This document shows positions 1 through 64,000 of a stretch of DNA of 64,000 nucleotides, piece after piece; positions within the stretch are counted from its first letter, which is position 1, and each line of letters opens with the position of its first letter. The translations under genes and the position numbers were made by a program. Source of the stretch: Planctomycetota bacterium (GTDB taxonomy: Bacteria > Planctomycetota > SZUA-567 > H5-PLA8); the NCBI GenBank assembly GCA_035628505.1, contig DASPJR010000104.1:1468-65467 (forward strand), given 5' to 3'. The notes under the pieces are model-generated. The model worked only from the letters and a program-made list of their open reading frames with translations, had not been told where the DNA came from and ran no database searches.

Positions 1-1405
1 GATACAATGTAGTCAGTCCAATGCCGAGGATACGCGCGGCGGCTTCCTTGTCGCCGCCCACGGCAGCCAAGGTATGTGTAATCGCGTCACGCTCGATATC
101 TTCCATGCTCGTGCCGACCTTTACACTGAACTGGCCAGCCAGATTGATGCCGCGCTGCTTGCGACCGCCGAGCGCCGGCGGGAGATCTTCCATCTGGATC
201 TCCGGGCCGCGCGCCATCACGACCGCGCGCTCGATGGCGTTGCGGAGCTCGCGAACGTTGCCCGGCCATGAATAGCGCGTTAATGCGGCCAGCGCCTGTG
301 ACGAGAAGCCGTCAAGCTGCTTCTGGTTCTCATTGCAGAACTGCTGCAGGAAATGAGTCGCCAGCAGCGGCACGTCGTTGAGGCGCTCGCGCAGAGGCGG
401 CAGGCGCAGCTGAATGACGCTCAGGCGGTAATAAAGATCCTGCCTGAAGCGCCCGGCTTTTACTTCTGCTTCCAGATCGCGATTGCTGGCCGCCAGAATT
501 CGGACGTCTACCTTGACGGGCTCATTGGAGCCCACGCGCTCGAAAACGCCATTCTCCAGCACGCGCAGCAGCTTGGCCTGCAGCGGCGCGGCCAGCTCAC
601 CGACTTCGTCCAGGAAAATGGTGCTGCCGTGCGCCTTTTCGAAGCGCCCGCTGCGGCGCACGTCGGCGCCGGTAAAGGAGCCCTTCTCGTGGCCAAAGAG
701 TTCAGACTCCAGCAGCGTGTCGACCAGCGCGGCGCAGTTGACCTTCAGCAGCGGCTTGCCCGAGCGGCGGCTGCGTGAATGAATGCCTTCCGCGACCAGT
801 TCCTTGCCGGTTCCCGATTCGCCCAGAATCAGCACGGCGCTCTGCGTCGGTCCGATGCGGTCCAGATCGTCCAAAAGCGTGCGGATGGCGGCGCTTTCGC
901 CGAGAATCACATTCTGGCCGGTGCGGGCGAGTGCTTCGCGCAGTCGCGCGTTTTCGCGGGTCAGGCGCCGGTTGGCCAGTGCGCGCGCAATCACGCGGCG
1001 GATTTCAGAGAGGCTGAATGGTTTGGTCAGGAAGTCGACCACACCGTCGCGCATGGCGCTGACGGCGGCTTCGACCGAAGCCTGCCCGGAAATCATGATG
1101 ACCGGGACGCTTGGCGCGCGCTGGCGCACAAACTGGAAGAACTGCAGGCCGTCCAGATCTGGCATGCGCAAATCGGTGACGATGACATCAATGGGGGAAC
1201 GATCCAGAATGGCCAGAGCTTCGCGAGCGTCTGCGGCGATCAAAACTTTGTAACCGTTCTTATCCAGGGCAAGTTCGAGTGATTCGCGCGTATTGGCATC
1301 GTCGTCAACGACAAGTACGGTCTCCTCGTTGGGAGCCGGATTGGCTGCATCCTCCGCTCGATTGATAGCTGGAACCACCGGGGGTGTGGCCGTGATTTCC
1401 GTCAT
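1..1405 (-). CDS. sigma-54-dependent Fis-family transcriptional regulator (NtrC-type response regulator), C-terminus truncated by window edge
   Basis: Manual reverse-complement translation from ATG at 1405 (AGGAG RBS 8 nt upstream) gives MTEITATPP..VLVVDDDANTRESLELAL..DVIVTDLRMPDLDG (receiver), GESGTGKE Walker A, EKGSFTGA (GAFTGA-like sigma54 contact motif), C-terminal Fis-type HTH region. The reading frame is open to position 1. Absent from the ORF track because no stop codon lies inside the window. Confidence 0.85.
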   Translation of the reverse strand, partial: MTEITATPPVVPAINRAEDAANPAPNEETVLVVDDDANTRESLELALDKNGYKVLIAADAREALAILDRSPIDVIVTDLRMPDLDGLQFFQFVRQRAPSVPVIMISGQASVEAAVSAMRDGVVDFLTKPFSLSEIRRVIARALANRRLTRENARLREALARTGQNVILGESAAIRTLLDDLDRIGPTQSAVLILGESGTGKELVAEGIHSRSRRSGKPLLKVNCAALVDTLLESELFGHEKGSFTGADVRRSGRFEKAHGSTIFLDEVGELAAPLQAKLLRVLENGVFERVGSNEPVKVDVRILAASNRDLEAEVKAGRFRQDLYYRLSVIQLRLPPLRERLNDVPLLATHFLQQFCNENQKQLDGFSSQALAALTRYSWPGNVRELRNAIERAVVMARGPEIQMEDLPPALGGRKQRGINLAGQFSVKVGTSMEDIERDAITHTLAAVGGDKEAAARILGIGLTTLY

Positions 1406-1804
1406 CTCATTCGCTCCTCACATTTGCCCGCACAAATTTACGAAACCGGCAATAGCTACTGTGTACTAATTTCTCAATCTTTTTAAATCGGTTAAGGCGT
1501 GTGTTCTCTAAGCAATGAAGGTGCCAAGTTGGCTATTGCTCTGGCTCGCAGGTCCAAAGCTAAACTTGGCGCAGATTTACCGCATTTACATACCACCGCG
1601 CGATGCTGAAGCGCGTAGGACGGTAACGTTCACCAGAATATTTTACTCGTTTTGCTTTCACATTGAAAATTATTTAGGTGAAAAACTCGCCTGAATGCCA
1701 CGCGAGATTGGCTCCGGCGACACGAATTTCACGTTGTGGCCCGCCTGTTGATGAGCCGAATGTGTCGTCTGTCGTGGTTTTTCAAACCTACTGGACCGCG
1801 CTAC

Positions 1805-2290
1805 ATGCCTGATCTGGATAAGCATTATTCAAACCGGCTCCATTCAGTTCGCGGCTTGTCGAGTGACTCCCCCTCTGACCCGACGAACCTTCGTGCCGCA
1901 CTGCGCGAAGAATTGGATATCAATAGACAAGAACTGGAACGCCTTTACATGGCCGCCGGAGATGTCATCGGCGACTTGCGGTATCCACTGCTCGGCCGCC
2001 TTGCCGAGCTGGGACGTATGTGCACGGCGTTGGAATGGCGCAGTCACAAGCTTGACACCGAAGCACCCGATGCTGACGAGCTGGCTGAAGTGCGTTCCCA
2101 GTTTGCCGAGCTGACATTGCGCTGTGTGGAACTGCGCCAGGAGGCGCAGCTTCTGCTCAATGCGTGGCAGCCGCACCCTGTCCAATCACACGCCGAACGC
2201 AAGCCACGGCGCCTTTCGATGCGCAACCGGATTTCGAGCCGCTCCAGCAGCCGTGCGGTCCGGCCCAATTCGTCCTATTCGTTGCCGTGA
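1805..2290 (+). CDS. hypothetical protein (coiled-coil-like)
   Basis: ORF 1736..2290 in the track. I prefer the internal ATG at 1805 (MPDLDKHYSNRL...). Charged, helix-prone sequence. The 3' end overlaps the convergent PA14 gene by 16 nt. No homology recognised. Confidence 0.4.
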   Translation: MPDLDKHYSNRLHSVRGLSSDSPSDPTNLRAALREELDINRQELERLYMAAGDVIGDLRYPLLGRLAELGRMCTALEWRSHKLDTEAPDADELAEVRSQFAELTLRCVELRQEAQLLLNAWQPHPVQSHAERKPRRLSMRNRISSRSSSRAVRPNSSYSLP

Positions 2291-3576
2291 CTGAGCGACG
2301 CCTCCGGAATGATCTGTTTCGGAATGTCCGGTCCGGACCAGCTCACGTGTATGCATGCATCGCCGTGGCCCTGCGAATAATTTATTTTGATGCGGTGTTT
2401 TCCCGCCTGCAGTGGAATGCTTTCTCCAATTTCCACAGCGCCGTGGCTGCCGTCGTTGTTGACCAGCAGCATATCGCCAAAGTATAGCAGCGATGCGTCA
2501 TCTGAATTTGAATAGAAGGTGTATGTTCCGTCCTTTGGAATTTCCACATAACCGATAAAGCTAACCGTCAGGTTATCTTCGCGGCCGAACGCGTCTTTGT
2601 ACCTGTCCTTATTAAACGAAATCTGCGGCACAACCTTGGATTGAATCTTCTTCAGTCCGCTGATGTTCACTCCAAACAGTGAATCGCCTTCAAAGTTCTT
2701 CTCGTATATGTGCGCCATCAGACCGGGAGTCGTGTTGTCGACCTTGTCTGGTGGCCGCACCGGAAGCGGCGGCAGTGTTTTCAGTTTTTCTGCGGCTTCC
2801 TTGCCGGCTTTGGTGCTCCGGTTCGACTGAACGAACTGTTCCAGACGGCGGCGGTATTCGTACGGGTTGGAACTGCTTTTCTGGATTTCTTCCCAGCGGC
2901 GTTGCGCGGAGCCTTCGCGAATGTCGTCGAGGACGTCTTCAGTGCGCGGCTTGGCTGGCTCAGGCTCGGGGCGTTTTGATTCAACGGGCTTGGGCGTTGT
3001 GTTCGTCGGCGCAACGACGACCGGAGGTTTGGATTCTGGCGTGGCCGGAGCAACTTCCGGCGGGTTCTTTTTCAGTGCTGGCGGCGCCGGGTTCTTACGC
3101 GACATGAGCATGAGGCCGAGCCCGGCCAGCACGACTCCCGCCAGCGCCAGAATCCAGATTGCAGTCTTGCTGCCTTCTGCACTGGGTCGTTCAGCCGAAC
3201 GCGTGGAGGGGACCGTTGTCGCGCGCATCTGTCCACTTCCGATGCGCGGCGGAGCGCCTCGCGAGACCGGCGGGGGCGCGTGCCGCATGCCGGTTCCAGG
3301 CGTGCTGCGTGTGCCGGTCGCTGGATTTGGGCGTTGAGGCGGATTGATGCCGCGGCTGTGCAGTCCGCTGCCTCCGATTTTCGTGGCATGAAATCCGCTT
3401 CCGCCACCGGAGCGCGCAGTATGCTGTCCGCTGGCGCCGGCGGCCGCTTTAGGAACCTTGGTTTCGGCGCAGGCCTTGCAGTAAATCTTCTCACCGATCG
3501 TGACGGATTCGTCGTTGTCGACGCGGATGTTGCAGCCATCGCAGTAATGAATGAACATGAAAGCTGCCCCGCGCAC
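2275..3576 (-). CDS. membrane-anchored PA14-domain protein with N-terminal CxxC..CxxC zinc ribbon
   Basis: N-terminus MFIHYCDGCNIRV..KIYCKAC (4-Cys ribbon), one TM helix (AIWILALAGVVLAGLGLMLM), Pro-rich linker, C-terminal GYVEIPKDGTYTFYSNSDDASLLYFGDMLLVNNDGSHG typical of PA14. The alternative ATG at 3558 gives the same protein minus 6 aa. Confidence 0.75.
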   Translation of the reverse strand: MRGAAFMFIHYCDGCNIRVDNDESVTIGEKIYCKACAETKVPKAAAGASGQHTARSGGGSGFHATKIGGSGLHSRGINPPQRPNPATGTRSTPGTGMRHAPPPVSRGAPPRIGSGQMRATTVPSTRSAERPSAEGSKTAIWILALAGVVLAGLGLMLMSRKNPAPPALKKNPPEVAPATPESKPPVVVAPTNTTPKPVESKRPEPEPAKPRTEDVLDDIREGSAQRRWEEIQKSSSNPYEYRRRLEQFVQSNRSTKAGKEAAEKLKTLPPLPVRPPDKVDNTTPGLMAHIYEKNFEGDSLFGVNISGLKKIQSKVVPQISFNKDRYKDAFGREDNLTVSFIGYVEIPKDGTYTFYSNSDDASLLYFGDMLLVNNDGSHGAVEIGESIPLQAGKHRIKINYSQGHGDACIHVSWSGPDIPKQIIPEASLSHGNE

Positions 3577-3922
3577 TGGTACTGAATGTAGAAGTCCCGT
3601 TATCTTGAGCCGCGGCGATCAGACTACAGACCAGACCGGTGACTCAGACCTCGAGACTCTGTGCTCACTCGCATGAGTCTAGTCCTACGCCTTGGAGGCG
3701 TCAATGTGGAAGGGCTGGCTCATCCGAGAGCCTGGTCCTGGAAATCGCGCCCGTAAAACTTGCATCTGCCAGAACCTGTGTTTAGTATGCCCGCTCACTT
3801 TTTAAAACGCCTGCGCAGCCGTTGTTGGGAACGGCTTAAGAGAGGAACCGCTCGCGTTGGGACCTGCTCTGCTCGGACGTGTCTTATCAATCATGCACGG
3901 CCGAGGAGGGGGAGAGAGGACG

Positions 3923-4783
3923 ATGTCATCTGAGCCGAAGCCAGCCGCCGCACCGATAGGATCGCAGGACCCGCGCCTGCCACCGCCGCTCCCGCCAACT
4001 CCACCAAAGGTGTGGACACCGCGCGCGGGAAAAATTCCCACGGCCAAGCCGCAGGGTTACTTTGCCACACTCGATGAACTTCTGCAGCCGACGCCGGACG
4101 TGCGCCTGTTCCGTTTTACGCTCGATGATTACAGCGAGATAATGCCCTTTCAGGCCGGGCAGTTCATCCAGATGCTCTGCCCCGTGCCCGACAGGGAAAA
4201 ACCCGGGCACTCGAAGAATGTCATCCGTTCGTACTCGATCGCCTCGCCGCCGGAAGAGAAGCGCTTCCTGGAATTCTGCATCAAGCTGGTGATCGACGGC
4301 GCCTTTACCCCGACGCTGTGGAACCTGCGCGTGGGCGACAAGATGGCGTTGCGCGGGCCGTATGGAAAATTCGTCGTGCCCGAGCCCGTACAGAACGATC
4401 TGGTATTCATCGCCGCCGGCACGGGCATCGCGCCGTTCTGGGGAATGATCTACCACCTGCTGCATGCGGGCGTGAAGAGCGACATCGTGCTGCTCTTCGG
4501 CATTCGCTACGAAGACGATGTGATCTACGAAAAGGAGTTCAAGGAGCTGGCCGCGAAGCACCCGAACTTCAAGCCCGTTTTCACGCTCTCGCGGCCGCGC
4601 AATCCGGCAACGTGGTGGGGCGAGAAGGGCTATGTCCAGACGCTGCTTCCCAAGTACGTCAAGAATCCGAAGAACACCAAGGCCTACATCTGTGGATTGA
4701 CGCCGATGATCGAAGCGAGCGTCGAAGAATTGCACAAGCTGGGCATCGGCGACGAGAGCATCCACTACGAACGGTACGATTGA
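3923..4783 (+). CDS. ferredoxin-NADP reductase-like FAD/NAD(P)-binding oxidoreductase
   Basis: RSYSIAS (RxYS FAD motif) and GTGIAP (NAD(P) motif). ATG at 3923 preceded by GGAGGGGGAG RBS. The track ORF starts earlier at TTG 3857. Confidence 0.75.
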   Translation: MSSEPKPAAAPIGSQDPRLPPPLPPTPPKVWTPRAGKIPTAKPQGYFATLDELLQPTPDVRLFRFTLDDYSEIMPFQAGQFIQMLCPVPDREKPGHSKNVIRSYSIASPPEEKRFLEFCIKLVIDGAFTPTLWNLRVGDKMALRGPYGKFVVPEPVQNDLVFIAAGTGIAPFWGMIYHLLHAGVKSDIVLLFGIRYEDDVIYEKEFKELAAKHPNFKPVFTLSRPRNPATWWGEKGYVQTLLPKYVKNPKNTKAYICGLTPMIEASVEELHKLGIGDESIHYERYD

Positions 4784-4892
4784 CGAGTCTGGGCGTCTCG
4801 GAGTTTTGAGTTGGGAGTCGCTGAGTAGGAGTCTTGGAGTGCGGGCGTCTTTGTGTTAGAAGGTTGTCGACCACTCGACAGGAGAATCGCGC

Positions 4893-5399
4893 ATGATCCG
4901 CGTTGGAATTGGCACTGACCGGCACAGGCTCGTCTTTGGCAAAAAGCTGATTCTCGGCGGCGTTAAAGTTGAGGCGCCCAAGGGTGCGTTCGGGCATTCT
5001 GACGCCGATGCGCTCACGCACGCGGTCATCGACGCGCTGCTGGGAGCTGCAGGGCTCGGCGACATTGGCCACCACTTCCCGGACAATGATCCAAAGTTCA
5101 AAGATGCCGATTCCATCGAGCTCCTGAAGAAAACACTGGAGATTCTGTCTCTGGCAGGTTACGCGCCAATCAATATTGACTCTTCTGTTCATCTTGAGCA
5201 GCCCAAGCTGGGCCGGCTGAAGCAGGAGATGGCCGCGACGATCGCCGATGCCTTGAAGATTCCGCGGCACCGTGTGAATGTGAAAGCCAAGACCGGAGAA
5301 GGCATGGATGCGGTCGGAAAAGGCGACTGCGTCGAAGCGTTTGCCATCGCGCAAGTCGAATCCGTTCGCGAACATACGTCAATGCTGCCCAAGCCTTAA
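4893..5399 (+). CDS. ispF: 2-C-methyl-D-erythritol 2,4-cyclodiphosphate synthase
   Basis: MIRVGIGTDRHRL..GHSDADALTHA..GDIG..FPDNDPKFKDADS. Full-length IspF signature, 168 aa. Confidence 0.9.
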   Translation: MIRVGIGTDRHRLVFGKKLILGGVKVEAPKGAFGHSDADALTHAVIDALLGAAGLGDIGHHFPDNDPKFKDADSIELLKKTLEILSLAGYAPINIDSSVHLEQPKLGRLKQEMAATIADALKIPRHRVNVKAKTGEGMDAVGKGDCVEAFAIAQVESVREHTSMLPKP

Positions 5400-5490
5400 A
5401 ATGATGCGCTCTCAGAAAAGAACTCCCGCGCGTCTGTAAAAACGCGTAGTGTTCCACTATCCGGCAGCGGGACCGCGCGAGAGACGCTTT

Positions 5491-6147
5491 ATGGGTGTGA
5501 CAACCACACATGCCGCCATGTACGATCCCATCCGCGCATGGCTGCAGCGTTCAACGCAAACGTCCATTCAGGTCAGCCTCGTGTGGGCCGGAGCGACAAT
5601 CGCTTTCGGCGTCGCACTGCTGTGCCTGACCTTCATTATTGTTTACGCGCTTTCCGGACTGATCTTCCCGACGTCACCAACGATGCGCCTGATCACCGCG
5701 GTGCTGGGTGTCATTGCGACGTTTGTAGGCAATGCGTTTTTCAGCCAGACGTTGAGTGCCGCTGTAAACAAATCCGCTGGAATCGGGCCCGGATCGGTCA
5801 AGCCCGGCAATCAGAACAACGACAGCGCACAGACCTTTTTCCGCCTGATCGCCACACTTCTTTTCTGCGGGCCCAAAGCCATCTCTTTCGGCATGTCGAT
5901 GGCTGAAAAAGCCAAGCGCATGAAGAAGATGGATTTTGATGGTTGCGCCGCGGTGCTCGTGCTGCTGCTCTCCCGCGACTCGCGCGTGCCCTACTCTGAA
6001 ATCAAAGCACGCATACCGAAGCTGGACACGCTGGCGGTCTTCGCCCAGATGGAAGATATCGACGGCGTACTCTTTCTGGATTCGGATCCGCCGGGGCTGT
6101 CGCTGTCTGAAGCGCTGAGACGCGAGCTTTCGCTATTCAAAAATTAA
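5491..6147 (+). CDS. hypothetical membrane protein
   Basis: Track ORF 5449..6147. ATG at 5491 chosen. Contains 3-4 predicted TM helices. No recognised family. Confidence 0.45.
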   Translation: MGVTTTHAAMYDPIRAWLQRSTQTSIQVSLVWAGATIAFGVALLCLTFIIVYALSGLIFPTSPTMRLITAVLGVIATFVGNAFFSQTLSAAVNKSAGIGPGSVKPGNQNNDSAQTFFRLIATLLFCGPKAISFGMSMAEKAKRMKKMDFDGCAAVLVLLLSRDSRVPYSEIKARIPKLDTLAVFAQMEDIDGVLFLDSDPPGLSLSEALRRELSLFKN

Positions 6148-6202
6148 AAAATAAGTGAGCGTCTAAGCTGCCAACGCGCCGCCACAAGAGCCAAGAGCTG
6201 CC

Positions 6203-7273
6203 TCAATTCGCGCTGTCTTTATAGATACGCCCATCAACCACGCGCGCAAACTCGCTCCAGGAGCTGTCATTCCCGCTGGCCCGCTCGCGTTCGATGATCG
6301 ACTGAATGCCCTGCACTTTCGCGTCCAGACATTCAAGATGGTGGAGCGCGACGGCTTCGCCGGTGACCGGCGTGACAGGGCTTCCGAATTCATGCGTGCC
6401 GTGGTGGCTGAGAATCATGTGCAGGATGAGATCGCGCTTCTTCTGCGGGAAATCTCCGAGCTTCACGATAGTGCGCTCGACCAGCAGGGCCCCGAGGACG
6501 ATGTGGCCACAGAGTTTTCCAGTGTCCGTGTAGCTGAAGCCCGGACCTGAATCGAGCTCTTCAATTTTGCCGATGTCGTGCAGAATCACGCCGGCCATCA
6601 GCAGATCTCGGTTGAGGAACGGGCGCTGTTCGGCGATCGCCTGCGCGGTCTTGCAGGCCGAAAGCACGTGCTCCATCAGTCCGCCGATCCAGGCATGATG
6701 CACCGACGCCGCGGCCGGGCCCTTGCGGAATTTTGCGCGCACGACCGGGTCTGAGAAGATTGCCACGAGCAGGCGTTTGTAGTCGGGGTCTTTAAACGTC
6801 TCGAGCAGCGCATCGAATTCGCCGTCCATTTCGTCCAGCGGGCGCACGGACACGGGCAGAAAATCGGCCGCGTTGATGCCTTCGCCGCTGCACTCCTGAA
6901 CCGAAAAAGCGATCATCTGCATCGCATTTTTATAGGTCTCAACTCGGCCGCGGACCTTGATGTAACCAGAGACTTTGTAGCAGGTGAAATCGGTTTCGGT
7001 CGCGTCCCACTGCCGGACAGGAACGGTGCCCGTTTTATCCGCGAACGTGGCCTGGATGTATTTCGAGCCATTCTTCGCGACACGAATCGTCGCTTCCGAG
7101 ACGAGATAAATGCCTTCGATCTCCTGGCCGGCGACGAAATCCTTCACGCAAACGCGTTCGGCCTTGCGCGGGGCATTCACGACGGGCCCGGCAGCGCGCG
7201 GACGGGGCGGGGCGCCTTTGGCGGTTGTCTGGGGCTGCAAATCGTCAGGAAAAAGATCACCGAGTCGGGCCAT
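6203..7273 (-). CDS. YhaM-like 3'-5' exoribonuclease (OB-fold + HD domain)
   Basis: N-terminal OB-fold (KDFVAGQEIEGIYLV..RVAKNGSKYIQATFADKTG) followed by an HD phosphohydrolase domain (HHAWIGGLMEHVL..ILHDIGK..LSHHG). Confidence 0.7.
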   Translation of the reverse strand: MARLGDLFPDDLQPQTTAKGAPPRPRAAGPVVNAPRKAERVCVKDFVAGQEIEGIYLVSEATIRVAKNGSKYIQATFADKTGTVPVRQWDATETDFTCYKVSGYIKVRGRVETYKNAMQMIAFSVQECSGEGINAADFLPVSVRPLDEMDGEFDALLETFKDPDYKRLLVAIFSDPVVRAKFRKGPAAASVHHAWIGGLMEHVLSACKTAQAIAEQRPFLNRDLLMAGVILHDIGKIEELDSGPGFSYTDTGKLCGHIVLGALLVERTIVKLGDFPQKKRDLILHMILSHHGTHEFGSPVTPVTGEAVALHHLECLDAKVQGIQSIIERERASGNDSSWSEFARVVDGRIYKDSAN

Positions 7274-7350
7274 AACTTCTCCGGGGTTGAAGGTCAGGAA
7301 ACAAAATAAGGCGCGCGCAGGCTAAACGCAAAACGTAATGCCGCGAACAC

Positions 7351-7974
7351 TCAGATTTTATCCACATAAAAGAGGTGCCACCAGCGCGGGCAGTTTCGGT
7401 CGACCTGCTTGTGTGGAAGAAAATCAAAATCGGCCATCGCCAGCGGCGAGGGCGGCAGCGGCGCCGATTCGCGCGTCATCTCTTCGAGCGCCGGAATCGA
7501 GAGGATCAAGCGTCCGCCGGGCATCAGCAGGGAGAGCAGTTTGTCGACCTTCTCTTTCAGGTGCGGCCGCACTTCTTTGATGTGATCGAGCGTCTCGGTG
7601 CAGATCACGCCCGAACACGATCCCGGCGCAATGCCCGGCTCATCGACCGTGCCTGTCTGGAAGCTGCAGTTTGGAAGAGGGTGCTCCGTCAGCAGCTGTT
7701 TTCCGACGTTCAGCCGCGTCTCGTCCGGATCGATCCCGACCACCTCCGCGCGCGGCTTTTTCCACGCCAGGTTCAGCGTGAGAATGCCATAGCTGCAGCC
7801 GATGTCGGCGATCTTTCCCTGGTGCGGCGCCAGGCGCAGCATGCATTGCATGCGGTGCATGGCCACCCAGTGAATGGGCTGAAAGACGCCCTGCGCGGCC
7901 TGGACGTGTCCTTTCCAGATCCCAGTGTTGCGGTCGAGAAAAATCCAGGCGTCTTTGACTTCTTGAATGGCCAT
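7351..7974 (-). CDS. class I SAM-dependent methyltransferase
   Basis: Motif I IADIGCSYG, motif post-I VGIDPD, LMPGGRLILS. Rossmann methyltransferase fold. Confidence 0.75.
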   Translation of the reverse strand: MAIQEVKDAWIFLDRNTGIWKGHVQAAQGVFQPIHWVAMHRMQCMLRLAPHQGKIADIGCSYGILTLNLAWKKPRAEVVGIDPDETRLNVGKQLLTEHPLPNCSFQTGTVDEPGIAPGSCSGVICTETLDHIKEVRPHLKEKVDKLLSLLMPGGRLILSIPALEEMTRESAPLPPSPLAMADFDFLPHKQVDRNCPRWWHLFYVDKI

Positions 7975-8064
7975 GAACGGCTCCTGCGGTGGTGGCTCTT
8001 AGCTCTTAGCTCTTGGTTGCGAAGCGTAAACGATACTGCTTAATCGAAAATTCCAAAATACGGA

Positions 8065-8823
8065 TCAGGTTCCTTTTGCCAGGCGCTCGGCCAGTGACGG
8101 ATCGAGTTCCGGGCAGGCGAGAATCTTCTGCTGCGTTTTGGTGAAATCGTATGTGACACGGAAAAATCGGAAGCCATCGGGTTCCAGAACCACGTAGCAC
8201 GCGCGGGGATCCTTGTCGCGGGGCTGGCCGACCGATCCGACGTTCACCATGACGCGTTTTTTGAAATCAAACTTGCGTCCCGGCTCGGCACTGGCGTACG
8301 AGTCCTCGAACCAAACGCCCGGCTGGTGCGAATGCCCAAAGAAGAAAGCGCGCAATGCCGGGTACTTGGCGAATCCCGCATCGGCTTCGGTGCGGCTGCG
8401 CACGTAGCGCCACGAACCCGGCTGAGCCGGCGTATCGTGGACGAACATGATGTCGCTGACGATGCGTACCGGCTTGAGCTGCTGCAAGTAGTCCCACTGT
8501 TCCTTGCGCTGCTGGTAAAGGCCCGGGCGCAAAAAAGAGCGCGGCATCTGTTCGGGATCGATCTGTTTGCGCGTCCACAGCGACGCGCGAGCCGCGGCGG
8601 CATTGAACGTTTTCGGGGGACCCTTCAGACAGGCCTCGTCGTGGTTGCCCAGCAGGCAGAACTCGCACTTCTTGATGAACTCGAGCACTTCGGCCGGGTT
8701 GGGGCCGTAGCCGACGATATCGCCGAGGAAAAAAATACGCTTGATGCCGCGCTGGTTCAGATCGTCGTACACGGCCTGCAGCGCCTCAATGTTGGCGTGG
8801 ACATCTGAAAGAATGGCGATCAT
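8065..8823 (-). CDS. calcineurin-like metallophosphoesterase
   Basis: MIAILSDVHAN..LGDIVGYGP..GNHDE..FGHSH. Canonical MPP metal-binding motifs. Confidence 0.8.
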   Translation of the reverse strand: MIAILSDVHANIEALQAVYDDLNQRGIKRIFFLGDIVGYGPNPAEVLEFIKKCEFCLLGNHDEACLKGPPKTFNAAAARASLWTRKQIDPEQMPRSFLRPGLYQQRKEQWDYLQQLKPVRIVSDIMFVHDTPAQPGSWRYVRSRTEADAGFAKYPALRAFFFGHSHQPGVWFEDSYASAEPGRKFDFKKRVMVNVGSVGQPRDKDPRACYVVLEPDGFRFFRVTYDFTKTQQKILACPELDPSLAERLAKGT

Positions 8824-8931
8824 TGCCGCATCTTAAGCCGCCCGCGCATTTTGTTCAAAAATCTTTACTGGCACGAGCACAGTGCCGCGGATACACCGGT
8901 GCGCTGTCTGAAATCCCCTGAAGGCAGGATT

Positions 8932-10437
8932 ATGCAGAAGTGGCCGAAGTACCCGCTCGTTTATGAGATAAACACGCGCGTCTGGCTGGCAGAACTATCA
9001 GCCCGCTACGGCCGCAAGCTGACGCTCGACCTGGTTCCCGATAGCGAAATTGAAAGCATCGCCAGCAAAGGTTTTCACGCCGTATGGCTGATGGGCGTGT
9101 GGACTACCGGGGACGAGCCCCTGGCTATCGCGCGCGAACACACCGGCCTGCAGCAGGAATACCGCAAGGCACTGCCCGATTTTACTCCCGCGGACGTGAT
9201 CGGCTCGCCGTACGCGATCACAACCTACCAGGTTTCGGCGGCGCTTGGCGGCCGCGCGGCGCTGGCACGCTTGCGGCAGCGCCTGGCGACAAATGGACTG
9301 CGCCTGATCCTGGATTTCGTCAGCAATCACACGTCGCGCGACCATCATTTTGTGATCGAGCATCCCGAGTATTACGTGTACGGCACCGAAGAGGATCTCG
9401 CGCGCGAGCCGCAAAATTTTTTCCGCACGGCCAGCGGGCACATTCTCGCGCACGGCCGCGATCCGTATTTCCCGGGCTGGACCGACACCGCGCAGATCAA
9501 CTACGCGCAGCCGTCCGCGCGTGAGGCCATGAAGCAGAAGCTGCTGGACATCTGCAGCCAGTGCGACGGCATCCGCTGCGACATGGCTATGCTGATCGTT
9601 CCCGAAGTGATCGAGAAACTCTGGGGCCACCGGCTGGGCTCGAGCTCGGTAAAGGAGAGTTTCTGGAAAGAAGCATTACCGGCCGTGCTGCAGCGCCATC
9701 CGGGCACGCTCTTTATCGCCGAGAGCTACTGGAACATGGAATGGCAGCTGCAGCAGCAGGGCTTCCACTTCACGTATGACAAGACGCTTTATGACCGCCT
9801 GAAGAAGAAGGATTATGGCGGCGTGCGCGCGCATCTGCAGGGTGCGGGCGCCTACCAGGACAGCTGCCTGCGCTTTGTTGAAAATCATGACGAAGAGCGC
9901 GCCGTGACCACGTTTGGCGCCGCCTATTCGCGCAGCGCGGCCGTTGCAACGTTCTTTACGCCTGGCCTGCGCCTCTTTCACGAGGGCCAGCTGGAAGGCC
10001 ACCGCATCAAGATACCCGTGCAACTCGCACGCCGGCCGCACGAAAACGAGGACGTTGAGACCGCGCACTTTTACGAAAAGCTGCTCGGCGTTCTGCAGGA
10101 CCCGGTGTTTCACAGCGGCCAGTTCACGCTGCTGAATGTTAACTCGCCCGGCTGGGGCGATGCCTCAAACGCGTCGCTGCTGGCCATGCAGTGGACGCCC
10201 GACCGCGACGCCGGAAAGTTCATCGGCTACGTCATCGTGGTTAACTTGAGCGGCATGCGGGCATACGGCCGTATTCCGCTTCCTGCCGAAAAGTTCCGTA
10301 ACAAGGAAAGCTTCGTTTTCCTCGATCGCTACGACGGCAAACGCTACGACCGCGCGGGAGACGAACTGGCCTGGCCCGGGTTGTACGTGGCACTAGAGGC
10401 CTACCAGCCGCATTTGTTCGAAGTCATGCGCGCCTGA
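8932..10437 (+). CDS. glycoside hydrolase family 13 (alpha-amylase family) protein
   Basis: GH13 conserved regions DFVSNHTS, GIRCDMA (nucleophile region), FVENHDE. ATG at 8932 with AAGGCAGG upstream. Confidence 0.8.
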   Translation: MQKWPKYPLVYEINTRVWLAELSARYGRKLTLDLVPDSEIESIASKGFHAVWLMGVWTTGDEPLAIAREHTGLQQEYRKALPDFTPADVIGSPYAITTYQVSAALGGRAALARLRQRLATNGLRLILDFVSNHTSRDHHFVIEHPEYYVYGTEEDLAREPQNFFRTASGHILAHGRDPYFPGWTDTAQINYAQPSAREAMKQKLLDICSQCDGIRCDMAMLIVPEVIEKLWGHRLGSSSVKESFWKEALPAVLQRHPGTLFIAESYWNMEWQLQQQGFHFTYDKTLYDRLKKKDYGGVRAHLQGAGAYQDSCLRFVENHDEERAVTTFGAAYSRSAAVATFFTPGLRLFHEGQLEGHRIKIPVQLARRPHENEDVETAHFYEKLLGVLQDPVFHSGQFTLLNVNSPGWGDASNASLLAMQWTPDRDAGKFIGYVIVVNLSGMRAYGRIPLPAEKFRNKESFVFLDRYDGKRYDRAGDELAWPGLYVALEAYQPHLFEVMRA

Positions 10438-10448
10438 GGAAATCGTAT

Positions 10449-10594
10449 GGGTGGCCCGGACGAAAGTCCGGGTCGCAAAGCGACAATCAACCCTCCTTGT
10501 ACGTAGCATTGCAAGACAATCGTTTTTTGGACTGAGTGAGCGCAAGTAGGGTTGGATGTGCCTTTCGGCACCCGGACTTCGTCCGGGCCACCCG
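10449..10594. repeat. 146-bp element bounded by 28-bp inverted repeats (GGGTGGCCCGGACGAAAGTCCGGGTCGC / GCACCCGGACTTCGTCCGGGCCACCCGC), each arm itself a hairpin
   Basis: Direct reading. The arms are reverse complements apart from one extra A. Lies between convergent GH13 and aminotransferase genes. Confidence 0.6.
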
Positions 10595-10730
10595 CGGGAG
10601 AGGGCGGACATGAGCGAAAGCGAATGCCGGGTGAGGGGTATCCGTTTTCTTGCAAGAAGCGGCTACCCCTCACCCCGGACTCGCTCCGCTCGCTCGGCCC
10701 TCTCCCCGGAGGGGAGAGGGAAAAGCGCGC

Positions 10731-11900
10731 TTACTTCCGCGCGATCGTTTTCAAGCGTTTCGCGGCTTCGAGGATCGTCTCGTCTTTCTTGGCAAAGTTG
10801 AAGCGGATCATCTTCTTCGCTTCGGGTGCTCCCGCGCGGTAGAAACTTGAAGCTGGCACCGCAGCCACCCCGATTTTCTCGACGAGATAGCGCGCGAACT
10901 CAATGTCGTCGCGAATGCCCACGTCCGGGTACTCTGTCATGATGTAGTACGCCCCGCCCGGCTTGAAGCAGCGGAAGCCCGCTTCTTCGAGCACGCCAAC
11001 GCAGAGCTCGCGGCGCGCCTGATATTTCTCGCGCAGCTCGACGTAGTAATCATCGCCGAACTGCAGGCCCGCGACCGCGCCTTCCTGCAGCGGCGCGGGC
11101 GCGCCGACGGTCAGGAAATCGTGGACTTTGCGGATGGCGCCCGTGATCTCCGGCGGCGCGAAACAGTAACCGATGCGCCAGCCGGTCACGCTGTAGGTCT
11201 TGCTCAGGCCGGAGATCGTGACCGTGCGCTCGCGCAATCCCGGCAGCGTGGCGGTGTAAACATGCGGCGTGCCGTCGTAGAGGATGTGTTCGTAGATTTC
11301 GTCGGTGTAGATCAGCGCGTCGAACTCGGTCGCGAGCTTGCCGATGTATTCGAGCTCCTCGCGGGAGAATACCTTGCCGGTCGGGTTGTGCGGCGTGTTG
11401 ACGATGATGCCTTTCGTCCGAGGCGAAAAGGCTTTGCGCAGTTCGTCGCGATCGAAGTCCCAGTGCGGCGGGCGCAGTTTCACGTATACGGGAGTGGCGC
11501 CCGAGAGAATCGCATCCGGGCCGTAATTCTCATAGAACGGTTCGAAGACGATAACTTCCTCACCCGGATCAACCGTCGCCAGCATCGCGGAAATCATGGT
11601 CTCTGTTGATCCGCAGCAGACGGTCAGTTCGCGCTCGGGATCGAAATCCATGCCCATGAAATGTTTTGTTTTTTTGACCAGCGCGTCGCGGAACGCTTTG
11701 GCGCCCCACGTGATCGCGTATTGATTCTTCTCCGCGTCGATCGCTGCCTTGGCCGCTTCTTTCATCGCCTTGGGTGAAGGGAAATCAGGAAAGCCCTGCG
11801 CGAGGTTGACGCCGCCGTGGCGGTTGCACAGCCGCGTCATTTCACGAATCACCGATTCGGTAAAGCGTGCCGCCTTCTGCGAAATCTTGTTCTTGTTCAT
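10731..11900 (-). CDS. pyridoxal-phosphate-dependent aminotransferase, class I/II
   Basis: SGLSKTYSVTGWRIGY (PLP-lysine region), NPTGKV, 389 aa. Aspartate/aromatic aminotransferase family. Confidence 0.85.
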   Translation of the reverse strand: MNKNKISQKAARFTESVIREMTRLCNRHGGVNLAQGFPDFPSPKAMKEAAKAAIDAEKNQYAITWGAKAFRDALVKKTKHFMGMDFDPERELTVCCGSTETMISAMLATVDPGEEVIVFEPFYENYGPDAILSGATPVYVKLRPPHWDFDRDELRKAFSPRTKGIIVNTPHNPTGKVFSREELEYIGKLATEFDALIYTDEIYEHILYDGTPHVYTATLPGLRERTVTISGLSKTYSVTGWRIGYCFAPPEITGAIRKVHDFLTVGAPAPLQEGAVAGLQFGDDYYVELREKYQARRELCVGVLEEAGFRCFKPGGAYYIMTEYPDVGIRDDIEFARYLVEKIGVAAVPASSFYRAGAPEAKKMIRFNFAKKDETILEAAKRLKTIARK

Positions 11901-11919
11901 CGCTACCTTTTTTGGGGAC

Positions 11920-12969
11920 TTAGAGATGTTTGGCGTTAAATTTTGCGTTGGCTGCGGCGGCGTTCATCAACTGTTCCATCTGCTTGCGGTATTTCTCGGA
12001 AATGAGGAACTGGCGCATTTCCTTTTTCATTTCCTCCGGTTTGCGGACTTCATCCAGGCGGATGATGTGGTAGCCAAACGCGCTTTCTACTGGCGCTGAC
12101 GTGGTGTCGCCGGGCTTTTCCAGCGCGTAAACCGCAGCATTGAAGGCGTCCCCGAAGAAAGCCGTCGGGCCGGCTTTCCGTGCGACATAGCCCAGCGCAC
12201 CCTTGTCCGCTTTGCTGGGGCAGTCGCTGTAGGCGCGCACGAGTTTGACAAACTCCTCGCCGTCTTTCAATTTTTTCAGCGCTTCCTCTGCGCGCGCTTT
12301 GGCTTCTTCTTTTGAACGCAGAATTCCTTCCTGCGGCGGCTCGGGCCCTTTGTTCATCACGAGTATATGCGAGGCGCGGCGCAGGCCCATGTTGTCCGTC
12401 TGCGTTTTGATATTCTCCTCCACGTCCGCATCTGTCACACTTTTGGCAAAGTTCTGTTCAATCGCCCAGTTCGCCGCCCAGAAGCGTCTGAACTCTTCAT
12501 CGCTCAGCCCGTTGTCGGCCAGCCACTGCTCGTAGCTGCCCGAGTTGCCTTCTTCGGCCTTGGCTTTCTTGAATTTTTTGAACTGCTCCTCGAACTGCTC
12601 TTTGGAGAGCTCAATCTTGTTGTCGGCTACGTACTTCTCCACGACCGCATTCGCAAGGAAGCGGAAGGCGAAACTCTTGCGCAAAGTGGTCCGCAGCTCG
12701 GGAGCGAGGATATATTTGGGATTCTGGCGCTTGGCGGCGGCCACGTAAGCCAGCTCCACCTTTTCAACCGAACTGAGCGGAATTTTGATCTCGCCGGACT
12801 GAAGAATTACGGCCGCATCAAGTTCGCCAACGGGCACCGTGTCGATCAGATCTTCAACGTTCTGAACTTTCTTCGTTGGCTTTGCACCCTCCGCCGGCGG
12901 CTGGGGTTCGCCCGCTAGAATGGGTGCATTCATGGCGAGGAGCAAAAGTGTCATCAGACGCACATACAT
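11920..12969 (-). CDS. parvulin-type peptidyl-prolyl cis-trans isomerase (SurA/PpiC family), secreted
   Basis: C-terminal PpiC domain (RASHILV..GALGYV..ESAFGYHIIR). Start moved to ATG at 12969 (MYVRLMTLLLLAMNAPILAG signal peptide, AGGAG RBS). The track ORF extends spuriously to 13161. Confidence 0.8.
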   Translation of the reverse strand: MYVRLMTLLLLAMNAPILAGEPQPPAEGAKPTKKVQNVEDLIDTVPVGELDAAVILQSGEIKIPLSSVEKVELAYVAAAKRQNPKYILAPELRTTLRKSFAFRFLANAVVEKYVADNKIELSKEQFEEQFKKFKKAKAEEGNSGSYEQWLADNGLSDEEFRRFWAANWAIEQNFAKSVTDADVEENIKTQTDNMGLRRASHILVMNKGPEPPQEGILRSKEEAKARAEEALKKLKDGEEFVKLVRAYSDCPSKADKGALGYVARKAGPTAFFGDAFNAAVYALEKPGDTTSAPVESAFGYHIIRLDEVRKPEEMKKEMRQFLISEKYRKQMEQLMNAAAANAKFNAKHL

Positions 12970-12997
12970 AAGGTGGCTCCTGGAGAACAGGGTCAAA

Positions 12998-13300
12998 CTA
13001 TTTCTGGGGCTGCGCAGGCACGTTCTGGGGCGTGCAGAATTCGCAAGGCATCCGGCCTGAAAGTTCCGCATCGTACGCAGTTGCAAAGCCAACTGGCGAT
13101 TCAACATTGAGCCCGTAACGGCACTGCCGCGTATGGTAAACTTTGTTCTTCCTTCCGGCAATAAACGGCGCTGAATCCGGATCGACTGTCTTCGCCTGCT
13201 GCGGCTGCAGCAAACCCATTCGGGGTGACTCAGCTTTCTTACAACTGCTTAGCGCCAGAATACATGTAAGGAGGAGAACAAGAAGACGCGTCCGCAACAT
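12998..13300 (-). CDS. small lipoprotein with Ada-like 4-Cys zinc-binding motif
   Basis: Signal peptide plus lipobox (ILALSSC). KVYHTRQCRYG...GRMPCEFCTP resembles the Ada N-terminal Zn(Cys)4 motif. AGGA RBS. Confidence 0.5.
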   Translation of the reverse strand: MLRTRLLVLLLTCILALSSCKKAESPRMGLLQPQQAKTVDPDSAPFIAGRKNKVYHTRQCRYGLNVESPVGFATAYDAELSGRMPCEFCTPQNVPAQPQK

Positions 13301-13333
13301 GCGTGTATCCTAATTGAATCCGCGAAATGGAAA

Positions 13334-14782
13334 ATGCAAAATGCAAAACGGCTGTACGCTATGCAAAACGAGGTCCTCAGAGCTGTGACGACTGAAAGGC
13401 GAGACACTTCATCAGGACGCGACTGGCGGCACATTGACCAGAACGCATTGTGGCATCCGTTCACGCAGATGTCGGAGTACCAGCGCGAAGATCCCCCGCC
13501 GCCGATCATCGTGTCCGCCGAAGGCAACTGGCTGATCGCGCAGGACGGCAAACGCTACCTGGACGCCAACTGCGGCTATTGGTGCCTGGCCCTGGGTTGC
13601 CGGCCTGAAAGTGTTGAGCGCGCCGTAAAGGCGCAGCTGGACCGCTTTGCGCATTCCACGCTGCTCGGCCTTTCGCATGAACCGGCAATCGCCCTCGCGG
13701 AGCGGCTCACAAAGCTGGCAGGACCGCCGCTCAATCATGTCTTTTTCAACGATTCGGGATCCGAAGCTGTCGAAGCCGCTCTCAAGATGGCCTATCAGTA
13801 TCAGGTTCATCAAGGCCATCCGGAGCGCTGCGAATTCCTGGGCTTAGGCGAAGCCTATCACGGAGACACCCTCGGCGCCGTCGCGGTCAGCGGAGTCGAC
13901 CTGTTTCACGCCACGTTCAAGCCGCTACTCTTCAAGGTTCAGCGCGTAGCGCCTCCGCATTGTTATCGCTGCCCATTTGACCGCAAGCCGGACACGTGCG
14001 CTCTCGAATGCGCGCAGGCCATGGAGAATGCGATCGCCGAGCGCGCTTCGACGCTCGCGGCCGTAATCGTCGAGCCTTTTGTGCTCGGGCCCGGTGGCAT
14101 CATTCCGCAGCCGGCGAATTACCTTGAGCGTGTCACGCAGGCTGCTCGACGCCACGGCGTCACGTTGATTTTCGACGAGGTTGCCGTTGGCATGGGCCGC
14201 CTTGGAAGTGTTTTCGCTTTCGAGCAGCTGACAAACCGGAATGTCGATTTCAAGCCAGACATCGTCTGCTGTGCGAAGGGACTCACCGCCGGCGTGCTGC
14301 CGCTCTCGGCGGTGCTCGTGAACGACACCATCTACGACGCATTCAAAGGGACGATCGCCGAACGTAAAACATTCTTCCATGGCCACACATTTACAGGCTC
14401 GGCACTCGGCTGTGCGGCTGCGCTTGCGGCCCTGGACGTGATCGCTTCTGGCGACTTCCTGCAGACGCTGCGCGATGTCACTATTCCGGCCTTCTGGCGC
14501 GCGCTGGAGCCGCTTCGCGCGCACCCGCACGTGGGAAATCTGCGTGGCCGCGGAATGATGGCGGGTCTGGAAGTGGTCAAGAGCCGCGGCGCGAAGGACG
14601 AATCATACCCGTGGCACGAGCGCTATGGGCACCGCGTGGTGCTGGCCGCCAGAAAACGTGGCGTGAACGTCAGGGCCATCGGCGACCTGCTGCTGGCGGT
14701 GCCGCCGCTGACCGTCACGCTCGAGGAGATCAGGCTGCTTGCGTCAGTGCTGTCCGAAAGCCTGGATGAAGCGACTGCCTAG
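13334..14782 (+). CDS. bioA: adenosylmethionine-8-amino-7-oxononanoate aminotransferase
   Basis: Class III aminotransferase with the BioA-typical LWHPFTQM N-terminal motif, DEVAVGMGRLG, CCAKGLTAG (PLP lysine). Start could also be the in-frame ATG at 13361. Confidence 0.8.
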   Translation: MQNAKRLYAMQNEVLRAVTTERRDTSSGRDWRHIDQNALWHPFTQMSEYQREDPPPPIIVSAEGNWLIAQDGKRYLDANCGYWCLALGCRPESVERAVKAQLDRFAHSTLLGLSHEPAIALAERLTKLAGPPLNHVFFNDSGSEAVEAALKMAYQYQVHQGHPERCEFLGLGEAYHGDTLGAVAVSGVDLFHATFKPLLFKVQRVAPPHCYRCPFDRKPDTCALECAQAMENAIAERASTLAAVIVEPFVLGPGGIIPQPANYLERVTQAARRHGVTLIFDEVAVGMGRLGSVFAFEQLTNRNVDFKPDIVCCAKGLTAGVLPLSAVLVNDTIYDAFKGTIAERKTFFHGHTFTGSALGCAAALAALDVIASGDFLQTLRDVTIPAFWRALEPLRAHPHVGNLRGRGMMAGLEVVKSRGAKDESYPWHERYGHRVVLAARKRGVNVRAIGDLLLAVPPLTVTLEEIRLLASVLSESLDEATA

Positions 14783-14853
14783 ATTTCCGCTGCAAAGTGT
14801 AAGATGGTGGATAATCTTAAAGCTACACGCCGCTGAAAGGTGGGGCCTCGCGC

Positions 14854-16059
14854 ATGCTCGAAAATTTCACCCGATTGAAAGAAAAGAACACGCACCGCGT
14901 TGTCGGTCTCATGTCCGGCACCAGCGCAGACGGAGTCGATGCGGCGCTCTGTGAAATTTCAGGCGAGGGCCGCGGAGGGCTGAAAGTCAAGCTGCTGGCC
15001 AAGCATGCGCAGGAGTATCCCGATTTTCTGCGCGAGCGCATCCTGCAGGCTTGCGAACCGAAAGGCGGCAACTCGGCCGAACTCTGCGAACTCAACTTTC
15101 TGATTGGCGAAGCTTTCGCCTTCACGACCAATGCGCTGCTCGATAATGCCGGCATTGCGAAGGAAGAAATCGACCTGATCGGCAGCCACGGCCAGACCGT
15201 CTCACACATACCGCCGCGCACCGGCGCAACGACTTTTCAGCTCGGCTCGACGCTGCAACTCGGAGAGCCCGCCGTGATCGCCGAACGCACCGGCATTCCG
15301 GTAATTTCAAATTTCCGCACGCGCGACATGGCCGCGGGAGGGCAGGGCGCACCGCTGGTTCCGATCGTCGACTACCTGCTTCTCTCCAGCGACTCCAGCA
15401 ACCGTGTCGTGCTCAATATCGGCGGCATCTCCAACATCACGTACCTGCCCGCGCACGGCCGCTTCGAAGAAACCATCGCTTTCGACACAGGCCCTGGAAA
15501 CATGATCGTTGACGCCATGGTCCATTACCTGACGCAAGGCGAGCAAACTTTCGACCGCGACGGTCAGATGGCCGCGTCCGGCACGATCAACCAGAAGCTG
15601 CTCAACGCTATGATGCAGCACGATTATCTGATGCGTCCGCCGCCGAAGAGCACCGGGCGTGAGGATTTCGGTGTCGATTTTGCCGTGAACATGTACGAGT
15701 GGGGAACGCGGCACGGCTTCGTGATCATGCCGCGAGACATCGTAGCAACCGCTACGCTGTTCACAGCTCTGACGATTGCCGACGGGCTTAAGCGTTTCGT
15801 TCTTTCGCGCGGCACGATCGATGAAGTCATCGTCTCGGGCGGCGGGGCGCTTAATCCGGTGCTGATGGCGCACCTGGAAAAGGAACTCCAGGGAATGAAG
15901 ATTGTCAATTCGGATGTATATGACGTGCCCATCAAGGCCAAGGAAAGCATCGCTTTTGCGGTGCTCGCGCGCGAAACGGCGCTGGGGCGTCCGGGCAACA
16001 TGCCGTCAGCAACGGGCGCGAGCGGCACGCGCATCCTCGGCCAGATCACACTGACCTGA
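14854..16059 (+). CDS. anmK: anhydro-N-acetylmuramic acid kinase
   Basis: VGLMSGTSADGVD N-terminus, 401 aa, typical AnmK length and motifs. Confidence 0.9.
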   Translation: MLENFTRLKEKNTHRVVGLMSGTSADGVDAALCEISGEGRGGLKVKLLAKHAQEYPDFLRERILQACEPKGGNSAELCELNFLIGEAFAFTTNALLDNAGIAKEEIDLIGSHGQTVSHIPPRTGATTFQLGSTLQLGEPAVIAERTGIPVISNFRTRDMAAGGQGAPLVPIVDYLLLSSDSSNRVVLNIGGISNITYLPAHGRFEETIAFDTGPGNMIVDAMVHYLTQGEQTFDRDGQMAASGTINQKLLNAMMQHDYLMRPPPKSTGREDFGVDFAVNMYEWGTRHGFVIMPRDIVATATLFTALTIADGLKRFVLSRGTIDEVIVSGGGALNPVLMAHLEKELQGMKIVNSDVYDVPIKAKESIAFAVLARETALGRPGNMPSATGASGTRILGQITLT

Positions 16060-16062
16060 AAC

Positions 16063-17793
16063 TCAGGGCAGCACTTCTTTCAGCTCGCCCAGGCGGCTCT
16101 GCGCCTGCACACTGATGGCATCACCGGTGCCGGCGCGCAGGTGTTCGAGCACGTCCGCGAGGTGCTGTGCTGCAACAAAGCGCGGGATGAACACATACGC
16201 CGCGCCTTCCTGGTACATGGCGCGGGCGTCGTCCAGCTTTTCGGCAGTCACCACGATCTTCGCATTGGGTGCGAGTTCCTTCAGCGAGCGCAGGATTTTC
16301 AGGTTGCTGGTGCCCTTCAGGAGATGATCGGGAATCGTGCAGACGAGGATGCGCGCTTCGGAGAGATCGAGGTGGCGCAGCGTATCGCTGTGGCTGATGT
16401 CGCCGTATTCACACGGCACGCCCATCTCGCGCAGTTTCTTGTGCGCTTCGGGATTAAAGTCGACGACCATGACATGCTTGAGAGCGTTCTCGGAATGCTC
16501 TTCCATCATTTCGCGCAGCAGCGAGCTGGCTTCGCGGTAAAAACCGAGCAGCACAATCTGCGGCGCATGCTCGTGGCCCGCCGCGGTTTTTTCTTCTTCG
16601 ACGACCTTGTCCTTGAACTGCGTTTTTTCGAGCAACGGGTTGATGGCGCGGTAGATCGCGTGCCCGCGCGGGATCAGCACCGACGACAGGAGCGCCGTTG
16701 CGACCATCGCGAGAATGAACGCGGAGAGCACGTCCTTGCCGATGTGATTGTGGCTGACGCCCAGGGCAGCCAGCACGAGCGCAAATTCGGAAAGCTGACT
16801 GAGATTAATCGCCGGGATCAGGCTGGCGTAATTGCCGTACTTCAGCAGGTGGAGCACCGGGAAAACGGTCAGGACGCGGCTGAGCAGCACGAAAGCGATC
16901 ACTGCGCCGGTGAGCGTCAGCACCTCCGCGGTGGGTTTCGGAATCTGCAGGCCCAGCGCGACGAAGAACAGCGTGATGAAGAAGTCGCGCAAGGCTGAAA
17001 CTTTTACGGCGATGTCCACGTGATACGGAAACGAGGCGATGGAAACCCCTGCGATCAGCGCGCCCATTTCGAGCGAGAGATGCAGGCTCTCGGCCAGTCC
17101 GCACATCGCAAAACACCAGGCCATGGCTGCAACGAGCATCAGTTCCGGCTGCTTTCCGATCGTCGCAAACAATCGGGGCAGGATGAAGCGCGCGATCAGG
17201 AAGCCGGCGAGCACCAGCAGCACCGCGCGCCCGAGGGACTTCACGAGCACAATCGCCTGCAGATCGGCAAGGTTCGGCTGCACGGCAAGGAATGCGATGG
17301 CCCACATGTCCTGCAGCACCAGGATGCCCAGGGTGATGCGCGAAGTAAACGTGTCGAGCTCCATGCGGTCGGAAAGAATCTTTACGACAATCAGCGTCGA
17401 TGAAAGCGAGCAAGCGACTGCAAGATACACGAGCAGATAGCTGCCTTCGGCGTTCCTGTAGCCGAGCAAAGAGAAAAAGCCCACCGCCAGCAGCGCGCAC
17501 CCGACGAACTGGGTCACGCCATTCACCAGCACGGCTTTGCCCGCCTGCAGCAGCTTGCGAATGTCGATTTCCAGGCCGAGGATGAACATCAGCAGAATCA
17601 AGCCTATTTCGGACAGCGTTTCGATGCTGTGCGAGTTCTTGATCCAGCTCAGTCCCAGGTGCGGTCCGAGGATTACTCCCGCGGCCAGGTACGCGAGCAT
17701 CAGCGGCAGACGCAGCAGATACGCCGGCAGCGCGAGGGCGGCGGCGCCGAGCACAGACAGACCGACATCTTTTAAAAGATTGTGTTCTTCCAC
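16063..17793 (-). CDS. CPA2-family cation:proton antiporter with C-terminal RCK/TrkA-N domain (Kef-type)
   Basis: About 12 TM helices (Na_H_Exchanger fold) followed by a Rossmann-like regulatory domain (IVLLGFYREASSLL...). Stop lies 3 nt from the convergent anmK stop. Confidence 0.8.
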   Translation of the reverse strand: MEEHNLLKDVGLSVLGAAALALPAYLLRLPLMLAYLAAGVILGPHLGLSWIKNSHSIETLSEIGLILLMFILGLEIDIRKLLQAGKAVLVNGVTQFVGCALLAVGFFSLLGYRNAEGSYLLVYLAVACSLSSTLIVVKILSDRMELDTFTSRITLGILVLQDMWAIAFLAVQPNLADLQAIVLVKSLGRAVLLVLAGFLIARFILPRLFATIGKQPELMLVAAMAWCFAMCGLAESLHLSLEMGALIAGVSIASFPYHVDIAVKVSALRDFFITLFFVALGLQIPKPTAEVLTLTGAVIAFVLLSRVLTVFPVLHLLKYGNYASLIPAINLSQLSEFALVLAALGVSHNHIGKDVLSAFILAMVATALLSSVLIPRGHAIYRAINPLLEKTQFKDKVVEEEKTAAGHEHAPQIVLLGFYREASSLLREMMEEHSENALKHVMVVDFNPEAHKKLREMGVPCEYGDISHSDTLRHLDLSEARILVCTIPDHLLKGTSNLKILRSLKELAPNAKIVVTAEKLDDARAMYQEGAAYVFIPRFVAAQHLADVLEHLRAGTGDAISVQAQSRLGELKEVLP

Positions 17794-17904
17794 GCGGGCT
17801 CCAGGTTGAGACTATGGGTTTAAGCTGACGCCACCTACGTGTCAACGATGCCTGCTCAATATCGAATCCGCAGGCGTGGCCGGGCTCTTGCGTCAGCGTT
17901 TTGT

Positions 17905-18669
17905 ATGTCGGCGCGCGGAGTCAAAACCAGGCTGTGGATCGGCACCAGCGGATATATTTATAAACACTGGAAGCAGGGCGTTTTTTATCCCCCGGACCTG
18001 CCTCAGAAAGAATGGTTCACCTGGTACTGCTCGCGTTTTCGCACCCTTGAAGTGAATACGACGTTTTATCGACTGGCACGTCCGGCGGCGGTGCAAAAGT
18101 GGCATGAGCAGTCACCGCCGGATTTCCGCTTTTTTGTCAAAGGCAGCCGCTTCATTACGCATATGAAAAAGCTGACCGACCCGCCGCAGGCGCTCAAGCG
18201 CTTCTTTGAAGGCATTGCGCCGCTGCGCGAAAAGCTCGCGGGAGTGCTCTGGCAACTCCCGGAAAATTTCAAGATCAACACCGAACGGCTTGCGGCATTC
18301 ATCGCCGAATTCCGCCGCTTCAGCGACTCGCGGCTTGTTTTTGAGTTCCGCAATCCGACGTGGTTTCATCCGGAAACAACCGCGCTGCTGGAACAGTACG
18401 GAGCAGCTTACTGCCGCGCCGACCAGCCGCCGTTCCTGCTCGAGCTGCAGATCCCAGACACCGCTTCATTCGTGTATTACCGCCGCCACGGCCCCACGCC
18501 CGGACGGGCCTACGCCGACAGTTACTCCGACGCCGCCTTGCGCAGCGATGCCGGCGAGGTGCGGCGCTTTCTGCGCCGAGGCCGCGAGGTCTACGTGTAT
18601 TTCAATAACGACATCGGCGGCCACGCACCGCGCGACGCCGTCCGCCTGCAGTCTTTTTCAGCCGCGTAA
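17905..18669 (+). CDS. DUF72 family protein
   Basis: RLWIGTSGYIYKHW..FYP N-terminus and overall similarity to YecE/DUF72. ATG at 17905 chosen over the upstream 17839. Confidence 0.8.
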   Translation: MSARGVKTRLWIGTSGYIYKHWKQGVFYPPDLPQKEWFTWYCSRFRTLEVNTTFYRLARPAAVQKWHEQSPPDFRFFVKGSRFITHMKKLTDPPQALKRFFEGIAPLREKLAGVLWQLPENFKINTERLAAFIAEFRRFSDSRLVFEFRNPTWFHPETTALLEQYGAAYCRADQPPFLLELQIPDTASFVYYRRHGPTPGRAYADSYSDAALRSDAGEVRRFLRRGREVYVYFNNDIGGHAPRDAVRLQSFSAA

Positions 18670-18740
18670 GGAATTGCATTTCCGGCGGTCGTTTTTTTCA
18701 GCTAATCTCGACATGTCAGGGAGGCGGGTTCGTCTGGCGC

Positions 18741-27706: not shown

Positions 27707-29488
27707 TTAGCGGTGGTTGTAGCGGCCCGGCGGGGTGTCCTTGTACTGCGTGCCGAAGCCGAAGATGCGCCGCGCGTGCTCGCCCGTGTACGGCGCGTTG
27801 GCGCCGGTGCGGATCAGGTCGACTCCGAGCGGAAAGAAGATGTTGCTGGCGCTTGGCGACTGGCTGGCCGGCAGGATGTTAGTGACCCTGGTGCTCAGCA
27901 CGTTGGTCTGCAGCTTGCCCTTGAAGTTCTTCGTATTCAGCGAGAAGTTTCGCACGCCGTCGGCAATTGTGCCGCGGAAGTTGATTCCATTGCCGCCGCT
28001 GCGCAACGCGGCGCTGCCCAGGGTCTGCGTGAAGTTGCCGCCGATGCGCACGCGCACCGAGTTGATCGAGTCGAAGCCCTGCTTGAAGCCGCTGGGATCA
28101 ACGACAGCCGTGCGCGGAACGGCAACGAACGCCGCGCGCCAGGAATCGCCAAGCTGGCCGCTGAGCGTCGTGTTGTCCTTGCCGCGCACGGAGACGAGCT
28201 GGAAGCTGCCGGCGGCGCTCGAACCCTGGCTGCCCAGGCGATAATCCAACGCGTAGCGCACACCGGTGATCTTGGTCTCGAAATCCAGAACTTCCGTGCT
28301 CGAAACCGCGTCGCCGATGCTGATCTGCACCGGCAGGCGCGTCAGGCCGGGGGTGGGGCCGGTCGAGCTAAAGCCCAGCCCGCTGGTGAAATTGCCCTTG
28401 CTGATCGAGACGTCCACGGAGCCTTTTCCGGAATTCACCTTCACATTGACCTTCGACTGGTCGCGCAGCGTTCCGGCGAAGCGGCCATTCTGGTCCAGGC
28501 GGCCGGAGATGCTCACGCCGGCGATGCGGAAGGTGAATTCGGAATTGAGCAGCTTGAAATCGTCCTGGCCCAGCACATTGACAAGGCCTTTGTAGCGCAC
28601 GGTATCGCGGCCCGGACCATTGCGTTCGCCGCGGATGCTGCACTGCAGCGTGGTCACGTCGGACGAAGTCACCGGGTTGTTTGCGACGGTGATCGTGAAG
28701 GTCTGGTCCTGTGCCGAGTTCGCGCGGTTGCGCGCAATCTGCCTGAAGCCGTCGGTGCAGCGGACGGTCATGTTAAAGCTTCCGACAACCAGCGGGCGTC
28801 CGACGATCGCGCCATCGGGCGTCAGAAACAATCCGAGGTCTTTTGGCGTAACGGCCGTCCCCAGTGAGTTGGTCAGCGAGACCAGCGAGTAAACCAGGAA
28901 GCCATTGCCGCCGATGACATCAAGCTTGGCCGTGTAGCTGTCGCCCAGGCGCGCGGAGGGAACGCGGTCCACAGCGAAGCGGAAGATGCCCCGGCTGTCG
29001 ACGAGAGTCAGATTGAAATAGCCTGTCGTGGTTGCCGGGTTGGTGCCCTGCGAATCCTGGCCGCGAACGAAGAAGCGGATGCCGGGCGCGCCCAGGATCG
29101 TCTGGCCAGGGAAGGGCGCCTGTGCCGGCGGGCACGAACCGGCGAGCACGCCGGAGATGCCGAACTGCAGCGTGGTGCGCAGGCCTTCGATGGCGTTGGT
29201 GAAAGACGCTGTTCCAAAGGAGGTAAAGCGGTAAGGCCGTACGCCGCCTTCGGCTGTGACGTAGCGCGTGATCGTAGAACCGAACGCCGCATCGCCGAGG
29301 TCGTACTCATCGGTGGTGAAGGGGATCAGCGGATTGGTAAAGCGGAACGGCACCAGCGATCCAACGGCGCGGTTGCCGGCTTGCGGACCGGACGGTTCTT
29401 CAATCTGAGACACACCCAGGCAGAATCCCGCAGCCGCGAATACCAGCCCCAGGGCGATGGCGCGCGATTTCCAGACAGCAGAACGCAT
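27707..29488 (-). CDS. hypothetical exported protein (594 aa, Ser/Thr/Gly-rich, beta-rich)
   Basis: Start set to ATG 29488 (GAGGAG RBS, signal peptide MRSAVWKSRAIALGLVFAAAGF). No family recognised. Confidence 0.6.
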   Translation of the reverse strand: MRSAVWKSRAIALGLVFAAAGFCLGVSQIEEPSGPQAGNRAVGSLVPFRFTNPLIPFTTDEYDLGDAAFGSTITRYVTAEGGVRPYRFTSFGTASFTNAIEGLRTTLQFGISGVLAGSCPPAQAPFPGQTILGAPGIRFFVRGQDSQGTNPATTTGYFNLTLVDSRGIFRFAVDRVPSARLGDSYTAKLDVIGGNGFLVYSLVSLTNSLGTAVTPKDLGLFLTPDGAIVGRPLVVGSFNMTVRCTDGFRQIARNRANSAQDQTFTITVANNPVTSSDVTTLQCSIRGERNGPGRDTVRYKGLVNVLGQDDFKLLNSEFTFRIAGVSISGRLDQNGRFAGTLRDQSKVNVKVNSGKGSVDVSISKGNFTSGLGFSSTGPTPGLTRLPVQISIGDAVSSTEVLDFETKITGVRYALDYRLGSQGSSAAGSFQLVSVRGKDNTTLSGQLGDSWRAAFVAVPRTAVVDPSGFKQGFDSINSVRVRIGGNFTQTLGSAALRSGGNGINFRGTIADGVRNFSLNTKNFKGKLQTNVLSTRVTNILPASQSPSASNIFFPLGVDLIRTGANAPYTGEHARRIFGFGTQYKDTPPGRYNHR

Positions 29489-29720
29489 GATGGCTCCTCG
29501 AAACAAAAAGCTTCCCAACCCTAACCCGATTTATAGCGTCCTTATACACTAACAGGATTTTTCCTGCCTGTACAGAGCGCAAAAATGCGGGCATGCAAGA
29601 GTTTGCAATAGCTCGCGGCCGTCACTCCGGAGCGGCTTCTGCAATCGTCACGCAGAGCTGCGCCGGAAGCGTGCCGGATTCGCGACGCTTCATGCTGACG
29701 AAGCTTAGGGCGATTTCGCG

Positions 29721-30857
29721 CTAACGGGGTTTATTTAAATCGCGCACAAGTTCACTGACTTTTTTAACATCCTGGTCGCGGTCGAGCTTGCAGATCAGAA
29801 TCTCCGAGCCGCTTTCGACTACCGCCAGGCCTTCTACGCCGATCAGCGCCACGCGTTTTCCCGGCGCGAAGACCAGATTGTTGCGTGCATCCACTGGAAG
29901 AACCGTCGTTGCCGGACCCGTGGCGTTGTCAGCGCCCTGCTGCAGATGGGCGGCCACGGCGCTCCAGGAGCCGATGTCGTCCCAGTCGAAGCTGGCTGCC
30001 ACCGTCGCGACAGCCCTGGCGTGCTCCATGATTCCAAAGTCGATCGAGATTTTTTTAAGAGCCGGGAAGAGCTGGCGCGCCGCCGATTCCCAGTCGCTGC
30101 CGCCAGGACTGAGCTGCGAGAGTTTCTTAATGAGCTCGCCATGTCCGGGAAGCTGCCGCTCGAATTCTGAGACCAGAATATGGAGCGGATAAAGAAAGAT
30201 GCCGCCGTTCCAGAAGTACTCCCCGCTGCTGACGTATTTCTCAGCCGTCGCGCGGTCGGGCTTCTCGCGGAACTCCGACACGCGGTACACCGCCGGCCCC
30301 GACGCATTCGCCGCTTTCAGCTTTGCCGCATCGCCGCGGTGAATGTAACCGTAGCCTGTCGCCGGCTTCTGCGGCACGATCCCGTAGGTAACCAGCGCAT
30401 CGAGTTCCAGCGCCGCTTCAGCGCCCGTGCGTGTGGTTTCAGCAAATCGCTCAACCTGATGAATGACGTGATCACCTGGAAGAACCAGCATGACGCCTCG
30501 GGAATCTCCTCCTTTTTCGGCATTGATTTTACGGACCAACGCGGCAGCTGCGTACGCCACAGCGGCCGCCGTATCCCGCGGTTCGGGCTCAATGAGCAGG
30601 TTTTCCGCGGTCAATTCCGGCAGTGACTGGCGAATTAAGGGAGCTTGCGCGGCGCCGGCGACGACAAAGCAGTCACTGGCGGGCGCGACAGCACGTCCGC
30701 GTTCCCACGCGCCTTCGAGCAGACTTTGGACGCGCCCGGTGGAATCGGCTTTGCTGAAAAGCCGCAAGTCCCACTTCGGTTTTTCGCGGTCCGATGCCGG
30801 CCACAGCCGTGACGAGGCGCCACCTGCGAGAAGGACGGGGAAGATGCGTGCACTCAT
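29721..30857 (-). CDS. mannose-1-phosphate guanylyltransferase (GDP-mannose pyrophosphorylase)
   Basis: FPVLLAGGASSRLWP nucleotidyltransferase motif, 378 aa, ManC-like without a cupin/PMI domain. Confidence 0.75.
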   Translation of the reverse strand: MSARIFPVLLAGGASSRLWPASDREKPKWDLRLFSKADSTGRVQSLLEGAWERGRAVAPASDCFVVAGAAQAPLIRQSLPELTAENLLIEPEPRDTAAAVAYAAAALVRKINAEKGGDSRGVMLVLPGDHVIHQVERFAETTRTGAEAALELDALVTYGIVPQKPATGYGYIHRGDAAKLKAANASGPAVYRVSEFREKPDRATAEKYVSSGEYFWNGGIFLYPLHILVSEFERQLPGHGELIKKLSQLSPGGSDWESAARQLFPALKKISIDFGIMEHARAVATVAASFDWDDIGSWSAVAAHLQQGADNATGPATTVLPVDARNNLVFAPGKRVALIGVEGLAVVESGSEILICKLDRDQDVKKVSELVRDLNKPR

Positions 30858-31037
30858 TTAAGGGAGCTCTCCAAAAGTTGCTGTGTCAACGTTTCCTGCT
30901 CAAAAGGAAGCACTGCGAAAAAACATACTTGCCGAAAACTTGTAAGTTTGGGTAAGTTTTGGGGATCAAGTCTAAGTAACTGTTGAATTTGCGAAAGTCC
31001 ATTGTAGCTTTGGGCGTAACAAATTTTATTCCGGAGC

Positions 31038-34000
31038 ATGGTGCTGCGTATGTCTGCGGGTGGGCAAACTTCACTGAGTCAGATTCAGGAAAGCCTGTTC
31101 GGCGCACTTGCTGTGCGTTACCACTTTGTCCTTGAACATCAAGTCAAAGAAGCGCTACAGATCCAGCAGCAGTTCCAGCAGGCCGGTCAGCCCGTGCCGC
31201 GCATGGGCGAAATCCTGGCGCAGCGCGGCTACATCACCACTGAACAAGTGCAGGCCGTCCTTAAAGGGCAGCTCGCCAGCGGTTCGCGCCGCTTCGGCGA
31301 ACTGGCCATTGGCCTGCAATTCTGCTCGCAGGCAGATATCGAAGCCGCCTTGCAGGTTCAGCAGCAAATCAAGGCCTGCGGCAGCCATCAGCGCGTGGGT
31401 GAGATTCTCGTCGCACGCGGCGCATTGCGCCCCCATCAGGTCCACGCCGTGCTCAAGCAGCAGGGCAAAGCAGTCATCGCCTGCCCGGGTTGTACGGCTC
31501 GCCTGAATGTGAGCGGAGTCAGCCCCGGTTCGACTGTACGCTGCCCGCGCTGCAAAACTGTCATCCGGCCGCCCAGCGCCGAAGATACCGAGGTGGCTGA
31601 AGAAGAAGCAGCGCCATCCAATGTGCGCGCCGACATGAGCGTGGTCATGCCCGCAGTGGGAGGCCAGTCCAGCGGCGGTGGTATCAGCCGCATGGCTAAC
31701 GCTGTCGTCGGCACCTACCAGCTTGGCGAAAAACTCGGCACCGACAGCTCAGGCGTGCTCTACAAGGGATTCGATCCGCAGCACGGCACGCATGTGGCCA
31801 TCCGCATGCTCAGCCCAAGCGCCGCCAACACGCGCCAGGCGATCGACCGCTGGATTTCTGCCGGCGAAGCGGCCAGCGAGCTGGTCCATCCGAATCTGCA
31901 GCGCATTCTGTCGATCAGCACCGACGGCGGCCGTGTGTACCTCGTGCTGGAGTATGTGGATGGCGAGTCGTTGCGCAAGAGCCTGGCGCGACGTTCAAAG
32001 TTCCCGGTGCTGGAAGCTGTCGATGTCCTGATTCAGATGGCCGAAGCGCTTGCCTACGGCCACGGACATGGTTTCCTGCATGGCGACCTGCGCCCGGCGC
32101 ATGTGCTGATCGGCTTTGATGGCATCGTCCGCATTTCCGGTCTGGGTACGCCCAAGAATGTTTCGTTGAATCTACGCCAGGTCGCAGGACAGCTGGGTGA
32201 AGAAGCACTGCCGCTCTATACGGCGCCGGAAGTGATGATCGATGAAGAGAACGCCGAGGAGCGATCGGATATCTATTCCCTGGGCGCCATCGGCTACCAG
32301 ATGCTCACCGGCCGCCCGCCGCACCAGGGTACTAACGTTCTGCAAGTGGGCCTGAAGATCGCCTCTGAAAATCCGGTTCCGCCGCGCAACATTGATGCAC
32401 GCATTCCGCCTTACATCAACCGCCTGATCTGCAAGTGCCTGAACGCCGAGCCCAACGAACGCTACGACGCCATGGTGGGAATTCTGGAGGATCTGCGCAA
32501 GGCGCGGCAGGCGCTGCTGAGCGACGTGGCTGATGTGCCGGAGATCGGCGCGCCCACTGCCAGGATGAGCGGCATGCGCGCGGCTGTTGGTACTGGGCGT
32601 AATCTGAAGGAAGAAGCGCGTTCGAAAAAGCGGCTGCACACGCATGTCATCCGCGGCGGCCACGGCGGGCGTTCCGGTCAGCACGCAGCTGTCGGTGGCC
32701 GTACCGGACGGCACGGCGCCGTCACCGGAAAACAGCGCGCTGTCGGCCCGCGTCGTGGCGCACGCAGCAGCAGCATGATGCGGGCGGTCGGACACGCCGC
32801 GCCGGCTGAAATGCCTGCTCCAGTAGCACCGCAGCCTGTTTCTTCCGCCTCGCGCCTGCCGGCCGTGGTCGCACCCAGGCCCAGGAAGCCCGGCAGCCCC
32901 GATGAGCCGGTCGATCTGCTCGGCGATATCGATCCGCTCTCCGCCGGTCCCGCGAAAGCGTATTCGCCGAACGAGGACGCGGACCTCGACGAGCAGATCG
33001 AAGAGCAGGAAGCCATTGCGCGCAAGAAGCGCAAGGAAGGCCCGCCGCTCGATCAGGGCGTCTCAACCAAAGTCGTGCTGATCGGTACGGCGGTGGTCGT
33101 GGTGCTGATCATTATCCTGTTTGTCGTGGCCGGCCGGAACAAGCCGGCGCCAGTCGCCGCGACCAATACTCCCGCCAAGCCCAAGACGGATGAACCCGTT
33201 CAACCGGCTGTCGTCGTGAAAAGCGATACGCGCGCGCTGTCTGAATGGAAGCTGATCGATGATCACATCAAGGCCAACCCCAGCGATTTCAGCGGCATCG
33301 TTCGCCGCTTGGAAGCGTTCAAGCTGAAGTTCGTCGATACGCCCACGCCGGCCGAACAGGCTTCTGATGCCGTCTCGATGCTCAAGCAGTACAGCACGCT
33401 CGGCGCGAATGCCACGCTGCCGGACCTGCGCACGGCCATGCAGAAATTCCTGGACGATGAAAAGTTCGGCGATGCCGAGAAGGCTGTCGACCGCTGGAAA
33501 GACCAGTGGACCGGCGATGCCGAGACGGCAAACACCGCCAAGGCGCTGCGGGCTGAAATTGCGCAGAAGCAGAAACAGATGGCCGAATCGCGCATGAACG
33601 AAGCGGCGGCATTCCGCAAGGAGCGCAAGTGGGAACAGGCTTATGCCGCCTACAAGCGCATCACTGAAAACTATGAGCAGCAGTACTCCGATGCGGCTCG
33701 TAAGGCGCGGCTTGAAGCCATGGCCGAATCGGAAAGCACGCAGAGCGCCGAGCAGCGTGAAGCGATCGCCCGCAAAGCGGCCGAAGCGCAGGCCGCGAAG
33801 GAAGCTGCGGCGCCCGCGCGCCTGCAGCAGCTCAGCGCCGACCTCGAAGCGGCGCTGAAGAGTTTTAATCTCGAGCAGGGCAAACGGCTGCTGGACAATG
33901 CCTTCGATCTGCTTTCCGGTACGCCGCAGGGGCCGGACTATGTTGAGCTGAAAAACGATTACAACCGCATGGTTTCACTGCGCGACCGGATGGTTAAAGG

Positions 34001-34847
34001 CATCAAGGCCGGCAAGTTCTCCGATCCGCGCGTGACTTATCGCAATCAGCAGTACGTTGCGGTGGACTGCACGGACAAGGGACCAATCATTGAGGCCGGC
34101 ACGGGAAAGGTGCCGATTCCATGGTCCGACATCGCGGGCGAGGACATTGCTGAAATCGCCAAGCGCGCCAGCCATTCCGAAAACGGCCTGGAGATGCTCG
34201 AACTGGGAATGATTCGCTTTTATCTAGGAAAATATTTCGACGCGAAGAAGGCTTTGACCGAAGCCCAGCGCCTGGGCGCTCCCGTGTCGCGCTTCCTGCC
34301 GCGCGCCGAAGCAAAACTGAAGGAAACGGCGGCCAAGCCTGAGCCGGCGCCTGAAGTCGTGGCGCCGCCGCCGGCGACCAACACCAAGCCCGAGCCTGCG
34401 GCAGCTGGCGGCGCGGACCCGGAGATGGTAAAGGCGCTTGCGGACAAGGGTCTGGAGATCAACCGCGGGATCTGGAAGCTGCAGAACAACATCTGGCAGG
34501 CCTTCGGCGATCCAACCGACTCGAATACGACGCTGATGAGTCTCAAGCGCTCGCTCAAGAAGACCTTCAGCAAGGTGTCGATCGAAGTGCGCGGTACTGG
34601 CGATCAGGCCGGATTCAGCTTCGGCAAGGACCGCCGTTTTGTGATCAAGCCCGACGGCGGATGGCAGCGCGTCACTGTCGAACGCAAAGACAACCGCATC
34701 GTCTTCACGGTGGACAACGCGCCGCGCGAATCGGTCGAACCCATCGGACAGGGCGTGAACGCCGACAACCTGGTGAGTGAAGGCATCATGTACATCCGCT
34801 TCCAGGGCACGAAGGGCGAGTTCCGCAACCTGACTGTTGTTGAGTAA
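31038..34847 (+). CDS. bitopic membrane protein: 3x MshEN-like motifs + zinc ribbon + degenerate Ser/Thr kinase domain (predicted pseudokinase) + TM + ~600-aa extracytoplasmic coiled-coil/TPR-like region
   Basis: Three MshEN-like motifs: RMGEILAQRGYITTEQVQAVLKGQ, RFGELAIGLQFCSQADIEAALQVQ, RVGEILVARGALRPHQVHAVLKQQ. Zinc ribbon: CPGC..CPRC. Kinase subdomains present but VAIK is replaced by VAIRM, HRDLKPxN by HGDLRPAH, and DFG by GLG. TM helix VVLIGTAVVVVLIIILFVVAG. Confidence 0.8.
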   Translation: MVLRMSAGGQTSLSQIQESLFGALAVRYHFVLEHQVKEALQIQQQFQQAGQPVPRMGEILAQRGYITTEQVQAVLKGQLASGSRRFGELAIGLQFCSQADIEAALQVQQQIKACGSHQRVGEILVARGALRPHQVHAVLKQQGKAVIACPGCTARLNVSGVSPGSTVRCPRCKTVIRPPSAEDTEVAEEEAAPSNVRADMSVVMPAVGGQSSGGGISRMANAVVGTYQLGEKLGTDSSGVLYKGFDPQHGTHVAIRMLSPSAANTRQAIDRWISAGEAASELVHPNLQRILSISTDGGRVYLVLEYVDGESLRKSLARRSKFPVLEAVDVLIQMAEALAYGHGHGFLHGDLRPAHVLIGFDGIVRISGLGTPKNVSLNLRQVAGQLGEEALPLYTAPEVMIDEENAEERSDIYSLGAIGYQMLTGRPPHQGTNVLQVGLKIASENPVPPRNIDARIPPYINRLICKCLNAEPNERYDAMVGILEDLRKARQALLSDVADVPEIGAPTARMSGMRAAVGTGRNLKEEARSKKRLHTHVIRGGHGGRSGQHAAVGGRTGRHGAVTGKQRAVGPRRGARSSSMMRAVGHAAPAEMPAPVAPQPVSSASRLPAVVAPRPRKPGSPDEPVDLLGDIDPLSAGPAKAYSPNEDADLDEQIEEQEAIARKKRKEGPPLDQGVSTKVVLIGTAVVVVLIIILFVVAGRNKPAPVAATNTPAKPKTDEPVQPAVVVKSDTRALSEWKLIDDHIKANPSDFSGIVRRLEAFKLKFVDTPTPAEQASDAVSMLKQYSTLGANATLPDLRTAMQKFLDDEKFGDAEKAVDRWKDQWTGDAETANTAKALRAEIAQKQKQMAESRMNEAAAFRKERKWEQAYAAYKRITENYEQQYSDAARKARLEAMAESESTQSAEQREAIARKAAEAQAAKEAAAPARLQQLSADLEAALKSFNLEQGKRLLDNAFDLLSGTPQGPDYVELKNDYNRMVSLRDRMVKGIKAGKFSDPRVTYRNQQYVAVDCTDKGPIIEAGTGKVPIPWSDIAGEDIAEIAKRASHSENGLEMLELGMIRFYLGKYFDAKKALTEAQRLGAPVSRFLPRAEAKLKETAAKPEPAPEVVAPPPATNTKPEPAAAGGADPEMVKALADKGLEINRGIWKLQNNIWQAFGDPTDSNTTLMSLKRSLKKTFSKVSIEVRGTGDQAGFSFGKDRRFVIKPDGGWQRVTVERKDNRIVFTVDNAPRESVEPIGQGVNADNLVSEGIMYIRFQGTKGEFRNLTVVE

Positions 34848-34883
34848 CTTATCAATCCTCAACAACGCAACACCAAGACACGA

Positions 34884-35128
34884 AGATTCGAATCTCGAAA
34901 TCCGAATTTCGAAATCCGAAACAAACTCAAATTCCCGAATGTTCAAGGCTCGAAACTGCAGCGCCAATCGACTTGACCACCTAGTCATATCCGGTTCCTC
35001 CAATTCTCTCCGTGAGCTTCGTGTTCTCCGTGTCTCCGTGTTGAAGTCGTGAAGAGCCGGTGCAGTTTCGAACATTTGGTTTTCGAGTTTTGGATTTGTT
35101 TCGAGTTTCGAATTTCGTGCTTCGGATT
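34884..35128. repeat. MITE-like intergenic element, copy A (245 bp), with termini built of CGAAATC heptamers and a GTTTCGAACATT core
   Basis: Left end GATTCGAATCTCGAAATCCGAATTTCGAAATCCGAAACAAACTCAAA. Right end TTTGTTTCGAGTTTCGAATTTCGTGCTTCGGATTTT. Related copies at 42320, 43377, 45872 and 51096. Confidence 0.7.
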
Positions 35129-35333
35129 TTTTCCTGCCATTAGCAGCCTCATCTTTACGTGAACGTCGCAAGCGCGTTGCGTTGCTGAACAAAATTTCCG
35201 CAGTTTGCGTCAAAAATTTTTCAATTCGCACGCGGAAGTCTTGACAGAGCGCATACAAAACGAGTATTGAACGTCTTTCGCAAACTCGCTGCGCGGTCCG
35301 CAGAAAAATTGCGGCTGATTCTCCCAAGGAGAA

Positions 35334-36806
35334 ATGATGAAAGAAGGCATCAAGTTCGACGGCAAAGTATTGATCATCGGCCTTGGCGCGGTCTCGCGCT
35401 GCACGATTCCGCTGCTGATGAAGCACATCGATGCGCCGCCCGACCGCTTCATAATCCTTGATTTCGCCGACGTCGAAGCGCACGCGCGCCCCTTCAAGGA
35501 AATGGGCGCCAACTTCGTCAAGGACCGCGTGACGCGCGAGAACATGAGCGAGCTGCTCTCGAAGCATGTCGGCTCGGGCGATATCATCATCGACCTGGCG
35601 TGGAACATCGGCTGCACCGACATCCTGCAGTGGTGCTACGACCACAACGTCCGCTACCTGAACACCTCCGTCGAACTGTGGGACCCCTACGAAGGCGCAC
35701 CCAACCAGCCGCCGACCGAGCGCACGCTTTACGCGCGCCAGATGTCCATCCGTAAGATGGTGGCCTCCTGGAAACCCAAGCGCGGCGCAACCGCGGTGCT
35801 CGACCACGGCGCAAACCCCGGCCTCGTCTCGCACTTCACCAAGGCGGCGCTCGAAGACATCGCTCAGAAGTGGCTGTCCGAGCACAACGAACAGGGCGAG
35901 CGCCGGCAGCTGATCGAAGAATTCTACAAGAAGCGCATGTTCAACCGCCTCGCGCATCTGCTCGACGTCAAAGTCATCCACATCAGCGAGCGCGACACGC
36001 AGATCAGCAACGTTCCGAAAGAGCTGAACGAGTTCGTCAACACGTGGTCGATCGAAGGCTTCTACGAAGAAGGCATCGCGCCGGCCGAAATGGGCTGGGG
36101 CACGCACGAACGCACGCTGCCGCCGCGCGCGCAGATGCATCTTTCCGGCCCGATGAACCAGATATGCATCGCCAACATGGGCTGCCGAACATGGGTGCGC
36201 TCGTGGGTGCCGTGCGGTGAAATCGTCGGGATGGTGATCCGCCACGGCGAAGCGTTTTCGATTTCCGAAAACCTGACTGTGCGCGAGGAAGGCATGCCCG
36301 TCTACCGCCCGACGGTCCATTACGCCTACTGCCCCTGCGACGCCGCGATTGCCAGTCTGCATGAGCTGCAGATGCGCCATTACAATCTGCAGCCGAAGCT
36401 GCGCATCATGAACGATGAAATTACCGACGGCCGCGATGAACTGGGCTGCCTGCTGATGGGCCATGATTACAAGAGCTGGTGGATTGGCTCGAAGCTGGAT
36501 ATCCACGAAGCGCGCAAGCTGGTGCCCGGGCAGAACGCTACGACGCTGCAGGTAGCCTGCTCAGTCATGGCCGCGACACTGTGGATGATCAAGAATCCGA
36601 CGCAGGGTGTGTGCGTGCCTGACGATCTGCCGCACCGCGAAATTCTCGCGACCGCCAAGCCGTACCTGGGACCGTTCGTTTCTGAAGCCGTGGACTGGAC
36701 GCCGCTGAAGAACTGGCACAGCCCCTTCGAACGCTACGGCACGCAGCGCCCGCCCGACGAAGACGTGTGGCAGTTCAATACCTTCCTCGTCCGCGGCCTG
36801 GGTTGA
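35334..36806 (+). CDS. hss: homospermidine synthase
   Basis: Strong collinear similarity to bacterial homospermidine synthase: VNTWSIEGF, TVHYAYCPCD, PGQNATTLQV, AKPYLGPF, WQFNTFLVRG. 490 aa. Confidence 0.85.
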   Translation: MMKEGIKFDGKVLIIGLGAVSRCTIPLLMKHIDAPPDRFIILDFADVEAHARPFKEMGANFVKDRVTRENMSELLSKHVGSGDIIIDLAWNIGCTDILQWCYDHNVRYLNTSVELWDPYEGAPNQPPTERTLYARQMSIRKMVASWKPKRGATAVLDHGANPGLVSHFTKAALEDIAQKWLSEHNEQGERRQLIEEFYKKRMFNRLAHLLDVKVIHISERDTQISNVPKELNEFVNTWSIEGFYEEGIAPAEMGWGTHERTLPPRAQMHLSGPMNQICIANMGCRTWVRSWVPCGEIVGMVIRHGEAFSISENLTVREEGMPVYRPTVHYAYCPCDAAIASLHELQMRHYNLQPKLRIMNDEITDGRDELGCLLMGHDYKSWWIGSKLDIHEARKLVPGQNATTLQVACSVMAATLWMIKNPTQGVCVPDDLPHREILATAKPYLGPFVSEAVDWTPLKNWHSPFERYGTQRPPDEDVWQFNTFLVRGLG

Positions 36807-36858
36807 TTCTTTGTTCAGCGCAGCGGAGACGCTGGGAAACGGCATGAGTAAGAAACGT

Positions 36859-36887
36859 GAAGACTCCAGAATAGCGTTGGAGTCTTC
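36859..36887. terminator. bidirectional stem-loop (10-bp perfect stem GAAGACTCCA/TGGAGTCTTC) between convergent hss and SGNH-hydrolase genes
   Basis: Direct reading. Minus-strand side is followed by a U-rich tract (RC of AAGAAACG...). Confidence 0.5.
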
Positions 36888-36900
36888 GACAAACGCCGCA

Positions 36901-38193
36901 TTATTTGACAAGTTCACCGACCAGCAGGATTGCGCCGGGATAGAAGGCCGTTCCGTTGAAGCGTTCCGGCTTATCCATCTTCTCGTTGCGTTGCGACAGA
37001 ATCTTAGCCTTGTCAGGCTGCTCGGGATGAATCTCGATCTTCACCGAATGCTCGGCGTCCGGCAGGTCGCTGGCGATCAGTAGCGTCGCGAGCCGGTGAT
37101 AGGTGCAGAACGCATCAAAGCGCGCAACCGTGCGCGGGGGCTGATTGTCGAGCGTGATCGTGACCTGGCCGCAGTCGGGCCCGATGATGTCATAAATCGC
37201 GCAGCGCGTGCCCTTGAATTTGAACACAATGCTCTCCCCCGGCTGCGAACCCTTGTGCAGCGACGTCATGCGCTCTTTCCAGCGCTTGCCGAAGTCGTCC
37301 TTCTGCGGATCGAGAAAGACAAAGCCCTTTGAGAGCGTCGCATCGGTGATCGGCAGCAGCTTCGCATTCTCGTAATTGGCGGCGCTGAATGGCTGCGGCA
37401 GCGCGTGCGGGCCGCGCGTTTTGGAAGCCTCCTTGATCGCGGGAAGCGAACGCACGATCGCCTGCAGGTAGAGCTCGTGTCCGGTCTCGGAATACGGATG
37501 AACGCCGTCATTGGCAAAGACGACCTTGTCGCCGAGCGCTTTCTTTTCCTCATCAGTCTTCGGCAGCGGCGCCTTCCACAGCAGCTTGCCTTCCTTTGCC
37601 AACCGCGCGACTTCCATGGCCATGTGAATGGTCGGGATACCGTACGTGTCGGCGAGTTTTTCCATGGCGCTGGCAGAGCGCTGGAATTTTCCTTCGAGCA
37701 TCGGAGGGGAAAGCTGTTCCGTGAGCGTGTAGACGAAGCAGATGTCGCAGTTCGGCAGCGTCTTCCAGGTCTGGCGCACGATGCCTTCCATGCAGCGGTA
37801 AATCTGCTCAGGCGGCGCGCCGCCATCGTTCACCGCGAATTCAACGAAAAGCAGATCCGGGTTTTTATCGAGCACGTCCTGCTTGAGACGGAAGACGCCA
37901 AGGTCCGATCCGGTTCCACCGATAGCGGCGTTGATTTCTGAGAACTTCGCGTCGGGAAAAGCCGCTTTGAAGTGTGCCAGCGTCTTTGGCCGCCAGCCGT
38001 TCTGAGCCGTGATCGAGCCGCCAAAATAGGCGATCTTCACGTCCGCGCCCGCAGTGGCCGCCTTAGCGAAAAAATTTGGCAAGCCCGCGCGTGGCCTGCA
38101 CTCCTGCGCCGGAACGAGCGCGAGATCTTCGCCGGCGCATGTGGCCGGCAAAAAAACAAAAATTGAGAAGAAAAGGGAGGCGATCAGCCGCAT
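36901..38193 (-). CDS. SGNH/GDSL hydrolase family protein, secreted (likely carbohydrate esterase) with C-terminal beta domain
   Basis: Signal peptide. Block I FGGSIT (GDS-like Ser). Block III FVEFAVNDG. Block V DGVHP. Confidence 0.75.
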   Translation of the reverse strand: MRLIASLFFSIFVFLPATCAGEDLALVPAQECRPRAGLPNFFAKAATAGADVKIAYFGGSITAQNGWRPKTLAHFKAAFPDAKFSEINAAIGGTGSDLGVFRLKQDVLDKNPDLLFVEFAVNDGGAPPEQIYRCMEGIVRQTWKTLPNCDICFVYTLTEQLSPPMLEGKFQRSASAMEKLADTYGIPTIHMAMEVARLAKEGKLLWKAPLPKTDEEKKALGDKVVFANDGVHPYSETGHELYLQAIVRSLPAIKEASKTRGPHALPQPFSAANYENAKLLPITDATLSKGFVFLDPQKDDFGKRWKERMTSLHKGSQPGESIVFKFKGTRCAIYDIIGPDCGQVTITLDNQPPRTVARFDAFCTYHRLATLLIASDLPDAEHSVKIEIHPEQPDKAKILSQRNEKMDKPERFNGTAFYPGAILLVGELVK

Positions 38194-38291
38194 GACGAGA
38201 GCTCCTCATAGTTTGAATTGCCGGATCATACAGGGACTCGAGCAGAGGTCTATCGTTTGCGCAAATGCCCAGCGGGCCTGGAGGTGAAGAT

Positions 38292-38549
38292 ATGCATATC
38301 ATCGGATGGATTTTCTTCGGGTTAGTTGTCGGTGCGCTCGCGAAGCTCTTCATGCCCGGACGCGATCCGGGTGGGATTTTTGTGACGATGCTTCTGGGCA
38401 TCTCCGGATCACTGCTCGGCGGTTTTATCGGGCGGGCGATCGGCGGAGCTGGCACGCCGTCCGGCTGGATCGGCTCCATCGTCTGTGCGATGCTGCTGCT
38501 GCTTCTCTATAGATTGATTGTCCGCCCGCCGACGCACCGGCATCCGTAG
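38292..38549 (+). CDS. GlsB/YeaQ/YmgE family stress-response membrane protein
   Basis: MHIIGWIFFGLVVGALAKLFMPGRDPGG..LLGISGSLLGGFIGRAIG. Typical transglycosylase-associated family sequence. GGAGGTG RBS before ATG 38292. Confidence 0.8.
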   Translation: MHIIGWIFFGLVVGALAKLFMPGRDPGGIFVTMLLGISGSLLGGFIGRAIGGAGTPSGWIGSIVCAMLLLLLYRLIVRPPTHRHP

Positions 38550-38605
38550 TTCCCGGTGCTTGATGCGGAATCGAATCACTGTGGGCACTGCGAGCCCGAA
38601 CACTG

Positions 38606-38661
38606 CGGCTCCCTCTCCCCTTGCGGCCTGGCGGGAGAGGGATGGGGCGAGGGGTTAGCCG
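38606..38661. repeat. GC-rich palindromic element (CCCTCTCCCCTTGCGG...GGGAGAGGG...GAGGGGTTAGCCGC)
   Basis: Direct reading. Same motif family as 62463..62503, 62655..62696 and 10698..10720. Confidence 0.6.
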
Positions 38662-38833
38662 CAGCAGAAGTCAACGCGTTGCCAATCATCAGCCGCGCAA
38701 CAGATCGAGTCAGTTTGACTTGTCATGCCCGTCAGGTTGTCAGCCCTCTAAGGCCCTCTAACACCCTCAATGGCCCTCAAGAGCCCTTGCGTCCCAAAAT
38801 CAAAATTTCATCCGCCGTATATGGAAGGGTTCC

Positions 38834-38876
38834 CGATTGCGGATTGCGGATTTCGGATTGCGGATTGGCGATCGGG
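38834..38876. repeat. heptanucleotide tandem repeat (GATTGCG/GATTTCG)n, about 6 units
   Basis: cGATTGCGGATTGCGGATTTCGGATTGCGGATTGGCGATCGG. Unit is the reverse complement of the CGAAATC heptamer that builds the MITE termini. Confidence 0.7.
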
Positions 38877-38883
38877 CGTTTCA

Positions 38884-38975
38884 GTGCAGTTTAGTGCGAT
38901 TCGATGCAATTGAGTGCCATTCGGTGCAGTTGAGTGCGATTCAGGTAATTTGAATGCATTTCGATGCTTTTCGAC
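38884..38975. repeat. degenerate 21-bp tandem repeat, about 4.5 copies (consensus GCAGTTGAGTGCGATTCGGT-like)
   Basis: gcagtttagtgcgattcgat / gcaattgagtgccattcggt / gcagttgagtgcgattcagg / taatttgaatgcatttcgat / gcttttcga read directly. Confidence 0.6.
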
Positions 38976-39039
38976 AGCTAGACTTCCAAAATCAATATTT
39001 CATCCGTCGTATAGATGTAACGCGACTTGCCAGGTAGCC

Positions 39040-39107
39040 TCCCGCTGGGACCGCCGGCGTCCCGCTCGAACAGCCGGCCTCCCGCTGGGACCGCCGGCGT
39101 CCCGCGG
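39040..39107. repeat. two 28-bp direct repeats (CCTCCCGCTGGGACCGCCGGCGTCCCGC) separated by 12 bp
   Basis: Direct reading. Followed by inverted repeat CCGGTGGC..GCCACCGG and by a 13-bp inverted repeat GGACATTAGCCGG (39134) / CCGGCTAATGTCC (39310). Confidence 0.6.
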
Positions 39108-39777
39108 GCCCGTGCGCTCCGGAGGAGCGCCCGGACATTAGCCGGTGGCAAGCGCGCAGCGCGTGGCCACCGGAAATAATCGCCAATCATTGGTTCCGCG
39201 CCTTGGAAGGGCGCCGCAACAACGCGCGGTTCATCCGGCGCCCCGCTTGGGCGCTTGATCGTAAATCGACGCTGTATTCCGGGCGCGCTCGCTGCCGCTC
39301 GCTAGCCGCCCGGCTAATGTCCAGGCGCCTCTCCGAGGCGCCTAGTGGCGCGAACTTCAGTTCGCGAGTGTATGTAACGCCAATTTTCAATTCGCGAATC
39401 ACTTTACACTCACGGGTTTACTCGCCGCTTGAAAAGCGGCGTTACATCGCGGCCACAGCACCATCGAAATCAATCTCTGCGTACTCTGCGCTCTCTGCGC
39501 CTCTGCGTTGAAGTCGTTATTCCGTTTGGCACCCGTCAAAAAGGGGGACAAGTGTGACGAAGCGCCCGAGCCGCCGTTTCTTGACCGCTGGTCAATGATG
39601 AAAACGTTGCGCACGCAGTGGCTCAACGGGATGATTGAGGGTTTCGGATAACGCTCCGGACGAACGGCACCGGAGATCGCCGTAGCCATGACGAGCAGGC
39701 GGAAATCTGAAAAATGCCGTACGTTCTCTACGATGGCGTACAACAGTATGTACAACATGCATTGTGGAGGATACTTC

Positions 39778-42234
39778 ATGAACGTACTGCGTTGGGTTGC
39801 CGGGGTCGTTGTACTGGTAGCGGCTCCTCTATATGGAGGCGAGGAGCGGGTGCAGGTCAGTGGGCGCTACCCGCACCTGGTCATGTTCAACAAACAGGGC
39901 GAGTGCGGCACCGGCGCGGTGGTTGAATGGGCCGGTAAGCTCTGGGCAATCACCTACGCGCCGCACAAACCGGAAGGCTCGGACGATAAGCTCTACGAGA
40001 TCGACGCCGACCTCAATCAGGTGATCCGCAAAGAAAGCGTCGGCGGTACGCCCGCGGCGCGCATGATCCACAAGGAATCCAACCAGCTTCTGATCGGGCC
40101 GTACCTCATCGACGATCAGCGGAAAGTCCGCGTGATTCCGCCGTCAAAAATGTTTGGCCGCATCTCGGCCGTGACGCGGCACCTGACCGATCCGGCGAAC
40201 AAAGTTTATTACTTCGACATGGAAGGCCTCATCTACGAAGCCGACGTTAAGACGCTTGAAGTGAAACTGCTCTACAAGCGCGCGATTCCCGGCTGGCACG
40301 GCAAAGGCGCGTACACCGCACAGGGACACCTTGTCATCGCGAACAACGGAGAACACGAAGCGGCCAGCGTAAACAAGTTCAAACCGTTCGACTACCAGGT
40401 TCAGTTCGAAATGGGCGGTGAGAATGCCGGAGGCCTCGGTGACTGGGACGGCAAGACATGGAAGCTCGAAGAGCGCCGGCAGTTTACTGAAGTGACCGGT
40501 CCGGGCGGAATCTACGGCACACCCTCGCCCGAAGCGCCGCTCTGGTCTGTCGGATGGGACAAGCGCTCGCTGCTGCTGAAAGTCCTCGACGGATCCTGGC
40601 AAACGTACCGCGTGCCCAAGGCCGATTACTCGTATGATGGCACGCACGGCTGGCACACCGAGTGGCCGCGCATCCGCGAAGTGGTTCCTGAAAAAGACGG
40701 CAAAGCCGCGAAGCTGCTGATGAACATGCACGGCGGCTGGTTCGACTTCCCAAAGACGTTCAGCGCGAAAGACGCCTCGGGCCTGAAGCCGGTTGCGTCG
40801 TACCTGAAAATCACGGGCGACTTCGCGCCTTGGAAAGACAGCATCGTCTTCGCCTGCGACGATGTCGCGGCGTCGGGCTTTTCATCGAGCGGCTTCGATC
40901 CGCTCAACTCGCTGAACGGACAGTCGCAGTCGAACCTGTGGTTCTCGACGTGGGACAACCTGGCGCAGTGTGGACGCCCGGCCGGCTACGGTGGACCGTG
41001 GATGGGCGACAGCGTGAAAGCGAACGCGCCTTCGATTCCATATCTTTTCGCAGGCTACACGCAGCGCGTGCTGCATCTCTCGCACGAAACGGACGCGGAT
41101 GTTGCATTCACGATCGAAATTGACGCCGATGGCAAGGGTGCGTGGAAGGAACTCCAGAAGATCAGCGTGCCTGCGAAGGGTTACACCTTCCACATCTTTC
41201 CTGCCGACACGGCAGGCCAATGGGTTCGTCTCAAGACAGACCGTGACGCCGCGAACGTGAATGCGTACTTCCACTATGGGCCCGGCGGCGGAACGGCTGA
41301 AGACCGTTCGAAATTTGCGGCGCTGAGTGATGTCAGTGACGCTGCCCCGTGGATCAGCGCCGTCATGCGCGCCGAAGGGGAAGGCAAATGCAATCTCGCA
41401 GTGCTCGCCAATGCCGTGGATAACTCTGGCAACGCCAGCCCCGCCAGGTTCGTCCAGGTGGACGGCGAGATGAAAGCCGCGCCGATCGAAGCGGAGAGTA
41501 AGTCCGCCAAATTCCTGCAGGAAAAAGTCGTTGTGAAGAAACAGCAGTCAATCACGAGCGACGCTGCGTCCATCATCGTGGTCGAAGACAAAGTGCGCTA
41601 CCGACTGCCGAAGTCAAGCGATGCCTACGACAAGGAATTCGCTACGGGCTGGCCACGCACCGTCCGGGAGGTCGTCACAGAACGCTCGCTGATGAATGCC
41701 GGCGGCAGCTTTTATGTCCTCCCACGCACGAATTCGGGCGGCGTGGCGCACATCAAGCCAGTCTGCACGCACAACAAGCGCATCGTCGATTTCTGCTCCT
41801 GGCGCGGCCTGATGGTGATGAGCGGGACGCGAGCTGACGCGAAGGCGGACGGCCACTATTTCAGCTTCGGCGGCGACATGCCGGGGGGCCTCTGGTATGG
41901 CGACATTGATGATCTCTGGAAGATGGGCAAGCCGAAAGGACAGGGCGGGCCGTGGCTGGAAACGAACGTGAAAGCCAACCAGCCCAGCGATGCGTACCTG
42001 ATGACCGGCTACGAAAAAAAAAGCGTGAAGCTCAGCCACAATTCAACGCTCTTGGTGAAGATGACGCTCGAAGTTGATTTCCTCGCGACCGGCGAATGGA
42101 AGGTGTATCAGACGATTGAAGTGCCAGCGGGCCAGACGCTGACTCATGAATTCCCCGCAGGTTACTCCGCGCACTGGATCCGCGTGCGCGCCAACAGGGA
42201 TTGCCGAGCGACCGCGGCATTCACCTATGAATAA
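39778..42234 (+). CDS. hypothetical exported protein (818 aa) with internally duplicated ~100-aa C-terminal domain
   Basis: ATG 39778 with GGAGG RBS. Signal peptide MNVLRWVAGVVVLVAAPLYG. Two homologous segments GGPWMGDSVKANAPS...YFHY and GGPWLETNVKANQPS...FTYE. No family recognised. Confidence 0.65.
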   Translation: MNVLRWVAGVVVLVAAPLYGGEERVQVSGRYPHLVMFNKQGECGTGAVVEWAGKLWAITYAPHKPEGSDDKLYEIDADLNQVIRKESVGGTPAARMIHKESNQLLIGPYLIDDQRKVRVIPPSKMFGRISAVTRHLTDPANKVYYFDMEGLIYEADVKTLEVKLLYKRAIPGWHGKGAYTAQGHLVIANNGEHEAASVNKFKPFDYQVQFEMGGENAGGLGDWDGKTWKLEERRQFTEVTGPGGIYGTPSPEAPLWSVGWDKRSLLLKVLDGSWQTYRVPKADYSYDGTHGWHTEWPRIREVVPEKDGKAAKLLMNMHGGWFDFPKTFSAKDASGLKPVASYLKITGDFAPWKDSIVFACDDVAASGFSSSGFDPLNSLNGQSQSNLWFSTWDNLAQCGRPAGYGGPWMGDSVKANAPSIPYLFAGYTQRVLHLSHETDADVAFTIEIDADGKGAWKELQKISVPAKGYTFHIFPADTAGQWVRLKTDRDAANVNAYFHYGPGGGTAEDRSKFAALSDVSDAAPWISAVMRAEGEGKCNLAVLANAVDNSGNASPARFVQVDGEMKAAPIEAESKSAKFLQEKVVVKKQQSITSDAASIIVVEDKVRYRLPKSSDAYDKEFATGWPRTVREVVTERSLMNAGGSFYVLPRTNSGGVAHIKPVCTHNKRIVDFCSWRGLMVMSGTRADAKADGHYFSFGGDMPGGLWYGDIDDLWKMGKPKGQGGPWLETNVKANQPSDAYLMTGYEKKSVKLSHNSTLLVKMTLEVDFLATGEWKVYQTIEVPAGQTLTHEFPAGYSAHWIRVRANRDCRATAAFTYE

Positions 42235-42319
42235 CGGTAAGGGTTGAACCGCCAAGACGCCCAGGCTCCAAGGGGAAGTGGGCAAGTGACGGTGGGCAGG
42301 GGAACAGGAAAAAATAGAA

Positions 42320-42448
42320 GCACGAAATGCGAAGTTCGAATTCTGAATACCAAATGTTCGAAACAGCTCGGCGCTCACCCGTTTCGAACATTCCATCATT
42401 CGAACTTTTGAGCATTGTTTCGGATTTAGAAATTCGAATGTCGGATTT
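42320..42448. repeat. MITE-like element copy B (about 130 bp, inverted relative to A) with palindromic core AATGTTCGAAAC-N16-GTTTCGAACATT
   Basis: AAGCACGAAATGCGAAGTTCGAATTC...AATGTTCGAAACagctcggcgctcacccGTTTCGAACATT...TTGTTTCGGATTTAGAAATTCGAATGTCGGATTT. Confidence 0.7.
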
Positions 42449-42466
42449 AATGTTGGAGAGCAACGA

Positions 42467-43333
42467 TTGCTGAATCGCTCTTTACCGACTCCTTGCCGCC
42501 TCGGCGTCTTGGCGGTTCTAAGCAGTTCGCTTTTTGCCGGCGAGCGGCCGGAGCTCGGCGAGACGCTGAAGCCGTCGCGTGAAATCGTCTACAAGAAAGT
42601 CGGCGACCGCGAGCTGCGCCTGTTTGTATTCGAGCCCACTGGACACACGAGCAACGATGCGCGCCCGGCGCTGCTGGCGATTCACGGCGGTGGTTGGGCA
42701 GGCGGCGCGCCGAACACAGAGTTTTATCTCGCGAATGCGATGGCTGAGCGCGGCATGATCGGCTTCGCGCTCGAGTACCGCTTGATCAAAGGCAAAGCAT
42801 CGACCGTATTCGAATGCGTCAAAGACGGCCGCAGCGCCGTGCGCTACTTGCGCTCTCACGCCAAAGAACTCGGAATCGATCCGAATCGAATTGTCGTCGC
42901 TGGCGGTTCGGCTGGAGGTCATGTCGCCGCATCGACTGCGCTGCTCGACGAGATCAACGAAAGCAGCGACGATCTTGCGATCGACCCGCATCCAAACGTG
43001 CTGATTTTGCGCTACGCCGTGCTGGACACGTCGAAGGAAGGATATGGATCAGGAACGATCGGCGCGCGCTGGAAGGAGCTTTCGCCGCTGCATCACGTCC
43101 GCAAAAACATGCCGCCGGCACTGCTCTTTCACGGCACGGCCGACACTGTGACGCCCTATAAGAACGCGACAGATTTTCGCGATGCGATGATCGCCGCCGG
43201 AAACAAATGCGAGCTAATCACTGCTGAAGGCGCCACTCACGGCCATGTGCGGCTCGATCCCAAACGTGCCGCGCAGGCAGTGGTGGATACGGTGAAGTTC
43301 TTGAATGGGCTGGGATACAAGCTGAAGGGGTGA
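42467..43333 (+). CDS. alpha/beta hydrolase (esterase/lipase family), secreted
   Basis: HGGGW oxyanion-hole motif, GGSAGG nucleophile elbow, signal peptide. TTG start as given in the track. Confidence 0.75.
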   Translation: MLNRSLPTPCRLGVLAVLSSSLFAGERPELGETLKPSREIVYKKVGDRELRLFVFEPTGHTSNDARPALLAIHGGGWAGGAPNTEFYLANAMAERGMIGFALEYRLIKGKASTVFECVKDGRSAVRYLRSHAKELGIDPNRIVVAGGSAGGHVAASTALLDEINESSDDLAIDPHPNVLILRYAVLDTSKEGYGSGTIGARWKELSPLHHVRKNMPPALLFHGTADTVTPYKNATDFRDAMIAAGNKCELITAEGATHGHVRLDPKRAAQAVVDTVKFLNGLGYKLKG

Positions 43334-43376
43334 ATAACCGCTCCACAGAAGAGACATCGAGAGTAGTAAGGACCTC

Positions 43377-43516
43377 GAAGTTCCAAATTCCGAAATTTGA
43401 AACAAGTTCAAATGACCGAAAGACAAATGTTCGAAACGGATGGCATCCACCCGTTTCGAACATTCGTCATTTGAGATTTTGAATTTGTTTCGGATTTCGA
43501 AATTCGGATTTCGAGT
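43377..43516. repeat. MITE-like element copy C (about 140 bp) with core AATGTTCGAAAC-N15-GTTTCGAACATT
   Basis: GAAGTTCCAAATTCCGAAATTTGAAACAAG...AAATGTTCGAAACggatggcatccacccGTTTCGAACATTC...TTTGTTTCGGATTTCGAAATTCGGATTTCGAG. Abuts the stop codon of the PQQ gene. Confidence 0.7.
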
Positions 43517-44752
43517 TTACTTCGCTTTCACGTCGTAACACAGCAGCACGTCCTGGTCGCGAATGTAAAGTTTTCCGCCGGCGATGACCGGATGCGCCCA
43601 GCTGTGGGCTTTGCTGCGATCGGGCGGATCGAAGCGGCCTTTCTCTTTGTACGCTGCCGGCGTGGCTTCGACGAGGGCGATGCTGCCGGGGCCGCTTTCG
43701 CCGCGCATGTACAGGTGGCCGTCGGCGTAGGCGATGGCGCCCTTGCCGACACCTTTATCGCTCCAGGCAACGTTGCCCGTCTTCAGTTCCATGCACGTCC
43801 AGCCGCCGGAGTCGTTGAAGCCGTAAACGTGATCGCCGACTCGGATGACGCCGCCATGATGATTCTTCATCGACTTGTTCGCGTAAATCTGGTTTGTGCT
43901 GAACGCGCCGTTCTCAGCTTTCACTGCGAATGCATTGCAGCCGACGCCATAGCCGCTCGTGACGTAGACGAGGCCTTCGTGATAAATTGGCGTGCTGATC
44001 ACGGCGGTCGCACCAGCGCGGTCAGCGCGCCAGAGCAGCTTTCCATCCTTCGCACCGATGCCCGCCACACTCTGGCCGGTCAGCTGCAGGTACTGCGGCA
44101 CGCCGCCGATTTCGGCCGGCACAACCGAGGAATACGCCGCTGCATCCTTATAATCAGCCGTGCGCCAGACCAGTTCGCCGGTGGTCTTCTTCAGTGCAAG
44201 CACCGTGCCCTTCGGTCCGCCTGGCGTGAGAATAACGAGTTCGCCGTCAATCAGCGGCGATTCGCTATAACCCCAGCCCGACATCATTTTGCCGCCAAAG
44301 TCTTTTTCCATGTGCTTGCGCCAGACTTCGGCGCCGGTTTTTCCGTGGACACAGACGATTTCGCCGTACTGGCTCATGCCGATGACCACATCGCCCGAAA
44401 TCGCCGGCGTGCAGCGCGTGCCTGGATAACCGCCGCCGCCACCCACGCCGCCAACCTTCGCCGTCCACAGCACTTTACCGCTGAGATCGAGTGCGATGAT
44501 GCAGCTGTTGCCCTGCACGTCGCCCATCGTGAAGACTTTGCCGCCCGAAACAGAGACGCTCGAAAAGCCCGCGCCAACTCCCGTTGCGCGCCACGCCAGC
44601 GGCGGCCCCGCAGCCGGCCACTGTTTGAGCAAGCCTGTTTCGGTCGAGAGTCCGTCGCGCTTGGGGCCGCGCCACTGCGGCCAGTCGCCTTCTCCACCAA
44701 ACGCGGAGATGTTAATCAGAACCAGGAGAAGAAGTGTGCGAAGCGCGGCCAT
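43517..44752 (-). CDS. PQQ-like beta-propeller repeat protein, secreted
   Basis: Repeated ..G.VY..S.DG.L.ALD..TGK..W.. blades. Start set at ATG 44752 (signal peptide MAALRTLLLLVLINISAFG, GGAG RBS). Confidence 0.75.
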   Translation of the reverse strand: MAALRTLLLLVLINISAFGGEGDWPQWRGPKRDGLSTETGLLKQWPAAGPPLAWRATGVGAGFSSVSVSGGKVFTMGDVQGNSCIIALDLSGKVLWTAKVGGVGGGGGYPGTRCTPAISGDVVIGMSQYGEIVCVHGKTGAEVWRKHMEKDFGGKMMSGWGYSESPLIDGELVILTPGGPKGTVLALKKTTGELVWRTADYKDAAAYSSVVPAEIGGVPQYLQLTGQSVAGIGAKDGKLLWRADRAGATAVISTPIYHEGLVYVTSGYGVGCNAFAVKAENGAFSTNQIYANKSMKNHHGGVIRVGDHVYGFNDSGGWTCMELKTGNVAWSDKGVGKGAIAYADGHLYMRGESGPGSIALVEATPAAYKEKGRFDPPDRSKAHSWAHPVIAGGKLYIRDQDVLLCYDVKAK

Positions 44753-44991
44753 GCAATGTTCTCCGAAAGGGTGAGCGCTAAAGGCGCTCTGAGGCATTTT
44801 CGCCAGACGCAGGTTTCTGACAAGCACGTTCAACGCGGCAAGATGTGTCATCAGGTGTGGTCCTCTGATAATACAAGACTCACCTTGTGAGGGATTTACT
44901 GCGCCCGGAGTTAAAAATCAGGATGACCCTGCCCGGTCTTGCCCCTGCGGCGGAGAGGGTGTAAACTCCTGACGCTCTTGAAATTGCATTT

Positions 44992-45867
44992 ATGTGGGAA
45001 CAGGCCATGCGGCTTCGACTTTTATCTTTGTCTCTGCTCGCGCTGGCGTGCGTGTTTTTTACGCCGGGCTGCGAGGAAGCGCGCGGTCTGGACCCGCGCG
45101 AGCGCGCCGCCATGACCGTTGTGTTCGAAGAAGCGCGTGCGCTTGACGAGCAGGGCCGCTACCACGAAGCGCTCGTGCGCTATGAAACAGTGCTCGCGCG
45201 GCACCCGCAGTTCATGTCCACTCGTCTGAACGCGGCGATGGCGGCGTACGATGCGGGCGCGTACGAAAAAGCGCGCGGCCATTTCGAAGTGCTCCACAAG
45301 TACGGGCCGGGCGACTGGTTCGTAATTCGTAAACTTATCCAGTGCTGCGAGCGCCTCAACGACAAGGAAGGCGTCGAAAGCTACCGCGCGAAATTAGAAA
45401 AGCTGCGCCAGCAGGCGGCTGGCAGCGTGGTGCTCAAGCGCTATGAAGGTCTCACTCGTGATTACATCCCGGTTGGATCGATGCATCTGATCGGCTATGA
45501 ATTCTTCGAGCCCAAAAAACACGGGCGGCTCTGGTTTTTCCGGCTCGAAGACAAGAACAAAGCGCCCGTGACTGCATTCCTGCTCGAAGCCACGCCCTTT
45601 CACGACAACAGCGGCAGACGTTTGTTCAGCCTGACCGAAGCGACCAACGGGTGGATGCGCATCTGGCACGTCGGCGTTGAAGGCCGCGAGTACGCGTGGA
45701 CGCGCGATGTTGTGCTCAGCTGTCTGCAGGGCAAGCGCCAGCCGCTGGTGGTCAAGCCGCTGCCCGCCGATTACGAAGTGCTCGCTGCGCCGGACTCAGC
45801 TCGGATCCCAAGTGAAGGAAAAGAACCACCGTCAGAGAAAGCGCCGATAGACGCAGAGAAAAAGTAA
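44992..45867 (+). CDS. hypothetical lipoprotein with TPR-like N-terminal region
   Basis: Signal peptide plus lipobox-like (LALACVFFTPGC). No specific family recognised. Confidence 0.55.
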   Translation: MWEQAMRLRLLSLSLLALACVFFTPGCEEARGLDPRERAAMTVVFEEARALDEQGRYHEALVRYETVLARHPQFMSTRLNAAMAAYDAGAYEKARGHFEVLHKYGPGDWFVIRKLIQCCERLNDKEGVESYRAKLEKLRQQAAGSVVLKRYEGLTRDYIPVGSMHLIGYEFFEPKKHGRLWFFRLEDKNKAPVTAFLLEATPFHDNSGRRLFSLTEATNGWMRIWHVGVEGREYAWTRDVVLSCLQGKRQPLVVKPLPADYEVLAAPDSARIPSEGKEPPSEKAPIDAEKK

Positions 45868-45871
45868 ATAC

Positions 45872-46003
45872 AGAATCCGAATTTCGAAACTCGAAACAAA
45901 TTCAGATGTTCAAAAGAATTAAGGATTAAAACGTCGCGCGCAATTGTTTCGAACTTTCCAACCTTGGAGCTTTAAATTTGTTTCGGATTTCGTGCTTCGG
46001 ATT
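45872..46003. repeat. MITE-like element copy D (about 130 bp)
   Basis: CAGAATCCGAATTTCGAAACTCGAAACAAATTCAGATGTTCAAAAG...TTGTTTCGAACTTTCC...AAATTTGTTTCGGATTTCGTGCTTCGGATT. Its right terminus contains the TTG start (45978) of the downstream gene. Confidence 0.7.
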
Positions 46004-47651
46004 AAGAATCTGCGCGCTCTGCGTGCTCGCCTCTGCCTGCGCGTACGGCGGCGATGCCGCGCCGGCGACCCCTGATCCCGTCGCGATTGCCGTTAAGAAA
46101 GCGCGTGAATTCTTCAAAGAACGCAAGTTCATCGAAGCGCTCGATCAGTTCGCGCTCGCTTTGACGCTCAAGCCGGAGGACCGCGACACGGCTTTCATGG
46201 CGGGCGTCGCTGCGTACTGGTCGCGGCAGCCCGCGCGCGCAATGGAGTTCTGGAACGAACTGCTGGATACGGCGCCGCGGAACAGCCGCGAAGAGTGGAA
46301 GCTTGAAACGCACCGGATCATGGCGCTGTACCAGCTCAATCAGCACGATGCCGCCGAAGCAGTTGCCGAACGCATTTACGATCTGCACAAGCGGTTCATG
46401 GTGCAGCGCGCGAGCGGCACTGCGGGCGCTGACGACAGTGTGTTCAGCGACGGCTTTGTACGCGAGCACATCTTTCTCACCGAACGCGTCACGGAGCAGG
46501 ACAGAAATGGCGCAGGCGTAAAAGACATGCAGCGCGTGCTGCGCGTGGGCTGCTGGGAGGTCTTCGACGACCGCAAAGAAGCGCAGAATATTTTTGCGTT
46601 CCCGGTCACCGTTCACAGTGCCAAAGACGACCCGCTGATCAAGCGGCTGGTTGTCGCCGTGAGCGTGTTGCCGGGCGGCGAAGCGGGCTATGTGCTGACG
46701 GAAGAAGGCGGAGAGGATCGCACCGTCTACAAGCGCTGGCTGCAGCGCCCGCCTTACGCGGAAGTGCGCACGCTCGTCCTGCAGGCCTTGAAAGGTAAAG
46801 CTGTACCACTGGCCCAAACGAAGAAGGCGCCCGCGCCGGCCGCTGCGGAATCGAAGACTCCAGTTGCATCTGGAAAGGTCTCTGCGCCTCAGTCGGAAGC
46901 ACCATCAGATGTGCGGCAGGCGGAAGCTCCGCCAGCTGCGCCGCAGCCGGAAGCGCCGAAGGAGCGCCTGTTCACGCAGGCCGAGCTCGGTTCGGCTGCC
47001 AAAGTAATGGCGCTGGGTCTTGAAACGCAAGCGGCGCAGATCCTCACGCTTGCCGGACGCTTGCGCGAAGTCGATCTGGACATCACGAAGCTGACGCGGC
47101 TTTCGCTGAGCGATCCGCAATTGGCCGAGCGATACCTCGAAGAAATGAAGGCAAAGTCTCCCTACGCGCAGGAAGACGCGGCGGAGCTGGTGGACTTTAT
47201 CGCGAAAGCAAAGAGTGAACATCTTGCGGCGGCGATGGAAAAGCTGCCGAAAATCGGCGCGCGCACGCCGTATCTCGACTACGTCCTGCTCACCGCGCTG
47301 AACACGCGCGGCAAGGACATGTACGCGTCGCTTCTTAAGGAATGTCAGAGCAGCGGCGACTTCATGGTGCGGCATACTGCATCGCTGATGCTGAGCCGCA
47401 GCGGCGACAAAAAAGCGATCGGCCATCTGGTCAGGGAGCTCACCGCGGCCGATGAGCTGGCCAGCAATATCGTTCAGGACTCTCTGGTCGAGCTGGTCGG
47501 GAACGACATCGCCGAACCGCCGCCAGGCAGCGGGCCGGCTCTGAAAAAGTGGAAGAGCGATGTTGCGCAGTGGTGGAATCAGAATGAACGCAAACTGGCG
47601 TTTAACGAGCAGCGGCGCGAGAGCGATCCGTATTGGAAGACACAGAAATAG
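45978..47651 (+). CDS. hypothetical secreted TPR/HEAT-repeat protein
   Basis: 557-aa ORF with N-terminal TPR-like and C-terminal HEAT-like repeats (LLKECQSSGDFMVRHTASLMLSRSGDKKAIGHLV). The only plausible start providing a signal peptide is TTG 45978, inside MITE copy D. Confidence 0.6.
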   Translation: MFRISCFGLRICALCVLASACAYGGDAAPATPDPVAIAVKKAREFFKERKFIEALDQFALALTLKPEDRDTAFMAGVAAYWSRQPARAMEFWNELLDTAPRNSREEWKLETHRIMALYQLNQHDAAEAVAERIYDLHKRFMVQRASGTAGADDSVFSDGFVREHIFLTERVTEQDRNGAGVKDMQRVLRVGCWEVFDDRKEAQNIFAFPVTVHSAKDDPLIKRLVVAVSVLPGGEAGYVLTEEGGEDRTVYKRWLQRPPYAEVRTLVLQALKGKAVPLAQTKKAPAPAAAESKTPVASGKVSAPQSEAPSDVRQAEAPPAAPQPEAPKERLFTQAELGSAAKVMALGLETQAAQILTLAGRLREVDLDITKLTRLSLSDPQLAERYLEEMKAKSPYAQEDAAELVDFIAKAKSEHLAAAMEKLPKIGARTPYLDYVLLTALNTRGKDMYASLLKECQSSGDFMVRHTASLMLSRSGDKKAIGHLVRELTAADELASNIVQDSLVELVGNDIAEPPPGSGPALKKWKSDVAQWWNQNERKLAFNEQRRESDPYWKTQK

Positions 47652-47787
47652 GCGGCCATGTTCTGGCCGCTGACGAGAAGGCGTTTTTTACAATTTGCAT
47701 TATCAATTTGTGTTTCATTGCGTATGACTCAAGGGCTGGCGGCAAAAATTTTCTGATCGTGCGGCCTTGAACACTGAGGATTTACGA

Positions 47788-48678
47788 ATGGCCGGACCCG
47801 TTTTTGAGACGAATCTTCCCGGACTGAAGCTGCTCGCGCGCGGCAAAGTGCGCGACGTTTACGATCTTGGCGATAAGCTGCTGATCGTCAGCACCGACCG
47901 GCTCAGCGCGTTTGACTGCGTGCTGCCGACGCCGATTCCAGACAAGGGCCGCGTGTTGAACGGGCTTTCGCGCTTCTGGTTCAATTTCCTCGCCGAAAAT
48001 CCGCGCAATCATCTGATCACCACCGATGTCGCACAGATGGGCAGCGGACTGGAAAAGCACCGCGATATTCTTGAAGGCCGCTCGATGCTGGCCGTGAAAG
48101 CTGAAGTATTCCCCGTCGAATGCGTTGTGCGCGGCTACCTGATGGGCTCGGGCTGGAAAGAGTACCAGGAAAAAGGCAGCGTCTGCGGCATTCAGCTCCC
48201 GCGTGGCCTGAAGAATGGATCGAAGCTCGAGCAGCCCATCTTTACTCCCGCGACGAAGGCGAAGACCGGCCACGACGAAAACATTTCGTTTGAGCGCGCT
48301 GCCGAAATTATCGGCCAGTCGAACGCCGATAAATTGAAAGAACTGTCGATCAGCATCTACACGCGCGCCGCCGAACACGCGCTGACGCGTAACATCATCA
48401 TCGCTGACACAAAATTCGAATTCGGCCTGCACAACGGCCAGATCATCCTCGTCGACGAAGTCCTCACGCCGGACAGCTCGCGTTTCTGGCCGCACGAGAA
48501 GTGGACACCCGGACAGACGCAGCTGAGCTTCGACAAGCAGTTTGTGCGAGACTACCTGGAAGGCATCGGCTGGAACAAGCAACCGCCGGCGCCGCCGCTG
48601 CCGGAAACTGTGGTCATGAAAACCCGCGAGAAATACGTAGCCGCGTACAAGCAGATCACGGGTAGAGAAGACTTCTAG
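47788..48678 (+). CDS. purC: phosphoribosylaminoimidazole-succinocarboxamide synthase (SAICAR synthetase)
   Basis: GKVRDVYDLGDKLLIVSTDRLSAFD and full-length PurC similarity. ATG 47788 with GAGGA RBS (the track start at 47767 is TTG). Confidence 0.9.
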   Translation: MAGPVFETNLPGLKLLARGKVRDVYDLGDKLLIVSTDRLSAFDCVLPTPIPDKGRVLNGLSRFWFNFLAENPRNHLITTDVAQMGSGLEKHRDILEGRSMLAVKAEVFPVECVVRGYLMGSGWKEYQEKGSVCGIQLPRGLKNGSKLEQPIFTPATKAKTGHDENISFERAAEIIGQSNADKLKELSISIYTRAAEHALTRNIIIADTKFEFGLHNGQIILVDEVLTPDSSRFWPHEKWTPGQTQLSFDKQFVRDYLEGIGWNKQPPAPPLPETVVMKTREKYVAAYKQITGREDF

Positions 48679-48705
48679 GCTCTCTTTATTGACGCCACGT
48701 CACTC

Positions 48706-49530
48706 TCACTTGTGTTCTGGAAAGTCGTTCTCGTAGCGCTTTACTAATTGATCGATCTCCGCAGGAACAACATAGATTTTTCCGCGGATTTTTTTCGTCT
48801 CTCCAGGCTTCAGGCCGCCGATGCGAAAATCAGAATGAATGCAGGTGTAGACGCCCTGAAAAAGTTCCTGATAGGGCTCCCAGGCCGTCGCGATCACCAT
48901 CTTTTCGTCAGCTGAGTAAACACCCATCAGGCCGTTGCTAGGCACCAGCGAACTCAGCGGGCGGGGGTTGACGTCGTTTCGATCCACATGTTTCGGGCAA
49001 TAAACCTGGCCAGGAATATAACGCGCTTTCTCTGCCCAGGGCTGGGTGGGCAGGCGCGCCAGTTTGCCATCGAGGAAGATGAAACATTTCCGGATGTAGC
49101 TGAGCTTGTCGCCGCCAGTGAAACCTTGAACGTGAATGCAGGGCTGAACCCAATGCACATTCGACGCTTCCTGCGTGGGGTTGTGAGCGGTCAGTTTGAA
49201 TGCGACTTCATCTTTTCCCGCGGTGATTTCGTGATCGACGATGACGCCGTCTTTCACATTGCAGCGAAGTTTGATCTTTTTGCCGTCGGATGACGCTTCT
49301 ATTAACTCAGTTTTGTGGCCGATTGTCGTTTCAGACCAATCGCGATCGGTCGAGCCCGGCCGGCAGTAGGCTTCAAGGTAGCGGATCTTGATCGGGCCAC
49401 CGGGAATTTTGCTCCCCTTGATGAAGAGCAAGTCTTTTTCCCACGTAATCGAGAGGCCGTCGGTGACCGAAGGTTCCTCCGCCAGAACGGCGAAACAAAG
49501 GCACAGGCAAAGAAGTGGCAGGTAACGCAT
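48706..49530 (-). CDS. hypothetical exported protein
   Basis: Start set at ATG 49530 (GGAGG RBS, signal peptide MRYLPLLCLCLCFAVLA). No family recognised. Confidence 0.55.
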   Translation of the reverse strand: MRYLPLLCLCLCFAVLAEEPSVTDGLSITWEKDLLFIKGSKIPGGPIKIRYLEAYCRPGSTDRDWSETTIGHKTELIEASSDGKKIKLRCNVKDGVIVDHEITAGKDEVAFKLTAHNPTQEASNVHWVQPCIHVQGFTGGDKLSYIRKCFIFLDGKLARLPTQPWAEKARYIPGQVYCPKHVDRNDVNPRPLSSLVPSNGLMGVYSADEKMVIATAWEPYQELFQGVYTCIHSDFRIGGLKPGETKKIRGKIYVVPAEIDQLVKRYENDFPEHK

Positions 49531-49635
49531 TTGAAAACCTCCGTTACTTCTGATTACTGTCTCACCCGTTCTAACGTTGAGAAAAAAGCGCGGGCATTGC
49601 TGCCCGCGCTTTTCGTTCATCTTGATGCGTGATTC

Positions 49636-50874
<1,239 letters not shown>

Positions 50875-51095
50875 TATTTTCGCTCCTTTCAGAGCTTAAC
50901 GGGTACGGGCGGCTGGGACCGCCGGCGTCTCGCCGGCTTTTGTCTCAAAACCGCCAAAGGAGAAAAAACAACCACTCGCCCGGACCTCCCCCATCCGGGC
51001 AAGCACACCTGCAACAAGTAGAGCGGCAAGAGGATAGGAGATCGCTCTGTCAAATCAAGTAGCTAACGGCTGTGGCGGGTGATGGGTCACGAACG

Positions 51096-51232
51096 GCAAA
51101 TTCGAAATCCCAAATTCGAAATCCGAAACAAATTCAAAGGACCGAAATTCGAAGGCTCAAAACTCGTGGTTTTGAACAGTTGAATTTTGAAATTCGAATT
51201 TGTTTCGAATTTCGTGCTTCGGATTTCGAATT
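51096..51232. repeat. MITE-like element copy E (about 137 bp)
   Basis: GCAAATTCGAAATCCCAAATTCGAAATCCGAAACAAATTCAAAGG...GTTTTGAACAG...TTTGTTTCGAATTTCGTGCTTCGGATTTCGAATTT. Confidence 0.7.
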
Positions 51233-51245
51233 TATCCGTTACGCC

Positions 51246-51294
51246 CTCGTCACTCGTCACTCGTCACTCGTCACTCGTCACTCGTCACTCGTCA
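51246..51294. repeat. perfect heptanucleotide microsatellite (CTCGTCA)x7
   Basis: ctcgtcactcgtcactcgtcactcgtcactcgtcactcgtcactcgtca read directly, immediately 3' of the stop of the isomerase gene (51301) and adjacent to MITE copy E. Confidence 0.9.
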
Positions 51295-51300
51295 CGAGTT

Positions 51301-52128
51301 CTAAAGCACCAGATCCAGCGTCTGCGCCGCGTAATGGTGGCTGGCCAGCGCCTGCTGCTGGAGGCTCTTGCTTCCTTTCTCCAGTTCCACCGTCGCCCAG
51401 CCGGAGAACTCAACGTCCAGCAGCGTGTCGACGAAATCTTCCAGGTTCAGCGTGCCCTTGCCCAGTTCAACCGTTTGGAATTTCGGACCGGTGTCGCCTT
51501 TTTTCTTCTTCGCCGCAAGCGGCTTGATATCGCGCAAATGCACGGCCCCGATCCGCTTTTTGTGTTCCTTGATGAACTTGCCGATGGGAATTTCCGCGGC
51601 AGCTAAAAACGCCACATCGACGCACAGTTTCATCGCCGCCGGATCGGAATACTCGATGAACTTCTCGAGCATCTTCGTGTCATTGACGAGGCTGGCCGTA
51701 TCGGGGTGCAGGCAGGGAAGGATACCCATTTCCTGCGTACGGCGCGCAATTTCGCCAAAGGCAGTGGCGACGGGAATCAGATCCGCTTCGTCTTCCAGCG
51801 GCTGGTCGGGATTGGGCTTGGGCGGCATAAGCGTCAGGATTTTGGCGTTGGCGCTCTTCAGGAAGCGAACGATGTTCAGGCTGCGTTCGACTTCCTCTTC
51901 CAGACTCATGCCGGGCCACTTGTTAGGTGTGGTGGTGATTGCGATGAGCTGGATGCCGTGTCCCTGCAGAATCTCGTTGAACACCTCGACGCGGTCCTCG
52001 TACTGCTCGACCACGCCCGTGGTTGTTTCGATGCCGCGGAAGCCTGCCTTTTCGATGTCAGACAACGCGTTGATAAAGCCATCATCGCCCCAGGCGGCGG
52101 TGTGGCATGCCAGTTCAATGTCAGCCAT
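51301..52128 (-). CDS. sugar phosphate isomerase/epimerase (xylose-isomerase-like TIM barrel)
   Basis: AP-endonuclease-2/xylose-isomerase-like TIM fold motifs (LACHTAAWGDD.., AVHLRD). 275 aa. Confidence 0.7.
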   Translation of the reverse strand: MADIELACHTAAWGDDGFINALSDIEKAGFRGIETTTGVVEQYEDRVEVFNEILQGHGIQLIAITTTPNKWPGMSLEEEVERSLNIVRFLKSANAKILTLMPPKPNPDQPLEDEADLIPVATAFGEIARRTQEMGILPCLHPDTASLVNDTKMLEKFIEYSDPAAMKLCVDVAFLAAAEIPIGKFIKEHKKRIGAVHLRDIKPLAAKKKKGDTGPKFQTVELGKGTLNLEDFVDTLLDVEFSGWATVELEKGSKSLQQQALASHHYAAQTLDLVL

Positions 52129-52302
52129 AGTCGGAGGAAAGTTCCTGAAAGTGCCCTGAATGTCGGACTCAACAACAACGCTATCAGGCCACCAAACAGT
52201 GGGGGCCCTAGATTAAATATAGCGCAAGTCTCGAATTCTTTCTACCTCCCGAAAAATAAGTTTTCCGGAATGTAAATATATCCCATACCGAATAGATACC
52301 GC

Positions 52303-53391
52303 TCAAAGCCCCGTATCAAAATACCGGGGCACCTCTGCGTCTGGCAAATCATCCGAACAGTAGAGCGAATGCGCCTGTTTCTGATCTGCCCACGGCTCCA
52401 GGATCAACGTCACGCGTTGGCCCGGCTTCCACGCCGCCGCTGTTGCCGGCACCCCGTCAATCAGCCCCCAGTGAACCACGCGTATTCTCTTTTCCGCGCA
52501 TGTCCCGCTCAAAACCGCCTTCACCTCGTGCTCATAAAGCATCAAGCCGTTGCGATAAGGCGCAATTTTTGCCAACTCGGGTGTCGCCGAAACAGCTTTC
52601 AACTCGGCATCAATCTCAATCCGCGCCGGTACTTTTCTGCGCTCCATAAGAGTCTTGATCCGTCGCCAGCGATCCTGCGCGTCGGCGTCCTCCATCTTGC
52701 GCCGGTAAAGCGCCACCGCTTCGATGCGTCCAAGCCACGGCGCCTGATCTTTATCTGATGCTCCGAACACCAGCGCGCTCAGCGGCGGAAGACTGACCTT
52801 TACCGGACTGACGTGAAGGCGCTCGCCGTTCAGCCACGCGCTTTCGAGTCCGATGCCAAAGCCGAGCATCAGATTGCATGGCCCGTGCTCCGGCGCCGCG
52901 CCAAGCAGATGCTCGGCCGACTGCCCCTTCCACCGGATGCGGCAGCGCAAATCGCCCTGCGCGTAATCCAGTCTGAGGGCTTCGTTGCCTTCGCTGTCCA
53001 GCGCCGTGAGCAGCCGCGCCTGTTTGTTTTCGCCCTCGGGCCAGAAGGTGAATTCCAGACCGATCGGCTCGGCATTGCGCTGCGCCGCAACCACCGCATC
53101 GAGATTTTGCGTTTCAAATGCTCCGCCCGCCAGACGCAGGCGCTGGAAACCGTCCAGCACCGCACGGCCCTTGGATGAAAACGTGAACTGCTGCCGCTTA
53201 CCGTCAACCTCGATGGCATTGTTCGCGCCGCCGCGTTCCCATATGAACAGCAGATCCGCGCGGCTGCCTGGCCACACGCCGGGAACCACCGGCAACTCCT
53301 GCGGCGCCATCACCTGCGGCATGCTGAGCTTGTCACGCACGCCCTCAATGCGAAGCTGGTCGGCTTCCAGCCGCGCCGCCCAGCGCAGCAC
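52303..53391 (-). CDS. hypothetical protein; probably the C-terminal part of the upstream frameshifted gene
   Basis: GTG start. No RBS. No signal peptide. Overlaps the upstream ORF by 82 nt in the -1/+2 frame. See frameshift finding. Confidence 0.45.
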   Translation of the reverse strand: MLRWAARLEADQLRIEGVRDKLSMPQVMAPQELPVVPGVWPGSRADLLFIWERGGANNAIEVDGKRQQFTFSSKGRAVLDGFQRLRLAGGAFETQNLDAVVAAQRNAEPIGLEFTFWPEGENKQARLLTALDSEGNEALRLDYAQGDLRCRIRWKGQSAEHLLGAAPEHGPCNLMLGFGIGLESAWLNGERLHVSPVKVSLPPLSALVFGASDKDQAPWLGRIEAVALYRRKMEDADAQDRWRRIKTLMERRKVPARIEIDAELKAVSATPELAKIAPYRNGLMLYEHEVKAVLSGTCAEKRIRVVHWGLIDGVPATAAAWKPGQRVTLILEPWADQKQAHSLYCSDDLPDAEVPRYFDTGL

Positions 53392-55259
53392 CAGCTGCGT
53401 CCGCCGGGCTGGAGCTGTACCTCCGCGGGAGCTCCCTGGGCTTTGAGCTTGAACGTTGCCTGCGACACATCGACCGCCTCGTCAAAGTCCACGCGCATCT
53501 GCGTCTCGCCTGTGATCAGGTATTCGCTCACGCGCGGCGGCGACGCGGGCTCGACGGTCACAATCCCGCGCAGCTCCTTGCCGTCACGCATCGCGCGCAG
53601 CGAGAACTCTCCGGCCCTCTCATAGAGATGCTGAACCTCGTTGCCGGTGAACTGCGCCTGCTGCCCGTCTCCGAAATCGATCTGCCACGCGCCATCTTCA
53701 GGCAGCTTGACGGCCGCGTTGAACGGCGCTTCACCGCGCTGGTAGCCGAGCGGATGCGGCTTCAGGTACACGTCGGGATAGATATCCGATTTGCCGTCAA
53801 ACGTGTACCGCACCGGCTTCCCTGCAATCGCAAACTTCTCAGCATCGAACTCCATCACGAAAACGTCGAAGTCGCTCGTGAAATGTTCGAACTGGTTCGG
53901 CGACGCGCAGCACACAAACAGCCGCCCGCAGCGTGAAAGGTTGGGGAAATAGACGAAGTTTCGCGACCTTGGAAAGCGCGGATCGCTGCGCTGGATCAGG
54001 TTCCGCTGCTGCGCATCAGATAAGTGCAAAGCGCTGACCGGTCCGCCCGAACCATTCATCCAGACGCCCCACTTTCCGTCGTAACTGAAAAAGGGCATGC
54101 AGCCTTCAGGCGCGAAAATCGTCGTCACACGCCGGCTTGCCGCGTCGTAGCGCGAAAACTGCGGCGGATAGCCGCGGATCGCAAACTGCTCCTTTGGATC
54201 GACCAGCCAGGGGTTGCTCGCGCCGAACGGAGACAGCAGGATTTCGTCTTTGCCCGTCTTCAAGTTCCGCTTCTTTGTGACGCCATCGGGGTCAATGTAG
54301 ATAATTGTCTGCTCGTCCTGCCACACCGCGAAGCGTTCGCCCCAGTAAGACCGCACATTCGCGATCAACTCCTGGTCGTCACTACCGTCGGCGCGAACCA
54401 TCCGCATCGACCAGACATGCCGCGGGTTGCGATAACTTCCTTCGCGGATGCGATCCTGATCGACGCTCAGGTAAAGGATGCGTGTGCCGTCGGGGGAAAT
54501 AGTCGGCGAATGATGATCGCGTCCGGGTTCATCCTTGCTCAGCATCCTTTCAGGCGAACCGTCGTGCCCGCGGGACCACACGCGGAACGCGCCGCTGCGG
54601 TTGGATTCCCAGGCGATAAATCCGTCGCCCAGCCGGGATATTCTTTTCCACTCCGCGCGCCAGGCCTCCGGGTCATCCAGCTTCTTCTCGTCGGCTGACA
54701 CTTCCGGCGGCTCGAACAAGCGCTCGATCATGATCTTGCCGTCGCGCTTTCCGTTGTGCACCAGCACGTCGACATAGCGGACGTCGTTGGGCGCGGCGAG
54801 CGCTTCAGTAAACTGCCAGTTCGATGCCTTGGTCTTCCAGTTCGGCGCAGCGAGCGGGATCTCGATTTTGTTCCAGCCTTTTTTCAACTCAAAGAGCTTC
54901 GACTCGTGCCAGGTGTGCTCAAGCCCCGTACCTGCGGCGAACGAGATCTTCGGCCCGTTATCTTCTTCGGCGAAAACCCACGCGCGCAGAATGCCGTCTT
55001 TCGGCACCGCAAATCCCGGCCGGTGCACAAACGCGGTCTTCTCCTTATCGCCGCCATCGAAATAGAGCACCAGCGTGGTGCGTTCATCGTCCTTCAGCTG
55101 GCGGATTTCGCCGCTATTGCCCCACGTTTCCACCGCCCAGTTGGGACTGTTCTCAAGCCCCGTTTTACGTTCGCCGGCCGAAGTCTGCGGAATCCACACC
55201 GCGACAAGCCACGACGCCAACAGCCCCACCGTGTAAACCGAAGAAAAGGAAACTCGCAT
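53310..55259 (-). CDS. secreted TolB-like beta-propeller + PKD domain protein; probably disrupted by frameshift near 53400
   Basis: ATG 55259 (signal peptide MRVSFSSVYTVGLLASWLVAVWIP). TolB-like blades (PTISPDGTRILYLS). PKD (WQIDFGDGQ). The last ~30 codons (RSWCCAGRRGWKPTSFALRACVTSSACRR) look like out-of-frame junk. Confidence 0.6.
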   Translation of the reverse strand: MRVSFSSVYTVGLLASWLVAVWIPQTSAGERKTGLENSPNWAVETWGNSGEIRQLKDDERTTLVLYFDGGDKEKTAFVHRPGFAVPKDGILRAWVFAEEDNGPKISFAAGTGLEHTWHESKLFELKKGWNKIEIPLAAPNWKTKASNWQFTEALAAPNDVRYVDVLVHNGKRDGKIMIERLFEPPEVSADEKKLDDPEAWRAEWKRISRLGDGFIAWESNRSGAFRVWSRGHDGSPERMLSKDEPGRDHHSPTISPDGTRILYLSVDQDRIREGSYRNPRHVWSMRMVRADGSDDQELIANVRSYWGERFAVWQDEQTIIYIDPDGVTKKRNLKTGKDEILLSPFGASNPWLVDPKEQFAIRGYPPQFSRYDAASRRVTTIFAPEGCMPFFSYDGKWGVWMNGSGGPVSALHLSDAQQRNLIQRSDPRFPRSRNFVYFPNLSRCGRLFVCCASPNQFEHFTSDFDVFVMEFDAEKFAIAGKPVRYTFDGKSDIYPDVYLKPHPLGYQRGEAPFNAAVKLPEDGAWQIDFGDGQQAQFTGNEVQHLYERAGEFSLRAMRDGKELRGIVTVEPASPPRVSEYLITGETQMRVDFDEAVDVSQATFKLKAQGAPAEVQLQPGGRSWCCAGRRGWKPTSFALRACVTSSACRR

Positions 55260-55591
55260 ACGCCGCCTCGAAGCTGAAATATATTGCACCCCTACGTTCG
55301 AAGAAATCGTGTCGAAAAAGAAAGCGAAGCTTAGCAAGAGCTAACATTCAGTGCATGAAAAAAGGCGTTTCGATTCTCTTAACCTGGAAACGTTGTTCAG
55401 ACCAGCTCTGCAAAATATTGCACACGTGCGTTGTCAATCCTTTGGTTCATCAAAGACACCCTAATTCTAGACGAAGCAGGCTCGGCTTTATTGGGTAAAA
55501 TCTGCGACTCTTTTCAGGTGTGAAAAGTGTATTGTATGAAACCTCGTCGGGGTCATACGACGGCGGGCTTTCTAGCGGGGAGTCTCCTTAT

Positions 55592-57037
55592 ATGACGTGG
55601 ATTCGCTTTCTCAGCGTTTGTTGTCTCAGCTTTGTCCTTGCCGCATCTGCTGCCGATGAACTCGCCGGAAAGCGGCCAAACATCGTTTTCATTCTTACTG
55701 ACGACCAGGGCTATGGCGACATGTCGTGCCACGGGAACCCCCTGCTGAAAACGCCGGCGCTGGACAAGCTTCATTCCGAGTCCGTCCGCTTCACCGATTT
55801 CCATGTCAGCCCAACATGCGCGCCGACACGCGCCGCGCTGCTGACCGGCCGTCATGAATTCCGCAACGGCGTCACGCACACCATCCTGGAACGTGAACGG
55901 CTGACCCTGCAGGCAACCACGCTCGCTCAGGTTTTGAAATCGGCCGGGTACACGACAGGTATTTTCGGCAAGTGGCATCTGGGTGACGAAGACGAGTATC
56001 AGCCCGAGCGGCGCGGCTTTGACGAAGTCTTCATTCATGGCGGCGGCGGGATCGGGCAGAGCTACCCCGGAAGCTGCGGCGACGCGCCGAAAAATAAGTA
56101 CTTCGATCCGGCGATCAAACACAATGGGAAGTTCGTAAAAACAGCCGGCTACTGCACCGATGTGTTCTTCGAGCAGGCCGCAAAATGGGTGGAGTCGGTT
56201 AAAGGCAGGCAGCCGTTTTTCTGCTACCTGCCGACCAACGCGCCGCACGATCCGCTTCACGTGCCGCCCGAATACAACAAGCTCTACGCAGACCAAGTGC
56301 CCGCGGACACAGCGAAATTCTTCGGCATGATTGCCAACCTTGATGACAACGTTGCGAAACTGATGGCGAAACTTTCGGCGTGGGGCATCGAACGCGAGAC
56401 GCTCGTCATTTTCATGAACGACAATGGCGGCACGTACGGCGTGAAGGTCTTCAACGCGGGCATGCGCGAGAAGAAGGGTACGCCGTGGCTTGGCGGAACG
56501 CGCGTGGCGTCCTTCTGGCGCTGGCCGGGCACGCTCAAGCCTGCGGACGTGAGTAAGCTGACGGCGCACATAGATTTCCTTCCAACGATCGCCGAAATCA
56601 CCGGCGCGAAGCTCAGCGACGAAACGAAAGCTCAGATTGAGGGCCGCAGCCTTGTCCCGCTGCTCGTGAATTCGGCAGCGCCATGGGAAGACCGCACGCT
56701 CTTCACGCACGTCGGACGCTGGCCCAAGTTGGAGCCGCCCGCTACGTACAAGTACACCAACTGCAGCGTGCGCAACACGCGCTGGCACATGGTCTCGGTC
56801 GCGAAGAAGAACGAAAAGCAGTGGCAGCTGTTTGACCTGACAACTGATCCGGGTGAGAAAACTGATCTGGCCGCGCAAAATCCGCAAGTTGTTGCCGAGC
56901 TCGAGAGCGCCTACGACAAGTGGTGGGACTCGGTGCAGCCGCAGCTTGTAAACGAAAAAGCCCCGGGCCCAAAGATCAACCCGTTTAAAGAGCAGTACGA
57001 AAAGCAATTCGGGGCGGTCGATGTTCCGAAACAGTAA
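55592..57037 (+). CDS. arylsulfatase (formylglycine-dependent sulfatase family), secreted
   Basis: SPTCAPTRAALLTGR (C-x-P-x-R FGly motif), ILTDDQGYGD. ATG 55592 with GGGGAG RBS. Confidence 0.85.
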   Translation: MTWIRFLSVCCLSFVLAASAADELAGKRPNIVFILTDDQGYGDMSCHGNPLLKTPALDKLHSESVRFTDFHVSPTCAPTRAALLTGRHEFRNGVTHTILERERLTLQATTLAQVLKSAGYTTGIFGKWHLGDEDEYQPERRGFDEVFIHGGGGIGQSYPGSCGDAPKNKYFDPAIKHNGKFVKTAGYCTDVFFEQAAKWVESVKGRQPFFCYLPTNAPHDPLHVPPEYNKLYADQVPADTAKFFGMIANLDDNVAKLMAKLSAWGIERETLVIFMNDNGGTYGVKVFNAGMREKKGTPWLGGTRVASFWRWPGTLKPADVSKLTAHIDFLPTIAEITGAKLSDETKAQIEGRSLVPLLVNSAAPWEDRTLFTHVGRWPKLEPPATYKYTNCSVRNTRWHMVSVAKKNEKQWQLFDLTTDPGEKTDLAAQNPQVVAELESAYDKWWDSVQPQLVNEKAPGPKINPFKEQYEKQFGAVDVPKQ

Positions 57038-57107
57038 GAATGCTCATATCGAGAGCTGCCAGATCAACGGCACGTTAAAGATCAAGGCTGCTGAGTCCCG
57101 ATAATTG

Positions 57108-57557
57108 TTACGGCTTGGGAGCCTCCTGTTTGCGCGGCGGCAGTCTCACGATCGTGAACCAGAAGTCCTCAATGCATCGCACTACTTTGACGAACTGTTC
57201 CATATCAATGGGCTTCGTCACGAAGCAGTTACAGTGCAGCTGATAGGATCTTAAAACATCCTGGTCCGATTCTGAACTGGTCAGCACGACGACGGGTATG
57301 GCCTCCAGTTCCGGATCCCTCTTGATTTCTGCGAGCACTTCACGGCCGTCTTTCTTCGGAAGATTCAGATCCAGAAGAATGATGTCGGGCTTGACGGCGC
57401 CCGCAAATTTTCCATCACGGCGCAGAAACGACATCGCTTCGGCGCCGTCTACAACTACGTGCAGGTTGTTAGCGACCTTGCAGAACGCGAACGCCTCCTT
57501 GGTGAAGAGGACGTCAATGGGGTTGTCTTCAACCAGCAGAATCTCAACGGGAATCAT
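57108..57557 (-). CDS. stand-alone response regulator receiver protein (CheY-like)
   Basis: ILLVEDNPID..DIILLDLNLPKKDG..VVVLTSS. ATG 57557 with AAGGAG RBS. Overlaps the stop of the upstream HK by 14 nt. Confidence 0.8.
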   Translation of the reverse strand: MIPVEILLVEDNPIDVLFTKEAFAFCKVANNLHVVVDGAEAMSFLRRDGKFAGAVKPDIILLDLNLPKKDGREVLAEIKRDPELEAIPVVVLTSSESDQDVLRSYQLHCNCFVTKPIDMEQFVKVVRCIEDFWFTIVRLPPRKQEAPKP

Positions 57558-58977
57558 TCGATCGGTCTCCTTTATCGGGCACCGTAAAATAGAATGTGCT
57601 TCCCTCGCCAGGTTTTGATTCAACCCACATGCGTCCTCCATTGCGCTCGACAATGCGCCTGCACAGTGCCAGGCCGAGCCCGGTGCCGCCCACCTCGCCG
57701 CCCTCCAGGCGCTGGAACATGCCGAAGATGCGTTCGTGGTATTCAGGATCGATTCCTTTGCCGTTATCTTTCACGGCAAAAAGCCACGAGCCGTCCTGCC
57801 GCAATGCGCTGGCGTGAATGCGCGGAGGTTCGGCGCCGCGGTACTTCATGGCGTTGCTGAGCAGATTCTGAAACAGCGTGATGAATTGAACTTCATGCCC
57901 GCTGACGACGGGAAACTCCGTTCGTGTTACGGCTGCTCCGCTGTCGATGCGCGCGGCACTTAAGTCTTCCAGTGCCCGGTCGAATGCTGCGCCGGTATCG
58001 ACGCGCCTGGGTGCGACCTGCTGCGATCCGATGCGGGAGTAGGCCAGGACGTTGACGATCAACTGCTTCATGCGGATGCAGGACTGGCTCATGTAGGTGA
58101 GCAGTTGCTCAGAATCCGCATCCAGCTTCCCTTTGAAGCGCCGCTCGAAAAGTTGCACGCAGCCGTTGACGCTTCGAAGCGGCTCCTGCAGATCGTGCGA
58201 GACGGCATACGCAAACGCTTCCAAGTCTCTGTTTGAAGCCGTCAGGTCCGCGGCCCGCTTTTCCAGCTCGAGCTCAACGCGGATGCGCCGCTCTATTTCG
58301 CTTTTCAGCTCGTCAGTCCGCCGCTCCAGGTCCGCGATCGCCTGCGAGATCTTTTTCACCGCAGGGCGGAAGACGAAGAGCGCCTCCAGCGTCAGCACCG
58401 CCAGGGTCAGCGCCAGCAGTATGATTTCCAGGCGTTTGAGCCTGTTGACGCGTGCTTCCGACTCGCGCTCGTACTGCTGAACAATGCTGTCCATTCCGCT
58501 CAGAAACGCGCTCTCGTTGTGCAGAATTGCATCCAGCAGTAACGAATGGTCGGGGCTTGGCGCCCTAGCTTCAGCAATCTGGCTAGCGGCGTTCAGAATG
58601 GACTCGTAATGAGGCTGAATCGCATCGAATAGTACTGCCACTTCGGCACTGTTTTGGCGGTGCTCCCATTCGGTTTGAATGATTCCTGATTGCAAGGCTT
58701 GATGCGACGCTTTCCAAGTCGAAAGAGCTGCCCGCAATTCATCACGCCGCTCATTTTGAGGGGCTTTGTCAGCAGGCGCAGTCGCCAGCGCGAGTGCGGC
58801 TTTGCTGATTTTCTGACTGAGCATACGCTGCCTTCCGGCAATGTTTATCGTTCGCGCATCATTGGAGTGATCAGAGAGTTCTATCTGTACGACAGCCTGC
58901 CCAATAATGACCAGCAGCGCGACCGCGCTCAGTGCGGCGATATAGCGGACTTGCAGATGTTCAGGTGACGGATTCAT
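57544..58977 (-). CDS. sensor histidine kinase (N-terminal NarX/PilJ-like sensing domain, HisKA, HATPase_c)
   Basis: H-box AYAVSHDLQEPLRS. N/G boxes NLLSNAMKY, DNGKGI, GGTGLGLAL. N-terminal AGRQRMLSQKISK P-box-like motif. One TM segment. Confidence 0.85.
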   Translation of the reverse strand: MNPSPEHLQVRYIAALSAVALLVIIGQAVVQIELSDHSNDARTINIAGRQRMLSQKISKAALALATAPADKAPQNERRDELRAALSTWKASHQALQSGIIQTEWEHRQNSAEVAVLFDAIQPHYESILNAASQIAEARAPSPDHSLLLDAILHNESAFLSGMDSIVQQYERESEARVNRLKRLEIILLALTLAVLTLEALFVFRPAVKKISQAIADLERRTDELKSEIERRIRVELELEKRAADLTASNRDLEAFAYAVSHDLQEPLRSVNGCVQLFERRFKGKLDADSEQLLTYMSQSCIRMKQLIVNVLAYSRIGSQQVAPRRVDTGAAFDRALEDLSAARIDSGAAVTRTEFPVVSGHEVQFITLFQNLLSNAMKYRGAEPPRIHASALRQDGSWLFAVKDNGKGIDPEYHERIFGMFQRLEGGEVGGTGLGLALCRRIVERNGGRMWVESKPGEGSTFYFTVPDKGDRSNDSR

Positions 58978-59197
58978 TTAGGCATCGCGGAATCCCTGCC
59001 AGCGTAAACGGACCCAGTGCAAGGGATATGCCACGGCGTGGTGCCGATTTGCTGTGATTTCAAGGAGCTGCCGGGCATTTTGCAAAACGTTTTCATTGCT
59101 GCGATCGCGTAGATTTAACGTTAAACCTGCTTATAAGCATAAAAACTAATGACTTCTGGCTTGTCCGGATTGTAGCTAACATCAAGGGAGCTCTTCC

Positions 59198-62100
59198 ATG
59201 GGACACGCAGCCGGCTACTACGCTATTACGCGGGCAGTGCCATTTGTGGTGCTGTTGTGCGGCTTGCGTGCGCTCGCTGGAGAAGCGCCTCCAGCACCGC
59301 CGCCCAAACCGGTCGCTCCCGCCGCTCCCACTCCTCCTACCGCTCCCTCCGCGGTGGCTGCGGAGGCCCTGAAAAAGCCGCTTCTCGCCGGGTTCACTGA
59401 AGAAGAATTCTCCCGCTTTTCGGAGCGCTTTAAGAAAGAGCTCTGGCCGCAGCTGACGCGCAATAACAACAGCTGCGTCAGCTGCCATGATGACGAGAGC
59501 GACTCGCAGCTCCACATGGTTGACGAACCCGAAGGCGCGTTCCGCAAGCTTCTGGCGGAGAAGTATCTGGATCCCGCCAATCCCTCCGGCTTCTACGCGC
59601 GCGTAAAGACCAGTGACAAGAAAAAGCGCATGCCCAAGCCGCCGTCAAAGCCGTGGACGGAGGCCGAGATGACGCTGCTGAAAAATTTCGGCGCGGAGAT
59701 CGTGAAGCATCAGAACAAAGAAGCGGCCGCCGGCATGGATGAGCAGTTTCCGATGGAACTGCTGATGGATTACATCGGCAAGCCCATCAGCGCCGGCCCG
59801 GATACCACCTTCCTCACCTATTATCAGCTGCGCCGGAAAGTGAAGACGATCTTTGGCGACGACTGGAATCGCAACGGCGTCGATCTGTTTAACGAAAACA
59901 TCGCCCTCTTCGGCGGCGCCGATTTCGTGCGCTCCTTCAATGAGACCAGCACAGCGTCGGCGACCTTCCTGAGCGGCATTGAACTGATGAGCGCCGACGT
60001 GGCCAGCCGCGCCTATCTCTGCAGCAGTGGCCCATTCAATGGACGAGCGCCGAACCTGCCGCCGCCGGCACCAAAGAAAGGTCCTGACGGAGCGTATAAA
60101 AAGGAAATCAGCCGGCTCTACAATCGGATACTTTTCCGCGATCCCACGGAGAAGGAACTGACTGACGCATACACGCTGCTGCAGAATGTCTACCGCGACC
60201 AGGCGCAGTTAAAAAATCAGCAGCGCGAAATGCGCTTTGAGCTGAAAGTCGAAGACGACAGCGGGCTGGTCAGCACGCAGGACTTCATGGTCCCGGTCAG
60301 CAGCGGCGAATGCGGCCTCTACCAGGAATTCTTGAACCAGGCGGCGCAGGCTGATGGTAAACAGGTGAAGAAGAAGCTTTCGCAGGAGTTCTCTTTCAGG
60401 AAAGGCCAGAGCGAGCAGCAGAGCTTTAAGATTCTGAACGGCGGCAGTGCGGGCAATGTGTCGATCAGCTCCATCGAACTGACCGGCCCGCTGCCCGAGA
60501 AGCAGACCAAAACGATTCTGGTGACCAGCCCGAGCGTGCAGATCTTCGGCGCGTGGGTGCTGAAGGAGCAGAGCGGCTTTGCCAGCTACGAGGACCAGAA
60601 CGAAGACAAAGGCAACGCATCCATCGTCTTTCCGGTCGACGTTGAGAAGGATGGAAAATACGAACTCACCGTTGTCTGGCGCAAGAACGATGGAACATCG
60701 AACGAGAAAGACAAGAATGGCAAGCCTAAACAGGTCAGCAGCAATGCCGAAAGTGTTCTCGTCGAGGTGCTCTCGTTCGACGCGACGCGCCACGCGCTTG
60801 AAGCACCCAGGCCCGTTCCGCCCAAAGGCCAGGCGCATTTCGTCATCGACCAGACGCTCAGCAACATTCCGTACTGGGAACTGAAGACGTCGTTTCAGTT
60901 CGGGCCTGACGATGGCGTGGAGATCAACAACGCAAACACGCGCCGCACGGTCGTGGCGGACGCGATCCACTTCGCCAATCCGGCAACCAAAGCGAAGTTC
61001 ATGGTTAAAGGCATCGAAGCCGAAGGGAACGAGAAGTGGGAGGAGTTCAAGCCCGGCCAGTTCAAGCCGTACAATACGTTCGGGCCCAAGCTCCTTGCGG
61101 ATGGCAATACAAAAAAGGGCGAGCTGAAGCTGCTCTACAAGCCCAGCATTCGTAAAGGCGAATTCAATGAAACAGAATTCTACAACGTCCGCTTGAGCTG
61201 CCCCGGCAAAGCCGGAAATGAAACGCAGACGCCGGTCATCGTTCACGCCCAGCGCTCGTCGCCCATTCTGCAGATCCGCTACCCGCAGCACGTCCGCGCC
61301 GGCGGGCAGGTGACGATCGATGCATCGGCCAGCTACAACCTGCAGAAAACGCCGCTGAAGTTCACGTGGACGCAGACCGGCGGCCCGCGCGTGGAACTCC
61401 CCGACCGCAGCGCGCCGACGATCACGTTCACCGCGCCCAGCATGAGCGCGCAGCAGGCGGCCTGGGAGGGGCTCTGCCGCGCGCTGATCCGGCATCCGGA
61501 TTTCCTCTTCACGCGGCCGCCCTCGATCGCCTCGATTAAAGACAAGAACGCACGCGCCCGGCTGCAGCTCGTGAAAATAGCGCAGGATCTGGTCGGGCGC
61601 ACGCCCACTGGCGAGGAACTCAAGGCGCTGGAGAAGGGCACGCCGCTGAGCGCCTTCATCGATCAGTACCTCGACAGCAAAGAGTTCCGCGATTTCTATT
61701 TCCACCGCATCCGCCTGGTGCTCGAAAGCCACGGCAGCGATCTCGACGACGAGCCCACGCGCTTGTGGACGTATGTGTGCTTCAACGATCTCTCCTTTAA
61801 GGAGATCCTGACGGCCGATTACAGTGTCGATAAGAAGATGCAGAAGCAGCCACGGCCGGCGTATCACGGAAAGACGGGGTTGCTGACGATGAAGGGATTC
61901 ATCGACGGCAAGCCGGGCCTGCCGCACTTTAATTACGCAGCGGTCGTCTGCGAAAAGTTCCTCGGCTACGTCTTCGAAGTTCCCGCGACCATCGTCGCCC
62001 AGCGCGAAGGCGCGACTGCGGCGAGCACCACCCATCCGGATTCGACGTGCTACAGCTGCCACAAAATTCTCACGCCGCTGGCGTACCAGCGCATGCGCTG

Positions 62101-62434
62101 GACCGACGACGGCAAATATAAGGAAAAGGACGAGAAAGGCCGGCCGATCGACGACAGCGATCAGAAGCTCGTCGCATCTTATCCTTTCAAGGGTTCGGGC
62201 ATGGAAGCATTCGCGCTGCAGGCGCAGCACAAGGAACGCTTTATCCGCACGATGATCCAGACTCATTTCATCTTCTATTTTGGACGTGAAATGCGCTACG
62301 AAGACGACGAGCGCGCGCTGTACCGGCGGCTGTGGGAGAACGTGCATCAGAAGAATTTCTCGATCCGCGCAATGCTCAAAGCGCTGATGAACAGCCCGGA
62401 ATACCTGGACGCGCAGCCGATGAGGAAGAGCTGA
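59198..62434 (+). CDS. DUF1549/DUF1553 (PSCyt/PSD-type) family protein with two CxxCH motifs
   Basis: Signal peptide. N-terminal CVSCHDDES and C-terminal CYSCHKILTPL CxxCH motifs. 1078 aa. Architecture typical of planctomycete/acidobacterial DUF1549-DUF1553 proteins, which pair with DUF1501. Confidence 0.75.
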   Translation: MGHAAGYYAITRAVPFVVLLCGLRALAGEAPPAPPPKPVAPAAPTPPTAPSAVAAEALKKPLLAGFTEEEFSRFSERFKKELWPQLTRNNNSCVSCHDDESDSQLHMVDEPEGAFRKLLAEKYLDPANPSGFYARVKTSDKKKRMPKPPSKPWTEAEMTLLKNFGAEIVKHQNKEAAAGMDEQFPMELLMDYIGKPISAGPDTTFLTYYQLRRKVKTIFGDDWNRNGVDLFNENIALFGGADFVRSFNETSTASATFLSGIELMSADVASRAYLCSSGPFNGRAPNLPPPAPKKGPDGAYKKEISRLYNRILFRDPTEKELTDAYTLLQNVYRDQAQLKNQQREMRFELKVEDDSGLVSTQDFMVPVSSGECGLYQEFLNQAAQADGKQVKKKLSQEFSFRKGQSEQQSFKILNGGSAGNVSISSIELTGPLPEKQTKTILVTSPSVQIFGAWVLKEQSGFASYEDQNEDKGNASIVFPVDVEKDGKYELTVVWRKNDGTSNEKDKNGKPKQVSSNAESVLVEVLSFDATRHALEAPRPVPPKGQAHFVIDQTLSNIPYWELKTSFQFGPDDGVEINNANTRRTVVADAIHFANPATKAKFMVKGIEAEGNEKWEEFKPGQFKPYNTFGPKLLADGNTKKGELKLLYKPSIRKGEFNETEFYNVRLSCPGKAGNETQTPVIVHAQRSSPILQIRYPQHVRAGGQVTIDASASYNLQKTPLKFTWTQTGGPRVELPDRSAPTITFTAPSMSAQQAAWEGLCRALIRHPDFLFTRPPSIASIKDKNARARLQLVKIAQDLVGRTPTGEELKALEKGTPLSAFIDQYLDSKEFRDFYFHRIRLVLESHGSDLDDEPTRLWTYVCFNDLSFKEILTADYSVDKKMQKQPRPAYHGKTGLLTMKGFIDGKPGLPHFNYAAVVCEKFLGYVFEVPATIVAQREGATAASTTHPDSTCYSCHKILTPLAYQRMRWTDDGKYKEKDEKGRPIDDSDQKLVASYPFKGSGMEAFALQAQHKERFIRTMIQTHFIFYFGREMRYEDDERALYRRLWENVHQKNFSIRAMLKALMNSPEYLDAQPMRKS

Positions 62435-62462
62435 TTTCGTGTCTGTTGTATTCCCCTCCCCT

Positions 62463-62696
62463 TGCGGGAGGGGGTAGGGGGAGGGGTTAGCCGTGAGTAT
62501 CACTGAGCGTGCGGCGCAAACCGACAGCGACTGAATTTTTCATTTCACAGTTGTCGTTTGTCATTTCTCATTGAACCGCTTCTGTGGCAGAGGGGTTCAC
62601 GAAAGAATTAGTTCTGCTTGTGGTACGCGCTCGGTTGAAGAACAGCTAACCCCTCCCTCTAACTCCCTCCCGCAGGGGGAGGGAGGACCGCGCGTC
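62463..62696. repeat. GC-rich foldback element: hairpin CCCCTCCCC-TTGC-GGGAGGGGG + GTAGGGGGAGGGGTTAGC at left, inverted partner GCTAACCCCTCCCTCTAAC + CTCCCTCCC-GCA-GGGGGAGGGAGG at right, about 150-bp AT-richer core
   Basis: Direct reading. Arms are reverse complements (GGGAGGGGTTAGC / GCTAACCCCTCCC). Sits between the DUF1553 and DUF1501 genes. Confidence 0.6.
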
Positions 62697-62739
62697 CGGC
62701 GATCGTGGCTGTTGCCAGGAGATCACAAGATGTCCAAAT

Positions 62740-64000
62740 GCGAATGCCAGCCGCATCTTCCGCAGGGATACATTGCCGAATCGGGCGCGCATCCGGCCGT
62801 CGACAGTGCGCTCAGGGAGCTCAACCGCCGAGATTTCCTGCGACGGGTCGGCCTGACTGCGGCGGGACTCACCGCTGCGGATTTCCTCGGCTTCTTCGGC
62901 CGCAAAGGCCTGGCCGACGAGCCGAAAGTCTTCAAACAGAAAGCGCGCGAGGCGGCCGGAAAAGCGGAGCCGCGTTTTCTGATCTACTGGTTTTTAGAGG
63001 GCGGCTGGGAAGGCTACGACTGCTTCAATCCGGTGGTGACGCCCAACAATATTTTCCCTGACAACCGCCTGCCAAACATCAGCGACGAGCACTACCGTGT
63101 GCTGAATTTCGGCAAGGAAGGCTACGGCATCTACACCCACGGCAACATCCGCTACGGCTACCTGGCGGAAGAAGGCAAGAGCCTCTTTAAGGACATGGCC
63201 GTGCTGAGCTCGATGGAGACCGGCTCGGGGCATTCGGCCGAGCGGCTGCGCTGCCACATGGGCCATTATAAATTCGCGCAGACCGGCGACCGTGAAGACG
63301 ACGAACGTGCGGTGAACCAGGCGTTCGCGGAAGTGTACGGCCAGCCCTATGTGCTTCCCAACGTGGCGTGGCATTTCTGGCTCTCGGACGGCGAGCTCAA
63401 CGAAGTTCAGTACACGGGCCGCAAAGGCTTCTATCATGCATTGGGACCGGTTCACGCGCACACGATCTACGCTGGAACGCCCGCCAACTTGAGCCGCTTC
63501 CTGCTGCGCATGTACAACACTTCAAACGATGTTGTGAACCGGCAGGTGCAGCAGTTCCTTGAGAACGCGAACACGATCGCCACTAACGACCAGTACATCG
63601 AAGCGGTGAAGAGCTACAACTCGGCGCGGCAGATTTATGAGAACCTGGCCAACAAAGGAAAGACTCTCGACCGGCCGATGCTCAGCAAGCTCTTCACCGA
63701 CGCGGAACTCAAAGAGCGTTTCCGCGTTACGCCGCCGGACGAGCTCATCACGTACCGCAGTGTCAACGGCAACAAGGCGCGGACGAAGTTCTGCCCGAAC
63801 ACGAATGTACAGGCGATGATGACCTACGAGCTGATGCGCGCCGGACTCTCGTGCTCATTCTTTATCGAAAGCCGCGACATCCGCCGCTTCGACAGCCACT
63901 TTACCCGCGGCAACCTGTGGGAGAAGGACGGCCGCACGCCGAAGGGCCAACCGGATCAGACCAAGATGATGAGCGAGCATATGTGGAAGCCGTTGCTGAC
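62740..64000 (+). CDS. DUF1501 (sulfatase-like) family protein with Tat signal, 3' partial
   Basis: Manual translation from ATG 62740: MSKCECQPHLPQGY...RRDFLRRVGLTAAGLTAADFLG (twin-arginine signal). Open to the window end (420 codons). Absent from the track because no stop lies in the window. Confidence 0.75.

Follow-up and report, generated by a model that had tools for sequence, protein, structure and literature searches.

Five heptamer-armed palindromic elements in a Planctomycetota contig, probably gene-less members of an intervening-sequence-type family that carries PF05635

The window analysed here, which is the whole 64-kb (64,000-nucleotide) stretch of DNA, contains exactly five elements of one repeat family. 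They are AT-rich, 129–246 bp long, lie in intergenic spacers among ordinary genes, and have no ORF of their own. All five copies located by the earlier note were found to be present, and its description of a real dispersed repeat family with inverted termini, intergenic and without its own coding capacity, was borne out. The features are as follows.

34884 to 35129, no strand assigned: element A, 246 bp, detected by the arm HMM; predicted RNA fold of -84.5 kcal/mol, z = -3.9
34884 to 34962: left arm of element A, with five CG-heptamers and the core CGAAACAA at 34917–34924
34963 to 35058: enlarged loop of element A
35007 to 35050, plus strand: octamer array in the loop of element A, with TCTCCGTG-type octamers followed by GTTGAAGTCGT
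35059 to 35129: right arm of element A, with the core TTGTTTCG at 35096–35103 and an AAGCACG-type module
42320 to 42448, no strand assigned: element B, 129 bp, inverted relative to A
43377 to 43518, no strand assigned: element C, 142 bp; predicted fold of -71 / -73 kcal/mol, z about -11 to -12
45866 to 46003, no strand assigned: element D, 138 bp; left core at 45892–45899 and right core at 45978–45985
51096 to 51233, no strand assigned: element E, 138 bp; cores at 51124–51131 and 51200–51207; predicted fold of -57 / -66 kcal/mol

The copies had been placed at gene boundaries, and indeed all five are positioned past the 3' end of a gene, with C and D overlapping a TAA stop codon by 2 nt. Element A lies 37–43 nt past the stop codon of a Ser/Thr kinase gene (34847) and about 205 nt ahead of a saccharopine dehydrogenase gene, while B follows the stop of an 848-aa gene by 85 nt and precedes the longest ORF of an alpha/beta-hydrolase gene by about 18 nt. 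The final two bases of C complete the TAA stop of a convergent PQQ_2 gene (43517–44851, minus strand), and a TPR gene (44992–45867) takes the AA of its TAA stop from the first two A's of D. Element E sits in the 3' untranslated region of an AP_endonuc_2 gene (minus strand, stop 51301); a terminator-like hairpin (51005–50973, minus strand) and metK lie downstream of E.

The best-paired copy is element C, whose 62-nt arms are 79% complementary across a 3-nt gap, with the cores at 43398–43405 (left, TGAAACAA) and 43485–43492 (right). The left arm of element B is degenerate, having kept the AAGCACG module and lost the core; its right-arm core TTGTTTCG is at 42415–42422, and its inner repeat AATGTTCGAAAC-N16-GTTTCGAACATT is exact. 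In A, D and E the AAGCACG-type arm is the right-hand one, whereas B has it on the left, and it is in this sense that B is inverted relative to A, as the earlier note had said. The array in the loop of A (35007–35050) has a related copy at 39474–39517 and appears to be a nested half-site from a separate tandem-repeat family. Arrays of the Geobacter types YTYCTGR and TCTCCGTS occur in the window too.

Each element is an imperfect palindrome, in which about nine heptamers (first AAnnnCG, then AAnnnCA) make up every arm, arranged around the invariant core CGAAACAA / TTGTTTCG. The repertoire of modules is small and includes AAATCCG (~36%), AAATTCG (20%), AAGCACG (11%) and AATATCG (9%), and the termini are shuffled heptamer modules, not one fixed inverted repeat; the ends themselves are sharp (AAATYCGAA...TTCGRATTT). 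CG dinucleotides are spaced 7 nt apart, and the lag-7 autocorrelation of the arms was 0.47–0.57 against a background of 0.25, while the GC content of the elements was 0.36–0.46 against ~0.60 in the flanks. The terminal motif TTTGTTTCGRATTTCG, with up to 3 mismatches, occurred 12 times where 1.2 occurrences were expected, a number reached in 0 of 100 shuffles. The inner inverted repeat which had been thought common to all copies was only partly sustained: AATGTTCGAAAC / GTTTCGAACATT keeps its exact form in both arms of B and C but only in the right arm of A, D and E have degenerate versions, and taken alone the repeat barely exceeds chance (10 matches, 5.4 expected). An arm HMM was trained on unrelated genomes and then run on the 64-kb window. 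It found exactly the five elements (10 arms, the left arm of B being weak at E = 0.0066) and no element in the 8.4 kb of contig beyond it.

The predicted folds of the window copies were between -36 and -84 kcal/mol (z -2.4 to -11.8), and the hairpins were predicted to be strong on either strand. No element-specific selection on the pairing was detectable. At -48.4 kcal/mol, real elements folded no more stably than two-element chimeras (-50.9 kcal/mol), and the arms within one element were no more complementary than arms drawn from unrelated copies. Moreover, when the outer arms were compared, their variable triplets agreed less often within than between elements (p = 1e-7), and one arm differs systematically from the other. 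Covariation was absent, RNAalifold retaining only 11 invariant pairs. A selected RNA hairpin was rejected on these grounds (RNAalifold, position-wise complementarity within and between elements, chimera folding). As real folds are no better than chimera folds and triplets match less within an element, the idea of a selected RNA stem is weakened, and recognition of each arm by a protein fits better. A search of the window with Rfam gave no match at gathering thresholds, the sub-threshold hits being miRNA-precursor hairpins at E 0.01–0.16. The alternative of a terminator module, which had also been offered, did not hold for any of the five copies: among 36 terminator-like sites (GC-rich stem and T run) in the 34–52 kb region, none coincides with an element.

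The elements occupy transcribed spacers and 3' ends, often beginning in or at a stop codon; in 12 of the 88 contexts at a 3' end, a T and the first AA of the element together make the stop codon. No target-site duplication was found at the five window copies, and in a set of 79 elements the left and right flanks shared direct matches no more often than shuffled flank pairs did. Neither a target hairpin nor a target motif was found at the insertion sites. Insertion into pre-existing terminator hairpins was rejected, as flank complementarity was no higher than in shuffled pairs, and so was a fixed polarity relative to transcription, as the elements were split 17:16. At one orthologous junction, the locus L044 has an element and ~34 nt between two genes, while in L131 the two genes overlap by ATGA with no element; this occupied/empty pair comes from different species, and the exact insertion boundaries are not readable from it. 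The closest relative of the window contig is also without the B-hydrolase-C segment, the closest JGI relative of the window being only ~80% identical at the protein level. A Logan contig of a near-identical strain covers only an element-free part of the window.

The same elements were found far beyond this contig. A one-pattern scan of 185,579 species genomes gave at least 120 loci, and of the 120 listed, 105 hold a complete element with both arms and one shared consensus. All 120 listed loci come from MAGs labelled Planctomycetota, Desulfobacterota, Patescibacteria, Aminicenantes, Omnitrophota, Verrucomicrobiota and others; the phylum names are those given in the record titles, and one bin label at least ("Alcaligenaceae") does not seem trustworthy. 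Whether in the window or among the fetched relatives, every copy is bordered by protein-coding or tRNA genes, and rRNA probes on all fetched loci (1.6 Mb) detected no rRNA gene and hence no rRNA-borne copy of the CGAAATC-type heptamer family. When element C was compared by BLASTN with collections of plasmids and phages, no match appeared, to which the low-complexity filter may contribute. Copies in one genome have diverged almost as much as copies across MAGs labelled as different phyla.

The earlier note had anticipated a full-length autonomous relative with matching termini. [quoted passage not shown] The sole protein cluster that recurs inside elements of the listed loci is an ORF of ~120 aa between the arms of 467–550-bp copies, and these ORFs matched PF05635 of Pfam at E 3e-11 to 5e-14 and TIGR02436 at E 4e-17 to 1e-20. 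The long form is thus a unit of ~467–550 bp with a 119–122-aa PF05635/TIGR02436 gene between its arms. [quoted passage not shown] The records with these copies are labelled Gemmataceae, Patescibacteria and Saccharibacteria, with one bin labelled "Alcaligenaceae". A PF05635 ORF inside an element was observed at 10 loci of the CGAAATC-type subfamily and at 2 Bacteroides-type loci. When six further S23p homologues were independently fetched, all six were flanked by at least one arm; their contexts were leuC-[S23p]-leuD (twice), groEL-[S23p]-dnaJ, YebC-[S23p]-DHFR and two others. The S23p ORF was co-oriented with its neighbours in 8 of 8 called-gene contexts, and in 2 more by the ORF calls made here. 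The TAT/GCA arm type does not go with one ORF direction: the combination varied among the full-length copies, and the idea of a constant link was rejected. There is no PF05635 gene within the 64-kb window or the next 8.4 kb of the contig.

The S23p proteins in elements are 58–80% identical whatever the labelled phylum of the host, and identical S23p proteins always share one genomic context. This, together with a divergence within a genome close to that across phyla, gives no sign of recent transposition; the window copies are old and diverged and are not a recent burst. More than 8000 clusters matched at E < 1e-5, and many of these came from contigs of ~1 kb. PADLOC and PHROGs gave no match for the S23p proteins. 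PDB 2RLD, a structure of five chains, was matched at E 1.6e-13. Structures have been solved for PF05635/TIGR02436, and no role is known for it outside diversity-generating retroelements. Avd, the accessory variability determinant of those retroelements, is a basic pentameric four-helix-bundle barrel which binds nucleic acid and a partner enzyme. Avd belongs to the same protein family as PF05635 (PMC10053308), and a homopentameric toroid was reported for the S23p of Xanthomonas (cited in PMC4990558). Unlike in Avd systems, no reverse transcriptase or template/variable repeats were seen adjoining the elements.

It is documented that ORF-containing IVSs are present in the 23S rRNA of Leptospira, Coxiella burnetii, Brucella and Xanthomonas (PMC4990558), and IVP ORFs were found in rRNA insertions of CPR bacteria (PMC11270868). 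In the Coxiella 23S IVS, an inverted-repeat stem, shown by experiment to be cut by RNase III, accompanies an S23p ORF and tandem GACAGAT heptamers (PMC4990558). The rRNA IVSs resemble our long form in having an inverted-repeat stem around a PF05635 ORF of ~120 aa in sense to the host transcript, an ORF without evident promoter or good ribosome-binding site (PMC4990558), tandem heptamers adjoining that ORF (GACAGAT in Coxiella), and a sporadic distribution which suggests horizontal transfer. On the other hand, the rRNA IVSs are inserted at helices 25 or 45 while the window copies lie between protein-coding genes, have lost the ORF, use CGAAAT(C/T) as the heptamer, and form a hairpin known here from prediction. 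The Bacteroides-type PF05635 genes have 31-nt arms, 94–97% complementary and built as (AATTGAC)x4, in the contexts araD-[S23p]-araA and aminotransferase-[S23p]-DAHP synthase.

Aklujkar et al. (2009, PMC2700814) described in Geobacter metallireducens three classes (1–3) of paired tandem hepta-/octanucleotide repeats as "global regulator binding sites", of which the consensus TCTCCGTS[Y] represents "class 2". Each of those sites has two opposed arrays of 3–5 tandem 7–8-nt repeats, separated by ~80–110 nt or by a spacer of variable length; the modules belong to a small set (ATTCTGA / CTCCTGA), and tens of copies per genome occur in intergenic regions and operon spacers such as proB-proA (PMC2700814). 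By comparison with the published alignments, the window elements likewise have opposed 7–8-nt arrays with variable spacing and are intergenic and multicopy. The Geobacter sites differ in their repeat sequences and were read as IHF/HU sites, the link to PF05635 or IVSs not being made (PMC2700814). Our literature search found no prior description of a link between PF05635 and heptamer hairpin elements; the relevant papers in it were those on the Coxiella IVS, on rRNA insertions of CPR bacteria and on the Geobacter genome. ERIC/IRU, Correia/NEMIS and other MITE-like repeats of bacteria are also imperfect palindromes of ~100–150 bp in transcribed intergenic DNA, with size variants by internal insertion; they are co-transcribed with their neighbours and are possible substrates of RNase III or RNase E. 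They differ in being restricted to one genus or family, and Correia makes TA duplications. These repeats are not known to have a full-length form with PF05635 or arms built of heptamers.

Several other explanations were weighed against these data. The earlier note favoured a MITE, that is, an internally deleted derivative of a DDE-transposase IS mobilised in trans via its terminal inverted repeats. The elements are indeed small, AT-rich, multicopy and intergenic, with inverted termini, sharp ends and size variants through internal insertions such as element A. Against this, target-site duplication is not beyond chance, the termini are shuffled modules, the copies are not near-identical, and the transposase-bearing partner was not found: as had been noted, no transposase is present among the called genes and the larger ORFs of the window scanned against Pfam, none recurs in the 8-kb loci around the 120 copies listed, and the longer relatives with matching termini encode PF05635. 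The MITE reading is already largely refuted, and we consider it highly improbable. A mechanism through a RAYT (Y1 HUH) transposase, as for REP/REPIN, or an IS200/IS605-type palindrome element acting on ssDNA hairpins, would agree with the missing duplication, the palindromic intergenic form, and the systematic difference between arms, which is expected if mismatches mark a strand. It is equally improbable, because the element is 130–150 bp, AT-rich and without a GTAG/CGTC head, no Y1 transposase gene recurs near the listed copies, and neighbouring copies have no common orientation (A+, B-, D+, E+). A REP family belongs to one lineage and is inherited together with its RAYT, while this element sequence is common to several labelled phyla; the REP-like label of the earlier note fails as well for want of a short GC-rich palindrome.

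Two readings attribute the elements to the host. In one, they are RNA hairpins serving termination, a block to 3' exonucleases or differential mRNA stability (cf. REP/ERIC), kept by selection and not by mobility. Their constant position in transcribed spacers or 3' ends and the strong predicted hairpins on either strand would agree, as would the nusG-rplK spacer, which in three CPR-type genomes holds three different palindromes. We regard this as unlikely, given the lack of covariation, the chimeras that fold equally well, the lack of an Rfam family above threshold, and the terminator-like sites, none of which coincides with an element and one of which lies separately downstream of E; furthermore, at one empty orthologous site the neighbouring genes overlap, which presumably couples their translation. 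In the other, the paired arrays are regulatory DNA bound by a global DNA-binding or nucleoid protein, as proposed (IHF/HU) for G. metallireducens (PMC2700814). This would explain why the arm sequence pattern is conserved while the inter-arm pairing is not, why the allowed heptamer set is limited, and why polarity is even (17:16), since orientation-independent function is expected. But the MAGs that share the sequence are labelled as phyla whose regulators differ greatly, reduced CPR genomes included; the copies follow stop codons or lie in tight operon spacers and not at promoters; presence varies between orthologous sites; and the elements are physically tied to one small gene between the arms. 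The varied contexts of the copies also speak against the confinement to one operon type by which a regulator site was to be recognised. We consider this reading quite unlikely.

Taken together, the data suggest that the five elements are probably ORF-less miniatures of a cross-phylum, heptamer-armed palindromic family of IVS type whose full-length form carries PF05635, since they share arms with the PF05635-bearing form and the same architecture is seen in Bacteroides and with the Coxiella heptamers. As no CGAAATC-type copy was seen inside rRNA, the IVS link is drawn from protein homology, architecture and the literature. We presume that such elements would be selfish IVS-type insertions which ride on host transcription instead of a promoter of their own. 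In the transcript, the arms may pair into a long imperfect hairpin which RNase III would cut, by analogy with the rRNA IVSs, and such cutting would make insertion in operon spacers and rRNA tolerable. The heptamer arrays are putative cis sites read by pentameric S23p, so the miniatures would rely on S23p given in trans. Insertion into DNA may proceed by a non-DDE route without duplication.

A broader view, which we put forward tentatively and rate as less likely than not, is that heptamer-armed palindromes with or without PF05635 form one large cross-phylum selfish class, undescribed as such. In this class the heptamer would differ by family, the pentamer would read about five heptamers per arm, RNase III would remove the element from RNA, insertion would be free of duplication, and the rRNA IVSs would be copies landed in rRNA genes. 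The families would be told apart by their heptamers, with CGAAATC marking the present one, AATTGAC that of Bacteroides and GACAGAT that of the Coxiella IVS; the YTYCTGR and TCTCCGTS arrays of Geobacter would probably belong to the class as well.

If PF05635 proteins are generally the cargo of heptamer-armed, operon-resident hairpin elements, and if gene-less miniatures of these elements are strewn through intergenic DNA across phyla, the origin of IVSs, open since about 1990, would gain a testable model with heptamer cis sites, a pentameric trans factor and removal by RNase III, and the "global regulator binding sites" of earlier annotation would gain another explanation. Annotators would also gain a recognisable class of repeat that breaks metagenome assemblies; the element arms are open in all three forward frames and so yield spurious ORFs. 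These findings tie the long-unexplained PF05635/TIGR02436 family, with at least 8000 clusters in both searches, to a widespread and probably selfish DNA element.

The five elements described in the earlier note were all present at the positions assigned to them. The window matches positions 1965-65964 of the ENA metagenome contig ERZ27257313 k141_590639. A search with an arm profile trained solely on sequences of other genomes recovered exactly these five in the window, and the same search of a further 8.4 kb of the contig gave no elements. When as many as 3 mismatches were allowed, the terminal motif TTTGTTTCGRATTTCG had 12 occurrences in the window where 1.2 were expected. The elements are AT-rich islands (GC 0.36-0.46 vs about 0.60 for the contig) beside ordinary genes, which encode a Ser/Thr kinase, saccharopine dehydrogenase, an alpha/beta hydrolase, a PQQ_2 beta-propeller, a TPR protein, MetK and a xylose-isomerase-like TIM barrel. 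Their locations are as follows.

34884-35129, element A: 37-43 nt past the kinase stop codon
42320-42448, element B: 85 nt past the stop of the 848-aa gene
43377-43518, element C: shares 2 nt with the TAA stop of the PQQ_2 gene
45866-46003, element D: shares 2 nt with the TAA stop of the TPR gene
51096-51233, element E: within the TIM-barrel gene's 3' UTR, with a separate terminator-like hairpin and metK downstream

All of them fall within 34884-51233, or 16.4 kb of the 64-kb window (approximately p = 0.02 under uniform placement).

Every element in the window is an imperfect palindrome; the arms of element C, for example, are 62 nt long and 79% complementary with a gap of 3 nt. The CG dinucleotides in the arms are spaced by 7 nt, and lag-7 autocorrelation was 0.47-0.57 in the arms vs 0.25 in the background. 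The predicted folds had energies of -36 to -84 kcal/mol with z-scores of -2.4 to -11.8, similar on the two strands. The palindromic core previously proposed, AATGTTCGAAAC / GTTTCGAACATT, was exact only in B and C and in a single arm of A, and it was not significant alone; alignment of copies from other genomes showed the invariant core to be CGAAACAA / TTGTTTCG.

An exact-pattern scan with AATTTGTTTCGRATTTCG, using one genome per species, returned at least 120 loci, and nearly all of the matches listed were the same element. By record title, which is the source of all phylum assignments here, the carriers among these matches were Planctomycetota (Pirellulales, Gemmataceae, Phycisphaerae, Kuenenia), Desulfobacterota, many Patescibacteria/CPR lineages, Aminicenantes, Omnitrophota, Verrucomicrobiota, Kiritimatiellia, Nitrospirota, Calditrichota and Binatia. 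All carriers among the matches listed were MAGs and none was an isolate, which may be an effect of scan ordering or a true absence from cultured strains. Genuine arms were also found in 19 of the 39 IMG/VR contigs with the 16-mer. The 105 complete elements from the matches listed had a median length of 147 nt (range 89-498), sharp ends (AAAT(C/T)CGAA ... TTCG(G/A)ATTT) and mutually unrelated left and right flanks. From the outside inwards, an arm consists of four AAnnnCG heptamers, an invariant AAACAAA, about four nnnCAAA heptamers and the variable loop; AAATCCG makes up about 36% of the AAnnnCG heptamers, AAATTCG 20%, AAGCACG 11% and AATATCG 9%. Canonical arms (e.g., 34884-34962) are free of stop codons in all three forward frames, so that naive ORF callers run through them, and 13 of the 105 elements lay 'inside' spurious ORFs.

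As the earlier note stated, no transposase was found in the window, among the called genes and the larger ORFs compared with Pfam, and neither an integrase nor a PF05635 gene was found there. The full-length relative with matching termini that it envisaged does exist, but the gene inside is PF05635. When ORFs were clustered across the 120 loci listed, the sole family inside the elements was an ORF of about 120 aa, located between the arms of 467-550-bp copies labelled as Gemmataceae, Patescibacteria, a Saccharibacteria chromosome and one 'Alcaligenaceae' bin. This ORF, which encodes the S23p protein, matched PF05635 (23S_rRNA_IVP) with E 3e-11 to 5e-14, and its matches to TIGR02436 ('four helix bundle protein') had E 4e-17 to 1e-20. 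In the full-length layout the ATG lies 0-30 nt past the left-arm core, and a stretch of inner heptamers of about 30 nt separates the stop codon from the right arm. At least 8000 candidates had E < 1e-5 in a protein search with S23p; identity was 64-76% among the best 120 of them, many of which lie on contigs of about 1 kb. Arms were present at all six S23p homologue loci, which were fetched blind to DNA repeats. The contexts of S23p were as follows.

leuA, miniature (ORF-less copy), leuC, arm-S23p-arm, leuD: a Phycisphaerales MAG
leuC, S23p, leuD: a second genome
groES, groEL, S23p, dnaJ, grpE
YebC, arm-S23p-DHFR-arm, RuvC: Daviesbacteria
two further loci, one of them a TA-for-CG heptamer variant

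In the Daviesbacteria locus (L189:2953-3952), the DHFR gene comes immediately after the left arm and the S23p gene, and a right-arm fragment lies behind it; the DHFR gene may be cargo inside the element. In the variant (loci L193-L198), TA replaces nearly every heptamer CG in both arms (AAATCCT, AAATTCT, core CTAAACAA), and its S23p shares 69% identity with the query. The S23p ORF was co-oriented with both neighbours in all eight contexts with called genes, and in two more by our own ORF calls. The S23p proteins were 58-80% identical in a star-like pattern, irrespective of the labelled phyla of their hosts. In one genome pair LeuC was 83% identical and S23p only 68%, and no identical S23p proteins were seen in two different contexts among the homologue loci fetched.

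Comparison of loci from other genomes bears on insertion. At L044 the element and about 34 nt lie between two genes whose orthologues at L131 overlap by ATGA. In the closest relative of the window contig (L161, about 80% protein identity), the 848-aa and PQQ_2 genes are convergent and 110 nt apart, and element B, the hydrolase gene and element C are absent. The stop codon was formed by T and the first AA of the element in 12 of 88 3'-end contexts, and several further copies directly abut the stop. Of three CPR-type genomes compared at the nusG-rplK spacer (L071:7230-7330, L123:6530-6660, L127:5797-5896), one carries the CGAAATC family there, and the remaining two each have another heptamer-like palindrome, different from one another; this spacer may be an insertion hot spot or may require a hairpin. 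A MITE was among the readings of the five copies in the earlier note; no target-site duplication was found at the elements, and their flanks showed neither complementarity to each other nor a target motif. Copies from the same MAG were just slightly more alike than those from different MAGs (outer arms 0.750 vs 0.723, inner arms 0.558 vs 0.459), which indicates old, constrained copies and no recent burst.

The palindromes could also be read as RNA stems under selection. The arms showed no covariation, and RNAalifold retained 11 pairs only, all invariant. The variable triplets of the outer arms matched less within an element (0.15-0.26 per position) than between unrelated elements (0.34-0.43; p = 1e-7 overall), and real elements folded no better than two-element chimeras (-48.4 vs -50.9 kcal/mol). 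Arm polarity, with AATATCG tending to lie in one arm and AAGCACG in the other (49 and 62 arms, both in only 6), accounts for part of the mismatch between arms. This polarity was random to the direction of transcription (17:16) and had no fixed tie to ORF direction in full-length copies. An Rfam search with the elements matched no family above threshold. The alternative of a shared terminator module was not borne out, as the terminator-like sites coincided with no element.

Related arrangements occur in other bacteria. The S23p protein of PDB 2RLD, which has five chains, matched the query at E 1.6e-13. In its Bacteroides relatives, S23p lies between araD and araA, and between aminotransferase and DAHP synthase genes, oriented as the operon, with 31-nt arms that are 94-97% complementary and are built from another heptamer, AATTGAC / GTCAATT, present four times. 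The 23S rRNA IVS of Coxiella has been called a selfish element; RNase III cuts its inverted-repeat stem, and tandem GACAGAT heptamers precede its S23p ORF (PMC4990558). In CPR bacteria, IVP ORFs are likewise reported from insertions in 16S and 23S rRNA genes (PMC11270868). Probing of the fetched loci for rRNA genes gave no rRNA-borne copy of the CGAAATC family. Aklujkar et al. described in G. metallireducens paired opposite-strand arrays of 3-5 tandem 7-8-nt repeats (GTTGCTYN; TCTCCGTS[Y]; MTYCTGA x5 about 100 nt apart, e.g., in the proB/proA gap), which they interpreted as IHF/HU sites, and class 4 multicopy sequences found in many genomes (PMC2700814). The window has similar sequences.

35007-35050 (in the loop of A) and 39474-39517: TCTCCGTG / TCTCTGCG octamer arrays, each then GTTGAAGTCGT, with a consensus matching class 2 (TCTCCGTS[Y])
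27604-27700: heptamer palindrome (GTTTCTG)x4 ... (CAGAAAC)x3 with 33-nt arms, 85% complementary, fitting class 3 MTYCTGA sites; 6 nt past the stop (27707, minus strand) of a 603-aa gene, with a 73-aa ORF downstream
38600-38660 and 62452-62684: CCCTC / GAGGG-type palindromes, like class 4

Other repeats were observed in the window, and further heptamer arrays adjoin arms at two other loci (GGACAGA in L054, TTGAGAT in L073).

51246-51295: seven perfect tandem CTCGTCA, immediately next to element E and between it and the TIM-barrel stop codon
38797-39017: five CGGATTG heptamers, then about ten 10-nt repeats (ATTNRGTGCR), bracketed by a direct repeat of about 30 nt, CCAAAATCAA(A/T)ATTTCATCCG(C/T)CGTATA; the intergenic region around it spans 1.5 kb, against just about 265 nt in L161
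39037-39105: GC-rich 29-nt unit GCCTCCCGCTGGGACCGCCGGCGTCCCGC x3 with 20-nt spacing; a fourth copy at 50905-50933, upstream of metK
39114-39145 / 39310-39341: 32-nt inverted repeat
22524-23857: four tandem 405-nt repeats (62-74% identity) within a 1486-aa Reprolysin / PKD / Big_7 gene, probably domain repeats

Taken together, the five copies in the window belong to a family of heptamer-armed palindromic elements associated with PF05635 and represent its ORF-less form. Members of the family are located in spacers across labelled phyla without target duplication, and those that bear the gene are oriented like the host operon. Pieces of this kind of element are known: rRNA IVSs that contain an S23p ORF, the paired repeat sites of Geobacter, and ERIC-like palindromes. 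In the searchable literature, we found no description of the CGAAATC family and its cross-phylum spread, nor of PF05635 genes generally with subfamily-specific heptamer arms in operon spacers. Each arm may be an array of putative sites for the pentameric S23p protein; we prefer this to a selected stem because there is no covariation and each of the three PF05635 groups examined has a different heptamer. By analogy with rRNA IVSs, the arms would pair in RNA and be removed by RNase III. We presume that the elements are selfish and would rely on read-through transcription from the host.

Follow-up and report, generated by a model that had tools for sequence, protein, structure and literature searches.

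The window analyzed here, a 64-kb stretch of Planctomycetota DNA, carries on its forward strand a 557-aa CDS (45978..47651) that is predicted to specify a secreted repeat protein, for which 23 homologues were found and whose matches to TPR and HEAT repeats are weak, falling under the Pfam cut-offs. The sequence-only reading had this ORF open at TTG 45978 within the right arm of an inverted-repeat element, here termed copy D, and these coordinates are confirmed by the ORF list. An in-frame TAA is present at 45927, the frame is open from 45930, and TTG 45978 is the first start thereafter, the N-terminus read from this codon being MFRISCFGLRICALCVLASACAYGGD. Directly upstream, on the same strand and likewise taken from the ORF list, lies a gene for a 291-aa TPR protein (44992..45867; Pfam TPR_16 and TPR_19), a paralogue of the 557-aa protein that carries its own signal or lipoprotein-like N-terminus and whose TAA stop (45865-45867) directly adjoins copy D.

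Copy D (about 45868..46009) belongs to a family of MITE-like inverted-repeat elements of ~130 bp, of which five copies (A-E, none assigned to a strand) occur within the 64 kb of the window, all of them intergenic and dispersed. Its repeat nature, also put forward in the sequence-only reading, is borne out by a search of the window with a profile of the arms, which returned 10 arms corresponding to the five copies, and by the terminal motif AATCCGAAnnnCGAAAnnCGAAACAAA, for which eight matches were obtained in the window and none is expected (100 shuffles). The family members measure 124-139 bp, with the exception of copy A (34894..35127), which an internal insert of some 100 bp lengthens to 234 bp. 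Copy B (42323..42446) is degenerate, the right end of copy C (43378..43516) adjoins a TAA stop (43517-43519), and copy E (51100..51231), the best preserved, was taken as reference when the right-arm consensus was built. An arm consensus is common to all five copies, their terminal repeats are of the AATCCGAAAT... type, several element ends start with TAAAT or TAAAC, and two copies (C and D) adjoin TAA stop codons. The termini consist of slipping 7-nt units, and no consistent direct duplication is definable at the element ends. None of the copies contains a transposase ORF, no transposase with the terminal repeats of the family was found in the window, and no Rfam match was obtained in 45600-46300 at E <= 1. 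In size, terminal inverted repeats and copy number and, for copy D, in presence/absence among loci, the five-copy family conforms to a MITE. The stop codon next to copy C, on the minus strand, is that of a PQQ/BamB-like gene, while an esterase-like gene whose own GGAG-N8 lies outside the element has its TTG (42467) 20 nt past the end of copy B.

The extent of copy D was derived from its inverted repeat, from nhmmer arms and from alignment with the other copies. Its two arms, of 40 nt each (45874-45913 and 45964-46003), are 75% complementary and flank a GTTCGAAAC-type core, the nhmmer arms spanning 45869-45917 (+) and 46009-45959 (-) with E about 1e-12; the left arm is A-rich and the right arm T-rich, with 7-nt units AATCCGA / TTTCGGA. 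The right boundary falls somewhere in 45998-46009, without being fixable to the nucleotide, and the right-arm profile alignment reaches 46009, such that codons 1-10 of the ORF (TTG...AGA) are all element-like. These ten codons (45978..46007, +), which run in frame and stop-free from TTG 45978 to ATC 46008, translate as MFRISCFGLR, the predicted n-region, and the family consensus in this frame is LFRIS[CK]FG[FL]R, represented for example by LFRISCFGFR in copy E and LFRISKFGFR in copy C. The in-frame TTG is constant in the arm of every family copy, and stops are absent in that frame. Because the arm is stop-free in this frame, an in-frame TTG beside a gene would be met by chance in about one case in three, which means that the ORF extension has no evidential weight by itself, unlike the comparative data.

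The upstream paralogue was found to be syntenic with the orthologue of the downstream gene in 14 distinct related loci (18 loci were fetched; a genome scan for relatives returned four Planctomycetota MAG relatives). The start overlaps, or comes close to adjoining, the stop of the paralogue in unique DNA at nine orthologous loci. An ATGA overlap is present in seven loci (L003, L010, L011, L014, L016, L017 and L026), and the other junctions read TGATG in L007, TAAaaATG in L008 and, after an inserted small ORF, GTGA in L002. The junction in the window instead consists of a TAA and a 110-nt element. A spacer-free ATGA/TGATG overlap in eight loci is thus set against an element here and half an element in a sister lineage (described below), an empty site that is not nucleotide-exact, and the exact TIR pattern was absent from the fetched orthologous loci. 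Given that the orthologues have signal peptides and that most of their starts lie in unique DNA and overlap the paralogue's stop, a native start would once have been present and appears to be gone from this lineage. By DNA homology to orthologues, the segment that follows the element (46008..46052, +) encodes ICALCVLASACAYGG, the native hydrophobic core with the cleavage region, after which comes D26; the core DNA matches that of two loci lacking this element, L021 ('ATC TGC GCC') and L022 ('ATC ... CTC TGC GTC CTC ... GCC TCT GC'). By this homology, ATC 46008 is an ancestral Ile codon, and the core DNA is native and common to L021 and L022.

The proposed functional start, TTG 45978 (45978..45980, +), is the only canonical start that retains the hydrophobic core. 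It is preceded at a distance of 8 nt by a GGAG Shine-Dalgarno core (45966..45969, +), and such a core is present 5-11 nt upstream in about 20 of the 37 window genes. This GGAG is derived, being common only to the orthologous sister copy, while other copies read TTCGAG, TTTGAG or TTTGAA. The anti-SD duplex at TTG 45978 amounts to -5.6 kcal/mol, where likely starts have a median of -6.6 and background NTG codons average -2.4; an SD of this strength is what the real starts of this genome typically show, as gauged against a set of likely starts that was picked in part by SD presence.

With the TTG start, the protein is predicted to bear a Sec signal peptide, as had been suggested from the sequence and as a heuristic check upholds. 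The n-region MFRISCFGLR contains Arg3 and Arg10 and no acidic residues (n-charge +2), a 15-residue hydrophobic run begins at residue 11, and the predicted h-region ICALCVLASACA leads to small c-region residues at -3 and -1 with putative cleavage at A-S-A/C, A-C-A/Y or Y-G-G/D, a pattern consistent with all three regions of a Sec-type (SPase I) signal peptide. The predicted cleavage region aligns with the ...FAG/E and ...FSG/E sites of the orthologues, whose signal peptides are 19-31 aa long and have net-positive n-regions in all but two cases, L019 (MMYIQSF...) and L021 (net charge 0). A lipoprotein reading (L-A-S-A-C) was discarded, the Cys near the cleavage site being unconserved among orthologues and the -3 position atypical. 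The n-region of a Sec signal peptide tolerates almost any short basic sequence, and its replacement is mechanistically easy. Orthologues with signal peptides encoded by non-repeat DNA, which the sequence-only reading had named as grounds against exaptation, do exist; they nevertheless leave exaptation standing, since the orthologue n-regions are wholly unrelated to each other in sequence and the corresponding DNA is gone here.

The sister lineage (L001, L006, L029 and L030), which is separated from the window by roughly one substitution per synonymous site, has lost the left arm and kept the right half alone. It retains GGAG-N8-TTG and ten in-frame codons, with 33 of 47 nt (70%) identical and no gaps, and over codons 1-11 identity amounts to 24/33 nt, again without indels, while the spacer immediately upstream of the conserved GGAG-TTG stretch is full of indels. 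Four-fold-site identity between the window and the sister lies at 0.42-0.53, against which the conservation of the right half yields P = 0.003 (at 0.49) and P = 0.012 (at 0.53). Arg3 and Arg10 are maintained in the sister by synonymous changes (CGG/CGA and AGA/CGA, respectively), and the whole protein exhibits 70% aa identity at a four-fold-site identity of 0.49. These comparisons indicate that the gene has been under purifying selection since the insertion, so that some start before the hydrophobic core must work. Two of the sister strains differ by one SNP in 3486 nt, which causes R3Q within the element-derived segment, hinting that protein-level constraint on this segment may be weak. An independent insertion in the two lineages was considered and judged unlikely, as both share the same position, the same 30-nt frame and the derived GGAG, and as divergence has put the sister copy beyond the reach of the family profile; the sister contigs, of which about 20 kb were covered, yielded no further family copies.

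On the basis of these data we consider it likely that the right arm of copy D supplies the RBS, the TTG start and the first ~10 residues of the signal peptide. The ancestor would have possessed two paralogous, translationally coupled TPR genes, the ATG of the downstream gene overlapping the TGA of the upstream gene (ATGA), with a short basic n-region, encoded in unique DNA, leading into the hydrophobic core. A non-coding inverted-repeat element of ~130 bp would then have inserted at this junction in the ancestor shared with the sister lineage and, we infer, displaced the native start and n-region. Its right arm would have come to lie in frame as TTG-TTT-CGN-ATT-TCG-TGC-TTC-GGA-TTN-CGA, that is M-F-R-I-S-C-F-G-F/L-R, providing a start codon and a peptide that has two arginines, no acidic residue and no stop, which would be sufficient for a Sec signal peptide as long as the hydrophobic core behind it is intact. 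A single T-to-G change ahead of the TTG would have created GGAG at optimal spacing. Translation would most likely proceed from TTG 45978 to yield a 25-residue signal peptide, MFRISCFGLR followed by ICALCVLASACAYGG, the first ten residues of which would be element-derived, with cleavage predicted around ASA/C, ACA/Y or GG/D.

The full hairpin of copy D, which persists here while the sister would have escaped masking by deletion of the left arm, has a predicted energy of -45 kcal/mol (z = -2.1). On a read-through transcript it is predicted to pair with the SD and TTG 45978, thereby burying the initiation region, and opening of TTG 45978 would cost 18.3 kcal/mol, compared to 10.9 +/- 3.0 for likely window starts. 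As the hairpin would mask this region, expression probably needs a transcript starting within the element, or melting of the hairpin; no sigma-70-type promoter was found in 45700-46200. In the sister, the initiation region of the TTG is more accessible (11.7 kcal/mol) than that of an alternative start, an ATG located at the position of ATC 46008 (16.0 kcal/mol).

A hairpin that masks all three candidate initiation regions would also fit a right half that had been kept for a non-coding reason, e.g., as a promoter/operator, as a hairpin acting in mRNA processing or stability, or as residual transposition signals, if the insertion had silenced or were pseudogenising the downstream gene here. Several genes have an element of the family directly ahead of them, as with copies B and D, and similar elements in other bacteria are known to act as promoters, terminators or RNase targets (PMC10969869, PMC3184786). 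This explanation is decidedly unlikely, given that the CDS is intact over its 557 codons and is conserved at the protein level in the sister with four-fold sites near saturation, that the sister, although lacking the hairpin, still keeps GGAG-N8-TTG and the frame, and that the promoter search was negative; a regulatory role would, furthermore, be compatible with use of the TTG.

If translation instead began at GTG 46023 (46023..46025, +), the next canonical in-frame start, the element would be mere upstream non-coding DNA, and the protein would have lost its signal peptide and be cytoplasmic or non-functional. Three automatic callers (JGI, ENA and Logan) do yield this 542-aa product, and both the one-in-three coincidence noted above, with a TTG in the arm of every copy, and the burial of TTG 45978 on read-through mRNA would fit such a start. 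The GTG, however, lacks an SD (-0.4 kcal/mol), and both transcript models (18.3 and 16.5 kcal/mol) show the initiation region around it as occluded too. In its place the sister has GTT and L022 has GTC, codons that cannot initiate, and the residues ahead of this codon are conserved as protein (L-C-V-L; I-C-A-L-C / L-C-V-L). The GTG-initiated version (MLASACAYGGD) would give a 10-residue uncharged run and, as the sequence-only reading had pointed out, no signal peptide, whereas every orthologue possesses a signal peptide, a norm to which the TTG version conforms; the gene, moreover, is still under purifying selection. A start at GTG 46023 is thus very unlikely, and of the two options that had been left open, exaptation and a mis-assigned gene start, the former is favoured by an internal Val codon at 46023 and by retention of GGAG-N8-TTG in the sister.

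A start at the near-cognate ATC 46008 or ATT 45987, which would leave a signal peptide that is very short and carries no charge (MCALCVLASACAYGG), is highly improbable: start-capable codons do occupy the equivalent site elsewhere (ATG in the sister, an internal ATG in L007/L008, TTG in L009), L019 and L021 dispense with net-positive n-regions and ATC 46008 lies just 3' of the hairpin, but ATC and ATT are very poor initiators in studied bacteria, the SD of ATC 46008 is weak (-3.3 kcal/mol), its opening cost on the read-through transcript is the highest (20.0 kcal/mol), and a signal peptide of 15 residues without any charge departs from what is usual in the family. The view that this ATC is a decayed ATG was likewise rejected, since ATC encodes Ile in L021 and L022, which have real starts upstream, the ATG of the sister being derived.

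Capture of a palindrome as the 5' end of the gene, as proposed for copy D, may have parallels in L009 and L022, where different palindromic repeats that carry start candidates are located directly upstream of the hydrophobic core. In L022 every canonical start candidate lies inside the element (n-region LLTRNQKLETRN), and in L009 the annotated ATG is situated in the hairpin loop (n-region MTATRPRQSKIQNPKSKIR). The element occupies the operon junction in the window and L009, while the upstream neighbour differs in L022. In each of the three cases (the window with its sister, L009 and L022) the palindrome encodes a K/R-rich, stop-free peptide. It is tentatively suggested, as a possibility that we regard as rather doubtful, that the heptamer-repeat palindromes of Planctomycetota are pre-adapted, recurrent donors of initiation regions and n-regions, and that this gene boundary was captured independently in three lineages. 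If capture did occur, a coupled gene pair would have been converted into two separately initiated genes, the second of which the hairpin could gate, and the recurrence of this arrangement, with other elements, in L009 and L022 might reflect a general route of N-terminus repair or remodelling in repeat-rich genomes.

Start-codon migration and signal-peptide remodelling usually draw on unique DNA that point mutations or indels have altered, unlike the capture of a repeat element envisaged for copy D. The Correia/NEMIS elements of Neisseria and repeats of the ERIC/BOX/RUP type are co-transcribed inverted repeats of ~100-150 bp near gene starts, whose hairpins alter downstream expression, with effects that are transcriptional or exerted via mRNA stability. 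To our knowledge, their described role does not include the donation of coding sequence and a start codon. These repeats, reviewed in PMC3184786 and PMC10969869, have no sequence relationship to the present family. Rickettsia palindromic elements (RPEs) are described as insertions within genomic ORFs that give rise to in-frame translational fusions (PMC10969869). Copy D would resemble RPEs in that a short palindromic, non-autonomous repeat joins a coding sequence in frame and the host gene is functional; unlike RPEs, it lies at the 5' boundary, where it is proposed to supply the RBS, start and n-region in place of the native initiation region. The text of that review contains no mention of 'start codon', 'signal' or 'ribosom'. 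According to PMC5896051, the ends of QMITE1 and QMITE2 of Coxiella burnetii overlap gene ends and give terminal residues or stop codons, and the MITE-encoded peptides of this organism are strongly basic. Copies C and D similarly adjoin TAA stops, and the arm encodes an Arg-containing, acid-free peptide, yet the QMITE cases in the passages considered are 3' ends and mid-ORF insertions, and a word search of that paper gave no match to 'start codon', 'N-termin' or 'signal peptide'. [quoted passage not shown]

If the proposed capture is correct, it would provide a datable example of a bacterial non-coding mobile repeat exapted as the whole 5' end of a gene, comprising the RBS, the start and the charged part of the export signal, in which the insertion destroyed a coupled start and the resulting arrangement was retained over a divergence of about one synonymous substitution per site. 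The majority gene call would then strip the signal peptide from a secreted protein, and repeat-rich Planctomycetota genomes may hold many mis-called starts of this sort. The NCBI pipeline independently annotates the TTG 45978 start (HYG75518.1; P0024, 557 aa), and the disagreement among gene callers extends over 15 codons here and 10 codons in the sister lineage.

The TTG codon at 45978, which opens the 557-aa ORF of a secreted repeat protein (45978-47651, + strand), falls within the right arm of copy D, the fourth of five copies of a palindromic element. Copy D (~140 bp, 45869-46009; two 40-nt arms, 45874-45913 and 45964-46003, with 75% complementarity) lies between the body of the 557-aa protein gene and an upstream 291-aa TPR gene (44992-45867), whose TAA stop directly precedes it. 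The source is a Planctomycetota MAG, and NCBI HYG75518.1 ('Planctomycetota bacterium') has the same sequence as the 557-aa product. The arms consist of 7-nt units, AATCCGA / TTTCGGA. The arm motif occurs eight times in the window against zero expected, and an arm profile search returned ten arms, i.e., copy D together with copies A (34894-35127), B (degenerate, 42323-42446), C (43378-43516) and E (51100-51231). An Rfam search of the element gave no match. In its inverted repeats, its size, its copy number and its presence/absence among loci the element resembles a MITE, and it is classed as MITE-like.

The sequence-only reading, which placed the ORF start in this arm, is borne out by the ORF bounds and arm coordinates, since TTG 45978 lies in the right arm, TAA 45927 closes its frame upstream and GTG 46023 is the next canonical start. 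It had also stated that a GTG start leaves no signal peptide, and the product would indeed begin MLASACAYGG. Of its two explanations, exaptation of the element as the 5' end of the gene, with a functional TTG, is probable and is favoured over a mis-assigned start.

The family consensus in the TTG frame reads L-F-R-I-S-C/K-F-G-F-R, a stop-free stretch that contains two arginines and lacks acidic residues, so the arm would already provide the little that a signal-peptide n-region (the basic start) demands; relative to copy E, copy D carries CGA>CGG (synonymous), TTT>TTA (F>L) and CGA>AGA (synonymous). A GGAG (45966-45969) stands 8 nt ahead of the TTG, and in about 20 of the 37 window genes a plausible start is preceded, at a distance of 5-11 nt, by a GGAG, GAGG or AGGA core. 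At this site GGAG is present only in copy D and its orthologous copy in a sister lineage, the others having TTCGAG, TTTGAG or TTTGAA, and it reads as the derived state; the SD alone would have required mutation, a single one, the rest being already in the arm. Predicted anti-SD duplexes, for an assumed generic anti-SD sequence, amount to -5.6 kcal/mol at TTG 45978, -3.3 at ATC 46008 and -0.4 at GTG 46023, compared to a median of -6.6 for likely starts in the window, a set picked partly by SD presence, and a mean of -2.4 for all NTG codons. The TTG initiation region looks functional and is conserved in the sister lineage.

The RNA of 45860-46030 is predicted to fold into an element hairpin (-45 kcal/mol, z = -2.1) whose left arm pairs with the SD and the TTG. 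Opening positions -15 to +12 around the TTG would cost 18.3 kcal/mol in a read-through transcript, versus 10.9 +/- 3.0 for likely starts, and 8.1 kcal/mol in an mRNA beginning at 45930; a search around the element detected no sigma-70-type promoter, planctomycete promoters being poorly known. The sister lineage has lost the left arm, corresponding to 45868-45929, and the hairpin fold is gone there, the opening costs being 11.7 kcal/mol for the TTG and 16.0 for an ATG. That the right half has a non-coding role, or that the insertion silences the gene, is rather unlikely; the sister lineage retains GGAG-N8-TTG and ten in-frame codons.

Translation from GTG 46023, without a signal peptide, is chosen by the JGI, ENA and Logan callers (542 aa), whereas NCBI annotates 557 aa from TTG; for the sister product the callers are divided between 522 aa (TTG) and 512 aa (ATG). 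This start is nevertheless unlikely in view of its near-absent anti-SD duplex, its lack of a signal peptide, and the matching codon, which is GTT in the sister lineage and GTC in orthologue L022, with the preceding residues conserved; it is a Val codon inside the core that varies synonymously, rather than a conserved start. The codon alignment (window, AGA ATC TGC GCG CTC TGC GTG CTC GCC TCT GCC; L021, CGT TCT ATC TGC GCC ...; L022, AGA AAC ATC TCT TTC CTA CTC TGC GTC CTC TGC GCC TCT GCG) shows the hydrophobic core, the apolar stretch of the predicted signal peptide, to be native to the gene. Near-cognate initiation at ATC/ATT is improbable, given that ATC 46008 aligns as an ancestral Ile codon, the ATG of the sister lineage at that position being derived. 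TTG 45978 is the sole canonical start that keeps the hydrophobic core, and is likely the functional one.

Twenty-three homologues of the 557-aa protein were found, with orthologous loci drawn from genomes and metagenomes. The orthologues carry N-terminal signal peptides of 19-31 residues, usually with K or R among the first few, and an uncharged hydrophobic run of 12-24 residues typically ending ...A/G-x-G/A | E/D-P. Start/stop overlap is the usual junction where the upstream paralogue is kept: ATGA in L003, L010, L011, L014, L016, L017 and L026, TGATG in L007, TAAaaATG in L008, and GTGA in L002 after an inserted ORF. The ancestral state is therefore read as a translationally coupled pair, the downstream n-region being coded by unique DNA that appears lost from the window lineage, where the TAA is followed immediately by the element. 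The inserted L002 ORF (2693-3016, 107 aa, membrane-like) lies between the two paralogues, and its TGA overlaps the downstream GTG, which would restore coupling with a new partner. Within the 557-aa CDS, a 27-nt tandem repeat (2.7 copies, 46883-46954) codes a Pro/Ala/Glu-rich linker (…APQSEAPSDVRQAEAPPAAPQPEAP…) that differs greatly in length and sequence among orthologues.

The sister lineage (L001, L006, L029 and L030) shares 70% identity in the 557-aa protein, and 0.42-0.53 of four-fold degenerate sites are identical (compositional baseline 0.33), suggesting a divergence of roughly one substitution per synonymous site. The retained stretch is identical at 33 of 47 nt with no indels (P = 0.003 against a four-fold-site identity of 0.49; P = 0.012 against 0.53), while the spacer just upstream is indel-rich, and Arg3 and Arg10 are preserved, their codons differing synonymously. 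Divergence of the sister copy has gone so far that it no longer scores against the family arm profile, and the sister contigs hold no additional family copies, which favours a single old insertion over two recent ones. Two sister strains differ by one nucleotide in 3486 aligned bases (L029 4008 vs L030 6008). This SNP, CGA>CAA, replaces Arg by Gln (R3Q) at the third codon, within the segment that derives from the element, and suggests that protein-level constraint on this segment is weak.

Other repeats lie at the 5' boundary of the gene in further orthologues. In L009 (P0018, ~40% identity), a different palindrome (arms 550-583 and 617-650, 94% complementary; fold z = -8.3) takes up the same junction and holds the annotated ATG in its hairpin loop, its right arm coding QSKIQNPKSKI. 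A further palindrome, in L022 (fold z = -5.2), lies upstream of ATC-initiated core DNA homologous to that of the window, with all three candidate starts inside it, giving ...LLTRNQKLETRN-ISFLLCVLCASAA; L019 has a (GGGGTCA)n spacer at the junction. Repeats thus appear to have repeatedly invaded the 5' boundary of this gene, its N-terminus being rebuilt from them. In-frame MITE fusions are documented for Rickettsia RPEs (PMC10969869) and for Coxiella QMITEs, which supply C-terminal residues or stop codons and code basic peptides (PMC5896051). Donation of a start codon or part of a signal peptide has no mention in either text; the phenomenon would be a variant of MITE in-frame fusion in which donation of the start codon and n-region is the new part. 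It would represent a well-supported example of exaptation and a lesson for annotation, though its mechanism would be unsurprising.

Repeats of other families lie directly upstream of, or overlap, the gene 5' end at L009 548-660, L022 2396-2488, L019 1289-1380, L025 2440-2480 (CTTGGCG-type) and L012 2420-2450 (CGCGTTCATC-type). The palindrome units are AATCCAAAAT in L009 and AACCAGAAACC in L022, with arm polarity opposite to that of the window element, and the 9-mer TTCGTGCTT is common to L009 and the right end of the window element, just before the hydrophobic core. Two element termini adjoin TAA stops in a shared AAG TAA A... context, namely the right end of copy C, at the stop of a minus-strand PQQ/BamB-like gene (43510-43519), and the left end of copy D, at that of the upstream TPR gene (45865-45875); several further ends start TAAAT or TAAAC, and TAA may be part of the termini or their target. 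Copy A exceeds the others by ~100 bp because it holds an internal insertion with a (TCTCCGTGT)x4 array (34950-35060). A perfect (CTCGTCA)x7 repeat (51246-51295) directly follows copy E at its right end, just ahead of the stop of a minus-strand gene (51301-52128), and the intergenic region 38741-39508 is dense in repeats, with a number of unrelated tandem arrays, among them (GATTGCG)x4.7 and 20-mers x3. In the region 42323-42560, copy B stops 20 nt short of TTG 42467, the start of an esterase-like gene; this TTG is preceded at 8 nt by a GGAG of its own and gives the signal peptide MLNRSLPTPCRLGVLAVLSSSLFAG. The ENA caller starts this gene 14 codons later (274 aa vs 288 aa), thereby truncating the signal peptide, the same type of mis-call as at copy D.
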